Assembly (NCBI GenBank): GCA_016929715.1
Contig: JAFGIG010000097.1
Span: forward strand, 1-60,712
DNA from: a candidate division WOR-3 bacterium
GTDB taxonomy: Bacteria > SDB-A
Direction of reading: 5' to 3'
DNA: 60,712 bases
Shown here: positions 1 through 60,712 of the stretch, one piece after another
How the letters are laid out: the number at the start of each line of letters is the position of its first letter
Position numbering within the stretch: position 1 is the first letter of the stretch
The notes under the pieces: generated by a model
The model's input: the letters and a program-made list of their open reading frames with translations, nothing else
Databases searched by the model: none
What the model was told of the DNA's origin: nothing
Translations under genes and position numbers: made by a program

Positions 1-665
1 AACCTTATCATTGTGCTGCCCTCTTCAACAGCTATTTCGTAATCGGAACTCATTCCCATAGAAACATTAGGTAAACCATACTTCTGACTTATACTATTAA
101 GAGTTGAAAACTGTCTTCTCACCTCTTTATCTCCGGCATTAAATTCCGCAATTCCCATAACGCCTTTTAATTCTATATTTTTACAGCTAAACAAATAATT
201 TGTCAAATCATCGAAACACTCAGGGCTTACTCCGCTTTTAGATTTCTCTCCCGAAATGTTCACTTGAACGAATGACGGAAATCTTGACCTTTTTATCCCG
301 TGCATTTTCTCTTCCAATATTTGTTCAATCTTTTCAGCAAGCGCTATGGAATCTATGGTTTGAATTACATCAAAAAAGGAAAGCGCTTTTTCAACTTTGT
401 TTTTCTGAAGATGCCCTATGAAATGCTTTCTATAACAACACTCTTGTTGGCCAAACTTCGTTAATGCCTCCTGCACCCTGTTTTCGCCGATATCCCTAAT
501 CCCTTCCGATACAGCCATATCGACCGCAGATCTTTCAAAGCCTTTTGTAACCGCCAAAATAGTCACTTTTTCCGGCTGTCTTGAAACCCTCATACAAGCA
601 TCGAAAACATTTTCACGGACAATTCTGAGATTCCGCCTGAATTCATCCGGGTCCAAATATCTCAT
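1..665 (-). CDS. yggS: YggS/YlmE-family PLP-binding protein (C-terminus cut by window edge)
   Basis: Not in the ORF track because it runs off the edge. Manual minus-strand translation from ATG 665..663 gives MRYLDPDEFRRNLRIVRENVFDACMRVSRQPEKVTILAVTKGF..IGENRVQE..HFIGHLQKNK..VNISGEKSKSG..LKGVMGIA..MGMSSDYEIAVEEGSTMIR. These are YggS/YlmE motifs, including the AVTK lysine. Its position directly downstream of ftsZ is the classic one. Confidence 0.8.
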   Translation of the reverse strand, partial: MRYLDPDEFRRNLRIVRENVFDACMRVSRQPEKVTILAVTKGFERSAVDMAVSEGIRDIGENRVQEALTKFGQQECCYRKHFIGHLQKNKVEKALSFFDVIQTIDSIALAEKIEQILEEKMHGIKRSRFPSFVQVNISGEKSKSGVSPECFDDLTNYLFSCKNIELKGVMGIAEFNAGDKEVRRQFSTLNSISQKYGLPNVSMGMSSDYEIAVEEGSTMIR

Positions 666-669
666 CCGA

Positions 670-1953
670 TCAGTTGTTTTGCCTTCTGAGATAAGCAGGC
701 TCTATTAGTTCATCTGAATTATATAGATCCAATTCGTCTTCTATTGGCCTGTTTTTTCTCAGTCTCTGCCTCTTGTTAAAAATCTCTTTTTTCCTGTTTT
801 CCTTTTCTTCTTCGCTTTCTTGGGGCACTTCTTCAGCCGCTTCTATAACCTCACTGTCAAAAAGGTCATCATTTTCCTCTCCGGAAGTCCATGCAAAATG
901 TCTGTCCAGAGAGTTTTTCAACTGACCCTCTTTTTCAGAAACCACTTCCTGAATACCTATGTTTCTAATGTCTTTCTTCCCTTTCTTGGCTCCTATGCCT
1001 GTCGCAATGATAGTTATTTCGAGTCTGTTGTTGTAGGTTGAGTCGTATCTTATCCCGAAAAGGATCTCCTTTTCACCGTCATCTCCGATCTTTTCCTGAA
1101 TCAGCTGCATGACATTGTCGATTTCTTCAAGTTTAAGGTCCTCAGGACCCGTGATATTGACAAGAACGCTTGAGGCTTCAGTTATTGATACATCGTCTAG
1201 CAGAGGTGAATTTATCGCCTCATTCGCTGCTTGAACGGCTCTGTCTTCACCGATTCCATATCCGATTCCCATCAGTGCTTTCCCGCCTTTTCCCATGACT
1301 CTTTTTATATCCGCGAAATCAAGATTTATCTGTCCCTGTTTTATGATAAGGTCAGAAACGCCTTTTGTGGCTTTGACGAGGACGCCGTCGACATACTTAA
1401 AAGCGTCTTTAGCAGTGATCTGCTTAGAATAAAGAGTCCTTATGTTGTCATTGTGAATAACGAGGATAGTATCCGATGAAGCAGATAGTTCTTTCACTCC
1501 TCTCGTTGCCACTTCGAAGCGTTTTCTACCTTCCCAGTTGAAGGGAAGCGTCACGACAGAAACCGTCACTGCTCCTGACTGTTTGGCTGCTTTAGCTATT
1601 GTTGAGGAAGCGCCTGTTCCCGTGCCCCCTCCCATCCCCGCGGTAATGAAAACCATATCTATACCTTTGAACATTTCTTCAATTTCCCTCAGGCTTTCTT
1701 CGGCTGCTTTTTTCCCCTTTTCGGGGTCAAAACCCGTTCCGAGTCCGCGAGTAGTCTCTTTGCCTATTTGGATCTTCTTCTGGGCGCGGGATTTTATGAG
1801 ATCCTGAAGATCCGTATTGACAACGACAATATTCACTCCTTCTATGCCTTCTTCAACCATTGTGTTCACAGTATTCCCGCCAGCCCCTCCGACGCCTACC
1901 ACCACAATCTTTGCCAGGGGGAGTTCCTGCGGAGCCATTTCAAATATCCCCAT
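670..1953 (-). CDS. ftsZ: cell division GTPase FtsZ
   Basis: VVGVGGAGGN N-terminus and tubulin signature GGGTGTG; acidic linker plus conserved C-terminal peptide. AGGAGG lies 5 nt upstream of ATG 1953. Confidence 0.97.
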   Translation of the reverse strand: MGIFEMAPQELPLAKIVVVGVGGAGGNTVNTMVEEGIEGVNIVVVNTDLQDLIKSRAQKKIQIGKETTRGLGTGFDPEKGKKAAEESLREIEEMFKGIDMVFITAGMGGGTGTGASSTIAKAAKQSGAVTVSVVTLPFNWEGRKRFEVATRGVKELSASSDTILVIHNDNIRTLYSKQITAKDAFKYVDGVLVKATKGVSDLIIKQGQINLDFADIKRVMGKGGKALMGIGYGIGEDRAVQAANEAINSPLLDDVSITEASSVLVNITGPEDLKLEEIDNVMQLIQEKIGDDGEKEILFGIRYDSTYNNRLEITIIATGIGAKKGKKDIRNIGIQEVVSEKEGQLKNSLDRHFAWTSGEENDDLFDSEVIEAAEEVPQESEEEKENRKKEIFNKRQRLRKNRPIEDELDLYNSDELIEPAYLRRQNN

Positions 1954-2006
1954 TTATGCCTCCTTTTACTTTATGCATTGTCAATTTAACCCTAATCGGT
2001 CTTCTT

Positions 2007-3245
2007 TCAGAAAAAATCGCTCAGCCATTTTTTTAAACCTCCTACCATATTCTTCTTCTTTTCTTTTTCGCCCCTGAATTCAGTCTCTTCATTACCTGAA
2101 ATCGAATACTTAATCAGTCCAATAGGTGTTGAAAAAGCCGGAGATGAAACCGCTTCTACCATTCCAAGCAAATCATTCTCCGGAGTTCCCACTCTGACAG
2201 GAAGCTCGAAGATTTCCTCCGCCACTTCGACTATGCCCTTTAAGTTCGCAGTCCCTCCGGTAATTACTACTCCTGAGGCGAGATTGTGAGCATATTCGCT
2301 TCGCTGTATCTTTCTAAAAGAGAAATCGATGATTTCTTCTATTCGTGCTTCGACTACGTCATGAAGTCTTTCAGTCGTCACCTTTCTGCTGGATCTTCCC
2401 GCGGTCCCCTGAATGTCAATTACTTCATCAGGATCTACATAAGAAGGGTGGGCAGATGCCTTTTCTCTTTTGATTTTTTCTGCGAAAGCGTAAGATGTAG
2501 CCAGACCCATAGAAATGTCTCTGGTGATGGAGTCTCCGCCTAATTTGACAAGACCGATGTCTCTGAGGGAGCCTCCGAACCAAAGGGAGATATTTGTAAC
2601 GCCCCCGCCAATATCAAGAAGAGCTATCCCCTGCTGCCGGTCTTCTTCATCGAGCACAGCATACGATGAAGCAAGATGCTGGAGAATTATCGAATCAACA
2701 GATAAACCGGCTCCTTCCACTGCTTTTTTTATATTCCCAAGCGCGAGCGAAGAAGCGGTAATTATATAGATTATTGCTTCAAGCCTCATCCCCATCAACC
2801 CGACAGGATCTATTATGTTTGGTTGGTTGTCGACAATAAAATCCTGGGTCAGAGTGTGTATGATCTCTCTTTCAGCAGGAATGGCTATTCCTTTCGCCGA
2901 TTCTTTGACTCTTTCCACGTCTGCTATTGTTATTCCCTGTTCCCTGCTGGTTATCGAGATCACGCCTTTGCTTGCAATTCCTTTAATATGCTCTCCAGTC
3001 ACTCCTACATTTACCGGCCCAGCCTGAACTCCTGCCATCACTTCAGCATCGTGTATGGCGTTTTTTATTGAAGACACTGTCTTGTCAAGATTTATCACCA
3101 CTCCGTGCCTCATCCCTTCAGAAAGGGATTCGCCTACTCCGATGATATTAATCTTGTTTCTCGAAGCAATTTCGGCTATGACCGCGCATACTTTATTCGA
3201 GCCCAGGTCAAGGGCAGTCACGATCATTTTTTTATCCATTATCAT
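2007..3245 (-). CDS. ftsA: cell division protein FtsA (actin-like ATPase)
   Basis: LDLGSNKV and DIGGGVT phosphate-binding motifs; position between ftsQ and ftsZ. Start set at ATG 3245, which forms an ATGA overlap with the ftsQ stop. The ORF-track start at 3326 would overlap ftsQ by 85 nt. Confidence 0.92.
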   Translation of the reverse strand: MIMDKKMIVTALDLGSNKVCAVIAEIASRNKINIIGVGESLSEGMRHGVVINLDKTVSSIKNAIHDAEVMAGVQAGPVNVGVTGEHIKGIASKGVISITSREQGITIADVERVKESAKGIAIPAEREIIHTLTQDFIVDNQPNIIDPVGLMGMRLEAIIYIITASSLALGNIKKAVEGAGLSVDSIILQHLASSYAVLDEEDRQQGIALLDIGGGVTNISLWFGGSLRDIGLVKLGGDSITRDISMGLATSYAFAEKIKREKASAHPSYVDPDEVIDIQGTAGRSSRKVTTERLHDVVEARIEEIIDFSFRKIQRSEYAHNLASGVVITGGTANLKGIVEVAEEIFELPVRVGTPENDLLGMVEAVSSPAFSTPIGLIKYSISGNEETEFRGEKEKKKNMVGGLKKWLSDFF

Positions 3246-3949
3246 CCCCCATGGCATTCTCTGTTGTTTGTTAAACCGGATCTCCTGAAAATCAGAAGTT
3301 CTCCGGGAGAACTCAAATCGTAACAATACTTTTTACTCCACAGATCTGTTTCTTTCAAAGTGAGTATTACTCTATAGGACAAGATTATGTCTGTATTTCC
3401 TATGAATACCGCTATTCCGTCTTCCGTCATCAAAGAAATTCCTTTCTCGCAGACAAAAACCGACTCAAGAAAAGGAAAACTTTGCCCTCTTGTGCAGACT
3501 GATGCCACGCCGTTTAGAAAACGGTCAGCCCCGGACAGCTGTCTGTCGCTGTCGGAATATTCATTGATTGTGTAAGCCCTCAAAAGAATTTCCCCGGAAT
3601 CGATCTTCATTATATATCCATCCGCGTCAATGCCTTTTCCTCCTCCGATATCGAGCGATGCGTATCTTTTTAACATTTCAACAACTACTGTATTTGATCC
3701 TTCTCTGTATAATCGGACTTTTTTAGCCGAAACTTTTTCAGAAAGATTTCTTTGGGCCGCCGTCCAATCTATGAAAAAAACGCATTGGCCTCGTTTAATA
3801 CCTGCCAAACTGATTATTTCATCGCCGTTAAATTCCGTGCTTCCGTAAATTTTTACATTTTCCACCCTGAACAGGCTTGTTTTTCCGACTACGACCCCCG
3901 CGCAGAAAACAATTGTCGTCAAAAACAAGAAAAATATTACCTTAAACAT
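3242..3949 (-). CDS. ftsQ: cell division protein FtsQ/DivIB (TM anchor + POTRA)
   Basis: N-terminal hydrophobic helix (VIFFLFLTTIVFCAGVVVG) followed by a POTRA-like FRVENVKIYGSTEFNGDEIISLAGI segment; synteny murB-ftsQ-ftsA. Confidence 0.75.
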   Translation of the reverse strand: MFKVIFFLFLTTIVFCAGVVVGKTSLFRVENVKIYGSTEFNGDEIISLAGIKRGQCVFFIDWTAAQRNLSEKVSAKKVRLYREGSNTVVVEMLKRYASLDIGGGKGIDADGYIMKIDSGEILLRAYTINEYSDSDRQLSGADRFLNGVASVCTRGQSFPFLESVFVCEKGISLMTEDGIAVFIGNTDIILSYRVILTLKETDLWSKKYCYDLSSPGELLIFRRSGLTNNRECHGG

Positions 3950-4808
3950 ATTTGTATTTTCCGTTCTCGTCGAAAATTTTTATTTCTGTTTCGAGAGAAA
4001 AAGAAAGTTTTTTGAATACATCTTCCTTGACCATGGCGACAGATTCGATAAAATCGGAACTCTTGGCGTTTCTCAGAGGTATGAAATAATTGGCATGCCT
4101 GTCTGAAATCAACACATTCTTTACAATCTTCCCTTTCCAACCCGCCTGCTCAATCAGTTTTCCAGCGGGAGGTCCGTTGGGAGGATTTTTAAAAATACAT
4201 CCGGCAGTCCTTGAGTTTCTGGGGAATCTGTCGATTCTGAATTTTTTTATCTGTAATATAGTGTTTTCTATCTCTTTTTCGTCCGATTTTTCGAGTATGA
4301 ATTCAACTCCCAATATCAAATCCTCTATTCCTTTCCGGTATCTGAACATTTCTTTTGTGACCTCGAAAAAATCCCTCCCCTTCGTCTTTACCCTTCTGAC
4401 TCGCTCTCCCACGGTCCCCCATTTCGTTCCCGCATTCATGTGCACCGCTCCTCCGATTGTCCCGGGAATACCGAACATGCACTCAAGCCCTTTTAAACCA
4501 TTCTCTTTCGCTCTTCCGACAACTTCAGAAATGAGAGCTCCTGCACCTGCTTTTACTATGTTTTCCTGAACTGATACGTTTCTGAAACTCCCCGAAAGCT
4601 TTAATACGCAACCCCTTAAACCCTTGTCGCTGAACAAAACATTGCTGCCGGCACCCAATATAATGTATGATATGTCATTTTTCTCACAATATGTGATAAT
4701 TTTATCAAATTTTTGGTCATTATCAACATAACAAAAATAATCAGCTTTTCCACCGAGTCTTAGAGTAGTGAAATCAGCAAGATCGATTTTCCTCAGGCAA
4801 TCAATCAT
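3942..4808 (-). CDS. murB: UDP-N-acetylenolpyruvoylglucosamine reductase
   Basis: TTLRLGGKADYF, GAGSNVL and AGCIFKNP motifs of the MurB FAD-binding fold; dcw synteny. Confidence 0.93.
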   Translation of the reverse strand: MIDCLRKIDLADFTTLRLGGKADYFCYVDNDQKFDKIITYCEKNDISYIILGAGSNVLFSDKGLRGCVLKLSGSFRNVSVQENIVKAGAGALISEVVGRAKENGLKGLECMFGIPGTIGGAVHMNAGTKWGTVGERVRRVKTKGRDFFEVTKEMFRYRKGIEDLILGVEFILEKSDEKEIENTILQIKKFRIDRFPRNSRTAGCIFKNPPNGPPAGKLIEQAGWKGKIVKNVLISDRHANYFIPLRNAKSSDFIESVAMVKEDVFKKLSFSLETEIKIFDENGKYKYV

Positions 4809-6130
4809 TTGTCTTCCTTGAGTATTTTTATAACTTCATCTTTTGACATATCAATATCACCCGCGCCGAGGAGAGCGATGATTCCGCGCGGTTTTAAGCC
4901 TGAAAGAATTTTAAGCATTTGATCTATTGTCTCTGCCATATAGGCGCTCTTTCCGGATTTTCGCAGGTCATCTATTATCAACTCCGATGTTACTCCGGGT
5001 ATCGGCTTTTCTCTCGCAGGGTATATTGGGAGAAGGATCAATTCATCCGCTGCTGAAAGGGCATCGGCAAAAGATTCGTGAAAATCTTTTGTTCTAGAAA
5101 ACAAATGAGGTTGGAAAACTGCCGTTATTTTCTTACCCGAAGATTTCAGCGCGTTCAGAGAAAAACGAAGTTCGGTCGGGTGATGAGCGTAATCGCTTAT
5201 TAAAACACTATCCTCAAACTTATAAACAACTTCCATTCTTCTTTTTATTCCTTTGAATGATAAGAGAGATTCTGCTGACTTTTTGGGCCGCACTCCCATT
5301 TCTTCAGCCGCTGCAACCGCTACGGCGGCATTTTGCAGATTATGTTTACCCGGCATTTTAAGCTTTATCTCCTGCCCGAAAAGCAAAACTGAATTTTCTC
5401 TAAAACTGTATTTCAAGTCGCAACCCATTGTTTCGCCTAAAGTTACTGTTTTCGCTTTTTTCTCCTTCGCTGCTTTGGCAGTCATTTTGTCACATACGTG
5501 TATTATGCATTTTTCGGAATTTTCTTCGAATTTCCGGAATGCCTCCAGAATTTCTTCTTCTCCTGAATAGAATTTTCCGATGTGATCCGCTTCTATTGAA
5601 GTTATTACTCCGAGTTTTGGAGAAAACAAAAGAAACGTCCTGTCGCTTTCATCCAGTTCGCAAACGGCGGTCTTTTTTTCAGACCAGCATAGACCGCTTT
5701 CCCAGCCGAAAGGCGCTCCACCGGTGATTCCCAGAACACCAACGCCGTTTTCCCTCAAAATGTGAACGAGCATTGAGACAGTGGTAGTTTTACCGTGAGT
5801 CCCTGCCACTCCGGTCAATCGGGTGTTTTCTAAACTGTCTCTCAAGGCTTCTCCCCTGGAAAACATCGGCAAACTCATGCTTTGCGCCTTTTGGATCTCT
5901 TCGCATTTCAGGTCAACGGCTCTTGAATACACGACTTTGTCTATTCCTTTAAGATGATCCGGGGAATGTCCCTTGATGGTTCTTATGCCCTCTGATTCGA
6001 GTAATAAAGCGTTTTCATTTAAGTTCTTATCGCAACCGTTGACACTGCTTCCTTTATTCTTCAGCAATATTGCAAGAGGCGTCATTCCCGAACCGCAAAT
6101 TCCAAGCATGTGAATATTTTCAGATTTCAT
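4805..6130 (-). CDS. murC: UDP-N-acetylmuramate--L-alanine ligase
   Basis: GICGSGM N-terminal Rossmann motif, GTHGKTTT P-loop and Mur ligase C-terminal domain; 4-nt overlap with murB. Confidence 0.93.
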   Translation of the reverse strand: MKSENIHMLGICGSGMTPLAILLKNKGSSVNGCDKNLNENALLLESEGIRTIKGHSPDHLKGIDKVVYSRAVDLKCEEIQKAQSMSLPMFSRGEALRDSLENTRLTGVAGTHGKTTTVSMLVHILRENGVGVLGITGGAPFGWESGLCWSEKKTAVCELDESDRTFLLFSPKLGVITSIEADHIGKFYSGEEEILEAFRKFEENSEKCIIHVCDKMTAKAAKEKKAKTVTLGETMGCDLKYSFRENSVLLFGQEIKLKMPGKHNLQNAAVAVAAAEEMGVRPKKSAESLLSFKGIKRRMEVVYKFEDSVLISDYAHHPTELRFSLNALKSSGKKITAVFQPHLFSRTKDFHESFADALSAADELILLPIYPAREKPIPGVTSELIIDDLRKSGKSAYMAETIDQMLKILSGLKPRGIIALLGAGDIDMSKDEVIKILKEDK

Positions 6131-7190
6131 TAATAATCTCCTCGCTTATCAATCGAGCGGGATCGCATCTTATATGAGAAATATTTTCTCGGGGTTTCAA
6201 CTCAGAATAATTTTTCTCAAAAGCTTTTTCAATGCTGTCATACAGCGTTTTCGCGTTTAATCTTTCCTCATCAATAATTACCGCTATTCCTTTTTTCTCA
6301 AGTTGAAGAGCGTTATCAATCTGATGACCTCTGGCTAATTTCAACGGAACTAATACTGATGGAGTCCCGGAAGCCGACAGTTCGGCTACTGTCATCGCTC
6401 CGGAGCGTGAAAGCACGACATCCGCGCAGGCGTATGCTGAAGCCATGTCATCGATGTAACGAAAAACAATTGGTTTTTCACCGCACTTTTCAAAGAGACC
6501 TATTGAAAATTTTCCTGATGAAGCCAGTAATTGAGCTTCTCCCGGGATTCCAAAATTTTTATACATATCATAAAATGTTTTCTCCAGAGTTTGAGATCCC
6601 TGACTGCCCCCAAAAACGAGAATGACTTTTCTGTCAGGACTGAGATTGAATTTTTCTAAAGCTTCTTTTCTTTTAACCTTTCCAATTTCCTTTCTCACAG
6701 GTGTTCCTGTGTGAACAGTTCTGACAGTCGCCGGCAGATATTTAGATGTTTCGCTGAAAGCCAAAAACACTTTTTTTGAAAATCTGCAGAAAAGCCTTGT
6801 CGTCATTCCGGGCTTTGTATCCGCTTCGAATATGTATATCGGGACAGAAAGAATGATGCACGATAACATGACAGGAACAGTCGCGAAAGAACCCGTTCCA
6901 AAAACCGCATTCGGTTTTATACCTTGTATTTTTCTCGCACAGAAATAAACACCCCTAAAAAGGACCAGCAAGGAGCCTATTTTTTCCGAAAGTTTTTTTC
7001 CTGCCCATGGAAGACTTGCAATTTCTAAGTAAGCATAACCCTCTTCATTCACGATTTTTTCCGACATTCCTTTTCCGATTCCGGAAAAATAGATTTCCGC
7101 TTTTTCTTTCGCCTCCTTTGCAACCGATAGAGCCGGATATAAATGTCCGCCGGTTGTCCCTACGGCAATTAGAAGCCTTGCTTTTTTCAC
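6120..7190 (-). CDS. murG: undecaprenyldiphospho-muramoylpentapeptide beta-N-acetylglucosaminyltransferase
   Basis: GGTGGHLYPAL N-terminal motif, GT28 architecture, dcw synteny. Confidence 0.93.
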   Translation of the reverse strand: MKKARLLIAVGTTGGHLYPALSVAKEAKEKAEIYFSGIGKGMSEKIVNEEGYAYLEIASLPWAGKKLSEKIGSLLVLFRGVYFCARKIQGIKPNAVFGTGSFATVPVMLSCIILSVPIYIFEADTKPGMTTRLFCRFSKKVFLAFSETSKYLPATVRTVHTGTPVRKEIGKVKRKEALEKFNLSPDRKVILVFGGSQGSQTLEKTFYDMYKNFGIPGEAQLLASSGKFSIGLFEKCGEKPIVFRYIDDMASAYACADVVLSRSGAMTVAELSASGTPSVLVPLKLARGHQIDNALQLEKKGIAVIIDEERLNAKTLYDSIEKAFEKNYSELKPRENISHIRCDPARLISEEIINEI

Positions 7191-8458
7191 GAGCTGTTCC
7201 CCGTCTTTTGCCCTGCAGAACGGATGTAATATCCTCTGCTATTCAGCTTGCTTTTTGTGCTGAGAAAAATCATCTCTCTTTTTTTTATAATATTTTCATT
7301 CATCTGCCTGATTTTTGATTCAGCTGAAATATTCAAAAGAATTCCGAGCATAAAAAGATTTCCTACCATCGATGTTCCTCCGTAAGAAACAAAAGGGAGA
7401 ACAAGTCCGGTAGCGGGAAGATAACCTATGCTGATAAAAGCGTGGATAATTGCAAAAACAAAAAAATTAGCTGAAATGCCGAATGCAAGAAAAAACAGAA
7501 ACCTGTCTTTGTCCTCAAAAAACAAAGCAATCTTAAAACCGAGCACGAGAATCACAAAATACAAGGACATAAGGAAAAGCGTCCCGACAAAGCCCATTTC
7601 TTCTCCTACTGCCGCTATTATGAGATCTCTGTCAACTTCAGGGATAAAAGATCCGTTTTTGAGTTCTCCTTTGCAGAGGCCTCTTCCAAAGAGACCTCCG
7701 TTGGCAAAAGCAAGTATAGAATTCTGCATCTGTGAGTTTTCCGGAACGGCTGTTTCGCCTCTTCTTATGCTTATCGCGTAGTTTTTTATTCTCTCGTCTA
7801 TATGCTTGAACCTGCTGCCGGGCAGTAAATACAACATTAACCCGATTGACAGCACACACATTATTAGGACCAAGGAAAACTTCAGGGGAACATTTCCAAC
7901 GAAAAAGAACACAAAAATTAGAAGAAGAAGAACCAACGCCGTTGAAACATCAGGCTCTATCGCGACAAGAGCTATTATTCCTCCAATTATTATGAGAAGT
8001 CCCCATGACCATTTTGGGTTTTTCTCCTTGACTGTGCTGTTTTTTCTCCTTATGTAATGCGAAACGTAAAATATCAGAACGATTTTGGCAAGCTCTGACG
8101 GCTGAAAATTCAAAAATCCTATTTTTAACCATCTGTGAGCTCCGTTAATGTTTGAACCAAACAGAATTACTGCAAATAAAAGAATTATAACGGCAAATGA
8201 AAAGAACAGTATAAGAACTGTATTATCAAGCTTTTTCAAAGGAAGGCAAAAAGCTATAATCATCGCAAATAAACCGATGCCTATATTGAGAAGGTGCCTG
8301 TATGCTGAACTTGAAGGACCAAAGCTGAATACTGAAGCTCTGTGCTGAGCTGAAAATACGCTAATTATCCCTATGGCGAGCAGGACGGCAACTGCCAGCA
8401 GCAGCGCATAGTCGGCTTTTAAGGCTTTTTCCCTTAATTTAGTTTCATCTCTTCTCAT
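7187..8458 (-). CDS. ftsW: SEDS-family peptidoglycan glycosyltransferase FtsW
   Basis: Polytopic membrane protein with FQPSELAK and SYGGTS SEDS motifs. Start placed at the internal Met (MRRDETKL); the ORF-track start at 8521 would overlap murD by 77 nt. Confidence 0.9.
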   Translation of the reverse strand: MRRDETKLREKALKADYALLLAVAVLLAIGIISVFSAQHRASVFSFGPSSSAYRHLLNIGIGLFAMIIAFCLPLKKLDNTVLILFFSFAVIILLFAVILFGSNINGAHRWLKIGFLNFQPSELAKIVLIFYVSHYIRRKNSTVKEKNPKWSWGLLIIIGGIIALVAIEPDVSTALVLLLLIFVFFFVGNVPLKFSLVLIMCVLSIGLMLYLLPGSRFKHIDERIKNYAISIRRGETAVPENSQMQNSILAFANGGLFGRGLCKGELKNGSFIPEVDRDLIIAAVGEEMGFVGTLFLMSLYFVILVLGFKIALFFEDKDRFLFFLAFGISANFFVFAIIHAFISIGYLPATGLVLPFVSYGGTSMVGNLFMLGILLNISAESKIRQMNENIIKKREMIFLSTKSKLNSRGYYIRSAGQKTGNSS

Positions 8459-9788
8459 AATAATCTCTGACTTCCCGCGAAAATACATCTCCTCTTTCCT
8501 GAAAATCCTTAAACATGTCAAAACTTGCCATTCCCGGATTTAGAATAACCGTTTCACCTGCTCTAGCTTTTTTTGCTGCTTTTTCCACTGCCTCTTTCAT
8601 TCCTTGGGCAATTTGGTGGTCAACGTTCATCTCTAAAAGCTTTTTTGAAAGATCCGCTGAACTCGCGCCTATAAGAATCACTGATTTTGCATAATCCCTG
8701 CAGGACAAAGCTATTTCCGACAAATCAGTGTTTTTCGCCTTTCCTCCTACTATTGTTACTGATCCTCGAAAAGCTTCGAGAGATCTCCTAAAAGCCGCTT
8801 CGTTTGTGCACATCGAGTTATTTATAAATAATATTCCTTCGAAATATCCGATTTTTTCAAGACGGTGACGGAGTCCTTTGAATTCTTTAACTGCTTCGAC
8901 GATATCTTGCGGTTTTATTCCTATCAAATATGCCGATATTCCGGCCGCGAGAACGTTCTCGAGGTTATGCTTTCCCTTGAGAAACAACTCGTCTTCTCCT
9001 ACGCTGAATTCCAAGTCACCTTCCGGCATGAAAACAGCTTTCGATTCATTAATGCAGGCCCAATTTTTAATGTCTTTTCCGGAACCGAAAAAATATTTCC
9101 TGCACTGAGCACCTTCCGACATATATACTATTTCCGGAAAATCCGAGTTGAGAACTGCAAAGCCGTTTTTTTTCACTCTCCTTATTAGATCCGCCTTCAA
9201 AGAAGCGTATGTTTTCATCTCTCTGTGCCGGTCCAAATGATCGCTTGAGATGTTTGTCCATACAGCCGCGTCGGTCGAAAAATCCTTTACCCTTTCCATT
9301 TGAAAACTGCTTATCTCGGCGCTTACCCATTCGTTGGGAAGAGCCTGGATGGAAATTTCAGACAGAGGAATACCGGGAGCCAGATTTCCTCCCATATGGC
9401 ATTTTATTCCTGAATGATTTAAAACATGACAAAAGAGGGCAGTTGTTGTGCTTTTCCCGTTTGTTCCGGTTATTGACATGAGATTTGACCTTAAAAATTT
9501 CGAGGCAATTTCGATTTCCGAAATGACATCAATCTTTCTTGTTAAAAAATTTTTAACTATATTTGACTCCGTATTAATTCCCGGGCTTATGACCGCATAA
9601 TCGCAATCAAATGCCCTTTCCGAGTGCCCGTTTTCCTCAAATTGGACTCCAAGGGTTCTTAACGTTTTTTTTACGTCTTCGTTTATGGAGTCCTTATCCG
9701 TCAAAAATACTCTACTCCCTTTTAGATTAAGCAGTTTTGCAACCGCTATTCCGCTTCTACCCGCTCCTAACACGGTAATTTTTTCCAT
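8445..9788 (-). CDS. murD: UDP-N-acetylmuramoylalanine--D-glutamate ligase
   Basis: VLGAGRSGIA Rossmann start and GTNGKSTT P-loop. Start set at MEKITVLGAG (9788), just after the mraY stop; the longer ORF to 9884 overlaps mraY. Confidence 0.93.
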   Translation of the reverse strand: MEKITVLGAGRSGIAVAKLLNLKGSRVFLTDKDSINEDVKKTLRTLGVQFEENGHSERAFDCDYAVISPGINTESNIVKNFLTRKIDVISEIEIASKFLRSNLMSITGTNGKSTTTALFCHVLNHSGIKCHMGGNLAPGIPLSEISIQALPNEWVSAEISSFQMERVKDFSTDAAVWTNISSDHLDRHREMKTYASLKADLIRRVKKNGFAVLNSDFPEIVYMSEGAQCRKYFFGSGKDIKNWACINESKAVFMPEGDLEFSVGEDELFLKGKHNLENVLAAGISAYLIGIKPQDIVEAVKEFKGLRHRLEKIGYFEGILFINNSMCTNEAAFRRSLEAFRGSVTIVGGKAKNTDLSEIALSCRDYAKSVILIGASSADLSKKLLEMNVDHQIAQGMKEAVEKAAKKARAGETVILNPGMASFDMFKDFQERGDVFSREVRDYYEKR

Positions 9789-9790
9789 AA

Positions 9791-10882
9791 TCACCTTATT
9801 TTCAGCGTGCTGATTCCTATGAGTGCAAACAATATCGCCAGAAGCCAGAATCTGACGACAATTTTGCTTTCGGGCAATCCGCACTTTTCAAAATGATGAT
9901 GTATGGGAGTCATCTTGAAAATCCTTTTTCCGCCTGTCATCTTAAAATACGAAACCTGAAGTATCACAGACAAAGCTTCCACAACAAAAACTCCGCCTAT
10001 AAAAACAAGTAAAATTTCCTGTTTTATTAAAACTGCCATCAAACCCAGAGCTCCGCCAAGTGAAAGCGAGCCTGTATCACCCATAAAGACCTGAGCGGGG
10101 TGAGCGTTAAACCATAAAAAACCAAGACAGGCTCCGAAGGCGGCGGCTCCGAAAACAGTGACTTCAGCCGCAAGCGGATCAAAACCTATATGCAGATACT
10201 GAGAAGCCTTGAAGTTACCTGCTATGTAGGAAACCACTGCAAATGATGCGAAAGAGGCCGCCAGAGAACCGGCTGCCAGTCCGTCCAAGCCGTCAGTAAT
10301 ATTGACTGAATTTGAAGCGCCGAGTATCACTGTTAAAATCAGAGGAATGTATAACCAACCAAAGTCAACTATTAAATTTTTTAGAAAAAGTGCGTGAGTC
10401 TGGGTGACTTTCAGATCTCCCCCGGAAGGAAACTTAAAGAGCATGAATCCTACAAAACCGGCGAGAAAGATTTGACCTATAAGTTTATATTTTCCTCTCA
10501 TTCCTTTTTTTCTTTTCATTTTCATCAGATCATCAAGAAATCCGAAAGTTCCGAGCCATATCATGGATGAAAGAAGAATAATTATGTTTCTGTTTGTCAA
10601 GTCGCCCCAGATAATCACCGATACAAGAATTGACACTACAATAAGAATTCCCCCCATTGAAGGCGTTCCGATTTTCTTTTCATGCCCTTCAGGAGTGAAT
10701 TCTCTCACTACGGAACCGGTTCTGTGTTTCTGCAGTTTTCTGATGACGTAAGGCCCGGCAAAAAATGATATAAAAAGCGCGGTTACAACTGCGTAAGCTG
10801 ACCTGAAAGTGATATAACCCAAGACGTTGAAGACTGAAAAAGTGTCTTTTAATCCGAAAAGGATCTTATACATTTCGACCAC
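9791..10882 (-). CDS. mraY: phospho-N-acetylmuramoyl-pentapeptide transferase
   Basis: NSVNITDGLDGLA and MGDTGSLSLGG motifs; 10-TM profile. Confidence 0.96.
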   Translation of the reverse strand: MVEMYKILFGLKDTFSVFNVLGYITFRSAYAVVTALFISFFAGPYVIRKLQKHRTGSVVREFTPEGHEKKIGTPSMGGILIVVSILVSVIIWGDLTNRNIIILLSSMIWLGTFGFLDDLMKMKRKKGMRGKYKLIGQIFLAGFVGFMLFKFPSGGDLKVTQTHALFLKNLIVDFGWLYIPLILTVILGASNSVNITDGLDGLAAGSLAASFASFAVVSYIAGNFKASQYLHIGFDPLAAEVTVFGAAAFGACLGFLWFNAHPAQVFMGDTGSLSLGGALGLMAVLIKQEILLVFIGGVFVVEALSVILQVSYFKMTGGKRIFKMTPIHHHFEKCGLPESKIVVRFWLLAILFALIGISTLKIR

Positions 10883-12212
10883 CAGATTTCAGAGTATCGG
10901 CTATATTATCCAGCTCCATAGCTCTGCTTCCTTTAATTAAAACTACGTCACCCTCTCTAACATCATCTATAAGTGTTTGGAGAGCCTGTCTCCAATCATC
11001 CGCTTCCCTGCAAATCACACTTTTAGAGCTATTCTCTTTCGCACCTTTAAGGATGAAACCTGAATATTCTCCTACTGCGATTATCTCTGAAAAACCGAGT
11101 TTTACAGCATATGAACCCGCCTTCTCATGGAAGAACGGGCTTTCTTTCCCCAATTCCTTCATGTCGCCGATTACCGCCAACTTCCTGCCATCAAAGAAAT
11201 TTGCAACATATTTCATGGCAGATTCCAGGGCGACAGGACTGGAGTTATATGAATCGTCAATAACAGTAATTCCGCGGGATCTAAACACATCCAGCCTGTT
11301 TGGAGGAAGTTTCATTTCAGAAATTCCTCGTGAAATCTCTCGTGCTTCAAGACCGCAAAACAAACCGGTTTTCAATGCCGCTAAAGCGGCGTAAAGACCG
11401 GATTCACCCGGAGATCTGACGCAAAATTCAATATTTTCAGCAATAAAATTTGTCTTTGTTTTACCCCTTCTGATATTTGTGACCTTTTGATGCCGAACTC
11501 CGAAGTATTGAATCTTAGCCCCGTATTCATCTATGCGCTTTGTGATCTCTTCGTCGTCGCCGTTTACAAAAGCTTTTCCGTTTTCTCTAAGATTTTCAAT
11601 TATTTCAAATTTGGAATCGGCAATAGAGTCAAGCGAACCGAAAATTTCAAGATGAACAGGCGCTATCCTTGTGATAATAGCAATATCGGGCTTCGCTATC
11701 GAACATAGGTTTTTAATGTCATGTTTTTTTCTCGCTCCCATTTCGAGAACAAAATAGTCCGCTTCGCTGTCTGCGTTCAGTATTGTCAGAGGCATTCCAA
11801 TTTCAGTGTTCATGTTTCCTTCGCTTGCCGTAACTTTGAAGCCCGTCGAAAAAACCGATCTGACAGCTTCCTTTGTCGTAGTCTTACCAACCGATCCTGT
11901 CACTCCGATTACTTTCGCGCCCGAAAGAGTTATCTTTGCGGATGCAAGAACGCCTATGGCTTTTATGCAGTCAGGGACTAAAACGATTGGTCCATCAATT
12001 TTCTTTTCGCATAAAACGGCTGCGGCTCCGTTTTTTAAGGCTTGGGCGACATAAAGATGTCCGTCGGTCTTTTGGCCTTTTAACGCGACAAACATGTTGT
12101 TTTTAACTATTTTTCTCGAATCGGACGAGAACCCCTTGACCTGTATTTTTTCAGAAACGTTTTCTACTTTTCCTCCTGTAAGCTTTGCAAGGTATCCTAA
12201 TTCTATTTCCAC
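10866..12212 (-). CDS. murF: UDP-N-acetylmuramoyl-tripeptide--D-alanyl-D-alanine ligase
   Basis: GVTGSVGKTTTKE P-loop; Mur ligase middle and C-terminal domains; synteny between murE and mraY. Confidence 0.92.
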   Translation of the reverse strand: MEIELGYLAKLTGGKVENVSEKIQVKGFSSDSRKIVKNNMFVALKGQKTDGHLYVAQALKNGAAAVLCEKKIDGPIVLVPDCIKAIGVLASAKITLSGAKVIGVTGSVGKTTTKEAVRSVFSTGFKVTASEGNMNTEIGMPLTILNADSEADYFVLEMGARKKHDIKNLCSIAKPDIAIITRIAPVHLEIFGSLDSIADSKFEIIENLRENGKAFVNGDDEEITKRIDEYGAKIQYFGVRHQKVTNIRRGKTKTNFIAENIEFCVRSPGESGLYAALAALKTGLFCGLEAREISRGISEMKLPPNRLDVFRSRGITVIDDSYNSSPVALESAMKYVANFFDGRKLAVIGDMKELGKESPFFHEKAGSYAVKLGFSEIIAVGEYSGFILKGAKENSSKSVICREADDWRQALQTLIDDVREGDVVLIKGSRAMELDNIADTLKSGGRNV

Positions 12213-13666
12213 CCTGCCTCCTCGAGAGCCGCTCTTGCCTCTTCACTGTCATCGAACCTGAATTCCGTGACGCCTACTATCTGGCATATTTCATGCCCTT
12301 TGCCGCAGATAACCACTACTGAATTTTCAACGGCTTTATTAATCGCTTCCCTTATGGCTTCTTTTCTGTTTCTGATTACGAGCGGCTTTTTATTCATCCC
12401 AAGGATAATTTCTTCGATAATTTTTTCAGCGTCTTCGCGTCTGGGATTGTCGTCTGTCAATATAACTGTATCTGAGTAAGTTTCTGCAATTTTTCCCATA
12501 ATCGGCCTTTTTAGTCTGTCCCTTTCGCCTCCGCATCCGAATACAGTTATGAGCTTTGCCGGTTTTAGTCTCCTGAAGCTTAAAAGCAGATTTTCCATGG
12601 CATCCGGTGTGTGTGCAAAATCTACAAAAACACCGAAAGGAGCTCTGGATTTTATCTTCTGCATTCTGCCAGGAATCGTCTTAACAGATTCAAGGCCTGC
12701 CTTTATGCTCTGATGATCTATCCCTAACTTTACCGCGCAAGCAGAAGCTCCGACTGCGTTGAGAATATTTATCGCCCCCGGTATATTAAGTTTGATTTGG
12801 AAATCTGCACCCTCACCCCTTAGAAAAAAGCATGAGCCTTTGAAATCAGAATATATCTGATCCGCCCAGAAATCGGCTTTTTTCTCCATGGAATAAAAAT
12901 ATACGGGCTTGTCAGTAGATTTAGTTATTTCATCTTTTCTGCCGACAGATTCACTCACACATGAGAAGGATTTTTTTTTCATAAGTGAAAAAATACCGAG
13001 TTTCGCGTTGAAGTAAGACCTGAGGTCTCCATGCCAGTCAAGATGATCGTGTCCGAAACTTGAAAACACAACTGCGTCCAATTTCATGTATTTTGTGCGC
13101 CCCATGGAAAGAGCGTGAGATGAGACTTCAACCACGACATGCGTGGTTTTTTTGTTTTTCATTTTACCCAATAACCTCGCAATTTCGAGGGCTTGGGGAG
13201 TTGTATTATAGGCTTTTTCTTTTTCATCAGGAAAATAATGACCTGTAGTTCCTATCATACCTGAATTCAATCCTGCTCCATGAAACATTGACCTGAGCAT
13301 GAAAGACAAGGTGGTTTTGCCGTTTGTGCCTGTTACACCTGTTATAACGAGAGTCTTAACGGGATCATCATATATGAAATCGGCTATTTCCATCGCGGCT
13401 TTCTCCGGCTGTTTCGATAAAATCTGCGCGACAGGAAGATCTAATTCCACGAGTTTGTCCGAAAGAATCGCCGAAGCACCTTTTTCTATTGCTATTTTAG
13501 CCCACTCTCTCCCAGAAGAACTTTTTCCATCAAGAGCCGCGAATACATCACCCTTTTCAATTGTTCTTGAATCAGGGCCTATTCCGCCCACTTGTATATT
13601 TTCTGATTTTTCCCCGACAATTTCAATGGAAGGGAAGCGCAGGCGAATGTCTTTTAATGTCTTCAT
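12203..13666 (-). CDS. murE: UDP-N-acetylmuramoyl-L-alanyl-D-glutamate--2,6-diaminopimelate ligase
   Basis: GVTGTNGKTT P-loop plus the DNPR motif (LTDDNPRRED) typical of meso-DAP-adding MurE. Confidence 0.94.
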   Translation of the reverse strand: MKTLKDIRLRFPSIEIVGEKSENIQVGGIGPDSRTIEKGDVFAALDGKSSSGREWAKIAIEKGASAILSDKLVELDLPVAQILSKQPEKAAMEIADFIYDDPVKTLVITGVTGTNGKTTLSFMLRSMFHGAGLNSGMIGTTGHYFPDEKEKAYNTTPQALEIARLLGKMKNKKTTHVVVEVSSHALSMGRTKYMKLDAVVFSSFGHDHLDWHGDLRSYFNAKLGIFSLMKKKSFSCVSESVGRKDEITKSTDKPVYFYSMEKKADFWADQIYSDFKGSCFFLRGEGADFQIKLNIPGAINILNAVGASACAVKLGIDHQSIKAGLESVKTIPGRMQKIKSRAPFGVFVDFAHTPDAMENLLLSFRRLKPAKLITVFGCGGERDRLKRPIMGKIAETYSDTVILTDDNPRREDAEKIIEEIILGMNKKPLVIRNRKEAIREAINKAVENSVVVICGKGHEICQIVGVTEFRFDDSEEARAALEEAGWK

Positions 13667-14028
13667 AAATTTATTCTCGCGGTTTCTATTATGTTCATGG
13701 TTCCGATTATGTATCGGGTGATTTCCCTGAAAACGGGAGAAGCTACAGCTCCTCCGTAATAAACACCTTTCGGTTCTTCAATAACCACGCAGATTACGTA
13801 TGTAGGATCTTCAGCCGGAAAAAATCCTATAAAGGATGAAATATAAGCATCTTCAGTGTATCCGCCGCTTTCAGAAGCGATCTGAGCTGTTCCTGTCTTT
13901 CCCGCTACTTGCACACCCTGAATTCTAGCGTTTCTTCCAGTCCCTTCTTCCACTGCCATGACAAGGAGGTTTGTGAGAGTATCCGCCAAATCTTTTGAAA
14001 GCACTCTTCTTATCGTGTCTGTTTTTTT
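13663..14028 (-). CDS. ftsI: penicillin-binding protein 3 (FtsI), C-terminal fragment downstream of a frameshift
   Basis: Contains the KTGT motif (VAGKTGTAQ) and the end of the transpeptidase domain. ORF-track ORF 13663..14187 continues the upstream ftsI ORF in the -1 frame from the A7 run at 14022..14028; residues upstream of that run in this frame are not PBP-like. Confidence 0.8.
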   Translation of the reverse strand, partial: KKTDTIRRVLSKDLADTLTNLLVMAVEEGTGRNARIQGVQVAGKTGTAQIASESGGYTEDAYISSFIGFFPAEDPTYVICVVIEEPKGVYYGGAVASPVFREITRYIIGTMNIIETARINL

Positions 14029-15308
14029 ATCATCGTTCCTCTGACTGGCGACACGATGCTGTCGACGATTTTCGGCCTTATCAAAAATCCGCCGTTGGCA
14101 ACTGCGGCGTAAGCTGTTGCCATTTGCAGAGGAGTCACCGACAGTCCCTGCCCGAAAGAAATAGTAGCCAATCTGACATCCACCCACAGATTTTCGCTCG
14201 GAATACTTCCTCTTGCTTCATGCGGAAGGTCAATTTCCGTTTTTTCGCCGAAACCGAAGAGAAGAATATGCTTATACAAAACACTTTTACCTGTTCTTTT
14301 TGCGACATTGACCATTCCGACATTAGACGAATGAACAAAAGCTCCCCTGAAATCAAGAGGCCCATGCTTTTCAGCGTCTTTTATAATATAATCTCCGATT
14401 TGGACTCTGCATTCTCCCGTTTCCACTAGCTCATCTAGCTCTGTGGATCGCGAAGACAATGCTGCAGCAGCAGTTATCAGCTTGAAAGTAGAGCCGGGTT
14501 CATATTGCCAATCCACAGCCATGTTCAGATTCTTTCCGCCGATGGTAGCCATCGCTCTTACATCTCCCGTTCTGGGGTCCATAACGATTACGGAGCCTGA
14601 TTTTGCCGAATGATTTTCAACCGCTTTTCTCAGTGAGTTGTAGGCTATTTCCTGAATATCCATGTCTATGCTCAAATAGACGTCGTCGCCCCTGAACCTT
14701 GCCCCCTGAAGAGCTGAAGATCCGATATACATGTTTCCTTTTTGTGTCAATGACATCACTGTTGTGTCTTTTTCGCCTCTGAGGAACTTGTCGAATGTAT
14801 ATTCGATTCCTGACAAGCCTTTATTGGAAGGATCGACTGACCCAATGAGATTATTAAAGGCATGCTCTCTGCCGTAATATCTAATCTGATCATAATAAAC
14901 ACCTACTCCGGGAATCATTTCCCTTTTTACGGCACTGCATAATTCTTCCGGCGCATCTCTTTTTATCCAAGTAAAACCGTTTCTTCCCTCGATTGCATAG
15001 AGTATTTCCTCAAAGCTTGATACTCCCAACCTTTCTAAATCTCTCGCGCATTGGATTTTGTTATCGACGCTTTCGGGGTAGACAAAAATTGAAATTGCCT
15101 TGTGTGAATAAGCCACGCATCTGGATTTTCTGTCCAGAATGGACCCTCTGAGCATTTCCGGAGAAAAACTGTAAGCTGTGATTTCCCTCGCTTTTTGCCT
15201 GTATTCTTCTGACATGGCTACTTTACCCAGTTCAAGAGAGAACAAAACAAGCAAGGCGAAAGCTAAAACTGTAAGAATCTCAACCTTGGGATGCTTTTTT
15301 CTAATCAT
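14010..15308 (-). CDS. ftsI: penicillin-binding protein 3 (FtsI), N-terminal part (TM anchor, dimerisation domain, SxxK and SxN motifs)
   Basis: TM helix, PBP dimer domain, active-site STFK (EPGSTFKL) and SSN (HSSNVG). It terminates prematurely (..GTMIKKQTR*) straight after the A7 run. Confidence 0.9.
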   Translation of the reverse strand: MIRKKHPKVEILTVLAFALLVLFSLELGKVAMSEEYRQKAREITAYSFSPEMLRGSILDRKSRCVAYSHKAISIFVYPESVDNKIQCARDLERLGVSSFEEILYAIEGRNGFTWIKRDAPEELCSAVKREMIPGVGVYYDQIRYYGREHAFNNLIGSVDPSNKGLSGIEYTFDKFLRGEKDTTVMSLTQKGNMYIGSSALQGARFRGDDVYLSIDMDIQEIAYNSLRKAVENHSAKSGSVIVMDPRTGDVRAMATIGGKNLNMAVDWQYEPGSTFKLITAAAALSSRSTELDELVETGECRVQIGDYIIKDAEKHGPLDFRGAFVHSSNVGMVNVAKRTGKSVLYKHILLFGFGEKTEIDLPHEARGSIPSENLWVDVRLATISFGQGLSVTPLQMATAYAAVANGGFLIRPKIVDSIVSPVRGTMIKKQTR

Positions 15309-15597
15309 CTCTATAAATTTCCGTTTCGATTATTCGAATCGCCTTGTATTCTTGATTATTAACAAAAACAAACTCGAGAGTTTCAGCCAAACGCTTTACA
15401 AACGCGGCGGTAAAATACATGTCATCCATTTTTATCTGGGTTTTGAGGAGATCCTGATTTTTCCTGTCAATCTCTCTTTCCAATGAAAATGTTTCGTTTG
15501 CAAGAGCCATCACTTCAGATCTCTGCTTCACAGTCAAAAAAAACCCCGCAAATACTATTAGGGCGATAAAAGCCGAAAATGTCAGGATTTTTTTCAT
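15301..15597 (-). CDS. ftsL: cell division protein FtsL-like (single TM + coiled coil)
   Basis: About 98 aa, with N-terminal TM (ILTFSAFIALIVFAGFFL) followed by a heptad-rich segment. Conserved slot between rsmH and ftsI. Start set at MKKIL, just after the rsmH stop. Confidence 0.6.
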   Translation of the reverse strand: MKKILTFSAFIALIVFAGFFLTVKQRSEVMALANETFSLEREIDRKNQDLLKTQIKMDDMYFTAAFVKRLAETLEFVFVNNQEYKAIRIIETEIYRDD

Positions 15598-16478
15598 GTG
15601 CAAAACTCCGCGCACCTCAAATGAGCGCTTCTAGATTTTTTATTTTTGAGTTTTTCTTCTTTAGAAGGTTTAACAACCCGTCTAAAAAACCTTTTGGCTA
15701 TTTTTTCTTTTTCCCATTCGATCATTTTGTTTTTGACTATTGTATCCTCGACGGAGTGATATGATATAATTATGAATCTTGCCCCCGGTTTGAGCATTTG
15801 GGGTATTGTCTCCAGAAGCCCTGAGAGTTCTCCTATTTCGTCGTTGACCTCAATTCTGAATGATTGAAAAACCCGCGAAAGCCTTTTTGCGGCATCATGT
15901 CTAATGCCCTTTTTTCTGACAATTTCAACAAGATCTTCTGTGGTTTTAATATTATCTCTTTTTTCGAATATTGCTTTAGCTATGGCTTTAGTCCCGTCTC
16001 TTCTACCTGATAACGAAAGTATTTCACATAGCTTATCAAGAGAAGATTCCGAAAGAACGCTCTTGAGGCTTTTTTCTTGAGACGCGTCCATTTTCATGTC
16101 GAGAGGGGAGTTATTTTTATAACTAAAACCCCTGTCGGATTTAAGCTGCATATCAGACATCCCCAGATCGGCGAGGATTCCGTCAAAAACATTTTCACCA
16201 TCCATTTTTTTTATTTCTGAAAATTTGATGTGAAAATAATTTGTCACCGAAGAATAATCCGAGAGACGACTTTTAGCATAGTCCAAAGCTGAAGCGTCCC
16301 TGTCGACACAAGCCAAATATGAAGGCTTAAGGGACTTCAATATCCAGAAACTATGCCCTCCCTGTCCGACAGTGAGATCAGCAAATCTTCCGCCGTAGAA
16401 TTTGGAAAATAAAGCGACGACAAAAGGAGCCATTACCGGAACATGTTCATCTTTTAGAGATATTCCGGCAAATTTCAT
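15594..16478 (-). CDS. rsmH: 16S rRNA (cytosine1402-N4)-methyltransferase
   Basis: HVPVM, TVGQGGHS and ADLGMSDMQL motifs of RsmH/MraW. Confidence 0.95.
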   Translation of the reverse strand: MKFAGISLKDEHVPVMAPFVVALFSKFYGGRFADLTVGQGGHSFWILKSLKPSYLACVDRDASALDYAKSRLSDYSSVTNYFHIKFSEIKKMDGENVFDGILADLGMSDMQLKSDRGFSYKNNSPLDMKMDASQEKSLKSVLSESSLDKLCEILSLSGRRDGTKAIAKAIFEKRDNIKTTEDLVEIVRKKGIRHDAAKRLSRVFQSFRIEVNDEIGELSGLLETIPQMLKPGARFIIISYHSVEDTIVKNKMIEWEKEKIAKRFFRRVVKPSKEEKLKNKKSRSAHLRCAEFCT

Positions 16479-16768
16479 TTCGTCAGATCCGATTTCCAGT
16501 TATATCCGGAAAGGTTCAGGACAGTTAAGAAATAACTGCTGACATTTTTAAGCCTAAGGTTTTTACCTCTCGATTTTAGTTTTGATTTTAGCGTTTCGAG
16601 TAAAATGCCGGATTGAAAATGCATATAATTGAGGTCCTTGAAATCGAGGATTATTTCCTGTTCATCTCCCTGAGTGAGGCTTTCGAGCCTGTTCATTATC
16701 GAAGGTTCTTTGAATGGGTTAAAACCTCCGGATATGTAGACTACTTTTCTCACTATTCTTTTTCTCAT
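16475..16768 (-). CDS. small STAS-like (anti-sigma-antagonist fold) protein inserted between mraZ and rsmH
   Basis: 97 aa. The ILDFKDLNYMHFQSGILLETLKSKLKSRGKNLRLKNVSSYFLTVLNLSGY pattern resembles the STAS core (vlDl..v.fiDSsGl..L......k..g..l.l.nv...v..vl.l.gl). ATGA overlaps on both sides (mraZ stop, rsmH start). Assignment is by eye only. Confidence 0.55.
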   Translation of the reverse strand: MRKRIVRKVVYISGGFNPFKEPSIMNRLESLTQGDEQEIILDFKDLNYMHFQSGILLETLKSKLKSRGKNLRLKNVSSYFLTVLNLSGYNWKSDLTK

Positions 16769-17193
16769 ATCTCCAGACCTTCGAAATAATCCACAATGTT
16801 CTCGTCAATTTTTTCCATCACTGGTTTATAATTCTCGTTGGACCACAGCTCAATGACGTTACCTCTTCCCACGGCTGTTATCTCTTTAATTATTCCTGCA
16901 AAAAAGATCAGCTCTGATGGGATTTTCATTCTTCCCTTTCCATCAATGTCAACATAGTCGCCCGACCCTATAAAATAGCGCAAAACACTTCTTACTTCAT
17001 TTTTACTGACAGGGAGCCCAAGAAGTTTTTTTTCGAATTCAGTCCAGTCGGATACGGTATATAAATTCAGGCATCTGTCAAACCCTCTGGTCAAGAACAT
17101 CTTGTTTTCGCCGAGGTCTTTTCTGTATCTTGAGGGAAGAAAAAAACGCCCTTTTTCATCTATTGAGCATCTGTGCGTTCCATAAAAACCCAT
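16765..17193 (-). CDS. mraZ: transcriptional regulator MraZ
   Basis: Two SpoVT/AbrB-like repeats carrying the DxxxR motif (DEKGRFFLPSRYR, DGKGRMKIPSEL); first gene of the dcw cluster. Confidence 0.93.
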   Translation of the reverse strand: MGFYGTHRCSIDEKGRFFLPSRYRKDLGENKMFLTRGFDRCLNLYTVSDWTEFEKKLLGLPVSKNEVRSVLRYFIGSGDYVDIDGKGRMKIPSELIFFAGIIKEITAVGRGNVIELWSNENYKPVMEKIDENIVDYFEGLEI

Positions 17194-17198
17194 TTTAA

Positions 17199-17223
17199 CC
17201 CCTTTTTACCCATTTTTTCCCAC
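17199..17223 (-). promoter_or_regulatory. three direct TGGG/TGGG/GGGG repeats at exact 10-bp phasing (putative MraZ operator)
   Basis: The minus strand reads GTGGGAAAAAATGGGTAAAAAGGGGTTAAA-ATG. G-tetrads sit at 17222-17219, 17212-17209 and 17202-17199. This matches the E. coli-type MraZ operator architecture (TGGGN repeats with 5-nt spacers). Confidence 0.5.
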
Positions 17224-17228
17224 AACCT

Positions 17229-17257
17229 ATTAAAATAAACCTACGTAAAATTGTCAA
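17229..17257 (-). promoter_or_regulatory. sigma70-like promoter for the dcw operon (Pmra)
   Basis: Minus strand TTGACA (17257-17252), N17, TTTAAT (17234-17229). Predicted TSS is near 17222, i.e. on the first G-repeat. Confidence 0.45.
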
Positions 17258-17346
17258 GTATTATTTTCAATCCCTTAATATGGAGTTAATAATATAAACT
17301 TGTTGTCCGGAGAGCATAAAATAAATATACTAAAATTAAGGTAGAA

Positions 17347-18600
17347 ATGGATAACACTCCTCTCGCAGATAGAATCAGGCCTAAAAGCCTATCTGAGTTT
17401 TTCGGACAAAGGCATATACTTTCTGAAGGGACAGAACTTCATTATTGTTTTAAGAATAAAAGGTTTCCTTCCATGATATTTTGGGGGCCGCCGGGAACAG
17501 GCAAGACAACTTTGGCAAAAATAATATCCATGGAAAACCCCCAGATCCCATTTCATTCTGAAAGCGCGGTTTTGATTGGCGTGAACAGAATAAGGGAAAT
17601 TGCAAATTCGAGCTCTGTCGGAATTTTCGGAAAATCATTTCTTTTTTTGGACGAAATACACAGATTTTCCAAATCACAACAAGATGTTCTTCTCCCTTTC
17701 GCCGAAAAGGGAACAATTATCCTGATAGGCTCGACTACAGAAAATCCTTCATTTTATATCAATCCTCCTCTGCTCTCAAGAGTCAGGCTTTTTATTTTTG
17801 AAACCCTGTCAGAAAATGACTTACTCCAAGTATTGAAAAGAGCTCTTAAGCAACATCCGCAGATAGAAATTCCGACGGAGCTCATGAAAAAAATTGCCGC
17901 TGCCGCAGAAGGCGACGCAAGAAGAGCACTTAATCTTCTCGAATCCTGCTCGCAAGCTTCCGGCAACGGAAAAGAAATGGACAGAAGATTGCAGAAAACA
18001 CTTCTCTTTGACAAAAAAGGAGATTTTTTTTACGACACTATCAGCGCTTTCCACAAAAGCGTCCGATCAAGCGACCCTCACGGAACTTTATATTATCTGG
18101 CGAGAATGGTCATCTCAGGGACAGACCCCAAATACATTCTCAGGCGGATGATAAGAATAGCTTCCGAAGACGTGGGCATGGCAGATCCAAACGCCTTAAC
18201 CGTGGCTGTCCAGGCAAGGCTCGCTTTTGACCTTGTCGGTATGCCCGAAGCCGAACTGGCTCTAGCTGAAGCCGCTGTGTATCTTTCCACCGCTCCGAAA
18301 TCGAACTCTCTTTACAGGGCTTGGTCAAAGGTCAGTTCCGCCGTGAAGAAGACGGGAAACTTGCCGGTTCCCATCCATCTCAGAAACGCGCCTACTGATC
18401 TTGCAGAGAAAATGGGACACGGTCAAGATTACAAATATGACCACGATTTTCCTGACGCTTTTTCCGGACAGGAAACACTCCCTCCCGTTCTTTCAGGCAA
18501 TAGATTCTATACTCCGTCTGACAGGGCATTTGAAAGGGAAATCAAAAAAAGAATGGAATGGTGGGAAAAAAGAAAATCTGAAATAGATAAAAACAAATAG
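17347..18600 (+). CDS. rarA: replication-associated recombination protein A (MgsA/RarA AAA+ ATPase)
   Basis: LADRIRPKSLSEFFGQ, GPPGTGKTT and LFLDEIHRF motifs plus the MgsA C-terminal domain. Confidence 0.93.
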   Translation: MDNTPLADRIRPKSLSEFFGQRHILSEGTELHYCFKNKRFPSMIFWGPPGTGKTTLAKIISMENPQIPFHSESAVLIGVNRIREIANSSSVGIFGKSFLFLDEIHRFSKSQQDVLLPFAEKGTIILIGSTTENPSFYINPPLLSRVRLFIFETLSENDLLQVLKRALKQHPQIEIPTELMKKIAAAAEGDARRALNLLESCSQASGNGKEMDRRLQKTLLFDKKGDFFYDTISAFHKSVRSSDPHGTLYYLARMVISGTDPKYILRRMIRIASEDVGMADPNALTVAVQARLAFDLVGMPEAELALAEAAVYLSTAPKSNSLYRAWSKVSSAVKKTGNLPVPIHLRNAPTDLAEKMGHGQDYKYDHDFPDAFSGQETLPPVLSGNRFYTPSDRAFEREIKKRMEWWEKRKSEIDKNK

Positions 18601-18603
18601 AGG

Positions 18604-20916
18604 TTATTTGTATTTTTTTATTCTGTCTTTAATGTCCGAAAAATCCGGGTAAACTTTCATTATCTGAAAAAACTGATGCTTTGCCTTTTCGTCTTCGCCG
18701 TTTTCTTCGTATAAATTGCCAAGAAGATACCTTATGCCGACAAGTTCGTTCTCGTTGAATTCATTTCTCGATAATACTTCCTCAAGCTGTCTGACAGCGG
18801 CGAATTTTTTTTCAAGTTCGATTAGACAGTTCGCTATCATTTCCATGGATTTGACATAAGATTTCTTGGATTTCGTAGCAATGTTGAATTCCTCCATCGC
18901 TTCTTCTATCAAGCCCATTTCCTTGAATGTTATCCCTAAGTCGTAATGCGCGTCGAAATTCTCCCTCTCTGTTGAACTTATGCTCTGATAGACTTCCTCT
19001 TTGAACTCATCTATCAGGGAACCTATGCCCTCTTCGGGTGTTTTGTTTTTCTGATGTTCGTGTTCAAGCAGTTCACTTAGGTTCAAGGATTCGCTGATGT
19101 GACCGTTCATGGCAGGTTTGGCGACGTCCCTTGACGCTACTCCGGGATTATCCGGCGCAATTCTTCTGAGTTTTTTCATGGTGTCTTCAGCGTCAACGAA
19201 AGCGCCTCTGAGTTTCTGACAATCATATAGAGAAATATATGCTTTTACGGCTTTGCCGCTGTCTTCAAGCTTCAGAGCTATCTGAACCATTTTCTGCCTT
19301 GGTCTCAGCTCAAACGGCCTGAGATCCACTATTTTTTCATAAAGGCTCCATGACTTATCTAATTGCGTTTCGTCATAATAGGCGTCCGCGGCTTGATAAA
19401 GATAATCCACGGCTTCTTCAACTTCGCCCACGGAAAGAAGAAGCTCCGCCTGTTCTTCAAATTCTTCCCAAGTAGATCTCTCAGTCAGCATTTTGTTCTG
19501 TGTTTCTTTCAGTTCTCCAATCGCTTTGCTGTCAAGCATTTCTTTTGCGAGCTCAGCGGCAAGATCACTCCATGAGTCAACACTGCCCTCAAGAAGCGAA
19601 TCGAGCGATAAAGACTGATCAAGAGAAGACATGGTCACAGTGTCTTCCCTTTTCTTGACTTTCTCATTGACCTCTATTCTCTGCAGATTGTCCCCGACGA
19701 AAACCGTGTCAGTTGTCTTGATGTCCTTCATTTCCTTTATCAATTCATCAAGGTCAAGACCGGCTATAAGATCCGGAGGTTCCGAATATTCATTTTTGTC
19801 CCCTTCTATCAGATCGAAAAGTTCTTCACTATGCTTGTTCTGCATCTGAGCAGGAGCAATACTTTCAGAAAGTCCTTTGCCCCCTTTTTCTTTTACAGGC
19901 TTTTTTTTCGTTTCGAATATGTCCTCAAGAGTTATACCTTCGTCAACTTTTAAGGCGCTAATGTCAAGTTCAAGGTCTTTTGAGGGTTTTAACTCCTTAT
20001 CTGAATCTTCTTTCGTATCAAGAGAACTAAACGATTCCTCTCCGCCTATTTTTGACAGGGTCGGCAGGGCGGCCAACTGTGAATCTTCAAGTTTTATTTC
20101 AATATACGGATTTGGGACAGCTTCCTTTTCTTTCTCGGCAACTGGAAAATCGTCATAGAAATTCTGCGTTATAGCCGAGGCTATCTCTTCGTTGTCGGCG
20201 GTTTCTTTAGACGCGGCTTCGTCTTCAGAGACGAATTCTCCCAGCATGAAACCGACATCACCTCTTTCATCTTCAGTATATTCTTTTGTCTTTCCTGAGA
20301 TAACAGTAGTCATCTTGGATTTGACAAATTCAATTTTTTTTTCAAGATTGCGGACAATTTTCGGATCGTTCTCTTTCTGAAAATACTTTTTCATAAATTC
20401 ATAATTTTCGATTGCCTTCTGATATTGACCTTTCTGTTCCAGAAGGTCTGAATATTTTTCCCTTATCTGCATGTTCATAGGTTCGAGCTCGACAATTTTG
20501 TCGAATGATTTGAACGCTTCGCTTAAATTGTTCTGTTCGATTTTCTTAAACCCGTAAGAAGTGAGCTCTTTTATCGCTTCTGCTATCATGTTTCTTTTCA
20601 AATACAACTGAGCCTTGTCGAATCCGAGTTCTTCTTCATCGCCTCGCATGATTCTAGATAAACGGCGATAAATTCCGAGCGCTTCATTCCACATATCTAA
20701 TTTCTCGTAGAGCTTCGCGGACATCAAAAAATGTTCTTTGGCATCGTTAATTTTGTTGGTTCTCTCAAAAAGATCTCCAAGTCGCTGATGAACTTCAGGA
20801 GCATCGTTAGAATCGAGAATTTTCCTGCAAATCATTATCGCTTCATCGTAACGCTTTTGGCGCATATAATCAGTAGCCTGTTTCAGAATACGTCTTTCAC
20901 TCTGAGAAAGAGGCAT
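18604..20916 (-). CDS. large cytoplasmic TPR-repeat protein with about 300-aa acidic low-complexity linker
   Basis: 770 aa with no signal peptide or TM. TPR-like helical repeats at both ends, and a D/E/K/S-rich middle (about residues 215-480). TAATG overlap with the upstream ATPase gene. Confidence 0.7.
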   Translation of the reverse strand: MPLSQSERRILKQATDYMRQKRYDEAIMICRKILDSNDAPEVHQRLGDLFERTNKINDAKEHFLMSAKLYEKLDMWNEALGIYRRLSRIMRGDEEELGFDKAQLYLKRNMIAEAIKELTSYGFKKIEQNNLSEAFKSFDKIVELEPMNMQIREKYSDLLEQKGQYQKAIENYEFMKKYFQKENDPKIVRNLEKKIEFVKSKMTTVISGKTKEYTEDERGDVGFMLGEFVSEDEAASKETADNEEIASAITQNFYDDFPVAEKEKEAVPNPYIEIKLEDSQLAALPTLSKIGGEESFSSLDTKEDSDKELKPSKDLELDISALKVDEGITLEDIFETKKKPVKEKGGKGLSESIAPAQMQNKHSEELFDLIEGDKNEYSEPPDLIAGLDLDELIKEMKDIKTTDTVFVGDNLQRIEVNEKVKKREDTVTMSSLDQSLSLDSLLEGSVDSWSDLAAELAKEMLDSKAIGELKETQNKMLTERSTWEEFEEQAELLLSVGEVEEAVDYLYQAADAYYDETQLDKSWSLYEKIVDLRPFELRPRQKMVQIALKLEDSGKAVKAYISLYDCQKLRGAFVDAEDTMKKLRRIAPDNPGVASRDVAKPAMNGHISESLNLSELLEHEHQKNKTPEEGIGSLIDEFKEEVYQSISSTERENFDAHYDLGITFKEMGLIEEAMEEFNIATKSKKSYVKSMEMIANCLIELEKKFAAVRQLEEVLSRNEFNENELVGIRYLLGNLYEENGEDEKAKHQFFQIMKVYPDFSDIKDRIKKYK

Positions 20917-21761
20917 TAAAAATAGTCTCCCTTTCTGAAGCCGAGCATTTCTGCCACTTCTGCAACAAGGTTTTCGTCTATCGGTTTTTTATTGCTCAGA
21001 GCACCTTCAAAAAGAAGGTTATCGCAAATAGAGTTCGTGGTTCTCGGGCTACCCATGGCATACTTGAAAATCAAAGCATAAGCGTTTTGCGTGAAAATTG
21101 AAGGATCTCCTCTCACGGTGGCGAATCTGTGCTGTATGTATTTTACTGTAGACTGAAAGTCCATAGGATTCAAAACAAGTCTTAAAGCAGCTCTTTGGGA
21201 AAGAGATTCGTTTTTGTTAAGGTGTTCAATGAATTCGGTTGTTCCAAAAAGAATAAAAGTCATTATTCTTCGGCTCCCTCTTTCGAGGTTAAGAAAGCCT
21301 CGTATTTCTTCAAGTTGTTCAGGATTTGTCATCTTATTGGCTTCATCTATAAGTATGACGGTATGTTTATTCTCGTTGTCATAAAGAAGCAGTCTTTTCG
21401 TCACAAGAGCCAGAGCTTCCGTCTTGTCATCCGGGATTTCTCTCATTCCGAGAAGACCCGCTATTCTCTTGACGAGCCAACCGGGTTCGAATTCACTGTG
21501 CATAAGGACGAGAAGACCGGATTGAATGTTTTTATCGCTTCTTAAAAGGTGAAGGAGATGTCTTGCCATGGTAGTTTTGCCGGAACCTACACAGCCTGTC
21601 AGAATTCCGAGTCCTTTTCTGTCTTTGGCGATTCTAAGAAGCCGTGAATAAATCCTTGTGTATTCGTTGCCTGGATAAAAGAACCTCAGGTCAGGAACAT
21701 TGTTGAAAGGATCTTCTTTAAGCCCGTAAAAATCCCTGTAGTGCATATATTCTCCTGTCAT
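20916..21761 (-). CDS. ExeA/GspA/MshM-like AAA+ ATPase
   Basis: YRDFYGLKEDPFNNVPDLRFFY N-terminus, GCVGSGKTT Walker A, ILIDEANKM Walker B, and LEEIRGFLNLE..FILFGTTEF..SQRAALRL..GSPRTTNSICDN. This is the ExeA-family pattern without a peptidoglycan-binding domain. Confidence 0.8.
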   Translation of the reverse strand: MTGEYMHYRDFYGLKEDPFNNVPDLRFFYPGNEYTRIYSRLLRIAKDRKGLGILTGCVGSGKTTMARHLLHLLRSDKNIQSGLLVLMHSEFEPGWLVKRIAGLLGMREIPDDKTEALALVTKRLLLYDNENKHTVILIDEANKMTNPEQLEEIRGFLNLERGSRRIMTFILFGTTEFIEHLNKNESLSQRAALRLVLNPMDFQSTVKYIQHRFATVRGDPSIFTQNAYALIFKYAMGSPRTTNSICDNLLFEGALSNKKPIDENLVAEVAEMLGFRKGDYF

Positions 21762-23290
21762 TACAAAAAATCAATGTTGTCTTCCGTCTCTTCTTCTTGT
21801 TCAGGAATCCCGTGCGATTCTTTCTCCGGCAAGGAAAATCCGGGAAATTTTTCTCCGGAAGATTCACCGGTCGGAATGGCGTTAACGCCCTGTGAGGGTT
21901 CAATATTATCGGACACAGTTTTTTCATCCCATTTATATATATATATTTCTTTTTTGTTTTGATCTTCATCGCGTTTCTCTGTTATAACAGGTTTAAGAGA
22001 AAAATATCCTTCTCCGAAAGATTTATAATCATCGCCGTTCTTAATTCCTGGAATCTTTTCAGTTTTGTCCGAAACATTTTCTACACTTGTTTTCTTTTCG
22101 GAGAAAAAATCCTTTCCCGCTTTCGTGTATATACCTATAGTCCCGGTGGATTCGTCGGGTTTTGGTTTTTCAGGCAAAAAATCTACTTTTTCCATTGTCG
22201 ACATTATTTCGCGGGTCAAATCGAGAACTTCTTTATCAGCAGGTTCTTGTTTCTGAACCTTTATAGAACTAATCTCTTCTTTGTTCACTTTTCCTGAATT
22301 GTGAAAAAAATCCATAACTTCATTGGCCCATTCAATGTCATTATTTGCGAGTTCAGAAAACAGGTTTTCTATATATGTCCTTCTCTGCTCTTCGGGATAA
22401 GTGAGAACAGAATACAGATATTCATTTTTAGTCTGCTCGTAAAGAGCTCTCCCGTATAGAGAGTGGGCGAATTTAATGTGGTTTTCAGGGGCTTCAAAGG
22501 GTATTTTGTCAAATATTCCGTCAATATAATTTACAACAAGTTCAGATACGCTTCTTTCAGTAGGTCCGTAATGCGCCGTGTCCTTTGTGCTTTCAATAGT
22601 TTTTTTAAGTTCCTTGACTTCCATAAGACCGCCATAGCCGAGTCTTTCAAGAGCATCAATAGAATTTTTTACTTCGTCGTATCTCTTCAGTTCAATCGCT
22701 CTTTTAGCAAGTTTTATGTATGAATATGCCGCATTTTCATTTGAACCGATTTTTTCAAGATATTTCGGGACTGAAAAATCAAGGCCTTCAGCTGTGTTTT
22801 TAGCAGTGGCTGTTTCAATCATTTTTTTTGTTTTCACAATAGTAGTGATGTCTTCAAAAACTCCTAAAACCTCAGGATTCTGACCTGCATATTGTTTTAG
22901 AGATTCTATATACTGAGAAACCCCTTCTACGTCGTTTCCGTAAGTGACAAAAACATCCCTCACGACGTCGAGAAGTCCGGACCAAAATTTTGCTTGTATT
23001 AGAATCCTGTTTTGGACCTTAAAATAATTTCTGTAATTCTTTTTTGAAAACACTCTCATTGTCTCCATGAAAGCGAGACATTCAAAAAAATCATGCCTTT
23101 TTATGTATTCTTTAATAAGTTCAGAGGATATATCTTCTCCTCTCTTTTTCTGATTGATGTTGAAAAAAACAATAGATCTGAATTCTTTGGAAAGGTCCTC
23201 TTCAGGCAGTTTTTCGCTGAACCTCAAGGCTTCTTCCCATTTTGCTGTTTCGAACAGTTTTTTAAATATTTCTACTTCTTCTTTTTTCAT
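21761..23290 (-). CDS. hypothetical cytoplasmic protein (helical N-terminal two-thirds, acidic disordered tail)
   Basis: 509-aa ORF coupled by overlaps to hutI (4 nt) and the ExeA-like gene (TAATG). I recognise no motif. Confidence 0.6.
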   Translation of the reverse strand: MKKEEVEIFKKLFETAKWEEALRFSEKLPEEDLSKEFRSIVFFNINQKKRGEDISSELIKEYIKRHDFFECLAFMETMRVFSKKNYRNYFKVQNRILIQAKFWSGLLDVVRDVFVTYGNDVEGVSQYIESLKQYAGQNPEVLGVFEDITTIVKTKKMIETATAKNTAEGLDFSVPKYLEKIGSNENAAYSYIKLAKRAIELKRYDEVKNSIDALERLGYGGLMEVKELKKTIESTKDTAHYGPTERSVSELVVNYIDGIFDKIPFEAPENHIKFAHSLYGRALYEQTKNEYLYSVLTYPEEQRRTYIENLFSELANNDIEWANEVMDFFHNSGKVNKEEISSIKVQKQEPADKEVLDLTREIMSTMEKVDFLPEKPKPDESTGTIGIYTKAGKDFFSEKKTSVENVSDKTEKIPGIKNGDDYKSFGEGYFSLKPVITEKRDEDQNKKEIYIYKWDEKTVSDNIEPSQGVNAIPTGESSGEKFPGFSLPEKESHGIPEQEEETEDNIDFL

Positions 23291-24531
23291 TCTGAAACTC
23301 TGATTACCTTCCCGTCTTTTACGACTGTTTTAACGGGATTCTTCCCGACAAAGTAAAAAATTTCTCTCAAATCATTCTCTTGGATAAAAATCATATCGGC
23401 TTTATATCCTTCTTTTATCAATCCCACTGAATTATGAATTCCCAGAGAATACGCCGCGTTCACCGTAATTGCATTGAGGACTTCTTCACAGGAAAGAGCC
23501 AGCTCTATAACTCCTAAACTGCCGATCAGCCAGAGGGACTGAATAGGACAACTGCCTGGATTGAAATCAGAAGCCAAAGCAATAACACAGTTTTTAGAAA
23601 CAGCGCTTCTCGCAGGCGCGTATTTATTTTGACCTAAAATCAATTCAGTCCCGGGCAGAAAAATCATTACGGTATCTGTTTTCGAAATTTTATCAAGATC
23701 ATCTCTATTCATTTCGACGCAATGATCCACCGAAGCCGCTTTATATTCAACTGCGAGGTCAGCAACGCCCGACCTACTGAACTGCTCAGCGTGAAATTTC
23801 ATCCTCAATCCGTTTTTTACGGCAGACTGGGCTATTCTGCGGGAATCCGATGGGCTGAAAACTCCCTTTTCGCAAAACAAATCACAAAACACAGCAAGAC
23901 CTTTTTCTGCGACCCGAGGGATCATTTTTTCACAAACTAAATCGACATATTTGCTTTTATCGGCTTCATACTCCACAGGAATTGCGTGAGCTCCGAGAAA
24001 AGTAGGCACTATTCCTATATTTTTCCTTTCTGAAATATCTCGTATTACTCTGAGCATCTTTATCTCATCATCAATAGTCAGTCCATAGCCTGATTTGATC
24101 TCGACAGTTGTCGTTCCGTAATCGAGAAAGGATTCGATGAACCTTGATGCGAAGTTTTCGATATCCGAAGATTCGGCGCTCCTGACACTTCTGACTGTGC
24201 TGAGAATTCCCCCTCCAGACTCGAGTATTTCCAAATAAGATCTTCCCTGAGAACGTTGGTAAAACTCATTCACTCTTGTGCCGAAAAAAACAGCATGTGT
24301 ATGCGCATCGATAAGCCCCGGAAGAGCAGTCAGTCCCTCAGCGCTGTATAACACATCCACATCTGATGAGGAATAACGGCCCTTTGGAGAGATTTCCTTT
24401 ATGAAGCCATCTTCAGTCAGTATATCCACACCGTTCATTAGGCCGATTTTGCACAAATCATTCCCTCTTTTGGGTATGCTGCCCTCGTTCATGGACACGA
24501 CAGATTTGATGTCCTTAAACAACTTCTTCAT
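23287..24531 (-). CDS. hutI: imidazolonepropionase
   Basis: LPGLIDAHTHAVFFGTRVNEF..GRSYLEILESGGGILSTVRSVR is highly HutI-specific; amidohydrolase fold. Confidence 0.85.
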   Translation of the reverse strand: MKKLFKDIKSVVSMNEGSIPKRGNDLCKIGLMNGVDILTEDGFIKEISPKGRYSSSDVDVLYSAEGLTALPGLIDAHTHAVFFGTRVNEFYQRSQGRSYLEILESGGGILSTVRSVRSAESSDIENFASRFIESFLDYGTTTVEIKSGYGLTIDDEIKMLRVIRDISERKNIGIVPTFLGAHAIPVEYEADKSKYVDLVCEKMIPRVAEKGLAVFCDLFCEKGVFSPSDSRRIAQSAVKNGLRMKFHAEQFSRSGVADLAVEYKAASVDHCVEMNRDDLDKISKTDTVMIFLPGTELILGQNKYAPARSAVSKNCVIALASDFNPGSCPIQSLWLIGSLGVIELALSCEEVLNAITVNAAYSLGIHNSVGLIKEGYKADMIFIQENDLREIFYFVGKNPVKTVVKDGKVIRVSE

Positions 24532-24668
24532 TCAATAACACCGGTCCTTATTAACCGCCCTCATTGTAAAAATATGTATGTTTATCAGCACTTTAGAAAT
24601 AACACCTTAATCAGAACATGTCAAGTTTATGCAAAGTTATGAAATTATGTGTCGCTTTAAGTATTTAT

Positions 24669-24697
24669 TTGAAAATTTACGATAAAGAATATATAAA
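24669..24697 (+). promoter_or_regulatory. sigma70-like promoter upstream of the M1 peptidase gene
   Basis: TTGAAA (24669-24674), N17, TATAAA (24692-24697), 27 nt before GTG 24724. Confidence 0.35.
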
Positions 24698-24723
24698 TAG
24701 AATGAAAGGAAAGACTACTTGAA

Positions 24724-26559
24724 GTGAACTTTTTGACAATTGCTTTTTCGCTGTTTATTTTAAGCGCTTTTCCTGAAGAGGATAAGTTTTCAGACATCAA
24801 TATTTATACCTGGACGGAATCTTTCGGATTTGACGTTTTGAAATACGAATTGGATCTATTTTTTTATGAACCTTTCGACACTCTTTCCGGCAAATGCATG
24901 ATGTTTTCCTCTGCTCTCGGACAAATGAATATAGTAAAGTATCATCTTGGTTCGGATATGAAAATAGACAGTATTTTATTCAACGGCGCCAAAGCTCAAG
25001 TATTTGAAAGAACTCTCGACACAGTAACTCTCAGAACCGAAGTTTTGTTGGATTCAGGGGATTTTTTCTCCGTGACAACATTTTACCACGGGAAACCTTC
25101 TTCCGGCCTTTATACAGCATTCGGCGGTTTTTTTACAGATGTCCAGACCTTACAGGCATCAAAACAATGGTGGCCTTGCGTTGATTTCTGCGGCGAAAAA
25201 TCCGACAGCGGAATCGACATTTCGGTAACTGTTCCTCGGAGCCTTTATGCGGTTTCTAACGGCAATCTGCATTCCATAGACACATTAGAAAATAATAAAC
25301 TGAGGTTCAACTGGAAACACCCTTATCCGATATCTACTTATCTTGTGGCAGTCCTGTGTTCCGATTACGCTATTCTGGAAAAAGATATATGGGCTGGAAA
25401 TCTTATATACTACGCAATTAAAGGAAACGAGAATACAGCTTTGACTATGCTTGACAGTTCGGAAATTATTGTCTCCTTTTTTGAATCTATAATAGCTCCT
25501 TATCCTTTTGCTGGTGAAAAGATAGGCCAGTGCCAATCCGGCGGAAGAGGAGCAATGGAAAATCAGACCTGCATCAGGTATTCTCCCGGAAGCTGGGCGG
25601 CGACTCTCGTCCACGCTCATGAACTCGCCCACACCTGGTGGGGCAACGCAGTTACGTGTTCGGATTATTCAGAGATGTTTATCAACGAAGGAACAGCTTC
25701 ATATTACGAACTTCTTGCAGCTTTGGAGCTTAGGGGCGACAGTATGTTCAAGGAAAGACTTCTCTACATCAGGGAAAGGGCTTTGAAATGGGATGACGAC
25801 CATCACTGGCCAATAATCGGCAGTCCTGATCCTTTCGGATCAAATGTCTATTGGAAAGGCGCCTGGTTCTACAGAATGCTTCGGGAACTCACGGGAGACA
25901 GTCTTTTTTTTCTTTCAATGAAAAATTTTTATTCCGAATTTCTCTGGAAAAACGCCTCTTCAGAAGATTTGCTGAATACTTTTGAAACCAACTGCGCCAT
26001 GGAATTAAGTTATTTTTTTGAGCAATGGCTGAAAGGGGTTGACTACCCTAATTTGTCTCTTAATTGGTGCGGAAATTCCGAATCCCTTTGCGTTATAATA
26101 TCTCAAAACTCATGGAGCGGCAGAATATACAGCTTCCCTCTCGAAATAGCCCTCTGGAAGGAGGGCAGGGTCGATTCAATTCTTGTTCTATGGATGGATA
26201 TTGACAGTGTTTATGTTATTATCCATCATGATATCCCGGATTCAGTCACGCTCGATCCGGATGACAAACTGTTTTACAGAAAAACAAAAGAAGCATCGGA
26301 AGAGACTGCCGAAAACTATACTGCACTGATTTTCAGAGTAATCACGGGAAAAAGTTTTATTCTCGAATCAAAGTTTTTTGACGGCTCGGTTTTTTTATTC
26401 GATGTCGCCGGCAGAAAGGTTTTAGAGTTCAACATTCACCCCGGAGAAATCCTGCTATGGGAAGGTTTGTCCTCATCCGGCGCTTATCTCCCGAACGGCA
26501 TTTATTTACTGCGTTCAGACCCGCATTATTTGGTCGAAAGCATCTTTGTCATCAAATGA
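24724..26559 (+). CDS. secreted M1-family zinc metallopeptidase (aminopeptidase N-like) with T9SS/FlgD-Ig-type C-terminal domain
   Basis: Signal peptide; GAMEN exopeptidase motif; HELAHTWWGN-x18-E zinc site. C-terminal beta-sandwich tail (FDVAGRKVLEF..LPNGIYLLRS..IFVIK). GTG start. Confidence 0.85.
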   Translation: MNFLTIAFSLFILSAFPEEDKFSDINIYTWTESFGFDVLKYELDLFFYEPFDTLSGKCMMFSSALGQMNIVKYHLGSDMKIDSILFNGAKAQVFERTLDTVTLRTEVLLDSGDFFSVTTFYHGKPSSGLYTAFGGFFTDVQTLQASKQWWPCVDFCGEKSDSGIDISVTVPRSLYAVSNGNLHSIDTLENNKLRFNWKHPYPISTYLVAVLCSDYAILEKDIWAGNLIYYAIKGNENTALTMLDSSEIIVSFFESIIAPYPFAGEKIGQCQSGGRGAMENQTCIRYSPGSWAATLVHAHELAHTWWGNAVTCSDYSEMFINEGTASYYELLAALELRGDSMFKERLLYIRERALKWDDDHHWPIIGSPDPFGSNVYWKGAWFYRMLRELTGDSLFFLSMKNFYSEFLWKNASSEDLLNTFETNCAMELSYFFEQWLKGVDYPNLSLNWCGNSESLCVIISQNSWSGRIYSFPLEIALWKEGRVDSILVLWMDIDSVYVIIHHDIPDSVTLDPDDKLFYRKTKEASEETAENYTALIFRVITGKSFILESKFFDGSVFLFDVAGRKVLEFNIHPGEILLWEGLSSSGAYLPNGIYLLRSDPHYLVESIFVIK

Positions 26560-26574
26560 TAAAAGCGGTGGAAA

Positions 26575-27900
26575 TTGATCAAGTCCTCGGATAAAATTTA
26601 CCTTTCCGGAGTAGCAGGTTCCGGAATGGTTACTCTTGCTTCTTACCTCGTTTCTAAAAATTTCAACATCACGGCTTCAGATAGGCTCTTCGATCAAGGG
26701 AAAGCCCTCTCCCGTGAAGAATATCTGACCGGATTGGGGGTTGAAATTGTAAGAGAAAACGGAGAAAAACTCGAAAAATCCTCAGTTTTGATAAGAAGCT
26801 CGGCCATTGAGGATTCCACGCCTATTATGAAAAAGGCTTTCGAGTTGAATATACCTGTATTTTCAAGATCTGAAACCGTCTCTTTTCTGATTAGTAAAGG
26901 TCATTCAATTTGCGTCGCTGGCACCAGCGGCAAAACTACAACTGCATTTGTCTTGGGACACATTTTCAGATGTTGGGGTAAAAAACCAGTTGTTTTTACA
27001 GGCAACGAAGGAAATCCTCCGGATTTCTCCGACACTGAAAATTTTTTTATTGTGGAAGGGGACGAAAGCGACGGAAATCTTCCTCTCTATAAACCCGACA
27101 CCGGCATTTTGCTGAATATCACAGAGGATCATGCAGGCGTTTTTCTACTCTTGCCTGATTTCAGGCAATTTTGTATGAAGAGCCAAAAGTGCTTTGTCCA
27201 CGAATCCTGTTTCAATATTCTCGGCTTTGGAGTAAAATACCGGACTGAAAATACAATCCTTTCCCGTGAAACAGATCTAAATGGAATTATATGGACGACA
27301 TTTCAAAACGAGGGTGATCTATTCAAGGTGCCTATGTTCGGCGCTCATAATATTGAAAACTGTATTTCAGCCAAGACAATTGCCGTCGAATACGGCGTTC
27401 CCATTGAGACAGTCCAAAATGCTTTGGCTTCGCTTCCTCTCATAAAAAGACGGCTTGAATACAAGGGAAATGTCGCCTCGACGAAGTTTTACGATGACTT
27501 TGCTCATAATCCGGCGAAAATCCGGGCTTCTCTCAAAGCGCTCAAGGAAAATTATAAAAAATTACTCGTAATTTTCAAACCTCACGGTTTCACGCCCGTC
27601 AAAAACTTCGGTAAAGAAATGGCTCTTGCATTTTCAGAATATCTATCCCCTTTCGATTCACTCCACCTGCTCGATGTTTTTTATTCCGGAGGCACAGTTC
27701 CCGAAAGAGAATATGATTCAAAGTATCTTAAAAGTCTTATAAAAAAATTTAACAAGGACATTCCGGTCTCACACGGAACGATGGTTGTCGAAGACTTTGA
27801 TTTCAGCTCTTTCGATGCCGTTGTGACTATGGGTGCGCGGGATCCTGAACTCGGAGAGATGACTGATGAAATCAGAAAAAAAAAGCAGAGACAGTTATAG
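26575..27900 (+). CDS. Mur ligase family protein (MurC/Mpl-like paralog)
   Basis: GVAGSGM N-terminal motif, GTSGKTTT P-loop, EGDESDG, NITEDH and FAHNPAK motifs. It is a second copy, distinct from dcw murC. TTG start. Confidence 0.8.
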   Translation: MIKSSDKIYLSGVAGSGMVTLASYLVSKNFNITASDRLFDQGKALSREEYLTGLGVEIVRENGEKLEKSSVLIRSSAIEDSTPIMKKAFELNIPVFSRSETVSFLISKGHSICVAGTSGKTTTAFVLGHIFRCWGKKPVVFTGNEGNPPDFSDTENFFIVEGDESDGNLPLYKPDTGILLNITEDHAGVFLLLPDFRQFCMKSQKCFVHESCFNILGFGVKYRTENTILSRETDLNGIIWTTFQNEGDLFKVPMFGAHNIENCISAKTIAVEYGVPIETVQNALASLPLIKRRLEYKGNVASTKFYDDFAHNPAKIRASLKALKENYKKLLVIFKPHGFTPVKNFGKEMALAFSEYLSPFDSLHLLDVFYSGGTVPEREYDSKYLKSLIKKFNKDIPVSHGTMVVEDFDFSSFDAVVTMGARDPELGEMTDEIRKKKQRQL

Positions 27901-28576
27901 ACCCGGTCACAGAAAAAGGCTCAGAGAAAGATATTTTGAAAATGGCATCCAATCCCTGACAGATATAGATATAGTGGAGCTTTTACTCACGTTTGGCGTC
28001 CCGAGAACAGATATGCGCGCTCAGGCTATCGAGATTTTAAATAAATTCGGATCGCTTTATTCTGTTTTCAACGCGGAAAAGGCTGAACTCGCTCAAATCA
28101 ACGGCGTTGGAGATTCAGCCGCTTTTGGAATTCTTTTCACAGCAGCTGCATACAAAAGAGCATATCATGAAAGCGTTGAAAAGATCGAAATCAAAATTGA
28201 CAATTACAATAAAGCAGTGAAAGAGCTTGAAAAAAAAATGTCGGTTTCTCTGGGCGCTCTCAAAGATGAGCATGTTTATTCTCTGTATCTCGACAATGCC
28301 GGTCATGTCTTGAAATACGAAGCCATATCAAAAGGAACAGTAGGTCAGGCAGAAGTTTACCCAAGGAAAATTCTTGAAACGGCACTTTTGAAAAAAGCAT
28401 CTTCAGTGATTCTTGTCCACAACCATCCATCAGACAATCCTCAACCATCAGAAACAGATATAACCCTAACCAAAAAGATAGAAAAAGTCCTGTCAACGGC
28501 TGAAATAAGCCTTCTGGATCACATAATAGTTTCAAAAAGCGGAATATACAGCTTCAGAGAAAACGGATTCTTCTGA
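27866..28576 (+). CDS. radC: RadC-family JAB/MPN domain protein
   Basis: HhH-like N-terminal region (ELLLTFG..INGVGDSAA) and JAMM motif HNHPSDNPQPSETD. Confidence 0.88.
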   Translation: MKSEKKSRDSYRPGHRKRLRERYFENGIQSLTDIDIVELLLTFGVPRTDMRAQAIEILNKFGSLYSVFNAEKAELAQINGVGDSAAFGILFTAAAYKRAYHESVEKIEIKIDNYNKAVKELEKKMSVSLGALKDEHVYSLYLDNAGHVLKYEAISKGTVGQAEVYPRKILETALLKKASSVILVHNHPSDNPQPSETDITLTKKIEKVLSTAEISLLDHIIVSKSGIYSFRENGFF

Positions 28577-28631
28577 AACCTGAATAATACTTTCTTTTGC
28601 TTTGACCGCAATTTTTGTCTAAAATTAAAAA

Positions 28632-29498
28632 ATGGTAACTCCGTATTATATCGACGTCGGCTTCAAAGACGTCAGGGAAGGAATGTATGACAATTTCACC
28701 TTCGACACGGAAGGAATACCCCTATACAAGTATTCATGGGGTGTTGAATACAACCCTATTTTCATAGAGCATTACGCTCTGTATAACCTTCACATTTTTC
28801 TCCAGGAAAAAAAACAGGAAAAACTCGACGAATTTATGAGGGTAAGCAGATGGCTGTTAGATCATTGCAAGCCCCGCGGAGAGAGCTGTATCTATGAGTT
28901 TAGTTTTCCTCTCAAGCATCTCAACCTCAAGCCTCCGTGGATTTCGGCTATGGCGCAAGGCAGGGCGGCTTCGGTTTTCACGAGGGCTTATGAAGCGTCC
29001 GGAGACAGCCGTTACCTCGATGCCGCTCAGAAATCCATACTGCCGTTTTTCAAACCTGTCGGTGAGGGCGGTGTCAAAACCGAATTTCCCGACGGGTCCC
29101 CTGCTGTCGAAGAATACACATCAACGCCTAAAAGCCTCGTCCTGAACGGTATGATAGTGGCTCTTTTCGGTCTTTTTGATCTCTGCAGGTTCACCGTAGA
29201 TTCTTCTTTTTATAGGATCAAAGAAGAACTTGTCTCTTCATTGGAAAAAAATATCTTTCTTTACGACATGGGTTTCTGGACATACTATTCTCTTTTCAGA
29301 CACAAGCCCATAGCTAATTTGGACTATCACAGATATCATGTTTTACTTACTTGGAAACTTCACGAACTCACGGGAAAAAAGATTTTTTTAGAAAAAAGCC
29401 TTATATGGGATTCTTATCTGAATTCACCTTTTAAAATTCTCTCTCGTCATTTCATAAGATTTTTGCAGAAAACAGGTTCGAAATTAAATATTTTATGA
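28632..29498 (+). CDS. D-glucuronyl C5-epimerase C-terminal-domain-like protein
   Basis: PWISAMAQGRAASVFTRAYEASGDSRYLDAA..GGV..EEY..LVLNGMIVALFGLFDL resembles the C5-epimerase C-terminal (alpha/alpha)6-barrel family. Assignment is by eye. Confidence 0.6.
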   Translation: MVTPYYIDVGFKDVREGMYDNFTFDTEGIPLYKYSWGVEYNPIFIEHYALYNLHIFLQEKKQEKLDEFMRVSRWLLDHCKPRGESCIYEFSFPLKHLNLKPPWISAMAQGRAASVFTRAYEASGDSRYLDAAQKSILPFFKPVGEGGVKTEFPDGSPAVEEYTSTPKSLVLNGMIVALFGLFDLCRFTVDSSFYRIKEELVSSLEKNIFLYDMGFWTYYSLFRHKPIANLDYHRYHVLLTWKLHELTGKKIFLEKSLIWDSYLNSPFKILSRHFIRFLQKTGSKLNIL

Positions 29499-32400
29499 AC
29501 CCTCCATATTCAGATATAATTGACGATACAACTGCCAAAAAAACCGGATCAAAAAATAAACAAGAGCCAAAAATAAAAATGGCTCTTTTCTTCGCCGATC
29601 TGTCGGGCTTCACGCATATAGTAAGTAGTTTTTCCAAAAAAGGCAGAGAAGGCATGGAAGAAATAGCTAAAATCGTCAGTGATCTTTACGGGACTTTTAT
29701 TCAGGCTTATGAGCAGAACGGAGGTTTTTTCATTAACGCCGCCGGTGATTCCGTTTTGATATCACTTCCTTTCAACGCCGGATCAATAAACACAGTAAAA
29801 GAAGTCAACAAGAACCTGACCAAGATAATCAAATCCTATATATCTGAACAAGTAGGTCTCAAATCCGCTTTCATCTGCGAAGAATTCGTCTATACTCCTT
29901 ATTTTTGGAAAAACAACTACTTGTCCGTCATATCAGGCAAAGCGAAAGAAACCCTGTCTGGTCTTGATCTCGCCGATGGATCGATATTTTTTTACCCTTT
30001 AGTTCATCATCCGGATAGACAAAAACCATTTTCGAAAACGATATTTACAAAAAACATTTCTGTGATAAAAAACCCTGAACACAGAGTTGTAGTTTCAATG
30101 ATGATACAATCTCCGGCAATTTCAGTTTTAGATCTAAAAAAATACATAAAAAAAATCGATTATTTCATCAGCGCTCATAATGGAGAAATAAGCGATATAG
30201 ATTGCATCAATCGGGACGGCTTTAAGACTCTTGTTCTTTTTGGACACAGATCGGAAAATATTTCGGAATTCGAAGAAGTACTTGAATGCGCGCAGAGAAT
30301 TATTCAATCGAACATCTTCGGCTCCAACAGACCTAAAATAGGTATATCAGCCGGTTATGCCTATACCGGCATTCTCGACATAAAAGACAAGTCCAAATTC
30401 ATGGCAATAGGCGACGATATTAATCTTTCCGAAAGGCTCACCCGTATCGGCTCTCAGGGCGACATATATTTTTCAGATAAATTCAAAAGGCTTCTGTCTT
30501 CAAAAATAAAATGCCTTAAATCAAGATCCAGATATCTGCCCAAATATCCCGAGAAAATTGACTATTACCGATTCGAAAGCTACTCGAGGCCAGTTTCTGT
30601 TTTCATCGACAGAAACAGGGAAATGCGATCGGTTATAAGCCTTCTTGACAAAGGCTGCCGTTCAGTCCACTTGAAAGGCGACTCGGGGATAGGCAAATCA
30701 GCTTTATTATCCCGCCTTTCAGTAGAGTTGAACAAAGATTACAAAGTGGTCTTCATAAGAAAAGAACCCGGCGAAACGCCTCTGTTTCTTTCAGACTCTG
30801 CATCCATAGAATTAGGATACAATAAGGATTTTCAAAATATTTCTTCTCTTCCCCAATCGTCATGGCAATATGTTCTTCAGGACAGGATTATAAATAGTAT
30901 GAGAAAAAAATTCCCCTTTGCTCTTCTCATAGACGACGCTGAATTTAAAAGAATTGACATGTCTATTGTCAAAGCCATCCAGAAAATTCTCGGTCCCAGC
31001 AAAAGTGTCCTGATAATATCATCAAAACCTAATTTTTCATACAATGGTTTCGGAGAGATTCTGATTACGCCGCTGAAAAAGCGCAACACTCAAGAACTAC
31101 TTTCTTCCGGTTTCGGGGGTCGGCAAATAGATAATATTTTTCTTGATTATGTGATGGAAAAATCTAAAGGAAACCCGCTTTTTTCTCTCATGCTCATCAA
31201 TCATCTCGAAAACTTCGGATACTTAAAAGAAGAAAAATCAAAAATTTTTCTCAGAAAACAACCTGAAAAAATTCCCGAAAACCTCGCTTTCGTTTCGATG
31301 GCGAAGTTTAATTTGATGAGACCTGAAATGAAGAGAGCACTGAAATTCGCTTCAATCGCGGGATACAGTTTTAGTCCGGAAGTAATCAAAGAATTGACCG
31401 GTGATCAGGAAACCTCTCTTTATCTGTCACAAGCTGCTGCGGAAGGAATTCTGGAAATAAAAAAGGATATTTGCTTTTTCACTCAGCAATTCTTTAAAGA
31501 CGCTCTGTATGAATCCATTTTATCCAAAGAAAAAAAACAGACACATGAAAAGATCGCTGAAATCCTCTCCAGAAAGAGTTCAATTCAGGAATTTTCTCCG
31601 GGAGAAACGGCTTATCATTTCCATATGGCGGGTAATAAATCTAAAGCTATGCCTCTTTATTTTTGCGCGATAGGAAAGGCTGTTGCCGATAAAAAATCCG
31701 AAGAAGCATTAGGTTTGATAAAACTAGCGGAAGAGATAACCGATAATGAAAGCGAAATATACTTCCTTTACAAAAATAAAGCGGAAGCAAGTGTAATCGA
31801 GGGAAATTTTACCCTTTATGATTTCTACATAAACAAATGCGTCGCAAGGGCTAAAAAATTAAAAAACAAAGAGGAACTGGCTCGTTTATATACATCAAAA
31901 GGAATGAAAGAATATCTTAGATTAGATACGGTAAAATCCATTAAATATTTCAAAAAAGCCATGTCTTTCGCCTCGGGCGATAACCTGGATACAATTTATA
32001 TGCATATGTCCGATGTAAACTGGCGAATCGGCATGATTGAAGAATCAGAAAAATACTTGTTAAAACTTGAAGAATCCATATCTAAAAAACCTGATTCTTT
32101 TGTATATCCGGATTTTCTTCACAAAAAAGGATTACTCGCTTACGCAAGGGGTCAAATGGATGAAGCTCTATTCTATTTAAAACAAGCGCTGAATCTCGAC
32201 ACTGGTTTGTTTTTCAAGGAATTTTTGTGCAACGACATTGCGGAAGTGTATTATCTCAAAGGAAAAACCGCGAAGGCTATTGAGTTCATAAAAAAATCCA
32301 TGAGTTATTCCAAAAAAATCGGTTATGTATGGTCCATTTCTTATTCATTGCTTAATTATTCAATTTTTCTTTCACAGCTAAAACGCTATAGTGAATCCCT

Positions 32401-32794
32401 GAAAGTCATCGAAAAATGCTTAAAAATGACAGACATAGTTTATCCGCAGATAAACACGATAGCCCTGATAAACCGATTCCTGATAAACACCGAGTTTTCT
32501 TCGAAATTCGACCCGGAATCCGCTTGGAAGGAAATAAAAGGTTCAAAACACTACAAAAGCAACAGTCAGATAAAAGTATTCGCTGATTATGCGTGGGCTG
32601 TCTATCTTAAAAAAAGTTCCAGAAAAGCTGAGTTTAACAGGTTGGCGCCGAATCTTTTGAGACAGGCGAAAAAAATAAATCTGTCTCCAGGATCAGTCAC
32701 AGGCATATACATAGACATAAAAAAAATAGAAGACCTCACAAGACTTTCTCTAAAAGGGGCAAAAAGGAGGAAATATGATCCAAACCGGAATTAA
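29495..32794 (+). CDS. multidomain signalling protein: two tandem class III nucleotidyl-cyclase homology domains + STAND/AAA_16 P-loop NTPase + TPR array
   Basis: CHD1 has LFFADLSGFT and AGDSVLI. CHD2 has KIGISAGYAYTG and IGDDINLSERL. Walker A is GDSGIGKSALL and Walker B is ALLIDDAEF, followed by about 450 aa of TPR-like helices. Confidence 0.75.
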   Translation: MNPPYSDIIDDTTAKKTGSKNKQEPKIKMALFFADLSGFTHIVSSFSKKGREGMEEIAKIVSDLYGTFIQAYEQNGGFFINAAGDSVLISLPFNAGSINTVKEVNKNLTKIIKSYISEQVGLKSAFICEEFVYTPYFWKNNYLSVISGKAKETLSGLDLADGSIFFYPLVHHPDRQKPFSKTIFTKNISVIKNPEHRVVVSMMIQSPAISVLDLKKYIKKIDYFISAHNGEISDIDCINRDGFKTLVLFGHRSENISEFEEVLECAQRIIQSNIFGSNRPKIGISAGYAYTGILDIKDKSKFMAIGDDINLSERLTRIGSQGDIYFSDKFKRLLSSKIKCLKSRSRYLPKYPEKIDYYRFESYSRPVSVFIDRNREMRSVISLLDKGCRSVHLKGDSGIGKSALLSRLSVELNKDYKVVFIRKEPGETPLFLSDSASIELGYNKDFQNISSLPQSSWQYVLQDRIINSMRKKFPFALLIDDAEFKRIDMSIVKAIQKILGPSKSVLIISSKPNFSYNGFGEILITPLKKRNTQELLSSGFGGRQIDNIFLDYVMEKSKGNPLFSLMLINHLENFGYLKEEKSKIFLRKQPEKIPENLAFVSMAKFNLMRPEMKRALKFASIAGYSFSPEVIKELTGDQETSLYLSQAAAEGILEIKKDICFFTQQFFKDALYESILSKEKKQTHEKIAEILSRKSSIQEFSPGETAYHFHMAGNKSKAMPLYFCAIGKAVADKKSEEALGLIKLAEEITDNESEIYFLYKNKAEASVIEGNFTLYDFYINKCVARAKKLKNKEELARLYTSKGMKEYLRLDTVKSIKYFKKAMSFASGDNLDTIYMHMSDVNWRIGMIEESEKYLLKLEESISKKPDSFVYPDFLHKKGLLAYARGQMDEALFYLKQALNLDTGLFFKEFLCNDIAEVYYLKGKTAKAIEFIKKSMSYSKKIGYVWSISYSLLNYSIFLSQLKRYSESLKVIEKCLKMTDIVYPQINTIALINRFLINTEFSSKFDPESAWKEIKGSKHYKSNSQIKVFADYAWAVYLKKSSRKAEFNRLAPNLLRQAKKINLSPGSVTGIYIDIKKIEDLTRLSLKGAKRRKYDPNRN

Positions 32795-33233
32795 AGCGCC
32801 TGATTTTGTTTTAGAAGACCAAAATGGCGAAAAAATTTCCCTTAATCAATTCAGGGACAAGTCCGTTCTTTTGTCTTTTCATCCTCTCGCCTGGACCTCT
32901 GTTTGTTCAGAGCAGATGAAAGCCCTTGAAAGCAGTTTTGAGATTTTTGAAAAATTTAACGTCATGCCTTTAGGTATAAACGTCGATCCTGTCCCTTCAA
33001 AAAAAGCTTGGGCTGAGAATCTGGGGCTGAAAAAACTCAAAATTCTCTCTGATTTCTGGCCCCACGGTAAAACCGCTGAAAATTACGGGATATTCAGAAC
33101 TGAAAACGGATTTTCCGAAAGAGCAAATATAATAATTTCCCCCGAAAGAGAAATTATTCTTACAAAATTGTATAAAATTCCTGAATTACCGGAATTGTCT
33201 GAAATCATAGGATTTATTTCAAGAGAAAGATAA
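32775..33233 (+). CDS. peroxiredoxin (AhpC/TSA-Bcp-like)
   Basis: APDFVLEDQNGEKISL..FHPLAWTSVC peroxidatic-Cys motif; 152 aa. It overlaps the upstream gene by 20 nt. Confidence 0.85.
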   Translation: MIQTGIKAPDFVLEDQNGEKISLNQFRDKSVLLSFHPLAWTSVCSEQMKALESSFEIFEKFNVMPLGINVDPVPSKKAWAENLGLKKLKILSDFWPHGKTAENYGIFRTENGFSERANIIISPEREIILTKLYKIPELPELSEIIGFISRER

Positions 33234-33285
33234 AAGCCATTTAGACCAATCTTTTTATTGCTCTTTTATTTTTCTTTTAATAGAA

Positions 33286-36200
33286 TTGTCCATAGGACAA
33301 AAAATGTTTAATAACGACATTCTTCACGAAGAAATTTTCAATTGCCTTCAAAAGCTTATTCTTGTATCAGACGAAAACGGAAATATTCTTTTTCATTCAA
33401 AAAATATAAAAAATACTTTCGGCACTCCTCCAGATTCGGTGGTCGGCAGAAACGTATTTGAATTCATTCACCCCGACGATTTGGTAAAAGCCCGGGGCTT
33501 CGTATCTCAAATACTCAATCCCGCGAAACCCTTCGTTTCATTCGATCTGAAAATTATCCTCGATTCCTCAGTGGAAAAATACGTTTCCGGACAGGCTAAA
33601 GACCTTCGAGAAAATCCCGAAATAGGGGGAATTTTAGTTTTGTATTCCGACATCAGCAGGGAAAAAAGCTCTCAAGAACTCCATAAAGCTGTTTTTTCCA
33701 TATCCGAAATGCTCAATCAGGCAGACGAAATTGACGTATTATTCGGGAGAATTCATGCTACGGTCAGCTCCCTTCTGCCTTCGGAAAATTTTTACATAGC
33801 CGTTCATGACACCGATAAAGACATACTCAGTTTCCCTTACTATATAGACCGTTTTGACACTAAGCCTCCAGCAAGAAAACTTTCCAACAGCTTGACAGAT
33901 TATGTTGTCCGGGAAGGGACTGCTCTTCTTCTGACGGGAAAAGACATAGATGAATTCTCCAGAGATAAAAACATTGTAGTTCAAGGGACAAAACCCTTCA
34001 GCTGGCTTGGAGTCCCTCTAAAATCACGGGGTGAAGTTCTCGGCGCTTTAGCGGTTCAGTCTTACGAAGAAAATCTGTCTTACGACATATTTCACAAAAA
34101 CATTCTCGAATTCGTATCAAACCACATATCAGCGGCGCTGGCGAAAAAACAAAGACATCTTAAAGAACTCGAATACAAACAATTTCTCGTTAAAATCATC
34201 GAAAACATTCCCCTTGCCCTTTTTGCGAAAGATATCGAAGGAAGATTCATAATGTGGAACAAAAAAAGCGAAGATTACTACGGATTGAAACAAAATCAGG
34301 TCATCGGAAGAACAGATTATGATTTTTTTCCGAAGGAACAGGCGGATTTTTTCACGCTGATGGACAAAAAAACGCTTCAATCGAATGAGGTTTACGATAT
34401 ACTTGAAGAACCTATCGATTCTCCAAAAATGGGAAGAAGAACTCTTCATACAATTAAAATTCCCGTCACCGACGAAAACGGAAATCCTTCTATTCTCCTT
34501 GGACTTTCCGAGGATATTTCAGAGAAAAAACTTAACGAAAGTATTTTAAGACTCCAGCATGAACTTGCAGTCAGGATAGGTAAAACAACAGATCTTCAAG
34601 AAGCCTTGAATTACATCCTTTTCATATCCATAGAATCCATTGAAGAGATAGACAGCGGCGCAATTTATCTTTTTGAACAGGACACCGGAGGAATTTCACT
34701 TGCGGTTCATTCAGGGTTTAAGGACGCGCTCTTAAAGAAAATAAGCTACTACGAAAAAGACAGCCCGATAGGAATTCTCGCGAGAAAAGAAATTCCTACT
34801 TTTCTGTCTGAAAAAGAATTCACTTCACACTTCGTGAACAACTTCAGAGAAGAAGGGATAAAATCTATATCAATCCTGCCAATATTTCATCTCGGCAACC
34901 CGATAGCTTGTCTGAATTTGTGCTCTCATTTAACTGACGAATTCAGCATTATTTCCAAAAGACTGCTCTCTCAAGTCGTTTCTTTTCTCGGAGATATTAT
35001 TACAAGAATACAGAATGACTTAAAGATACGAACCAGCGAATCGAAATTCAGAAGCACATTCGAAAACGCTCCAGTCGGCATGAGCATAATGGATTCTGAC
35101 GGCAGATATCTCGCTGTCAATAAATCACTTTGCGATATGCTGGGGTATTCAGAACGCGAATTGCTTAAAATGAAATTCGAAGACCTTACATATCCTGACG
35201 ATCTATACAAATCCCTTAAAAACCTCAACTCTCTCATGTTCGGGGAAAAAGAACACATCCAGTTTGAAAAACGCTACTATCACAAATCCGGCAAAGTGGT
35301 ATGGGTCCTGCTGAGTTCTTTCGCTTTCAGGGAAGGCGAAGAACCTTACGGACGCATAATTACTCATGTGATTGATGTCACCGAGAGAAAACAGATAGAA
35401 GATCAGCTCTCTAAAATGAGAAATCTTGAATCTCTGGGACTCCTTGCAGGCGGCATAGCCCACGACTTCAACAACATACTGACAACAATAAGCGGTAATA
35501 TTTCAATCGCAAATCTATACGCTCAGGAGGACTCTGAATTAAAAGAGAGCCTCACCGAAGCCGAAAAAGGAATAAAGAAGGCGACAGATCTGACACAACA
35601 GCTTCTGACTTTCGCAAAAGGCGGAGTCCCCGTGAAGGAAGCCTCTTCTATAGAGGAAATAATCAGGGATTCTTCAGGTTTTATATTAAGAGGAAAAGAT
35701 ATTAGCGTTGATTACCTTTTCGAAAAGAACCTGCGAATAGTCGACATCGACAAAGGCCAGTTTTCACAGGTAATTCAAAATCTCGTCTTAAATTCCGTTC
35801 AGGCAATGCCATACGGCGGGAAAATTAAAATCACAGCGAGCAATTATGACATGAACGAAGACAAACTCGAAATCTACAAATACCTTCGCTACCTCAAACC
35901 CGGAAAATACGTGAAAATTACGATTGCCGACACTGGAATGGGTATTCATGAAGAAGATATTCTCAAAATATTCGATCCTTACTTTACAACAAAAGAAGAC
36001 GGATCCGGGCTTGGTCTTTCGATAGTATATTCGATTATCAAAAACCACAGCGGAATAATCGAAGCAGAATCAAACCCCGGTCACGGCTCTTCTTTTCATA
36101 TTTTCATGCCCGCATCAGATGCTTTTTCTGTCGACAGAAAAGAAGTGAAAGAGCCCGGTATAATACGCGGCAGGGCAAACATTCTTCTTATGGACGATGA

Positions 36201-36540
36201 AGAAATGATAAGAAAAGTCACCTCAAAAATGCTTGAAGAACTCGGATATTATGTCGAAACGGCAAGAAACGGCGAAGAAGTTTTAGAGAAATTCAAGAAT
36301 GGGACAAAGACAAGCTTTGACCTCGTAATTCTCGATTTGACAGTTCAGGGGGGCATGGGCGGAAAAGACGCCGTCAAAGAAATTAAAAACCTATATCCTT
36401 CGATAAAAGCGATAGTCTCCAGCGGATATTCAAATGACATGGCGCTTTCCCATTACAGAGAATTCGGTTTTGACAACTATCTCGTAAAGCCTTTCACGCT
36501 CTCGGACCTTTCAGAAAAAATCACGGAAACTCTGCTATAA
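33286..36540 (+). CDS. hybrid sensor histidine kinase (PAS-GAF-PAS-GAF-PAS-HisKA-HATPase-REC)
   Basis: H-box GIAHDFNNILT; N/G boxes (NLVLNSVQAM, DTGMGI, GSGLGLS); C-terminal receiver (LLMDDEE..ILDLTVQGGMGG..KP). The start could instead be ATG 33304 rather than TTG 33286. Confidence 0.9.
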   Translation: MSIGQKMFNNDILHEEIFNCLQKLILVSDENGNILFHSKNIKNTFGTPPDSVVGRNVFEFIHPDDLVKARGFVSQILNPAKPFVSFDLKIILDSSVEKYVSGQAKDLRENPEIGGILVLYSDISREKSSQELHKAVFSISEMLNQADEIDVLFGRIHATVSSLLPSENFYIAVHDTDKDILSFPYYIDRFDTKPPARKLSNSLTDYVVREGTALLLTGKDIDEFSRDKNIVVQGTKPFSWLGVPLKSRGEVLGALAVQSYEENLSYDIFHKNILEFVSNHISAALAKKQRHLKELEYKQFLVKIIENIPLALFAKDIEGRFIMWNKKSEDYYGLKQNQVIGRTDYDFFPKEQADFFTLMDKKTLQSNEVYDILEEPIDSPKMGRRTLHTIKIPVTDENGNPSILLGLSEDISEKKLNESILRLQHELAVRIGKTTDLQEALNYILFISIESIEEIDSGAIYLFEQDTGGISLAVHSGFKDALLKKISYYEKDSPIGILARKEIPTFLSEKEFTSHFVNNFREEGIKSISILPIFHLGNPIACLNLCSHLTDEFSIISKRLLSQVVSFLGDIITRIQNDLKIRTSESKFRSTFENAPVGMSIMDSDGRYLAVNKSLCDMLGYSERELLKMKFEDLTYPDDLYKSLKNLNSLMFGEKEHIQFEKRYYHKSGKVVWVLLSSFAFREGEEPYGRIITHVIDVTERKQIEDQLSKMRNLESLGLLAGGIAHDFNNILTTISGNISIANLYAQEDSELKESLTEAEKGIKKATDLTQQLLTFAKGGVPVKEASSIEEIIRDSSGFILRGKDISVDYLFEKNLRIVDIDKGQFSQVIQNLVLNSVQAMPYGGKIKITASNYDMNEDKLEIYKYLRYLKPGKYVKITIADTGMGIHEEDILKIFDPYFTTKEDGSGLGLSIVYSIIKNHSGIIEAESNPGHGSSFHIFMPASDAFSVDRKEVKEPGIIRGRANILLMDDEEMIRKVTSKMLEELGYYVETARNGEEVLEKFKNGTKTSFDLVILDLTVQGGMGGKDAVKEIKNLYPSIKAIVSSGYSNDMALSHYREFGFDNYLVKPFTLSDLSEKITETLL

Positions 36541-36546
36541 AAACTA

Positions 36547-38841
36547 TCAATTAAGCTTAAATACTTTGAATGTCTCTGTTTTAATATCCTGTCCGACTGT
36601 TAGAAAATATTGTCCACGGGGTATTTCGCCGGTCTTTAACCTGAAAACTCCATTATCATCGGCGTCGGACATAGCTGAAAATACAAGTCTGCCCGCGGTA
36701 TCATATAGCCGGAATAAGACATTTTTTTCTCCCATATCCGGCAGAGCACATAAAAGATCAGTCCCTTCAAATCGCAAATAAACAATTGAAGGCGTTTCCC
36801 GGGGCTGTTCTTCTGAATTCAAGGAAAGAAAGGAAAATCTGACCGCATCGAAAGCTATTTTTTGCCCCTGAATACCCGTCATGTCACCGAGATAGACAAA
36901 TGCGCCGGCGGTGTCTAGCAGGAAAACGCCGAGCTGAACCCATTCTCCCGCAAAAATGGATTGATCGATTATTACGCTGTCTATGCCCGTGGCATGATGA
37001 ATTCTGTAAATGGCTGAAGCCGCTGTTGAATTATGAGCCGGAACAAAAGCCGATAAGGCGTAAAGTCCGGCGTTCTCCAGATGAGGGGTCCATCTCGCAT
37101 AGCATGTATCCGATGATCCCTGTGTTGTGTATGTCCACCAGCTGTGATTTTCATATCCGGAAAGAGCGTCTTTCCAGAATCTCATTGATGATGGGTGTTC
37201 TGCATTAAGATAAAATCCGCTGGTAAGGTGCCTGTCGTCGACAATTGTATCGCTGAGGTCAGGAAATTCTCCCCTTGACGTCACGCACCAATAGACCTGG
37301 TTCAAGTTTAGATATCCGTTGTTATAGCCGGGCCAATCATATCTGGAAAATTTTCCGTCATAACTCGGATATCCCGCCGTATTTTTATTTCCGTAAGGAT
37401 CGTTGAAAATCAGAGTATGCCAATTTTGAACCTGACCTACTCCAAGGACCAAATGCCCTGAAGTTGTGAGCCCCACGCACATCGAATAAGGATAGCCGGC
37501 ATTGATTTCATCCGCTGTTTCAGAGAAAGTCGGCGTATCGTCCCGCGATGATAAGAGTCCATGATTGGAAAAATAAGAAACCATTCTCGAATAGGGAGAA
37601 TAGCTTCCGGTCCACATATACCCGTATCCTCCCTGCGCAGGAGTTCCGGCAGGATCGTCAGCCCATAAATTGTAATCCGACTCGTTGAACATATATCTCT
37701 CGCAAATATAATTTCCGAAGGCGCTTATGTGGCTATATGGATAAGAACACTGGCAATTCCATTGGGGAAGAAGTCCGTAATATGATATCGCCATCAAAGC
37801 GGTCGAAGGGGCGCAAGCCCAGTGGCCGTTGAACCAGTCCGGCGTGTCGTAAACCTGATGAATATAGGGGACATTCAATGAATCGCCTTTAGCCCGGAGG
37901 ATAAACGAAGAACTTTCCTTTTCAGAACTAAAGTCCGGTATCAGTATTCTCGATTCTTCAATCAGGAATCCCTCTTCCAGCAGGGAAATAGTTATCTCGT
38001 TTTTTTCAGGCGATAAATAAACTAACTTTCCATCCTTTGAAAAAAAAGGGAACATTTCATTGTCATCCGGGGTAAATGTGAGCTTTTCTGAGTTTTGTCT
38101 TTGATGATTCCAAAGAAACAAATCAGTATTTATGTATTCCATGCCTTCAATATATCTTCTTTCGTAAACTATATCTTCTCCGTCAGGCGAAATGGCCGGG
38201 TTGTTGCCTTTGTCAACGAAAGAGACTTCTCTTCCTGAAGAGTCGCATGCGAAAATCTGCCCGGAAATTCCGCTGAATAGGATTTTTTGACCGTTTAGAG
38301 ACCATACCGGGCAGCAGCAAGGAACACCGGGCGGTGATATCTGCAGCTTTTTCGAATCTTGGAGATAAAAAAGCCAGAGAACGTCTTCTGAATCGTTAAA
38401 TACCACTTTTTCCCCGTCGGGCGAAACCGGGCATAAATTGGAATAATACCCGAGATCGAAAACGACACTTCTTTTTTCCGAAAGTATTTGAAAAAAGTTT
38501 CCCAGAGTGAAAGCAGGTTCTTCATTTTCGTTAAAAGAGACCTGACCTACGAGAGGTTGAGGAGGCGTCAGTTCGGAAACTTTCATTTTTTCAAGATCGA
38601 AAACAGACGGTATCTGCATTCCATCCCCGTCGATATACTTAAAACCGATATATCGCCCCGAAGGCGAAAGGGATAAATACATTCCGCATCCCGAAGCTCT
38701 GAAAATTTCGCTGAGACCGGTTTCGGACAGAAGATATATCACGTCTGCATACTCATCAGTCAATACAAAGCCTTTGGCTGTCATAACAGGTTTTGCGAAA
38801 GCCGATGACAAAAAAAGTGTAAAAAACAGAGAGAAAATCAT
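36547..38841 (-). CDS. secreted multidomain protein: TolB-like beta-propeller + C39-like papain-fold peptidase domain + T9SS/FlgD-Ig-type C-terminal domain
   Basis: Signal peptide; PD40-like repeats (SPDGEKVVF, SPDGEDIVY, SKDGKLVYLS). C39_2-like catalytic context (VPYIHQ..GHWACAPSTALMAISYYG). C-terminal tail FRLYDTAGRLVF..IPRGQYFLTV..FKVFKLN. Confidence 0.6.
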   Translation of the reverse strand: MIFSLFFTLFLSSAFAKPVMTAKGFVLTDEYADVIYLLSETGLSEIFRASGCGMYLSLSPSGRYIGFKYIDGDGMQIPSVFDLEKMKVSELTPPQPLVGQVSFNENEEPAFTLGNFFQILSEKRSVVFDLGYYSNLCPVSPDGEKVVFNDSEDVLWLFYLQDSKKLQISPPGVPCCCPVWSLNGQKILFSGISGQIFACDSSGREVSFVDKGNNPAISPDGEDIVYERRYIEGMEYINTDLFLWNHQRQNSEKLTFTPDDNEMFPFFSKDGKLVYLSPEKNEITISLLEEGFLIEESRILIPDFSSEKESSSFILRAKGDSLNVPYIHQVYDTPDWFNGHWACAPSTALMAISYYGLLPQWNCQCSYPYSHISAFGNYICERYMFNESDYNLWADDPAGTPAQGGYGYMWTGSYSPYSRMVSYFSNHGLLSSRDDTPTFSETADEINAGYPYSMCVGLTTSGHLVLGVGQVQNWHTLIFNDPYGNKNTAGYPSYDGKFSRYDWPGYNNGYLNLNQVYWCVTSRGEFPDLSDTIVDDRHLTSGFYLNAEHPSSMRFWKDALSGYENHSWWTYTTQGSSDTCYARWTPHLENAGLYALSAFVPAHNSTAASAIYRIHHATGIDSVIIDQSIFAGEWVQLGVFLLDTAGAFVYLGDMTGIQGQKIAFDAVRFSFLSLNSEEQPRETPSIVYLRFEGTDLLCALPDMGEKNVLFRLYDTAGRLVFSAMSDADDNGVFRLKTGEIPRGQYFLTVGQDIKTETFKVFKLN

Positions 38842-38987
38842 CGTGGTTTTCCTTTTTTTAATAATATTTTAATTACTATGTTGTATTAAATCAAATGTAT
38901 TGGTCCATGGATATGTTCCTGACCATATGCATTCAATGGACATTAAAAGGGAAGAGGTTTATAATCATAAAACTCTAAACGGCAATT

Positions 38988-41399
38988 ATGAGATTAAAAA
39001 AGTTGATACACAAATTTATCTCGCCTCTTACGGTGGGAATACTCTGGTCTGCCTCTACTTTTTTTCTCTTCAATGCGGGGTTTTTGGCAAGGCTGGAATT
39101 ATATACCTCAGACCTGAGAAGGAAATTTTTCGCTTTTTCTTCAGGAAAACCGAGTGAAGAAATCGTCTTTTTCCTCATTGACCAAAACTCCCTCGACATA
39201 ATGGCAGGAGAAGGTGTTTATTGGCCATGGCCGAGGAAAATGACCGCTGATATCATCGATTATCTCAGCGCAGGTGGAGCTAAAGCCGTTGTTTTGGATG
39301 TTTTATATACTGAACCGTCAGTTTACGGTCCTTTCGACGATTCTTCTCTCGCTATTTCAGCCAAAAATTCCGGTAATGTTATTGTCGCATTCATGGCGTC
39401 CATGCATGAAAATTATTTTTCGGATACTGCAAACAGCTTTATAGAAAAACTTTCTCTGAGACGAAACGATTCCGGCTTAAAATTGCCTCAATACAGCTAT
39501 TTCCAAGCTCCCATTGACCTGCTGGCGGAAAATGTTTTTATGTCCGGGTGCGTCAATATCAGACCCGATGCGGACGGCATTTACAGGGGTTCGCCTCTCT
39601 TCTACAGGATCGGCGAAAACTACTATCCTCACATATCTCTCGCCGCATATCATGCAGTCTCCGGGGTTGAATCGCTTAATGTATCAGATGAATTCATTGG
39701 TATTTACCTAAAAGAAGCTTATATTCAGGCGCCTATCAGCGAAGATGGCCGGACAACAGTTAATTTCAGGGGAAAGATGAGCGAAACATACAGGAGCTAT
39801 ACAATCGCATCTGTTCTGAAATCAGCTTCATTTTATTCATCGGGAGGCATAAACGATTTATACGGAGAATACAAGAATTATCTTGGCTTATTTTCTGAAT
39901 ATGAAAAAATAAAAAACAAACTGTCTCAAGAGCTTGATCCTGCGGTTGAATTCGCTCTTTTTAACCTCCACCTTAGAGAAATATACGGTTTTGAATACGA
40001 TTCGCTTGAACAGATGCTCGCCGAAATAGACGACGCCGTCATAACTTCAATCAAGGAAGACGAATTCACGGCAATTGAAATGGCGATATCAAACTTCGAA
40101 AAAAACTACATTTCTCCCGGAACATTTAGAGACAAGATAGTATTCATTGCCGGAACCGCTCCGGGTCTTTTGGATATAAGACCGAACCCATTCGGGCCTA
40201 ATGACGCCGGAGTTTTTATTCACGCGTCAATACTCGACGATCTGCTCTCCGGAACGTTTATCAGGGAAAGATACGACAAGGTCTTGATTTGGACATTCAT
40301 CTTTTTGATGTCTCTATTCGGATCATTCGCCGGATCCAACATAAAAATCCAAAAAAGCATCGTGATTTTCCTCTTAGCATTATTCTCTTACGCGTTTTTC
40401 GTTTCTTTCATGTTCATATTCAAAAATACCCTCGTGGACTTTTCTTCTGTCCCGCTTTCTTTGTTTTTCTCTTACGCTTCAGGCACTCTGATAGGATACG
40501 TCAGAGAAGCGAGGGAGAAAAGCTTCGTCCGCAATGCATTCGGATTTTATCTTTCAAATAAAGTCGTCAATGAACTTTTGAGCCATCCGGATAAACTTAA
40601 ACTCGGCGGGGAAAGAAAATTCATGACGGCTTTTTTCTCAGACATAGCCGGATTTACGAGCATTTCAGAGACAATGCCTCCTGAAGGCGTCTCCTCTCTT
40701 CTCAACGAGTATCTGTCTTCGATGTGCTCTATAATATCTCATCACGAAGGCATTGTAGATAAGTTCGAAGGCGATGCAATAATAGCTTTCTGGGGCGCGC
40801 CTCTCGATACTGACGACCACGCAAAAAATGCCTGCTCGTGCGCTCTTCAAATGCAGGAAAAACTCTCCCTTCTAAGGAGCAAGTGGGAAAAAGAGGGTAA
40901 ACCGCCTTTGAAGATGAGAATCGGAATAAATACCGGGTTCATGGTCGTCGGCAATTTCGGCTCTGACAAGAGAATGGACTACACAATAATAGGAGATTCT
41001 GTTAATCTCGCGTCGAGGCTTGAAGGAGTCAACAAATTCTACGGGACTTCCACAATTATTTCCCAGACTACAAACGAAGCTGTCGAAGCCTATTTTGAAA
41101 CCAGAAAAATAGACATAATAAAGGTGAAGGGAAAATCCGAACCCGTAGCGATTTATGAACTCGTCGGTTTAAAGAATACCCTTGCCCCGGATCTTATATC
41201 GGCTCTTGGAGCATACCGAGAAGCCCTTGAGCTTTATATCAAGGGGGATTTTAAGGGATCTGCGGTCAATTTAGATAATGTTCTTGGTTCTTTTCCGGAT
41301 GACGGGCCTTCAAATGTTTTGTTGAAAAGATGCGAAAACTATATTGAAAATCCCCCAAAAGAACTCTGGACAGGAATATTCAGCTTAACTGAAAAATAA
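38988..41399 (+). CDS. CHASE2 sensor domain-containing class III adenylate/guanylate cyclase
   Basis: N-terminal TM, a periplasmic CHASE2-like region, three TM helices, then a canonical CHD (FFSDIAGFT, EGDAIIAFWG, RIGINTG, IGDSVNLASRLE). Confidence 0.88.
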   Translation: MRLKKLIHKFISPLTVGILWSASTFFLFNAGFLARLELYTSDLRRKFFAFSSGKPSEEIVFFLIDQNSLDIMAGEGVYWPWPRKMTADIIDYLSAGGAKAVVLDVLYTEPSVYGPFDDSSLAISAKNSGNVIVAFMASMHENYFSDTANSFIEKLSLRRNDSGLKLPQYSYFQAPIDLLAENVFMSGCVNIRPDADGIYRGSPLFYRIGENYYPHISLAAYHAVSGVESLNVSDEFIGIYLKEAYIQAPISEDGRTTVNFRGKMSETYRSYTIASVLKSASFYSSGGINDLYGEYKNYLGLFSEYEKIKNKLSQELDPAVEFALFNLHLREIYGFEYDSLEQMLAEIDDAVITSIKEDEFTAIEMAISNFEKNYISPGTFRDKIVFIAGTAPGLLDIRPNPFGPNDAGVFIHASILDDLLSGTFIRERYDKVLIWTFIFLMSLFGSFAGSNIKIQKSIVIFLLALFSYAFFVSFMFIFKNTLVDFSSVPLSLFFSYASGTLIGYVREAREKSFVRNAFGFYLSNKVVNELLSHPDKLKLGGERKFMTAFFSDIAGFTSISETMPPEGVSSLLNEYLSSMCSIISHHEGIVDKFEGDAIIAFWGAPLDTDDHAKNACSCALQMQEKLSLLRSKWEKEGKPPLKMRIGINTGFMVVGNFGSDKRMDYTIIGDSVNLASRLEGVNKFYGTSTIISQTTNEAVEAYFETRKIDIIKVKGKSEPVAIYELVGLKNTLAPDLISALGAYREALELYIKGDFKGSAVNLDNVLGSFPDDGPSNVLLKRCENYIENPPKELWTGIFSLTEK

Positions 41400-41411
41400 A
41401 GGAGGTGTATT

Positions 41412-41774
41412 TTGAGAAAATGGTTTATGGCCGCCGTTATAATCTTCGCGATTCTGTTCATCCCTCTGATTGGCGGAGACAACACGACTTTTCAGCAGAG
41501 GAGAGAAGAAGCGCAAAAAAGAGCGGAAAATTACAACAATGCCGTTTACAGCGGAGATCAAAGAGCCACCGACGAGGAAGTGGCTGCCGCGATAAAAAAT
41601 TTCAACCCTGAAGTCGAATCCGAATACATAGACGGACACGCTGATCTCAAAAACAGTTTTGCACTTTTAAACTCAATAGAAAAACACTGGAACTTCAGCT
41701 CTTTCGAACGAAATTATTCCGTGGACTGGGACGCATGGATGCTCGAAGGCGAAGTCGGAGCTTACGCTCCATAG
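41412..41774 (+). CDS. small membrane-anchored hypothetical protein
   Basis: TTG start 7 nt after AGGAGG; N-terminal TM (FMAAVIIFAILFIPLIGG); no recognisable domain. Confidence 0.5.
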   Translation: MRKWFMAAVIIFAILFIPLIGGDNTTFQQRREEAQKRAENYNNAVYSGDQRATDEEVAAAIKNFNPEVESEYIDGHADLKNSFALLNSIEKHWNFSSFERNYSVDWDAWMLEGEVGAYAP

Positions 41775-41784
41775 GAGGCAAAAA

Positions 41785-42702
41785 ATGAAATTTACGGCAA
41801 TTATACTAACTTTATCTTTTTCAGCTTCTGTTTGCGCGGCATTTCCGACTCTGCCTGTTAACATTCCCATAGATACTCCCATAAACGATTACCTTTCAAT
41901 TGCTACCGACATAATAGAAGCGCTCAATGTGTTTTCAGAGGGATACACTCCGGAACAGGAATATTATCTCGGAAGATCCTGCGCAGCAAACATACTAAAA
42001 CAATATTCAAACAACTTCGTAACAAATACCCAACAGCAGGAATACGTAAACCAAATAGGCCAATCCCTCGCCGTCTTCGCAGACAGAACCGATTTGTTCT
42101 CAGGCTACATTTTCATAGTAGTTGAATCGCCGAAAAAAAATGCGCTGGCGGCTCCCGGCGGTTTCATTTTCATAACTACCGGCATGATTCAGGCCTGTGA
42201 AAATGAAGATCAGATAGCAGGTATTCTCGCGCATGAAATCGCGCATGTTGTCCACAAAGATGCTATAAATTCAATCAGCGAAAGAAACAGGCTGATCTCC
42301 TTAATCAAACTCGCCGATAAGTATGGCGGGGAAATCGGCAGAGCCAAAGCTCAGCAGGCTCTCGACAAGCTCCCAAGCTGGTTCGTCAACGAGATAATGA
42401 ACATCAGCGTCGAGAGCATATTTTCGACGATAACAGACGAAATCGTTAAGACTTTCGAAAAAGCCTACGGAAAGGAACAGGAAAAACAGGCCGATCTCTA
42501 CGCGGTTTACCTCATGGCAGTCACGGGATACAACCCGGAAGAGCTCTCTTTAGTGATAGCTAAGCTGAACGAAGGCACGGATTCTCATTACGGTTCGCAT
42601 CCCTCCCCGTCGGAGAGAATCTCCTACATAGACGATGAAATTTCCCGTTTACCTTCTCATCCGGCAACATCACCGGTGAGGACAGCAAGAATAGTTAAAT
42701 AA
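41785..42702 (+). CDS. secreted M48-family zinc metallopeptidase
   Basis: Signal peptide, HEIAHVVHKD HExxH motif and downstream Glu-rich helix; GGAGG RBS. Confidence 0.8.
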   Translation: MKFTAIILTLSFSASVCAAFPTLPVNIPIDTPINDYLSIATDIIEALNVFSEGYTPEQEYYLGRSCAANILKQYSNNFVTNTQQQEYVNQIGQSLAVFADRTDLFSGYIFIVVESPKKNALAAPGGFIFITTGMIQACENEDQIAGILAHEIAHVVHKDAINSISERNRLISLIKLADKYGGEIGRAKAQQALDKLPSWFVNEIMNISVESIFSTITDEIVKTFEKAYGKEQEKQADLYAVYLMAVTGYNPEELSLVIAKLNEGTDSHYGSHPSPSERISYIDDEISRLPSHPATSPVRTARIVK

Positions 42703-42732
42703 AAAAATATCTACACACAACTTGGAGAACAC

Positions 42733-44202
42733 ATGAAATTTTTATCGGCGATTTTCATTTTCACCAGCCTTTGCCTCCATGGAGCCTTTGTGGATTACTC
42801 TTCCGCTTACCGCGCCGCTCAGGCAAAATTATCGAGCGACAAGATGACCGGACTGCACGCTTTTTCAAGTTCCATAGTCATCATGAGCACTTCCTCTTCA
42901 GACACTCTCGCTTATGCTTTCGAGCTGAATCCGACTGGATACATCATAGTTACGGCGGACGACGAACTTTTTCCGATTATAGCGTATTCCTATGATAACG
43001 GATGCAGAGCCTCAGACGAAGAGGACAATATACTTTTCAGTCTTGTCAGGAGAGATATTGAGCTGAAAAAAGCCGGCCAAAACGAAATTCCGCCATCCGT
43101 CCTTTTAAGGTTCAAATCTCAGTGGAAATCCCTTCTCGAGGAAAACCGCGAACAAATGAATTTTCCCATTTTCGAACAGTGGCCCCCCGCCGGCTCTACT
43201 CCGACAGGCGGATGGCTAATGTCCAACTGGACTCAGAATTCTCCATACAATAGTATGTGCCCTATTGACCCGCAGACAAGCCTGAGAAGCCTGGCAGGCT
43301 GCCCGGCCGTCGCCATGGGCATGATAGTCAATTATCATGAGGAAATCCATGGAACCAGATTTTCCGACACCGACGACTACTACCATTCATACGCAGGCAG
43401 AAATTACTGGATAGACGACGATTGGGCTGTCAGGGGATTCCCTTCCTGGAGCCAGCTCAACGTCTATCTCGACACCCTCGAAAACCATTATTCTTATGGA
43501 GTGACTCCGACAAATCAGGACAAAGCGGCTCTTGTATGGGCATGCGGTGCTGCGATGAGACAGGTCTACACGAGCGGCGGCTCAGGAACTTTCGGAGCCA
43601 CACAAGCTCTCAACGCATACATAAAATTTGGATACGGCGACTGTTCTCCTCTCGACACTCTTTCCGACAGCCTTTACGAAAGGCTGTCTCAAAACATGAA
43701 AGACGGCATGCCGGCGCACATCACCGCTCTTACGCCTCCTCCGGTTCAGGGTCATAATTTCGTAATTGACGGATACAACACAAATGACTACTACCATCTC
43801 AATATGGGTTGGGGCGGGACATACAACGGCTGGTATATAATCCCGGACAGTATTCCCTACAACCTTACCGTCATAGATACAATCATAATAGACATAGGAG
43901 AACCCTTAAACTTCGTCGAAGAGTTGCCCTCCGGCGGCTTTTTTGCTGAATTCGAGCGCAATTCTTTCTACTTGACCCCGGAAAACCCTTTAATATTATT
44001 CTCCTTCACCTGTCAGGGCTCAGCGCAGGTAAGTATCTACGATATTACGGGAAGACTTGCGCAACCGACTGAAAAAATTTTCATTGAAAAAGGTTCAAAC
44101 CTCTACAGGGTCAATATAGAGGACTTGCCTGCCGGAGCGTATGTGTTAAGCGTTTACTCTGAAAAAGGTTGCTCTAACTGCAGGTTTACGTATCTGAAAT
44201 AA
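42733..44202 (+). CDS. C10-family (streptopain/SpeB-like) cysteine peptidase with Spi-type propeptide and T9SS/FlgD-Ig-type C-terminal domain
   Basis: Propeptide pattern (LAYAFELNPTGYIIVTADDELFPIIAYS); catalytic Cys context WTQNSPYN..AGCPAVAMGMIVNYH; His context GHNFVIDGYN..YYHLNMGWGG. C-terminal tail (IYDITGRL..LPAGAYVLSVYS). Confidence 0.8.
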   Translation: MKFLSAIFIFTSLCLHGAFVDYSSAYRAAQAKLSSDKMTGLHAFSSSIVIMSTSSSDTLAYAFELNPTGYIIVTADDELFPIIAYSYDNGCRASDEEDNILFSLVRRDIELKKAGQNEIPPSVLLRFKSQWKSLLEENREQMNFPIFEQWPPAGSTPTGGWLMSNWTQNSPYNSMCPIDPQTSLRSLAGCPAVAMGMIVNYHEEIHGTRFSDTDDYYHSYAGRNYWIDDDWAVRGFPSWSQLNVYLDTLENHYSYGVTPTNQDKAALVWACGAAMRQVYTSGGSGTFGATQALNAYIKFGYGDCSPLDTLSDSLYERLSQNMKDGMPAHITALTPPPVQGHNFVIDGYNTNDYYHLNMGWGGTYNGWYIIPDSIPYNLTVIDTIIIDIGEPLNFVEELPSGGFFAEFERNSFYLTPENPLILFSFTCQGSAQVSIYDITGRLAQPTEKIFIEKGSNLYRVNIEDLPAGAYVLSVYSEKGCSNCRFTYLK

Positions 44203-44209
44203 GGATTTT

Positions 44210-45931
44210 TCAGACTCCTTCGGATGCGAGGACCATTCTGTAAAGACTGCTCGTCTTCATAAGATACTCATGAGTTTCGAAGGCGAGTTGTCTTCCCCTG
44301 TGCAGGAATAATACTCTGTCTGACTGTTTTATCGTCGAAAGCCTGTGGCTGACCACCAAGATTATTGATTCGGCGTATCTTTCCTTCATGTATTTCCAGA
44401 GGGATTCTTCATTTTTCGAATCGAGAGCCGATGTGCAGTCGTCAAAAAGTATAAGAGAAGGCTTTCCCGCAAGAGCTCTCGCTATGGCAACTCTCTGTCT
44501 CTGCCCGCCGCTGACACCTACTCCTGCCTGCTGAAGTTTCGCTTGGGCTCCCCCGCTTATTTCTTTCGAAGTTATGTTGACCGCAAAAAGCGATTCAATT
44601 ACTGAATCCCCGTCAATATTTCTTCCGATGTCGACGTTGTCCCCTATTGTCTCGCTGAAAAGAAGCGATTCCTGAGGCACATATCCTATCTGAGATAAAA
44701 ATGAATTTCTTGAGTAGTCGCTCGTCCTTTTGCCGTTTATTAAATACTCCCCCTCCATCAAAGGAAGAAGAGAAGCCGCTATTTTTAAAAAAGTGCTCTT
44801 CCCGCTCCCGACTTCCCCTACTACTGCGATTATCTGACCTTCACTCGCAGAGAATTCTATTGCGCTTATTCCTTTTTCTTTGCCATAGATGAATCCGGCA
44901 TTTCCGAAATCCAAGCTCTTTATTTTTTTGCATTCCAAAAAACCTTCCTCGAGCTCTCCTGAAGGGAAATCCAGGATTTCATTTTCTCTGTCAATGGAAA
45001 TAAAAGCTTGTTTGGATGTGACAAATAGATTCGGTATGTCCATCATAGGAGCGAGAATCATATCGAGATACACATAAAAAGCGTAAAATTCACCGATACC
45101 TATGGTTCCCCTTATGACGAAAACGCCTCCGACAAACATCACGACGACTTTTCCTATCTGTCCCAAGATATTATAAGCCGAATGGACAAGCATGACGTAT
45201 TTTGCTATTTTCATATCTATTTTCAGTCTTCTGTCGAGAAGTTCTCTCAGGCGTTTTTCCTGCCCGACTTCGGCTCTGTATGCCTTGATTATCGATATAC
45301 CGGCGAAAGTGCTGTCAAGCAGATCGTTTGTCCTGCTGGTCGCTTTCCTGTTTTCCATGACAATTCTGCCGAGTTTGTTTTGGATCAGATAGAACAAGTA
45401 GAGCATAAATGGCAGTGGCAGAATTGATATAAGAGTCAGCTGTCTGTTCATATAAAACATCACCGCTAAACAGAAAAATAGTTTTGAGGTCGATTCAAGA
45501 GCCCTGAAAACCGCTGAACAACTGAACCATGCAATTCTCGGGTGCTCTACAATATCGTCAGTCAGCCTTGTGGCAAGGTCTCCAGGTCTGAAAGTGTTGA
45601 AGAATCTGTAGTCTTTTTTTAGCATGCTCGAAAAAACAAGATCCCTGACATCTAATCCGATTTTTGAATTGAGCCAGGCTCTCGCTCCCGGATATAGTCC
45701 GGCTACGAACTTCGCCAATGCCAAAGCCATAAGAAAAAGCAAAGTATTCCTGAAACCGTCCTGCAGAGCCGACCCTTTCAAAACATCATCTATGCCGTCT
45801 AGAAGAAACTTAAAAACCAGCGGGAAAGAAAGAGTCACCGCGCTCGATATAATAGTGAAGAAAAATAGAAACACTATGTGAAGTTTATGCTTTTTCCAGA
45901 ACTGGAAAATCCAGACAAAATATTTAATCAT
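44210..45931 (-). CDS. ABC exporter permease/ATPase subunit (heterodimer partner with non-canonical Walker B-Asp)
   Basis: 6-TM domain plus NBD. Walker A is GEVGSGKST and the signature is canonical (VSGGQRQR), but Walker B is LILFDDC (D in place of the catalytic E). Confidence 0.92.
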   Translation of the reverse strand: MIKYFVWIFQFWKKHKLHIVFLFFFTIISSAVTLSFPLVFKFLLDGIDDVLKGSALQDGFRNTLLFLMALALAKFVAGLYPGARAWLNSKIGLDVRDLVFSSMLKKDYRFFNTFRPGDLATRLTDDIVEHPRIAWFSCSAVFRALESTSKLFFCLAVMFYMNRQLTLISILPLPFMLYLFYLIQNKLGRIVMENRKATSRTNDLLDSTFAGISIIKAYRAEVGQEKRLRELLDRRLKIDMKIAKYVMLVHSAYNILGQIGKVVVMFVGGVFVIRGTIGIGEFYAFYVYLDMILAPMMDIPNLFVTSKQAFISIDRENEILDFPSGELEEGFLECKKIKSLDFGNAGFIYGKEKGISAIEFSASEGQIIAVVGEVGSGKSTFLKIAASLLPLMEGEYLINGKRTSDYSRNSFLSQIGYVPQESLLFSETIGDNVDIGRNIDGDSVIESLFAVNITSKEISGGAQAKLQQAGVGVSGGQRQRVAIARALAGKPSLILFDDCTSALDSKNEESLWKYMKERYAESIILVVSHRLSTIKQSDRVLFLHRGRQLAFETHEYLMKTSSLYRMVLASEGV

Positions 45932-47714
45932 AAATGATCTCCCCAGCCTGAAGTCTATACAACCCCGCGTAAATTCCTTCGGATTTCAGCAGGTCATCGT
46001 GAGTTCCCTGTTCCACGACTTCTCCCGTCTGAAGGACAATAATTTTATTGGCGTTTGTTATAGTGCTGAGCCTGTGAGCTACGACAATGGATGTTCTTTC
46101 CGCTGTGAGCATATCAGTCGCGTCCTGAATCTTCTTTTCCGTTCCCGGGTCGACTGACGATGTGGCTTCGTCAAGTATAAGTATCTCGGGATCGTAGAGA
46201 ACAGCTCTGCCGAGGCATATGAGCTGCCTTTCGCCCATAGATATGTTGAGTCCCCCTTCGCTGATTTCCTCTTCAAGTCCTTTTGGAAGTTTTTCAACTA
46301 TATCCCAGGCGTGCATTGATTCGAGCGCTCTTTTCTGCGCGAATCTAGACATCTCGTCGTTGAATACAGATATGTTCTCTGAAATAGTCCCGGAAAACAG
46401 GCTTACATTCTGCAGGACAAGTCCTATTTTGGAGCGCCAAAGTTCGAGTCTAAAACTTTTAATGTCGATGTCTCCGATTTTTATTACACCGTGGGTCGGT
46501 TCGTAAAACCTCAGAAGAAGGCTGATGATGGTCGTTTTCCCGCTCCCGCTCGCTCCGACAATCGCATACATTGAACCTCTCGGAATTGAAAAACTGACAT
46601 TTTTCAGCACCCAGGAATCTTTATATTTGAACCATACATTTTCAAATCTTATCTCTTTCCAATTTTGGGGAAAAGATTCTTCGCCTAACTCTCCGTCAGG
46701 CGTTTTTGTTTTAGTTTCGAGAATAGAAAATATTCTGTCAGCGGAAGCGAAAGCTCTCTGGACTTGATTCAGAGTTTCCGAGAACTGAACAATGGGCATG
46801 AAAAGCCTTCGGGTGTATTCGACAAAAAGGACAACTGTCCCGATTGTTATAACTCCTGTCGATAAATTGCTTCTGCCTCCCAATAAAATTATGATAACGA
46901 CAAGAATTTCGCACGCCCCGATAAAGCTCCAGTAAGCGTATTCAACTGTGTATGCTTTAACTTCACTTTTAAGGAAACCGACTCCTACATCGTGCATTTT
47001 CCTCTTCGCCATTTCGTTAGCTCTGAATATCTGAATCACCTGAACCGCTCTGACGTATTCTGTTATAAAACCGGTCATTTTAGCAAAACTCACTCTTACC
47101 TTTGAGGTGAGTTTTCTCGTCAATTTCAAAAAGAAATATGTCGTGAAAGCCACCGGAAAAAGAAGCGCCAGCACCATCAGGGTCATCTTGATGTTGGTAT
47201 GCATCATCACAACAAGTGTTCCCGTGAACATAATCAGGTTGGAAAGAAGCGCCATCGACACATCGCTGAAAAGCATTCTGACTCTTTCGGCATCGCTCTC
47301 AACTCTCGCCATAAGTTTACCCGGGGGGTTCGTATCAAAATAAGCCATGGAAAGCGTCAGAAGGTGACTGAAAAGCCTAGCTTTAAGATCTCTTATTATG
47401 GAAAGTCCTATCCTGGTCGTAATGATTATCTGAATGTAGGATATAATTACAGAGAAGGCAAAAATACCGGCAAACAAAGACGCGAGCCCAAACACTTCAG
47501 CCGTGTTTTTATCCGGTATGGCTTTGTCTATAACTTGCCTAAGTATGAGAGGAGCCGCCAACGCGCAGGCAGTGACCGCGAGAAGAAGGCACATCGCTGC
47601 GAAAAACTGCCACAGAAAAGGTCTTATGAAAGGGAACATGACCTTTATAAGTTCAGCGGTGCCGTATTTTCTCGCTTCTTTTTCCAAAAGATCATCGTTC
47701 TTCCAAAACCTCAT
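45924..47714 (-). CDS. ABC exporter permease/ATPase subunit (heterodimer partner with degenerate signature motif)
   Basis: Walker A is GASGSGKTT and Walker B is canonical (ILILDEATS), but the signature is degenerate (ISMGERQ in place of LSGGQ). 8-nt overlap with the partner gene. Confidence 0.92.
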   Translation of the reverse strand: MRFWKNDDLLEKEARKYGTAELIKVMFPFIRPFLWQFFAAMCLLLAVTACALAAPLILRQVIDKAIPDKNTAEVFGLASLFAGIFAFSVIISYIQIIITTRIGLSIIRDLKARLFSHLLTLSMAYFDTNPPGKLMARVESDAERVRMLFSDVSMALLSNLIMFTGTLVVMMHTNIKMTLMVLALLFPVAFTTYFFLKLTRKLTSKVRVSFAKMTGFITEYVRAVQVIQIFRANEMAKRKMHDVGVGFLKSEVKAYTVEYAYWSFIGACEILVVIIILLGGRSNLSTGVITIGTVVLFVEYTRRLFMPIVQFSETLNQVQRAFASADRIFSILETKTKTPDGELGEESFPQNWKEIRFENVWFKYKDSWVLKNVSFSIPRGSMYAIVGASGSGKTTIISLLLRFYEPTHGVIKIGDIDIKSFRLELWRSKIGLVLQNVSLFSGTISENISVFNDEMSRFAQKRALESMHAWDIVEKLPKGLEEEISEGGLNISMGERQLICLGRAVLYDPEILILDEATSSVDPGTEKKIQDATDMLTAERTSIVVAHRLSTITNANKIIVLQTGEVVEQGTHDDLLKSEGIYAGLYRLQAGEIIYD

Positions 47715-47869
47715 GTTACCCTTTCCGGTTTTGTCCCGTTAAATGTCAAAAACGCTTCCCAATTATACGCTATCATATCAAGAAGAATAACCCTGTTGTT
47801 GAATTTTCGGTGAAATCTGTTATCATAGGAATGTACCACCTTCAATCTTCTCCGGAAAGAGAAGATTAC

Positions 47870-47911
47870 GCCATCCCTCTTCAGTCCCCCTTCTAAGAGG
47901 GATGGCTTTTT
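47870..47911. terminator. strong stem-loop (11-bp perfect stem, 15-nt loop) with T5 on the + strand, abutting the AEC gene stop; preceded by a 9-bp hairpin at 47844-47867
   Basis: GCCATCCCTCT (47870-47880) pairs with AGAGGGATGGC (47896-47906), followed by TTTTT (47907-47911). On the minus strand it sits immediately after the AEC stop codon (47912-47910). Confidence 0.5.
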
Positions 47912-48812
47912 ACTTCAGTGCAAAGAATATGATGAGAGGCAGAGCCAATATGCTCGCTATAAGCGATAGTGATACCGCGCCGCTGGCATTTTTGATGTCG
48001 TGCCCGTGAAGGGAGGCATAGACCACAGAGTTAAATCCGCATGGTGATGAAGACGCCAAAAGAACCACAAATTTCTCGGTAGGAGGCAGTTTTATAACAG
48101 AAACGATTATCAATCCCAGAATACCTCCTACAGCCATTCTGAGAAAAACCGACATCAGAACTGTTTTTAAATCGGCAATCTTAAAGTCGAGAAGCGAACC
48201 AAGGGCGAATAATATCATCGGGAAAGCCGGCTTTTCCAAAAATTCAGCTGTTTCCAACAAGACTTTCGGCGGGTCGTAACCTAAAACATTTACCGCCGCG
48301 GAAACGGCTACTGCCCATACAGGAGGAGAAAGCATCAGGTTTTTAAGAGTGTCCTTAAAAGATCCTGAGGCGTGATAACTCGAAAAAGCGAAAAGGAAAG
48401 TCGCTATCACCGCCATGTTGCCAATATCGAATATCATACACGACGAAAGTCCTTTTTCTCCTGTAAACTCTCTTATAAAAGGCATTAAAAAGCCGGTGTT
48501 CATTATTGAGACCGCGAGAATAAACGAGACTTTTTTTCTTTTGTCTTTCGTTATCTTTTTCGATATAAAAAGGGAAAGGGCAAACATCGTAAAGAGAATA
48601 AACGACGCTATAAAAGGAAGGATAACCTGATTTTGTTCTATCTCAACAGAATGAAGAATCCTGAAAACGAGAAAAGGAAACACAAAATAGAAATAAATTC
48701 TTAAAAGAGCCTGTCCGTTTTTTTCAGATACCAGCCCAAATTTATTCCCCGCGAAACCGAGAACAAAAGCCGCAATATATGGAACCATCCCGGTTATTAT
48801 ATCATTAAACAT
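47910..48812 (-). CDS. AEC (auxin efflux carrier) family transporter
   Basis: 300 aa with about 10 TM segments and the typical N-terminal and C-terminal 5-TM halves. Confidence 0.8.
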   Translation of the reverse strand: MFNDIITGMVPYIAAFVLGFAGNKFGLVSEKNGQALLRIYFYFVFPFLVFRILHSVEIEQNQVILPFIASFILFTMFALSLFISKKITKDKRKKVSFILAVSIMNTGFLMPFIREFTGEKGLSSCMIFDIGNMAVIATFLFAFSSYHASGSFKDTLKNLMLSPPVWAVAVSAAVNVLGYDPPKVLLETAEFLEKPAFPMILFALGSLLDFKIADLKTVLMSVFLRMAVGGILGLIIVSVIKLPPTEKFVVLLASSSPCGFNSVVYASLHGHDIKNASGAVSLSLIASILALPLIIFFALK

Positions 48813-48850
48813 TTTCTTTCCTTTCCCGTATTTCGGAACAGTTTATCAGA

Positions 48851-50506
48851 TTAAAGAGAAAGATGCTGATACAGGTCGCCGTCTCTAAAACCGAGTTTTC
48901 TGTAATAGTTCCTCGTCCCCACAGCAGAGATTACAGAAATGACAGAACACCCGCATGAGGAGGACAATTCTGAGGCTGTCTGTATCAGTTTTCTGCCTAT
49001 TCCCCTGTGTTGGCTTTTGCCATTATTTTTTTCTCCTATCACCGCCGTGTTGCCGTAAACGTGAAGCTCCCTGATAAGGCCGGATTTCTTCACTTCGGGC
49101 ACGAAATTTCTGCTTTCTTCAGCTTCCTCGCGAGAGTGTTCGCTTGGAACCGAAAGCCTGAGAAATCCGGCCAACCTTCCTTTCGAATCGGTGCATTGAA
49201 TAAAATGCTCTACGAAAGGCTCGCATTGGTATGCAGTATCAGAAAAAAAGAGTCCTCCTTCGGGAGTTTTTCCCCTAATTTCACGGTTTCTTATGTTGAC
49301 ATCTTTCAAGCCTTTCTCTTTTATCTCATTTTCTACTCTTTCTCTCAAATTGTTTGAGGGCGAATTATCGACAGTGTCCGTGGATGGGATGTCCCTTATA
49401 ACCCTTGAAATTCTGCAGTAAAGCGGCGTTTGGGATATAAAGGAAGCGACAAGCCTGACGAGAGTCTCTTTACTGTAGTATCTGAACTCGCCTTTTTTAA
49501 GCATTTCATTGAGAGGGCTCCCTTTTACAACCATCAACGGGTATATTTTCACTTCGTCGGGTATGAAAGGAGGCGAGAAAAGTTTTCTGTAGGTCATAAG
49601 GTCTTTTGCCGGATCCGATCCGGGTAAATTCAACATCACGTGGGCTTGAATCTTAAATCCCGCAGATCTCATCAAGAAAAACGCTCTTTCAATATCTTTA
49701 CTTTTCATGCCGACTTTATTCTTTTTAAGCACTTCCTCATCGAGAGACTGGACACCGGATTGAATTTTTGTGCATCCCAGCCTCCTTAGAAATATGAGCT
49801 CTCTCTCGTCAATCATGTCTGCTCTGGTCTCAAAAGAAAGTCCGACGCACCTGTTTTTTGCGTCTTCATTCAATTTCTGCTCGTGTAAAAGGGCGTCAAT
49901 TTTCTCAAGAACCGGGGGGCTTTTTTTTTCTTCTCCGCTTCTATCATCGCTGTGATCGTTCAGCGCTTCAAAAATCGCCCTTGAAAAATCAATTCTGTAT
50001 TCATCTTCGTAACTTCCGAAAGAGCCTCCGAGAACAATAATTTCGCACTTTCCCGTTTCATGTCCTGTGTTTAGAAGAGCTTTCAAACGGCTCGACGTCT
50101 GTTTATATGGATCGAAGCCGTTTTCAAGCGCTCTCATCGAACCCGGCTCACTGGATAAATAACTTTTAGGCATATTCTCCTCATCAGGGCAGAATATGCA
50201 TTTTCCCGGGCAGGGATTGGGTTTTGTCATGACCGCGACAGACACGATTCCGGAAGAACTTCTCGTCGGTTTTGTTCTCAGCGTTTCTTCAATTATTTTA
50301 TTCGGTTCAATTTTTCTCTCTTGAACCATTTCCCTGTAACATCCGAGTAATTGAGCTTTTGAGAAAAATCCTCCTTCTTCTTTTGAATATTTCCTGAGAA
50401 TTTTTTTTATTTTTTTTTCATCCGGAGATTCAACCCCAGAAATTGCCAGAACCGCGCAAGAGAGTTGACTCAGATTTTTTTTTGTGTATTGATTTTCATA
50501 TTTCAT
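48851..50506 (-). CDS. elp3: Elp3-family radical SAM + GNAT enzyme (tRNA U34 cm5 modification type)
   Basis: KPTRSSSGIVSVAVMTKPNPCPGKCIFCPDE (radical SAM CxxxCxxC in the Elp3 context), SYLSSEPGSMRA and FDPYKQ motifs. C-terminal GNAT with the Elp3-type QHRGIGRKL motif. Confidence 0.85.
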   Translation of the reverse strand: MKYENQYTKKNLSQLSCAVLAISGVESPDEKKIKKILRKYSKEEGGFFSKAQLLGCYREMVQERKIEPNKIIEETLRTKPTRSSSGIVSVAVMTKPNPCPGKCIFCPDEENMPKSYLSSEPGSMRALENGFDPYKQTSSRLKALLNTGHETGKCEIIVLGGSFGSYEDEYRIDFSRAIFEALNDHSDDRSGEEKKSPPVLEKIDALLHEQKLNEDAKNRCVGLSFETRADMIDERELIFLRRLGCTKIQSGVQSLDEEVLKKNKVGMKSKDIERAFFLMRSAGFKIQAHVMLNLPGSDPAKDLMTYRKLFSPPFIPDEVKIYPLMVVKGSPLNEMLKKGEFRYYSKETLVRLVASFISQTPLYCRISRVIRDIPSTDTVDNSPSNNLRERVENEIKEKGLKDVNIRNREIRGKTPEGGLFFSDTAYQCEPFVEHFIQCTDSKGRLAGFLRLSVPSEHSREEAEESRNFVPEVKKSGLIRELHVYGNTAVIGEKNNGKSQHRGIGRKLIQTASELSSSCGCSVISVISAVGTRNYYRKLGFRDGDLYQHLSL

Positions 50507-50536
50507 CGTTTGATTTTAGCATAAAATTGTTTTTAT

Positions 50537-51265
50537 ATGACATGGGAGATTATGAACAAATATGTTTTGCTAAACAGAATGTTTTATGATTATAATGCCT
50601 CTTTTTTTTCTTCTTCGAGGAGCAGAGCCGAACTAGATAAAATCCTTAAATTTTGCCGTTTATTGCCGGCGTCAGGATTTTATAATGTTCTCGACCTCGG
50701 ATGCGGAGAAGGAAAATTGCTGTTTTATTTTTCAGAGTTTGCAAATCCAGAAAATTTTTACTACATCGGAATCGACCAGAGTTTACAAATGATCAAAAAA
50801 GGCATTTCGAGCCTGGGCAGAGTCCTGAATGCCGGTTTTATAAACGCCTATGTGAGCAGTGATTTTCTAAAAACAATTGATATCCGGTTCAGCCTTGTCG
50901 CCGCTCTCGGTCTTTTTCACCACATTCCGGACCAGAAGGAAAGAGAAAATATAGTCAATCAGATATGCCGGTTGACAGGAAAAGACGGAACCGCTGTTAT
51001 TTCGCTATGGAATTTCGAGACATCAAAAATACGGATACTGGCGAATGTAAAAGACAAATCCGGAACACCCAAAAAAGGGGATTATCTTCTGGGCTACGCA
51101 AACAGCCGGATACCCCGTTTCTGTCACAGTTTCGACTCAGAAGAAATCGGGGAAATCAGGAAAATATTCAAATCCCGAGGCTTTGAAACCCGAAAATTTA
51201 GGATAATCAGAAACAATAATTCATGCGACTTTATTCTTTGGGCAAAAAATCTATCATCAAATTAA
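50537..51265 (+). CDS. class I SAM-dependent methyltransferase, Trm9/ALKBH8-MT-like
   Basis: FYDYNASFFSSSRSR (cf. Trm9 YxxIAxHFSxTR); VLDLGCGEGKLL motif I; LGLFHHIPDQKERENIVNQICRLTGKDGTAVISLWNFE (cf. Trm9 IAVxHHxSTxERRxxxIxxxxRxLxxGGxALIYxWALE). Divergent from elp3 with a 30-bp gap. Confidence 0.6.
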   Translation: MTWEIMNKYVLLNRMFYDYNASFFSSSRSRAELDKILKFCRLLPASGFYNVLDLGCGEGKLLFYFSEFANPENFYYIGIDQSLQMIKKGISSLGRVLNAGFINAYVSSDFLKTIDIRFSLVAALGLFHHIPDQKERENIVNQICRLTGKDGTAVISLWNFETSKIRILANVKDKSGTPKKGDYLLGYANSRIPRFCHSFDSEEIGEIRKIFKSRGFETRKFRIIRNNNSCDFILWAKNLSSN

Positions 51266-51266
51266 T

Positions 51267-53432
51267 CTATCTCCGGGAATAGCTTTTGATAAAATCTCTC
51301 ATTCTTCCGGCTTCGGGATGAGAAGGATCCAATTGGAGAACTTTTCCAAAATAATAAGCGGCGTTTTGGCTGTCTCCGGCAAGTATATGATAAACGGCAA
51401 TTTCCCTTAAAAATCTCGCGTCGCCGGGGAACATCTGGGTTCCTTCCATGAGTTTGGAATGGCCTCTTTCAATATCTCCTAAATCCGAAAGGCACCCTAT
51501 AGCCGCGTTGTATAGGGCGTCGGAATCCGAAGGAAATCTTTCGAAAAGATACTCAGCGAGCATTAATTTTTCCCTAAAAAGTTTTGCTTCGTCTAAAATT
51601 TCTATAGCCGTTACAATTTCATCCCGGGATCCCCCTTCAGGAATCCTGCCTCTTTCAGCTTCAATAGATATTTTCAGCGCCTTTATCAAAAGAGAAGTGC
51701 TCGGAGTTTCTCTCGCCCCGGAAATGAGAACTGACGCCTTGTCATAGTTTCCCTCGATAAAATAAACTTTAGACAGATTTACCGCAGCGTCATAGTAATC
51801 AGAGTTTATCTCCATCGCTTTAATGAACATCGCCTTGGCTCCAGTAAAACTATCTATAAGGGAATATGTCACGCCGAGTTTATTCATAAGAAAATAATTC
51901 GACGGGTAAATTTTCAGTGCCGCCGAGTAATTTTCCAGCGCTTTTAGGTATTCTTCGGAAATGAAAAACACATCTCCTTTGCCTATGTAGGCGCCTCCGT
52001 AATTCGGAAATCTATCCAAAATCAGGCTGTAGAGCGAATCGGCTTTTTTCAGATTTTCTTCTTCCTCAATACCTTCTATTGCGAGGTTGATATAAGCCGT
52101 TCCGAGGTTGTTTCTCGACCTTATCCATCCCTGTCTGCATTTTTCGCCTGTTTTGGCGGCTGAATCGGAAAAAAGGGAGACATTGTCTTTCCAAGCCTTC
52201 CCCCTGAAAAAAACGGCGGCGCAGAAAGAGAGCAGTAATATTAAAAATATTGCTGTGAGGGCTTTCCTTCTGAGGAACAGAAACGGAATTAAAACCGATG
52301 CCCCTGTCAATGGAAGGTAGAGATAATGCTCCATACCCGATTCAAAAGCCGGAATAAAATTGAGGACAGGCAAAAGACAAATTAAAAATACGAGAAAAGC
52401 CCAAAGAAACAATTTGCTATTTCTGAAAATATAAAACGCGGTTATAGTAACGGAGACAGCGGCAAAGCCTAAAATAGTTTGAAGATCAAGAAACGAGTAA
52501 AAAAGATTAATTCCGGTCTCGAAATTTAAGAAAAACGGAAATACGGTTCTCAGAAGATAATATCCCCAAATTGAAGGGATTGTCAGATATAAAGTCATGA
52601 GTCCGTCTTTTTGAGTCCAAAAACTTTCGTCCACCGGAGTGAAAGGGGAAACAGAAATAACATTAATGCGGACAAAAATATAGACTAAAATTACAGGAAT
52701 AAAAAGCGCGGCGTGAGTCAGGGCTTTTTTCAGGGATATTTGTTTTCTTAGAAATAAAAAATAATAAACCGAGACTATCGGAAGAAAGAGTAAACCGGTT
52801 TCCTTGCAGAGCATGACGAAAGCGAAAGCGATTGTCGTCACCGCGAACGAATAGGGCTTTTTCAAGCCTATCGCGAGACATCCGGATAAAATCCCTATTG
52901 TCACGAAAAGGTCTCCTCTGGCAGAGAGCCAATACACTGTCTGAGAATTAGCCGGATGAAAGGCAAAAAAAGCGCTGGACGCCATTGCCCAAAAGAAAAG
53001 TTTCCGCGGGTTCTGGGCTGTTTCACGATCTATTTCAAAAATACCCTTTCTGTGTCTGCTGTTTTGAAAAATTCTTTTCACGAGTTTGTAGAGCAATATG
53101 ACTGTGACAAGATGGAACAAAAAATTGTCGAGATGAAACATCGCCCAGTTATCCTTCCAAAGCATAACTTCGAGGGCAAAAAGGGCGGGGATCAAAGGCC
53201 TGTAATAGGGAGACTCTCCTCTCGTAATGTGAAAAAGATCATTCCCGAATATTTCCGCAAAATCCCTGTTCTGAACGTGAGGGTTTCTGATTATCAGGTC
53301 AACATCGTCGTAACAGAGTTTATTAAAAAATGAGGGAGAATAAGACAGCGCCGCCATAAGGAAAAGAAGAGCGAAAAAAAACAGTTTATTCTTGAGACTA
53401 AGCTCTTTGGCCTTGCGCTTAATATCTTTCAT
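51267..53432 (-). CDS. polytopic GT-C-like (PMT_2/TMTC-like) membrane glycosyltransferase with C-terminal TPR repeats
   Basis: About 420 aa with 10+ TM helices and an early YDDVDLIIRNPHV loop motif (as in TMTC/DUF1736 proteins), followed by about 290 aa of TPR. Confidence 0.55.
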   Translation of the reverse strand: MKDIKRKAKELSLKNKLFFFALLFLMAALSYSPSFFNKLCYDDVDLIIRNPHVQNRDFAEIFGNDLFHITRGESPYYRPLIPALFALEVMLWKDNWAMFHLDNFLFHLVTVILLYKLVKRIFQNSRHRKGIFEIDRETAQNPRKLFFWAMASSAFFAFHPANSQTVYWLSARGDLFVTIGILSGCLAIGLKKPYSFAVTTIAFAFVMLCKETGLLFLPIVSVYYFLFLRKQISLKKALTHAALFIPVILVYIFVRINVISVSPFTPVDESFWTQKDGLMTLYLTIPSIWGYYLLRTVFPFFLNFETGINLFYSFLDLQTILGFAAVSVTITAFYIFRNSKLFLWAFLVFLICLLPVLNFIPAFESGMEHYLYLPLTGASVLIPFLFLRRKALTAIFLILLLSFCAAVFFRGKAWKDNVSLFSDSAAKTGEKCRQGWIRSRNNLGTAYINLAIEGIEEEENLKKADSLYSLILDRFPNYGGAYIGKGDVFFISEEYLKALENYSAALKIYPSNYFLMNKLGVTYSLIDSFTGAKAMFIKAMEINSDYYDAAVNLSKVYFIEGNYDKASVLISGARETPSTSLLIKALKISIEAERGRIPEGGSRDEIVTAIEILDEAKLFREKLMLAEYLFERFPSDSDALYNAAIGCLSDLGDIERGHSKLMEGTQMFPGDARFLREIAVYHILAGDSQNAAYYFGKVLQLDPSHPEAGRMRDFIKSYSRR

Positions 53433-53485
53433 GGATTCATTTTAACACTTTGGGATGATATGACAAGTGCGACATACACAATATA

Positions 53486-53513
53486 TTGAATTAAGTCCAA
53501 AATAGTGTATAAT
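53486..53513 (+). promoter_or_regulatory. sigma70-like promoter upstream of prsW
   Basis: TTGAAT (53486-53491), N16, TATAAT (53508-53513). Confidence 0.35.
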
Positions 53514-53581
53514 TAAACAATGTCAATACCTGTATATTCAGAAGGGGTTGAAAAAAAGTATCTGTTCCGGAGAGAATACTT

Positions 53582-54595
53582 ATGTTTTTAGCTTTTGCCG
53601 CGGGCTTCGGCGGGATTCTTTTTTCTACGGCGGTTTTTGTTTTTTTTCTTCTCTGGTTCGACAGATATGAAAAAGAACCGGTTTTTCTTCTGAATCTCGC
53701 GTTTTTCTGGGGCATGATCCCCGCAATAGTATTGGCTCTTATTCTCGAAATGCTTTTCTCTTATCCGTTGTCTTCTTTTTCAGAATCCCAGCTTACACAT
53801 TCTTTTTTCTCCACCGGAATCATAGCTCCGTTCGTTGAAGAAACTGTCAAAGGATTTTTTCTCTTGCTGCTTTTCGCTTTTTTCAGAAAACACGTCGACA
53901 ACGAATTGGACGGCGCCATATACGGAGCCCTTTGCGGGCTCGGATTCGCGCTCACTGAAGATATTTTTTATTTTTTGGGCTCTCTCGGACAAGGAGCGGT
54001 ATCTGGCTATGTCAATGTTTTCTTCAGAAGTTTTATATTCGGATCCAATCACGCTTTCTGGACAGCCATAATCGGCTTTGCCTTCGGAAAAGCAGTCCTC
54101 TCATCAAGTTCTGCTAAAGGAATTCTGATTGTCTTTATTTCATGGCTTCTCGCGGTTTTTCTCCATGGCATCCATAACATTTGCGTCGTTTTCGCCCCTC
54201 ACACTTACTGTCTGTCCTTTTTTATAGATTTCTTTTTTAATTTCGGAGGCATGATTCTTCTGCTTGTAGTTTTGACTTATGTTATCAGTAAGGAGGGCAA
54301 GTGGATTGAAAAATCGCTTAGGCCTGAAGTTGATGCAGGACTAATCAGCGAAAAAGACCTTTCGGTTATCAAATCCGCTTTCAAAAGGTCATCCGTGAAA
54401 CTAAAGACTATAAAAAGAGAAGGCTCTAAAGAAAGCAAAAAACTCGGGCTTTTTTTCCAGACAGCTTCCGAACTTTCTTTTAAGAGGCACAGACACTCGA
54501 TAAAACCGTCAAATGATCTCCAAAAGACAATAACCATGCTTTCAGATAAATTTTCTTCTCTCGCCCCTGATGTAAGAAGATGGCTTTCTTTCTGA
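53582..54595 (+). CDS. prsW: PrsW-family intramembrane metalloprotease
   Basis: Polytopic; FVEETVKG (EExxK), NHAFWTA and FLHGIHN motifs. Confidence 0.8.
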   Translation: MFLAFAAGFGGILFSTAVFVFFLLWFDRYEKEPVFLLNLAFFWGMIPAIVLALILEMLFSYPLSSFSESQLTHSFFSTGIIAPFVEETVKGFFLLLLFAFFRKHVDNELDGAIYGALCGLGFALTEDIFYFLGSLGQGAVSGYVNVFFRSFIFGSNHAFWTAIIGFAFGKAVLSSSSAKGILIVFISWLLAVFLHGIHNICVVFAPHTYCLSFFIDFFFNFGGMILLLVVLTYVISKEGKWIEKSLRPEVDAGLISEKDLSVIKSAFKRSSVKLKTIKREGSKESKKLGLFFQTASELSFKRHRHSIKPSNDLQKTITMLSDKFSSLAPDVRRWLSF

Positions 54596-55353
54596 ACTTC
54601 ATTAGCTTGTTATCATTCTCAACCACGGGAATATACTGCGACGAAAACAACGTCAAATATTTTAACGAATCTTTCTACGAAAGTTATCAGGCGAAGCTCT
54701 CTCTATTCCGTGCCGAAAACGAAAATGCCTTCCCCGGCGGAATAGTATTCATAGGAAATTCAATCACTCAGGGCTTTGATGTCAAAAGATTCTTCCCCGG
54801 AGTAATAGTTTACAACAGGGGCATAGTCGGCGATCAGTTAGGAATAGGAGATTACGCCGGCGTTTCCAAAAGACTCGGCGAATCTTGTTTTGATCTCGAC
54901 CCAGTCGCGGTTTTTCTCATGATAGGCATTAACGACATCGGCGCAAGACCGGTCTCCAGAACCGCTACCGGCTACGCTTCTCTCCTCAAGGCAATACTGG
55001 ATTCGCTTCCAATGGTCGAACTTTACGTTCAGAGTGTTCTTCCGACATCAGGCGATTATTCGGGGCTAAATCCGTCAGTCGATTCCCTCAACTCTCTTTT
55101 GCAGGAGATTGTAGATGAAATGTCTTTATTGTATTATGTCAGATTCATCGATCTCAGCACGCAGTTCAAGGATTCAACGGGCAGGCTTAAATCAGATTAT
55201 TCATACGATGGACTTCATCTTTCACAGAGCGGTTTTGCCAAGTGGGCTGAATTCATAAATCCTCTCATATACAAAAACACATTCTTCATGATTTCATCCG
55301 ACAGCACACCGATTGAAGATTTATACGGAAATTGGCAGGATTACGGCCAGTAA
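54580..55353 (+). CDS. SGNH/GDSL-family hydrolase
   Basis: IVFIGNSITQGF (block I Ser), MIGINDI and DGLHLSQSG (block V D-x-x-H). Confidence 0.8.
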   Translation: MAFFLNFISLLSFSTTGIYCDENNVKYFNESFYESYQAKLSLFRAENENAFPGGIVFIGNSITQGFDVKRFFPGVIVYNRGIVGDQLGIGDYAGVSKRLGESCFDLDPVAVFLMIGINDIGARPVSRTATGYASLLKAILDSLPMVELYVQSVLPTSGDYSGLNPSVDSLNSLLQEIVDEMSLLYYVRFIDLSTQFKDSTGRLKSDYSYDGLHLSQSGFAKWAEFINPLIYKNTFFMISSDSTPIEDLYGNWQDYGQ

Positions 55354-55363
55354 ATTTTTATTC

Positions 55364-56386
55364 TCAGCCGATAAGACCGAGTTTCACAAGATCCTGAATA
55401 TCCAGAATCCCGACAGGAACTCCGTTCTCGACTACAATGAGATTGTCGTATTCATGACTGGAGAAAAAATTAACCGCCTCGCACAATAAGGCATCCGACG
55501 AGATAGTAGACGGATTGTTGTTCATGAAATCGGACATTTTGCAGTTGACTATATCTTTTCCTTTTTGTCTTAGATGCCTTCTCAGGTCGCCGTCAGTGAA
55601 TATACCCGCCAGAAAGCCGTTTTCATCCAGAATCGATACAGCTCCGAGCCTTGATTCGGTCATCTTTACCGCAGCGTCAAGCAGAGTTTCATCTTTGCCG
55701 CAGACCGGGTTGTATTTTCTGATTACGTCCTTTACTTTGACGGTCATGAGTTTCGTGTGTTCGAAAAATTTGGTTGTCCCTTCGTTGGTCAGAGAATTAT
55801 CGCAGAGTTTCATCAAAACAGAATATGGGACTGTGCAGGCGTGGGCTCCTGCCAAAATTGCCTGCCTGACGTGCTCGGCGTGTCTGACGGAAGAGACCAT
55901 TATCTGAGTTTCATAACCGTATTTATCTGCAGTTTCCGCGAGGTCGGACACCAGCGCAATCGCGTCATGTCCCTGATCGTGAAGTCTGCCCACGAGAGGA
56001 CAGACGTAAGAAGCTCCTGCTTCCATCGCGAGATATCCCTGATTAAGAGTGTAAACAAGATGAACATTTACGAGATTTCCTTCTGCTACAAGCCTCGTGC
56101 AGGCTTTTATTGAATGATTGGAAACAGGTATCTTAAACACTGGTTTGGTTTTCAGGGGCAAAGATAATATTTCGTGTGCTTTCCTGATAATTTGATCCGC
56201 ATCTTCTCCCAGAGCTTCGACGTGAAGTTCGGGCACCATTTTTGACAGTTTGACAATGGCTCCGTTTATGTCAGTTATCCCCTTTCTGTGCATAAAAGTC
56301 GGCGTGGTCGTCAAGCCTTTCAAAACACCTAATTCGAACGCCTCTTCAATTTCTTTGAAATCTACCGAATCAAGAAATATTCTCAT
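55364..56386 (-). CDS. fusion protein: fructose-6-phosphate aldolase/type-3B transaldolase barrel + KdsD-type CBS pair
   Basis: The N-terminal ~215 aa are colinear with E. coli FSA (MRIFLDSVD..GLTTTPTF; Schiff-base Lys in VFKIPV; GASYVCPLVGRL). The C-terminal ~115 aa carry KdsD/KpsF hallmark strings (AGIFTDGDLRRHL, VGILDIQDLVKLGLIG). The start overlaps the kdsA stop by 17 nt. Confidence 0.8.
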   Translation of the reverse strand: MRIFLDSVDFKEIEEAFELGVLKGLTTTPTFMHRKGITDINGAIVKLSKMVPELHVEALGEDADQIIRKAHEILSLPLKTKPVFKIPVSNHSIKACTRLVAEGNLVNVHLVYTLNQGYLAMEAGASYVCPLVGRLHDQGHDAIALVSDLAETADKYGYETQIMVSSVRHAEHVRQAILAGAHACTVPYSVLMKLCDNSLTNEGTTKFFEHTKLMTVKVKDVIRKYNPVCGKDETLLDAAVKMTESRLGAVSILDENGFLAGIFTDGDLRRHLRQKGKDIVNCKMSDFMNNNPSTISSDALLCEAVNFFSSHEYDNLIVVENGVPVGILDIQDLVKLGLIG

Positions 56387-57218
56387 TTATTCCGCCTTTT
56401 ACTAAAAGATTGTGAATTTGGATTATCGGACCGACGAATTTTTCGAATTCTTCAGTGTTCAGTTGGCTCGAGGAATCGCAAAGGGCATCCCTCGGGCAGG
56501 GGTGAACTTCGAGAAACAAACCGTCAATTCCTGAAGCCGCCGCCGCCCTTGCGAGAGTGGAAAGGTATTCTTTTCTTCCTCCTTCCGGCTCAGCGCTCGG
56601 GATGCCGTATTTCCTGACGCTGTGAGTTGCGTCAAATACAACCGGGTATCCGATTTTGCCTAATTCAAAAAATGATCTCGGATCCACCACAAGATCGTTG
56701 TAGCCGAAAGTATAGCCTCTTTCAGTAATCATCAAATCATTATTCCCTGTTTTCTCCGCTTTTTCCACCGGATATCTCATGTTTTCCGGCGCGATGAACT
56801 GTCCGTGCTTTATGTTGAGAGGTTTTTGTGTCTTTGCCGCCTCTTCCACAAGCGAAGTCTGCATGCAGAGATACGCCGGTATCTGGACAAGATCGAGTAT
56901 TGTCGAAGCTTTTCGTGCCTGCTCTGCGGTATGAACATCGGATGTCACGGGAATGTTAAATTCATTTTTAACTTTCAGAAGTATTTCAAGGCCCTTATCT
57001 ATCCCCGGTCCCCGGTAGTTTTCGGGCGAACTTCTATTGTCTTTGAGAAAAGAAGATTTGAATATGAAGCCGACCCCGAGTTTTTCACATGACTTTGCCA
57101 AAAATTCCGCGGTCTCCATGGTGTTGTTTTCATTTTCAATTACGCACGGACCGGCTATGACGAATAAATTTTCTCCGCCGCAAAAAACATCTTTTACTCT
57201 GATTTTTTTTCTGCTCAT
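56370..57218 (-). CDS. kdsA: 3-deoxy-8-phosphooctulonate (KDO8P) synthase, metal-dependent type
   Basis: FVIAGPCVIE (Cys as in metallo-KDO8PS), FKSSF.KDNRSS, DVH, KHGQF and FDATHS motifs. Confidence 0.93.
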   Translation of the reverse strand: MSRKKIRVKDVFCGGENLFVIAGPCVIENENNTMETAEFLAKSCEKLGVGFIFKSSFLKDNRSSPENYRGPGIDKGLEILLKVKNEFNIPVTSDVHTAEQARKASTILDLVQIPAYLCMQTSLVEEAAKTQKPLNIKHGQFIAPENMRYPVEKAEKTGNNDLMITERGYTFGYNDLVVDPRSFFELGKIGYPVVFDATHSVRKYGIPSAEPEGGRKEYLSTLARAAAASGIDGLFLEVHPCPRDALCDSSSQLNTEEFEKFVGPIIQIHNLLVKGGINENIS

Positions 57219-57268
57219 AAAGTTTGCTGGAACAAGATTTCTCCTGCCGGGCTCCTTTTTTTTCTACA

Positions 57269-57296
57269 ATTATAGGAAATAAAAAATAAAATGCAA
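57269..57296 (-). promoter_or_regulatory. sigma70-like promoter for kdsA-(FSA-CBS)
   Basis: Minus strand TTGCAT (57296-57291), N16, TATAAT (57274-57269), within the 163-nt gap upstream of kdsA. Confidence 0.4.
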
Positions 57297-57381
57297 GCTT
57301 TCAAAATTAAAGACATAGTTTCCACAGCAAGTTAACCAGGAAAATTGCCCTCGGATCTTAAGCGGCATAATCCATGACTGT

Positions 57382-58161
57382 TTACTTGACCTCACCTGAA
57401 ATAAACTCAAGTATATCGGCACAGCCCTCACCGTGGGACTTTTCGCTCAAATACAGTTTTCCTTTTTCGAGCGGAACTCCTTTCTTCAGGGTTAAGATCT
57501 CTTTTTTACCTGCTAGCCTTGAAAAGATTTTTTTCGAAAGATTTGACGGAGCAAAAGAATAATCAGCTTCTACCAAAAGAGGCAGGTCGTTGAGCGAATC
57601 GGCTATTGAGAAGATAGAGGCATCTTTGTCTATTTTTCTCAGGCCCAGATATTTGTCCTCGCCGCTGGGGACAATATCAACCGCCACATCGGAATGAGTC
57701 GCGTAAAAGCCGGTTATTTTTTTATCGGATAGAAAAACTTTTACCTTTTCAAACAGTTTTTCGGGTGGTTCTCCTGAAGTTCCGTCGTCAGTGAATATGC
57801 TCACTGTTGCAAGCCTTCTTGCAAAATATTTTATGCTTCCGAGATCGGCTTTTTTCAGCTCTTTTTGGAGTTCTTTTACTGAAAAAATAATCTCCTCAGA
57901 CAAAATCACCTTTTCACTTGTTTTGTCGCTATAGACGCATCCTGTCTCAAGGACAAGCCCTTCAACAGCTTCGAGGATTTTTTTGGAAACATGCTTTTTA
58001 ACAAATTCAAGGTCGTTACCCGAGCATATAAATATTCTGAAACGGTCATTGAGACTCAGGAAAATATCAGATATTTTTTGCGCGAGTTTTTCGTCTATTT
58101 TCCAACCGGCGTCGAGAAGAGTTCCATGCAGGTCGACGCCGATGAGGTTTTTACGGGGCAT
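57382..58161 (-). CDS. HAD-IIB (Cof-type) hydrolase with atypical DxH motif I
   Basis: Motif I is IGVDLHGTLL (His where DxD Asp+2 is expected). A cap region follows, then GEDKYLG (motif III Lys) and IADSLNDLPLL (motif IV). Confidence 0.75.
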   Translation of the reverse strand: MPRKNLIGVDLHGTLLDAGWKIDEKLAQKISDIFLSLNDRFRIFICSGNDLEFVKKHVSKKILEAVEGLVLETGCVYSDKTSEKVILSEEIIFSVKELQKELKKADLGSIKYFARRLATVSIFTDDGTSGEPPEKLFEKVKVFLSDKKITGFYATHSDVAVDIVPSGEDKYLGLRKIDKDASIFSIADSLNDLPLLVEADYSFAPSNLSKKIFSRLAGKKEILTLKKGVPLEKGKLYLSEKSHGEGCADILEFISGEVK

Positions 58162-58510
58162 TTACGTTTAGTATTTCCTGAATCGCTTTCACGAGAGCCG
58201 GTTTAGGCAAAGCCCCCATGGACATTTGAGGGCTTCCGCCTTTTGGAACGAACAAAAGGCTCGGTATGCTCTGAATTCCGAAAACTGCCGCAAGTTCCTG
58301 CTGGTCTTCGGTGTCCACAGAATAGACGTTTATCTTGCCGTCGTATTCTCTGGATATCTCCTCGAGAACAGGTCCGAGTATTTTACATGGTGCGCACCAG
58401 TCGGCGTAAAAATCGACAATGCAGGGCAGACTGCATTTGAGTTCAAGATCTCCCTCTTTTTCATAGTCGAAAATTTTCTCTTTAAAAGTCTCTTTAGTCA
58501 GTTTCTCCAT
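58151..58510 (-). CDS. trxA: thioredoxin
   Basis: VDFYADWCAPCK active site; 119 aa. Confidence 0.9.
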   Translation of the reverse strand: MEKLTKETFKEKIFDYEKEGDLELKCSLPCIVDFYADWCAPCKILGPVLEEISREYDGKINVYSVDTEDQQELAAVFGIQSIPSLLFVPKGGSPQMSMGALPKPALVKAIQEILNVNAP

Positions 58511-58549
58511 TTCTCCTCCGTTTTGTGTTCAAACGAATATTCTATCTCA

Positions 58550-59653
58550 TCAGTCGTTGACGCCGAAGCAAGTCCCGACAGATTTTGCCGAAAGCACGAG
58601 ATTGCAATCCCGCGGAACGAGTTTCAACCCTTTTATCGCCTCTTCGACAGGCACGTCAACTATGTCTTGTCCCTTGAGAGCGACCATTTTTCCGAATATA
58701 TCCATGTTTATCAATCTCGATGCTTCCGTCCCGAACCTCGTTGAAAGTATTCTGTCGAAAGCGCTTGGCGAGCCGCCTCTCTGCAGATGTCCCAAAACTG
58801 TCACTCTCGTCTCGAGTCCTGTATTTTCCGTGATTTTTTGTGCAACATAATTTCCTACACCGCCGAGTCTCTTCGGATCCGTCCTAGTCGCGTCTTTGCC
58901 TTTCACGACAAGTTCCTCTTTCTCTGCATGAGCTCCTTCAGCTACTACTACAATGCTGAATCTCTTGCCTTTCCTGCTTCTCGATCTTACTTTGTCGTAA
59001 ACCGCTTCCCATTGAAACGGTATTTCCGGTATAAGAATGATATCGCCTCCGCCTGCCACGCCGGCATGAAGCGCTATCCAACCCGCGTAGCGGCCCATTA
59101 CTTCTATGACCATAACCCTGTGATGCGAAGACGCCGTAGTGTGAAGTCTGTCAATAGCTTCCGTCGCAATATCCACTGCTGTCATGAACCCGAAAGTGAC
59201 ATCCGTTCCCTGAAGATCGTTGTCAATGGTTTTGGGAACACCGACAATGTTCATACCCATATCACCGAGTTTTTTGGCAATATTCATAGTCCCGTCTCCG
59301 CCTATCGCGACTACAGCGTCGAGTTCCCACTTTTCATAATTGAAAAGGACCTGTTTTGAAGCGTCGGAGATGTTAAGCTTTCCGTCGGGCATTGTGACAG
59401 GATAGCGGAAAGGGTCGGCTTTGTTGGAAGAGCCGAGAATAGTTCCGCCGATGCTCAGTATTCCTGAAACCGAATTCTCGTCGAGGTCGATTTTTTTTGA
59501 TTCGACGAAACCCTCGAAACCGTCCTCTATGCCTATGACTTCCATTCCCCATACATTTATGGCGGATTTTGCGACTCCTCTTATGACCGCGTTCAGTCCC
59601 GGACAGTCCCCTCCCCCGGTCAGAATTCCGATTTTTTTGGTTTTCAAAGACAT
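58550..59653 (-). CDS. pfkA: 6-phosphofructokinase (PFK-A family)
   Basis: GILTGGGDCPGLNAVIRG, AIGGDGT, PKTIDNDL and MGRYAGW motifs. Confidence 0.93.
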   Translation of the reverse strand: MSLKTKKIGILTGGGDCPGLNAVIRGVAKSAINVWGMEVIGIEDGFEGFVESKKIDLDENSVSGILSIGGTILGSSNKADPFRYPVTMPDGKLNISDASKQVLFNYEKWELDAVVAIGGDGTMNIAKKLGDMGMNIVGVPKTIDNDLQGTDVTFGFMTAVDIATEAIDRLHTTASSHHRVMVIEVMGRYAGWIALHAGVAGGGDIILIPEIPFQWEAVYDKVRSRSRKGKRFSIVVVAEGAHAEKEELVVKGKDATRTDPKRLGGVGNYVAQKITENTGLETRVTVLGHLQRGGSPSAFDRILSTRFGTEASRLINMDIFGKMVALKGQDIVDVPVEEAIKGLKLVPRDCNLVLSAKSVGTCFGVND

Positions 59654-59744
59654 CTCTCCTCCGTTTTCTCTTGATATTTAAGAGCTAAGATTATAACATT
59701 ATGTCAGTGAAAAAAACAAAAAACCTTTTACACGGAGGAAAAGA

Positions 59745-60712
59745 ATGAGGAGATTTGCTGTGTTTTTTGCTGTAGTTCTGATTGCTGCCTCTCTGTCGGG
59801 TGAGATGCTGCACAAGAGCGGAGAGGTCATTGTCAAGTTCAGGACAGACCTCAGGAATTCAGTATCTCTTGAAAGCGACGGTTCTTCAGTGAGGAGCGGC
59901 TTTGCTACCGTCGATGCGGTTTTTAACTCCTGCGAGGTCAAGTCTTTCAGACAGCTCATTCCCGACTACGATTTTGCGAAAACCTACGACTACGGACTCG
60001 ATATGATATACGTATTTTACTGCTCCTCAGACCAGATGGCTATGTCGTCAATTGACGCTTTCATGACCTGCTCGGAGGTGGATTACGCCGAACCGAATTA
60101 CATTATGGAGCGTTTTACTGACAAGCACAGCACCGGTTGGGAGCCTTTTCTTACACCCAACGATCCCTATTACTCTTATCAGTGGTTTCTCCCTCAAATA
60201 AGCGCCCCCGCTGCATGGGATATACAGACTGGAAACCATGGAAAAATAGTTTCCATCGTGGACGACGCGGTCGAAAGAGGACATGAAGACCTTTCCCCCA
60301 ACTACATGACTGGATACGACTATGTAGACAACGACAACGACCCCACTCCGCCCAACACAAGCGAAAGCCACGGAACTCACTGTTCCGGATGCGCCGCCGC
60401 CAAAGGCAACAACTCTCTCGGCGTTGCGTCCATCGGCTTCAACGTAGGCCTTATAGGAGTCAGGACCGGACTCTACACTACCGCCCTCACTTCGGGTATA
60501 TATTTCTCTTCCCAGAACGGAGCTGACGCCCTCTCTCTCAGCTGGGGAGGCTATTCGCCTTCGGCGACAATAGAGGCGGCAATAAACGATGCTTTCAACA
60601 ACTACGACGTCCTCGTTTTCGCCGCCGCCGCCAACGACAACATCAGCACACCGCCGTATCCCGCCTATTACACTAACGTAGTCGCCGTGGCGGCTTCGGA
60701 TCAATACGACCA
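59745..60712 (+). CDS. secreted S8 (subtilisin-like) serine peptidase, N-terminal part (runs off window)
   Basis: Not in the ORF track (no stop in the window). Manual translation from ATG 59745 (GGAGG 6 nt upstream) gives MRRFAVFFAVVLIAASLSG.., an I9-like propeptide, NDPYYSYQW, the catalytic Asp region VSIVDDAVE and the His region SHGTHCSG, then VVAVAASD. The frame is open to the edge. Confidence 0.85.
   Translation, partial: MRRFAVFFAVVLIAASLSGEMLHKSGEVIVKFRTDLRNSVSLESDGSSVRSGFATVDAVFNSCEVKSFRQLIPDYDFAKTYDYGLDMIYVFYCSSDQMAMSSIDAFMTCSEVDYAEPNYIMERFTDKHSTGWEPFLTPNDPYYSYQWFLPQISAPAAWDIQTGNHGKIVSIVDDAVERGHEDLSPNYMTGYDYVDNDNDPTPPNTSESHGTHCSGCAAAKGNNSLGVASIGFNVGLIGVRTGLYTTALTSGIYFSSQNGADALSLSWGGYSPSATIEAAINDAFNNYDVLVFAAAANDNISTPPYPAYYTNVVAVAASDQYD

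Follow-up and report, generated by a model that had tools for sequence, protein, structure and literature searches.

In eukaryotes, the wobble nucleosides mcm5U34 and mcm5s2U34 are produced by Elongator together with Trm9–Trm112 or ALKBH8–TRMT112, and Trm112 is required by both eukaryotic and archaeal Trm9. Archaeal Elp3 is a stand-alone protein with an N-terminal extension, and its gene clusters with that of a Trm9-like protein, for example, in Sulfolobus solfataricus (PMC6144793 and PMC5372719). The reported range of archaeal Trm9 is narrow (Sulfolobales and Halobacteriales); the Haloferax enzyme HVO_1032, compared here by description, works with Trm112. Both tRNA-dependent acetyl-CoA hydrolysis and cm5U34 formation have been described for the Elp3 proteins of Methanocaldococcus infernus and Dehalococcoides mccartyi (PMC6367351), and the latter (DmcElp3) is structurally characterized (PDB 5L7J, 5L7L, and 6IA6). 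According to reviews, the Trm9–Trm112 product does not occur in bacteria (PMC4615748), the only bacterial genus with Elp3 is Dehalococcoides, and xcm5U34 derivatives are without direct evidence in bacteria (2020 review, PMC7663514). Bacterial enzymes that act on U34 include the products of the MnmL (YtqA)/MnmM (YtqB) operon of Firmicutes, an Elp3-like radical SAM protein and a SAM methyltransferase directed at the C5 side chain, and CmoM (PDB 8JOZ), a class I methyltransferase that methyl-esterifies the side-chain carboxylate of cmo5U34.

The window analyzed here, a 60,712-nucleotide stretch of DNA from a candidate division WOR-3 bacterium, carries an Elp3 gene and, in divergent orientation, a gene for a Trm9-like methyltransferase (Table 1). 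We consider it likely that the locus is a two-gene wobble-uridine module diverging from a 45-bp spacer, in which Elp3 would generate cm5U34 and the methyltransferase would convert it to mcm5U34. The pathway itself is known, and the locus would be a new bacterial representative of it. As in Elongator, the Elp3 protein combines radical SAM and KAT domains with the cluster cysteines and the acetyl-CoA motif; unlike the eukaryotic system, the bacterial module has no Elp1, Elp2, or Elp4–6 subunits, its two genes are physically paired in a bacterial host, and no Trm112 gene lies nearby. With archaea, it shares the stand-alone Elp3, the N-terminal extension, and the clustered Trm9-like gene; in contrast to the archaeal range, the pair described here is widespread in bacteria. 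In contrast to the window proteins, MnmL lacks a KAT domain and takes over after MnmEG, and MnmM transfers its methyl group to an amine (nm5 to mnm5) rather than to a carboxylate. CmoM resembles the function predicted here, but it scored 38 bits on the family profile as compared to 54 for Trm9, and its pathway partners, CmoA and CmoB, show no linkage to the locus, whereas the family is linked to Elp3.

Table 1. Features of the Elp3–methyltransferase locus (positions refer to the window).
Feature	Position	Strand	Remarks
Elp3	48851..50506	-	551 aa; radical SAM and GNAT/KAT domains; predicted tRNA U34 carboxymethyl-forming enzyme
Acetyl-CoA-binding motif QHRGIGRKL, KAT/GNAT domain	48986..49012	-	Translation checked
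Radical SAM [4Fe-4S] motif CPGKCIFC (C99, C103, C106)	50189..50212	-	Translation checked
AT-rich divergent spacer	50507..50551	.	45 bp between the two start codons; sequence read directly
Trm9-like class I SAM methyltransferase	50552..51265	+	237 aa; predicted cm5U34 carboxyl methyltransferase
N-terminal block FYDYNASFFSSSR	50582..50620	+	Yeast Trm9 Y18...F25-S26..R29
SAM-binding motif I VLDLGCGEG	50687..50713	+	D, G, and G invariant in alignment A1; translation checked
LFHHIPDQKER	50912..50944	+	H115/H116 of Trm9, followed by conserved ER
ISLWNFE	50999..51019	+	W145 of Trm9
Beta-hairpin GDYLLGY...RFCH	51077..51127	+	Yeast DVFVPW168...R241-Y242-Y243-H244

Judging from its sequence, the product of the reverse-strand gene is a genuine full-length Elp3. 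Its score on the curated Elp3 model TIGR01211 was 421 bits (cutoff, 350); residues 31 to 546 aligned with model positions 15 to 517 of 522, a match that covered the N-terminal region as well as the radical SAM and KAT domains. Pfam detected Radical_SAM, Radical_SAM_C, and GNAT; the GNAT matches (residues 496 to 542) were weak, as is usual for Elp3. In a PDB sequence search, the protein matched solved Elp3 structures with E values from 4e-83 to 2e-70, M. infernus Elp3 being the closest. Every invariant column of a 32-sequence Elp3 alignment (A3) is present in the window protein, including C99, C103, and C106, which are invariant across the 32 homologs, and Q499, H500, G502, and G504 of the acetyl-CoA motif, which follows the pattern Q/RxxGxG/A. 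The N-terminal extension is also conserved. The sequence-only reading, made from the letters of the DNA before any database search, had attributed a full Elp3 architecture to this 551-aa ORF and proposed the TIGR01211 search; its coordinates were right, the Elp3 cutoff was passed, and the motifs that it quoted occur in the translation, with CPGKCIFC located within KPNPCPGKCIFCPDE and with SYLSSEPGSMRA likewise present.

For the methyltransferase gene, the maximal ORF starts at an upstream ATG at 50537, giving the 242 aa and the 30-bp gap of the sequence-only reading. Because a relative at 74% identity shows, in the alignment, the upstream ATG followed by an in-frame TGA, and because gene callers chose the second ATG (237 aa), the start is likely to be at 50552, which leaves a spacer of 45 bp. 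Thus, the head-to-head arrangement with Elp3 stands, whereas the length and gap initially given describe the maximal ORF only; the quoted motifs FFSSSR and HHIPDQKER...GTAVISLWNFE are found in the translation. Sigma-70-like promoter sites in the 45-bp spacer were not enriched over shuffled sequences. An AF2 model of the protein (pLDDT, 90.9) has a Rossmann-type strand order and places predicted strands at residues 173 to 180 and 189 to 192. The class I SAM fold, motif I, and the equivalent of D72, the acidic SAM-binding residue of Trm9, are present, none of which is specific to Trm9.

Overall similarity provided evidence neither for nor against a Trm9 assignment, as Pfam, NCBIfam, PDB search, hhalign, and Foldseek never ranked Trm9 uniquely first. 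Neither Pfam nor NCBIfam contains a Trm9-specific model, and on the window methyltransferase they returned generic or subthreshold matches only, those in Pfam being Methyltransf_11, 12, 23, 25, and 31. The best PDB sequence matches were phosphoethanolamine and natural-product methyltransferases, with Trm9 ranking 11th when the single sequence was used and fourth with the family profile. Foldseek with the AF2 model placed Trm9 sixth, with E values nearly equal around that rank. The hhalign comparison of the family (A1) with yeast Trm9 gave a probability of 98.8% over 198 columns spanning the yeast insertion; this value is nondiscriminating, since in a calibration on 15 nonfamily control methyltransferases, two scored higher than yeast Trm9. 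The methyltransferase is 19 to 28% identical to yeast Trm9 and is missing the yeast insertion.

The active site was more informative. Residue equivalences were compared between 90 nonredundant family members and the 15 nearest nonfamily control methyltransferases, the family being aligned to yeast Trm9 by hmmalign with the yeast insertion deleted. Mutation of R29, H116, W145, R241, W168, Y243, or N271 inactivates yeast Trm9; R29, H116, and R241 are proposed to hold the carboxylate, with R29 as the arginine orienting it, W145 is proposed to stack on U34, and contacts with the tRNA and the uracil ring have been proposed for Y243 and N271 (PMC4678810). Yeast Trm9 and the window family have in common Y18 (88/90), R29 (88/90), D72 (87/90), H115 and H116 (88/90 each), W145 (89/90), R241 (86/90), H244 (83/90), and the beta-hairpin DΦΦΦxW...RYxH; the equivalent of R123 occurs in 84 of the 90 members. 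W168 is present in 75, with phenylalanine or tyrosine in 10 more, while Y243 (13/90) and N271 (53/90) vary across the family. None of the 15 controls carried R29, W145, or the hairpin motif. The HH pair was found in five of them and is thus not diagnostic by itself. The window methyltransferase contains the equivalents of R29, H116, W145, and R241, and it departs from yeast Trm9 at three essential positions: W168 is replaced by tyrosine, Y243 by cysteine, and N271 is not conserved. Unlike in yeast Trm9, Y243 and N271 are variable throughout its subfamily, and its C terminus bears a clade-specific insertion.

We found that the methyltransferase family is associated with Elp3 in many genomes. 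The family HMM separated members (at least 99 bits) from generic methyltransferases (at most 75 bits), and the window protein scored 216 bits. Among GTDB reference genomes, Elp3 lay within 10 kb of 32 of 37 family methyltransferases and within 2 kb of 31, these close pairs being nearly all divergent and head-to-head, while none of 14 generic control methyltransferase loci had Elp3 within these distances. Conversely, when metagenomic loci were chosen on Elp3 alone, a family methyltransferase was located directly upstream on the opposite strand at 46 of 65 informative loci. When only three of the four principal Elp3 clades are counted, the upstream methyltransferase is present at 42 of 47 loci. 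One Elp3 clade had no adjacent methyltransferase. The hosts of the pair include Chloroflexota, many CPR groups, Acidobacteriota, Fermentibacterota, Myxococcota, and Gammaproteobacteria MAGs; a single archaeal MAG (L032) contained a family member, without an adjacent Elp3. Across 79 loci, pairwise identities of the methyltransferase are correlated with those of Elp3 (Spearman 0.81). As the pairing recurs in unrelated neighborhoods, in many phyla, and in both search directions, it is far beyond chance. The methyltransferase ORF is intact, and its length and its position are conserved in L001, L002, and L143, three diverged relatives of the window. Conservation within the window clade is uninformative because the entire 12-kb neighborhood is syntenic there.

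The pair is conserved, and the methyltransferase co-occurs with Elp3 in other genomes, across many phyla. The Trm9-like reading of the methyltransferase proposed from sequence alone is supported by this linkage and by the retained catalytic and substrate-contacting residues, which make it a candidate Trm9 equivalent even though overall similarity does not single out Trm9. The complete, self-contained pathway suggested in the same reading is a prediction at this stage. The statement that Elp3 occurs in few bacteria is outdated, as our searches returned thousands of Elp3 homologs, many of them in bacterial MAGs. Contrary to the reviews, these data point to Elp3 being common in uncultivated bacterial lineages, where it is usually accompanied by a Trm9-like methyltransferase.

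DmcElp3, the only bacterial Elp3 with a biochemical characterization, belongs to such a pair. Like the window protein, it is a bacterial stand-alone Elp3 with a divergent Trm9-like methyltransferase upstream, in this case a 224-aa protein encoded 43 bp away; in contrast to the 551-aa window Elp3, it represents a short form of 459 aa without the N-terminal extension. We found no published mention of the methyltransferase beside DmcElp3 in a literature search. In BLASTP, the D. mccartyi methyltransferase matched yeast Trm9 with E = 2e-11, as did a relative of it with E = 7e-15, and the D. mccartyi protein contains all eight residues whose mutation inactivates the yeast enzyme, so that its active site is more canonical for Trm9 than that of the window protein. 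It scored 64 bits on the window-family HMM and represents a sister subfamily. W168, Y243, and N271 are all kept in the D. mccartyi and Saccharibacteria partner methyltransferases, and the complete Trm9 residue set in these sister subfamilies argues for a shared ancestral chemistry.

The identity of Elp3, the statistical linkage of the pair across phyla, and the conservation of the active-site residues are established here. In the proposed pathway, the stand-alone Elp3 would bind tRNA, and its [4Fe-4S] cluster (C99/C103/C106) would cleave SAM to yield a 5'-deoxyadenosyl radical; acetyl-CoA, bound by the QHRGIGRKL motif, would then donate its acetyl group to C5 of U34, giving cm5U34. We infer this step from the family assignment together with reported biochemical work on the archaeal and D. 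mccartyi enzymes. The Trm9-like methyltransferase, using SAM, would form a methyl ester on the cm5 carboxylate, producing mcm5U34; the carboxylate would be oriented by the equivalents of R29, H116, and R241, and the base stacked by the W145 equivalent. Gene linkage and active-site conservation suggest this second step.

The departures from yeast Trm9 could also be taken to mean that the methyltransferase is coupled to Elp3 but performs other chemistry, methylating the same tRNAs at a different atom or position or using some other side chain made by Elp3 as its substrate, with a product other than mcm5U. Such an enzyme would fit the poor retention of Y243 (13/90) and N271 (53/90) in the window's subfamily and a global similarity to Trm9 no greater than that to small-molecule methyltransferases. 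It would also be compatible with the accumulation of ncm5U, not cm5U, in yeast trm9 mutants (PMC3110198), which leaves the in vivo order of steps not fully settled even in eukaryotes. However, R29, H116, R241, and the stacking W145 are almost invariant, and the Dehalococcoidia and Saccharibacteria subfamilies keep the complete Trm9 set; we regard different chemistry as unlikely, if worth keeping in view. Drift of the window copy is a related explanation: the family would be a cm5U methyltransferase, with this member weakened, neofunctionalized, or inactive. The clade has lost W168 (tyrosine), Y243 (cysteine), and N271, its C terminus is altered, and its methyltransferase has changed much more rapidly than Elp3 (window versus L002, 39% identity as opposed to 60%). 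Nevertheless, the ORF is intact, with length and position kept in L001, L002, and L143, the SAM motifs, R29, HH, W145, and R241 are retained, AF2 modeled the protein with confidence (pLDDT, 90.9), and tyrosine for tryptophan at W168 preserves an aromatic side chain, all of which makes a degenerate copy quite unlikely.

A partial match of the window Elp3 to TIGR01212, the MnmL/YtqA model, raised the question of an MnmL/MnmM-type system that completes the bacterial MnmEG pathway (cmnm5s2U to mnm5s2U). This is very improbable: the protein scored 76 bits on TIGR01212, whose cutoff is 180, whereas the TIGR01211 cutoff was exceeded; the window protein has the full GNAT/KAT domain and acetyl-CoA motif that the approximately 330-aa MnmL lacks; and the methyltransferase gave no MnmM-type Pfam match, only generic Methyltransf families. 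Last, an unrelated small-molecule or housekeeping methyltransferase might lie beside Elp3 merely through local synteny, as the 12-kb synteny throughout the window clade and the top PDB matches to phosphoethanolamine and natural-product methyltransferases might suggest. The pair, however, is found in many phyla, with unrelated flanks and in both search directions, and the control methyltransferases are never beside Elp3. Accidental adjacency is effectively refuted by these linkage statistics, and we give it next to no credence.

The interpretation that we favor, a cm5U34-forming Elp3 paired with a cm5U34 carboxyl methyltransferase, predicts that bacteria with the pair would make mcm5U-type wobble uridines. 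Our literature search turned up no account of an Elp3/Trm9 module in bacteria. The chances appear about even that a mobile module of this kind provides at least six bacterial phyla with mcm5U34, without the Elongator accessory subunits and possibly without Trm112, maybe replacing or coexisting with MnmEG; this reading comprises most sampled CPR/Patescibacteria groups, Chloroflexota, Acidobacteriota, and FCB-group candidate phyla. If true, it would overturn the textbook absence of mcm5U from bacteria and supply the downstream partner that the structurally characterized D. mccartyi Elp3 has long lacked. The in vivo product of bacterial Elp3 would become testable through two small genes, and a simpler, possibly Trm112-independent Trm9 would be available for structures of cm5U recognition. 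The module would also bear on wobble decoding in reduced-genome CPR bacteria and on whether the Elongator pathway arose by vertical inheritance or interdomain transfer.

Examination of the surrounding genes by a crude motif regex and clustering revealed nothing resembling Trm112, whether as gene or as motif, in the window or across 142 loci, and all-against-all neighbor clustering revealed no recurrent third gene, be it Trm112, an Ncs6/TtuA-type thiolase, a Urm1-like protein, or any other. The top additional neighbor clusters were accounted for by shadow ORFs lying within Elp3 and by housekeeping genes specific to a lineage. No MnmE or MnmG was found within the 60-kb window, and tRNA and Rfam scans of it returned nothing. 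A PAPS_reduct gene located between Elp3 and the methyltransferase at one locus (L005) was rejected as a thiolation enzyme because it carries a CysH-type ECGLH motif and occurs in a single lineage. In public databases, the family methyltransferases are annotated only as "class I SAM-dependent methyltransferase," and the annotation of thousands of MAG proteins would gain from the assignment proposed here; two members are called TRM9 by JGI.

The 551-aa window protein is, with virtual certainty, an Elp3, as the sequence-only reading had claimed. In the TIGR01211 search that the reading had proposed as a check, it scored 421 bits (cutoff 350) over model positions 15-517 of 522, as opposed to only 76 bits on TIGR01212 (MnmL/YtqA; cutoff 180). 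It matched the solved Elp3 structures in the PDB, including those from M. infernus (E = 4e-83), D. mccartyi (E = 7e-82), human, and yeast. Furthermore, the cluster cysteines (C99, C103, and C106) and the acetyl-CoA motif (Q499, H500, G502, and G504) were invariant in a 32-sequence Elp3 alignment. Unlike DmcElp3, the structurally solved short form from Dehalococcoides mccartyi, the window Elp3 carries the N-terminal extension, which has been tied to tRNA binding (PMC6367351).

Reading the window confirmed both ORFs of the divergent pair at the positions first proposed (see the table). The 242 amino acids and the 30-bp gap originally assigned to the methyltransferase hold for the maximal ORF and not for the likely gene. 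In L001, a 74%-identical relative, an in-frame TGA follows the upstream ATG, and gene callers choose the second ATG. Thus, judging from these sequences, the gene most likely encodes 237 amino acids and is separated from Elp3 by a 45-bp spacer.

Coordinates of the features discussed, in the window and in loci from other genomes or metagenomes
Feature	Position	Strand	Description
Window Elp3 ORF	48851-50506	-	551 aa; contains KPNPCPGKCIFCPDE, SYLSSEPGSMRA, QHRGIGRKL
Window methyltransferase, maximal ORF	50537-51265	+	242 aa; contains FFSSSR, VLDLGCGEG, LFHHIPDQKER...GTAVISLWNFE
Window methyltransferase, most likely gene	50552-51265	+	
Window dcw cluster	670-16478		mraW to ftsZ
Window split ftsI/PBP ORF	13663-14187	-	matches Transpeptidase domain; overlaps next ORF
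Window split ftsI/PBP ORF	14010-15308	-	matches Transpeptidase domain
Window 1,099-aa signalling protein	29495-32794	+	weak cyclase, AAA_16, TPR matches (STAND-like)
Window 1,084-aa hybrid histidine kinase	33286-36540	+	GAF, PAS, HisKA, HATPase, receiver domains
Window secreted Peptidase_C10 protein	42733-44202	+	streptopain-like; Inhibitor_I69 prodomain, weak Por_Secre_tail (T9SS sorting) match
L002 methyltransferase	6001-6711		
L005 PAPS reductase	406-1158	-	CysH-type; ECGLH motif
L144 methyltransferase (CP019867.1)	9283-9957	-	Trm9-like; 567446-568120 in CP019867.1 numbering
L144 DmcElp3 (CP019867.1)	10001-11380	+	568164-569543 in CP019867.1 numbering

The pair is kept in the window's own clade (L001, L002, and L143), which is uninformative because the entire neighbourhood is syntenic there. 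The genes for P0012 and P0018, homologues 27-28% identical to the window methyltransferase, lie head-to-head with Elp3 at a distance of about 18 bp, and the genes around them are entirely different. A reference-genome scan with the alignment of the methyltransferase family yielded 51 loci, which the family HMM divided into members (at least 99 bits) and generic methyltransferases (at most 75 bits). Elp3 was found within 10 kb of 32 of the 37 members and within 2 kb of 31, almost always divergent, but near none of the generic methyltransferases (0/14 loci). The hosts of the family members comprise Anaerolineae and other Chloroflexota, Saccharibacteria, WWE3, Dojkabacteria, Kuenenbacteria, Parcubacteria/Paceibacterota, Myxococcales, Fermentibacteria, Thermoanaerobaculia including Ca. 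Multivorans, and Gammaproteobacteria MAGs. From the Elp3 side, a metagenome scan with an Elp3 alignment gave 65 loci with enough upstream sequence. In 46 of these, the gene immediately upstream, on the opposite strand, encodes a methyltransferase of the family; partial methyltransferase matches were seen at three truncated loci. Conservation of the pair in relatives, which the sequence-only reading had named as a check, was found from both sides. Across pairs of loci, the sequence identities of Elp3 and the methyltransferase rise and fall together (Spearman 0.81 over 79 loci), with a contribution from shared species history. Overall, it is very probable that the two genes are functionally coupled.

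Wider gaps between the two genes reflect insertion of a lineage-specific gene. All four Acidobacteriota loci (L018, L026, L045, and L048, from Thermoanaerobaculia/Ca. Multivorans) carry an SDR-family oxidoreductase gene (~260-300 aa) in between. In one Chloroflexi MAG (L005), a PAPS reductase gene separates an Elp3 fragment from the methyltransferase; a role as a thiolation enzyme was considered and rejected, as the insertion was judged lineage-specific. No third recurrent neighbour was found across the loci, and a Trm112-like motif was absent from every locus examined. The metagenomic loci without the methyltransferase cluster in one Elp3 clade, while the pair is present in 42 of 47 loci of the other three main clades. 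Within 5 kb of Elp3 in that clade (L063, L064, L070, L074, L076, L079, L083, and others), we found no Trm9-like methyltransferase; the neighbours encode RecO, Ndk, and a sugar transferase. Either the partner has been lost or moved in this clade, or the clade makes a different final product (cm5U or ncm5U).

Global similarity argues neither for nor against assigning the methyltransferase to Trm9. The window protein matched only Methyltransf_23/25/31/12/11 in Pfam and gave only sub-threshold matches in NCBIfam. In the PDB, Yarrowia Trm9 (5CM2) came 11th when a single sequence was the query (E = 0.085). With the family profile it came 4th; here it scored 52.6 bits for the single domain, close to the top single-domain match, and the alignment spanned only the N-terminal two-thirds. 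Foldseek with the AF2 model (pLDDT 90.9) placed Trm9 6th amid near-identical E-values. Alignment of the family with yeast Trm9 by hhalign gave 98.8% probability over 198 columns; however, 2 of the 15 nearest non-family methyltransferases from the same scan, used as a calibration set, outscored it. It is these generic domain matches, the ranks below first place, and the higher-scoring controls that make global similarity uninformative. The window methyltransferase has few close homologues (31 matches, at most 33% identical beyond two relatives), and some distant ones carry the JGI label TRM9 or come from Chloroflexi and CPR.

Individual residues were compared with those defined in yeast Trm9: mutating R29, D72, H116, W145, W168, R241, Y243, or N271 abolishes its function, and Y18 and H115 are also implicated in cm5U binding (Létoquart et al., PMC4678810). 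The yeast reference sequence was validated in two ways, as 17/17 residues named in that study were at their stated positions and the sequence matched 5CM2 at E = 4.5e-71. Among 90 non-redundant family members, W145 was kept in 89, Y18, R29, H115, and H116 in 88 each, D72 in 87, R241 in 86, H244 and E250 in 83 each, and W168 in 75 (with F or Y in 10 more), while N271 was kept in 53 and Y243 in 13. The family motif DYLLDW...RYVHHF aligns with the yeast hairpin DVFVPW...RYYHLY, in agreement with two strands predicted by AF2. R29, R123, W145, and the hairpin motif occurred in none of the 15 controls; a plain HH occurred in 5 of them and thus is not diagnostic by itself.

The window copy retains Y18, R29, D72, H115, H116, W145, R241, and H244. 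It has Y in place of W168, C in place of Y243, no clear equivalent of N271, and a clade-specific C-terminal insertion. The segments whose resemblance to Trm9 was noted initially contain the equivalents of R29, H115/H116, and W145. Between the window and L002, the methyltransferases are 39% identical, as compared to 60% for the Elp3 proteins of the same genome pair. The fast divergence and the replacement of the three residues in the window clade could reflect relaxed or shifted constraint.

Rebuilding most of the DmcElp3 sequence from a PDB alignment led to the native protein, P0155. In its genome (L144), a 224-aa class I methyltransferase is encoded divergently, 43 bp upstream, and a second Dehalococcoidia genome (L145) has the same arrangement. 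Judging by their scores against the window-family HMM (64 and 85 bits), these two methyltransferases form a sister subfamily. They match yeast Trm9 by BLASTP (E = 1.8e-11 and 7.3e-15) and keep all eight yeast-essential residues, including LVPW, RYY(R/H)L, and RN. One Saccharibacteria member of the window family also keeps all eight. Thus, among the Elp3-attached methyltransferases, there is a gradation between canonical Trm9-like partners and the divergent window form. The Dehalococcoidia arrangement is missing from a third genome of that group (L146). The short, N-terminally truncated Elp3 of the D. mccartyi type (~460 aa) forms a very large clade rather than a one-genus curiosity; of the scored candidates, 7,331 proteins reached E ≤ 1e-100. 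Genes for QueH and a GNAT protein are located ~2 kb further upstream of the D. mccartyi methyltransferase.

The window pair represents a probable bacterial case of an established pathway and not a new kind of system. Most likely, the two enzymes act in two steps: Elp3 would make cm5U34 from acetyl-CoA via radical chemistry, and its partner would methyl-esterify it to mcm5U34. Conversion of cm5U to mcm5U is the probable chemistry of the methyltransferase. Among bacterial systems, the nearest analogy is offered by the MnmL/MnmM operon, which the window proteins do not fit, TIGR01212 being below cutoff. Reviews describe the Trm9-Trm112 modification as absent from bacteria (PMC4615748). They also describe bacterial Elp3 as limited to Dehalococcoides and report no direct evidence for xcm5U derivatives (PMC7663514). 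A 2026 paper reports Elp3 in "numerous bacteria" (PMC13315578). Neither a bacterial homologue of Trm9 nor a bacterial Elp3/Trm9 gene pair was found described in the searchable full-text literature, which is not proof of absence, and we found no mention of the D. mccartyi methyltransferase in accessible Elp3 papers. The bacterial Elp3/Trm9-like module appears undescribed, and it is widespread and easily tested.

The window (~42% GC) is ordinary diderm bacterial chromosome and also encodes a dcw cell-division cluster, KdsA, PFK, two ABC exporters, and a C10 peptidase. No tRNA genes or Rfam matches were found across it, and the 60 kb held no further wobble-uridine gene besides the pair. The dcw cluster is otherwise intact, but its ftsI/PBP transpeptidase gene is split into ORFs covering Transpeptidase profile positions 1-192 and 192-298, which may stem from a frameshift or a sequencing error or may mark a pseudogene. 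The C10 peptidase with its weak T9SS-type tail hints at an FCB-group candidate phylum as the source of the window; its L143 orthologue has an identical domain architecture. The neighbouring genes for the two very large signalling proteins (1,099 and 1,084 aa) are separated by a small gene for an AhpC/TSA peroxiredoxin.

Follow-up and report, generated by a model that had tools for sequence, protein, structure and literature searches.

According to the textbooks, KdsD catalyzes the first committed step of Kdo synthesis, and in Gram-negative bacteria it is regarded as a conserved target; an E. coli mutant without kdsD and gutQ grows only when A5P is added. The other enzymes that matter here are the short transaldolases (type 3B, or subfamily 4) and the fructose-6-phosphate aldolases (FSA), in which the C-terminal helix of the barrel closes the active site of the neighboring subunit. 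In transaldolase, the equivalent of the residue that we call Asp6 below starts the cleavage of the C-C bond. Short TAL barrels also occur in marine phages, where cyanophage TalC is known as an auxiliary metabolic transaldolase (PHROG 440). And this type of barrel is able to bind and turn over A5P (D-arabinose 5-phosphate), given that E. coli FsaA cleaves it with a Km of 0.65 mM (PMC6900487).

The gene that we analyze joins a barrel of this type to the CBS pair of a KdsD. The window is a whole 60.7-kb contig (60,712 nt) of a WOR-3 MAG, and the fusion protein (NCBI record MBN1620330.1, candidate division WOR-3 bacterium) is annotated as 'CBS domain-containing protein'. Our best reading is that it has KdsD function at a position coupled to kdsA. 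We give a probability of about 0.6 to the proposal that the protein supplies A5P to KdsA, as a non-homologous stand-in for the SIS domain of KdsD. The features of the locus are collected in Table 1.

Table 1. Features of the fusion gene and its surroundings, in window positions.
Feature	Position	Strand	Remarks
HAD-IIB (Cof-type) hydrolase	57382..58161	-	163 nt upstream of kdsA
kdsA (3-deoxy-8-phosphooctulonate synthase)	56370..57218	-	282 aa; immediately upstream of the fusion gene
kdsA stop / fusion-gene start overlap	56370..56386	-	17 nt
Fusion gene, H/C/L-type TAL barrel + KdsD-type CBS pair	55364..56386	-	340 aa
Barrel domain, residues 1-215	55742..56386	-	Predicted fold similar to short transaldolases
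Lys85 codon	56132..56134	-	TAL/FSA Schiff-base lysine; invariant in the core family and the wider H/C/L clade
His109 codon	56060..56062	-	Clade-specific, in place of the water-binding Thr of transaldolase and FSA
Cys129-Pro130-Leu131 codons	55994..56002	-	In place of Ser-Pro-Phe (transaldolase) or Ala-Pro-Tyr (FSA)
Arg134 codon	55985..55987	-	Phosphate-binding arginine, conserved
Ser166 and Arg168 codons	55883..55891	-	Conserved, phosphate site
CBS pair, residues 216-340	55367..55741	-	End-to-end homology to the C-terminal CBS pair of KdsD/KpsF/GutQ

The original prediction described a clean two-part fusion, a TAL_FSA barrel and two CBS domains without SIS, and this is the domain set that Pfam returns: TAL_FSA (PF00923) covers residues 3-223 with E = 1.2e-35, the two CBS domains are found with E = 3.1e-18, and the search of the protein for SIS (PF01380) finds nothing. 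The CBS pair was also predicted to come from a KdsD, and every comparison agrees. In a profile comparison, KpsF/KdsD is its best match over every other CBS family. TIGR00393 reports 3.6e-19 and 69.4 bits (cutoff 203.7) at model positions 153-260 only, and NF008141 places residues 215-339 on model positions 203-328 (61.9 bits, cutoff 505). Using BLASTP, the CBS pair of E. coli KdsD (202-328) aligns end to end with residues 214-339 (E = 1e-15), the string GIFTDGDLRR being identical in both, and the best PDB matches of the pair are the isomerase CBS domains 4o9k, 3fna, and 3k2v. The fusion protein is thus like KdsD, GutQ, and KpsF from the domain boundary to the C-terminus. Unlike KdsD, it has in place of the SIS domain an unrelated (beta/alpha)8 barrel with a Schiff-base lysine, which excludes SIS-type enediol isomerization as its chemistry.

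Can we be sure that the fusion is real? The idea that a transaldolase gene and the 3′ end of a kdsD were joined by an assembly error or a frameshift has nothing in its favor beyond the unusual architecture, and we consider it refuted. The best 120 protein matches are 337-350 aa long and 61-97% identical, with 95-100% query coverage and no gap at the junction. More than 100 full-length homologs are free of gaps, they are drawn from independent NCBI, JGI, ENA, and Logan assemblies, and full-length copies are encoded in at least 599 species genomes. The predicted model is also confident across the junction, and none of its segments is under pLDDT 50; the geometry between the two domains is uncertain in it (pTM 0.59). 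Among the structure matches, we find no solved structure with the whole architecture, only separate barrels and isomerase CBS pairs.

The predicted fold of the barrel resembles that of the short transaldolases Thermotoga maritima TM0295 (1vpx) and those of Bacillus subtilis (3r8r) and Thermoplasma acidophilum (3s0c), at 32-35% identity and with TM scores of 0.85-0.92 normalized to the target (0.88-0.92 for 1vpx, using Foldseek). They have in common the Schiff-base lysine, which lies in the context VFKIPV exactly as had been quoted, the catalytic Asp/Glu, Asn107, and the phosphate-binding Arg/Ser/Arg. Altogether, D6, T26, T27, P29, E57, K85, N107, R134, S166, and R168 are common to these barrels and to transaldolases; Asp6, Glu57, and Lys85 (D17, E96, and K132 of TalB) are invariant in the family, and the phosphate-site role of Arg134 follows from its equivalence to TalB R181 (PMC3962226).

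The differences are concentrated at four positions, 109, 129, 131, and 165. Canonical transaldolases have Thr, Ser, Phe, and Ala there (47 representatives, with T/S/F in all 47), and FSA has Thr, Ala, Tyr, and Ala. The barrel has instead His, Cys, Leu, and Ser, fixed in its clade with at least 80% conservation, and we use 'H/C/L type' as a label for His109, Cys129, and Leu131. These three take the positions of Thr156, Ser176, and Phe178 in TalB, which deal with the donor and the catalytic water. The motif GASYVCPLVGRL had been likened to GAEYVAPYVNRI of FSA, and it is actually here that the protein differs from FSA as well as from transaldolase: Cys129 stands for Ala or Ser and Leu131 for Tyr or Phe. 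The E. coli enzymes FsaA and FsaB (1l6w) are 24-29% identical to the barrel and have identical residue numbering in the active-site strands. FSA has Gln59, Leu107, Thr109, Ala129, Tyr131, and Ala165, whereas the fusion protein has Glu57, Asn107, His109, Cys129, Leu131, and Ser165; the tyrosine acid/base that defines FSA is missing.

Curated profiles tell the same. The fusion protein scores 51.3 bits with TIGR02134 (cutoff 281.95) and 40.9 bits with TIGR00874 (cutoff 396.2), both transaldolase models, and 155.3 bits with TIGR00875, the FSA model (cutoff 245.95), for which its relatives score 94-226 bits. No H/C/L member reaches a curated transaldolase or FSA cutoff. By its residues and its scores, the barrel belongs with neither the transaldolases nor the FSAs.

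The H/C/L clade is coherent down to 31% identity, and it has members with and without the CBS pair. Among TAL clades, CBS fusions are confined to this one, and for the CBS pairs in these fusions KdsD is the best match. Carriers are found among anammox bacteria, Nitrospira, sulfate reducers, Leptospiraceae, and numerous uncultured Gammaproteobacteria and Bacteroidota; examples are Ca. Rariloculus (NZ_OZ253579.1), OY969712.1, OZ245000.1, Thermonema rossianum DSM 10300, Thermoflexibacter ruber DSM 9560, bacterium 336/3 (GCA_001281695.1), and Scalindua AMX11. Public annotation calls the proteins 'transaldolase', 'FSA', or 'CBS domain-containing protein'. The original prediction knew of no characterization of the architecture, and a full-text literature search found no publication on the family. 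A Brachyspira genome paper was rejected as a prior account because the matching terms occur in unrelated passages of it. The H/C/L barrels are a widespread, distinct, strongly conserved, and uncharacterized TAL/FSA subfamily.

At the locus itself, the product of kdsA scores 324.9 bits on NF003543 (cutoff 242), and the coordinates agree with the overlap that had been predicted between the kdsA stop and the start of the fusion gene. That overlap, together with AAAGGCGGA, a purine-rich ribosome-binding sequence located 4-12 nt 5′ of the ATG, suggests that translation of the fusion gene is coupled to that of kdsA, and the two genes would be co-transcribed. The HAD-IIB hydrolase next to kdsA, which is arranged in the same way in the nearest relative (L001), is possibly a non-orthologous Kdo-8-phosphate phosphatase, as we infer. 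We find no SIS, kdsB, or kdsC within the 60.7-kb window, and an Rfam scan of 53-60.7 kb reports no match.

The original prediction proposed a functional link to kdsA and a survey of the neighborhood in relatives, and the link is borne out by an adjacency that spans at least nine phyla and extends to phage contigs. Of the 80 species loci of the core family, 62 have kdsA next to the family gene on the same strand, 47 have a KdsC-like phosphatase immediately downstream, and 43 have WaaA in the vicinity, with LpxL, heptosyltransferases, and LpxK also recurrent. Scalindua has the order reversed (the fusion, then kdsA) and keeps the adjacency. A metagenome scan, which used an alignment of four sequences as the query, adds a distant sub-clade 31-43% identical to the window protein. 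Of its 28 loci, 21 have kdsA immediately upstream, whether the member is a barrel alone or has the CBS fusion. One of these arrangements is kdsC-kdsA-barrel-kdsB (L101), with KdsA and KdsB over their equivalog cutoffs. Counting also five viral loci, kdsA is adjacent in 88 of the 114 sampled loci. Neighbors such as kdsC, kdsA, kdsB, and waaA are what one would expect of a gene of the KdsD/KpsF/GutQ kind, and the kdsD-kdsC order of E. coli resembles that of the family gene and the kdsC-like gene. A role in the Kdo pathway is presumably common to KdsD and the H/C/L protein. A SIS domain is found in none of about 130 loci or the window (tblastn at 1e-5; phmmer at E ≤ 1 on 9,865 six-frame segments).

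Of the 18 core-family loci where kdsA is not adjacent, 15 are from Bacteroidota, and in the complete genome of one carrier, 'bacterium 336/3', the family gene has no kds neighbors. In one Bacteroidota lineage, Lys85 and the phosphate arginines are lost and the fusion persists, which implies a non-catalytic role at least there; we found no synteny common to this lineage and the intact Cytophagales members. As for other recurrent neighbors, Gammaproteobacteria have an S1/P1-nuclease-like protein and a protein without an NCBIfam match, and the marine clade has methyltransferases and a 2-hydroxyacid dehydrogenase.

The phage copies come from IMG/VR contigs, where the barrel comes after kdsA in 5 of 6. 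One of these contigs (L121) is clearly phage, with a split PolB, a clamp loader, and GroEL. A search of phage and plasmid collections finds no family member, the best matches there being ordinary transaldolase or FSA genes at about 40% identity. Cyanophage TalC and the phage H/C/L barrel are both short TAL barrels of marine phages and fall in one PHROG. We considered TalC as a possible H/C/L type and found the T/S/F signature instead; moreover, kdsA does not adjoin it.

With this context in hand, we can weigh the possibility of an ordinary transaldolase of the pentose-phosphate pathway, which acquired a CBS regulator and happens to be near kdsA, with A5P made by a canonical KdsD elsewhere. Fold and core catalytic residues resemble those of a transaldolase, Leu is hydrophobic like Phe, and public annotation says transaldolase. 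We consider it very improbable all the same. At four positions, the residue that the 47 canonical representatives have almost without exception is replaced, and the replacement is kept down to 31% identity; the scores, too, are under every curated transaldolase cutoff. The barrel's genomic partner is kdsA and not the pentose-phosphate genes; a transaldolase would have no reason to stay beside kdsA in many phyla and in phages, and the genuine phage transaldolase TalC has the ordinary signature and no adjoining kdsA. The CBS-gated transaldolase that had been offered as an alternative is contradicted by the four clade-specific replacements at catalytic and donor-pocket positions.

How would the H/C/L protein supply A5P? 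The route originally put forward, an FSA-like condensation of free glycolaldehyde and D-glyceraldehyde 3-phosphate (G3P), is possible, and it is not favored because the FSA hallmarks and the FSA score are missing. E. coli FsaA does interconvert A5P and glycolaldehyde plus G3P (PMC6900487), the aldol apparatus of Asp6, Glu57, Lys85, and Asn107 is invariant here along with the phosphate site, and the remodeled donor pocket suits a donor without a C1 hydroxymethyl. Yet both hallmarks of FSA are gone, Gln59 having become Glu57 and Tyr131 Leu131, and the protein falls far short of the FSA cutoff. In TalB, it is the change of Phe178 to Tyr that confers aldolase activity (PMC3962226), and that Tyr is Leu131 in this protein. 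A gene that could supply glycolaldehyde recurs in none of the surveyed neighborhoods. Glycolaldehyde is a minor by-product of central metabolism, and an essential envelope pathway is unlikely to depend on it in species as diverse as these, at least 599 in number. We regard this condensation as unlikely, and a Schiff-base conversion of a pentose 5-phosphate is favored over it.

The mechanism that we infer for such a conversion starts from the positions of the clade changes. All four (109, 129, 131, and 165) line what in transaldolase and FSA is the acid/base site and the pocket for the ketose C1 hydroxymethyl, and for this reason Lys85 would form its Schiff base with a terminal aldehyde, C1 of the pentose 5-phosphate, and not with a ketose. 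The phosphate would be held by the conserved Arg134, Ser166, and Arg168. A C2 enamine would then form and be resolved with the help of the new His109 and/or Cys129, releasing A5P. The physiological substrate would be ribose 5-phosphate (R5P), which we favor because free glycolaldehyde is not an available central metabolite. The net reaction would be a C2 epimerization: the C2 proton would be removed and put back, or the sugar would undergo retro-aldol cleavage and the fragments would recombine without leaving the enzyme. Aldol chemistry fits better than simple proton exchange, since Asp6, with its role in C-C cleavage, is retained. To our knowledge, a C2 epimerase is without precedent in the TAL family, and we hold the route from R5P to A5P only tentatively. 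As for the CBS pair, it would sit directly on the C-terminal helix of the barrel and may deliver the same regulatory input as in KdsD.

A true aldose-ketose isomerase would be a like-for-like substitute for the KdsD reaction, converting Ru5P to A5P without a Schiff base, by proton transfer between Glu57 and His109 as in triosephosphate isomerase. The gain of a His beside a conserved Glu and Lys does recall the triad of that enzyme. The nucleophilic Lys85 would, however, be expected to trap the ketose, and a Schiff base at C2 cannot yield the C2 hydroxyl of the aldose; besides, the clade changes mostly enlarge side chains in the ketose C1-hydroxymethyl pocket. We find this isomerase hard to credit.

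It is similarly doubtful that the enzyme belongs to the Kdo pathway beyond A5P supply, for instance as a Schiff-base aldolase or epimerase that would make a modified sugar from Kdo8P or a similar ulosonate. Such a role would agree with the distant marine clade, whose glycan clusters have a second DAHP-synthase paralog, a 2-hydroxyacid dehydrogenase, cytidylyltransferases, and methyltransferases, and the His of the pocket could bind a carboxylate. Against it, the minimal operons (L101, L002, and the phage module) lack a gene for the A5P supply step only, and the distance between phosphate site and Lys85 equals that in relatives binding F6P or A5P.

If A5P supply by the H/C/L protein is true, an analogous, non-homologous enzyme would be added to a core envelope pathway in hundreds of species. 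It would mend a systematic mis-annotation, through which metabolic reconstructions show a pentose-phosphate pathway that is wrongly complete and a Kdo pathway with a gap. The chemistry would be new within a barrel family much used in biocatalysis, and marine phages would have a second, distinct 'transaldolase-like' auxiliary gene, for surface-sugar synthesis rather than carbon flux. It is possible, though we would not bet on it, that the activity itself is new, a pentose-phosphate 2-epimerase working through a Lys Schiff base. In that case, hundreds of lineages would make Kdo and LPS independently of KdsD, and the barrel with kdsA would be a portable Kdo module of marine phages.

The window spans one complete contig (60,712 bp) of a candidate division WOR-3 MAG. 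Its fusion protein (NCBI MBN1620330.1), annotated only as a "CBS domain-containing protein", has the two-part architecture that the original prediction gave it: Pfam identifies a TAL_FSA domain (residues 3-223), two CBS domains, and no SIS domain. As had also been claimed, the CBS pair belongs specifically with those of KdsD/KpsF/GutQ. The KdsD model covers it from the model's SIS/CBS boundary to its C-terminus, residues 214-339 align with E. coli KdsD 202-328 (E = 1e-15) with GIFTDGDLRR common to both, and isomerase CBS domains are its best PDB matches. The expected 17-nt overlap between the start of the gene and the kdsA stop is there, AAAGGCGGA precedes the ATG by a few bases, and kdsA itself scores above the curated equivalog cutoff (324.9 bits vs. 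242). Domains, kdsA score, overlap and CBS matches thus confirm the initial observation as written. The AlphaFold model of the fusion is confident (pLDDT 89.8) and its barrel superposes on short transaldolases; structure comparison found no PDB entry with the whole barrel plus CBS architecture.

Coordinates of features in the window and in loci carrying relatives (L001, nearest relative).
Sequence	Feature	Position	Strand	Remark
Window	TAL-CBS fusion ORF	55364-56386	-	340 aa
Window	kdsA	56370-57218	-	directly upstream of fusion ORF
Window	Cof-type HAD-IIB hydrolase	57382-58161	-	163 nt upstream of kdsA; also in L001
Window	two adjoining MsbA-like ABC exporter genes	44210-47714	-	~8-10 kb from Kdo genes; same pair near locus in L001
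L084	marine barrel-only clade cluster	3236-12738		
L121	split polymerase with genes between its halves	1441-6127		
L121	family-B DNA polymerase, N-terminal gene	1441-3201		
L121	H/C/L barrel	4560-5198		PHROG 440
L121	family-B DNA polymerase, C-terminal gene	5198-6127		
L126	cyanophage TalC	3001-3648		PHROG 440
L127	cyanophage TalC	3001-3651		PHROG 440

An assembly or frameshift artefact, against which the original prediction had advised a check, is ruled out, and the junction is real. The best 120 matches in a collection of 5.8 billion proteins, drawn from NCBI, JGI, ENA and Logan assemblies, are full length (337-350 aa, 95-100% query coverage, 61-97% identity); a 30-sequence alignment (mean column identity 75%) runs through the domain junction without a gap; and among genomes scanned at one per species, at least 599 species have a full-length copy. 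Carriers, named from record titles, include Desulfuromonadaceae, Desulfobacterales, Leptospiraceae, Scalindua, Nitrospira, Rhodospirillales, Anaeromyxobacter and Gemmatimonadota, with many each in Gammaproteobacteria and Bacteroidota; two carriers, Thermonema rossianum and Thermoflexibacter ruber, are isolates in culture. Public annotation calls the family transaldolase, TalC/MipB-family FSA, or CBS domain-containing protein, and we found no paper or structure describing this barrel or its CBS fusion.

In the catalytic strands, where its residue numbers coincide with those of E. coli FsaA, the barrel conserves Asp6, Thr26, Thr27, Pro29, Glu57, Lys85 (the Schiff base), Asn107, Arg134, Ser166 and Arg168. 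Four other positions, fixed in the family, differ from both relatives: His109 (Thr in transaldolase and FSA), Cys129 (Ser in transaldolase, Ala in FSA), Leu131 (Phe and Tyr, respectively) and Ser165 (Ala in both). Position 28, Thr in core members but Asn in many distant ones, is therefore not clade-defining. We searched 1.84 billion cluster representatives exhaustively, sorting the nearest single-barrel ones by residue pattern. Forty-seven have Thr/Ser/Phe, none of them with a CBS pair; 32, down to 31% overall identity, have His/Cys/Leu, 13 with a CBS pair; and 2 have the FSA pattern. The His/Cys/Leu (H/C/L) signature is a property of the clade. Three barrel-only proteins (P0127, P0160, P0185) are 54-58% identical to CBS-fused P0135 and P0141, themselves only ~35% identical to the window protein, which implies more than one gain or loss of the CBS pair within the clade.

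In TalB, R181 (Arg134 here) binds the acceptor phosphate, the Ser176/Ala129 position sets donor polarity, and Phe178-to-Tyr turns transaldolase into aldolase (PMC3962226). Given these roles, the residue pattern indicates that the covalent and phosphate-binding machinery was kept while the donor-carbonyl pocket and acid/base site were rebuilt. By fold and core residues the H/C/L barrel belongs to the TAL/FSA superfamily, but it fails the defining-residue tests of both transaldolase and FSA, and no family member scored reaches the curated cutoffs of either. What the fusion has in common with KdsD is its CBS pair and its genomic role, nothing more.

That genomic role emerges from the best 80 of the at least 599 species loci, in which related species are not independent. 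ORFs were clustered without prior labels; genes in the retrieved loci were called simply, as ORFs and by tblastn with trusted E. coli K-12 proteins and window proteins as references. The commonest neighbours are KdsA, WaaA, a KdsC-like HAD phosphatase, LpxL and heptosyltransferases. On the same strand, kdsA adjoins the fusion in 62/80 loci; a kdsC-like gene follows immediately in 47/80, much as E. coli kdsD lies directly upstream of kdsC; and WaaA is nearby in 43/80. Of the 18 loci lacking kdsA, 15 are from Bacteroidota, whose operons are generally dispersed, and two of the other three have <450 nt of upstream DNA. Neither the window nor any of the loci showed a SIS domain (tblastn; phmmer at E ≤ 1, 9,865 six-frame segments).

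The arrangement varies. In Scalindua (L004, L007) the order is inverted, with kdsA 50 nt downstream of the fusion and waaA convergent beyond it; the pair is still together. In gammaproteobacterial loci (L009, L010, L013-L016, L019, L022, L026 and others) the kdsA-fusion-kdsC unit lies between two WaaA-like genes, the first immediately before kdsA and the second just past the kdsC-like gene, often with an S1/P1-nuclease-like gene ~2 kb downstream. Unlike most other lineages, where a KdsC-like gene sits right behind the fusion, the window has no KdsC-type (HAD-IIIA) phosphatase. Its HAD-IIB hydrolase, whose best NCBIfam matches are archaeal phosphoglycolate phosphatase models, well under cutoff, may be a non-orthologous Kdo-8-phosphate phosphatase. 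The MsbA-like exporters have fused transmembrane and ATPase domains.

Does kdsA go with the barrel or with the CBS pair? A sub-clade sharing just 31-43% identity with the window protein was used to seed a metagenome scan. Of the 28 loci recovered, 21 have kdsA immediately 5' of the barrel, most others being truncated, and the link is equal for barrel-only and CBS-fused members. As an example, locus L101 reads kdsC-type phosphatase, kdsA (339 bits vs. cutoff 314), barrel, kdsB (283 vs. 193). These four genes form a CMP-Kdo operon, with the barrel in the place of the one step that would otherwise lack a gene. In a marine barrel-only clade (L084; same gene order in L085, L096, L099, L100 and L104) the genes for the barrel and a D-2-hydroxyacid dehydrogenase are translationally coupled. 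The one-strand glycan cluster around them has two cytidylyltransferases, methyltransferases, a small HAD-like ORF, a GT2 and a second, divergent DAHP-synthase-family paralogue, ~23% identical to KdsA, and suggests synthesis of a modified ulosonic acid.

Phages carry the pair too, with kdsA then barrel in 5/6 IMG/VR contigs. L121 (UViG_3300025120_015076; L106 is the same contig) is unmistakably phage, with GTP cyclohydrolase I, a MazG-like gene, Hsp20, GroEL and clamp loaders. Between the halves of its split polymerase lie kdsA, a 101-aa DxD-motif ORF and the barrel, which looks like a Kdo mini-module, an auxiliary metabolic cassette. PHROG 440 "transaldolase" lumps this barrel with cyanophage TalC, which in contrast shows the usual Thr/Ser/Phe site and does not sit beside kdsA.

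As for chemistry, Lys85, Asp6 and Glu57 are strictly retained, which speaks for covalent catalysis through a Schiff base. If that base formed at C2 of ribulose 5-phosphate, no aldose with a C2 hydroxyl could result, and KdsD-like direct isomerisation by the barrel is therefore unlikely, unless the role of Lys85 has changed. The original prediction proposed aldol condensation of glycolaldehyde and G3P to A5P, and the retained Asp6 keeps aldol-type chemistry in play. However, central metabolism does not make free glycolaldehyde available, no gene producing it recurs among neighbours in the surveyed loci, and the FSA Tyr needed for free-donor activation is absent, a new His/Cys pair standing instead; this route now seems rather improbable. 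For these reasons we tentatively prefer C2 epimerisation of ribose 5-phosphate via an enamine, itself a possibility short of even odds, either by exchanging a proton or by cleaving the sugar phosphate and rejoining its parts before release. A5P is F6P minus C1. E. coli FsaA turns over A5P well (PMC6900487). All four clade-specific positions would line the pocket for the ketose C1 hydroxymethyl or supply acid/base, and a terminal aldehyde as the substrate carbonyl would fit them.

In one Bacteroidota lineage without the link to kdsA, the active site has gone as well. A profile search for TAL-CBS proteins returned many that have lost Lys85, mostly to Arg, and in which the phosphate arginines and His/Cys/Leu positions are scrambled (L112-L117, L128-L132; P0279-P0334, P0129, P0132, P0134, P0144). 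Loci sampled from six sub-lineages, with 8-10 kb flanks, all have one Bacteroidota synteny (GSDH, DUF2911, phosphodiesterase, peptidase M61, then the fusion), and none has kdsA or SIS within those flanks. Active-site patterns diverge fast, whereas the CBS pair remains conserved. These proteins form one orthologous lineage with a decayed active site, and count as a single evolutionary event. They are probably pseudoenzymes or repurposed CBS proteins; as far as sequence can tell, the lineage shows that catalysis is dispensable once kdsA is no longer linked, and warns that a non-catalytic role exists.

In short transaldolases and FSA, the C-terminal helix packs onto the neighbouring active site. 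The fusion's CBS pair is attached directly to that helix, which makes it a plausible lever for regulation.

The known Kdo pathway runs through KdsD, KdsA, KdsC and KdsB, then WaaA, and the substrates of KdsA are A5P and PEP. The barrel adjoins kdsA from Planctomycetota to phages, is in most loci directly followed by a kdsC-like gene, and in many lineages carries KdsD's own regulatory domain. On this comparative evidence, the most economical reading, to which we give a probability of roughly 60%, is that this enzyme provides A5P, standing in for the SIS domain of KdsD without being homologous to it.
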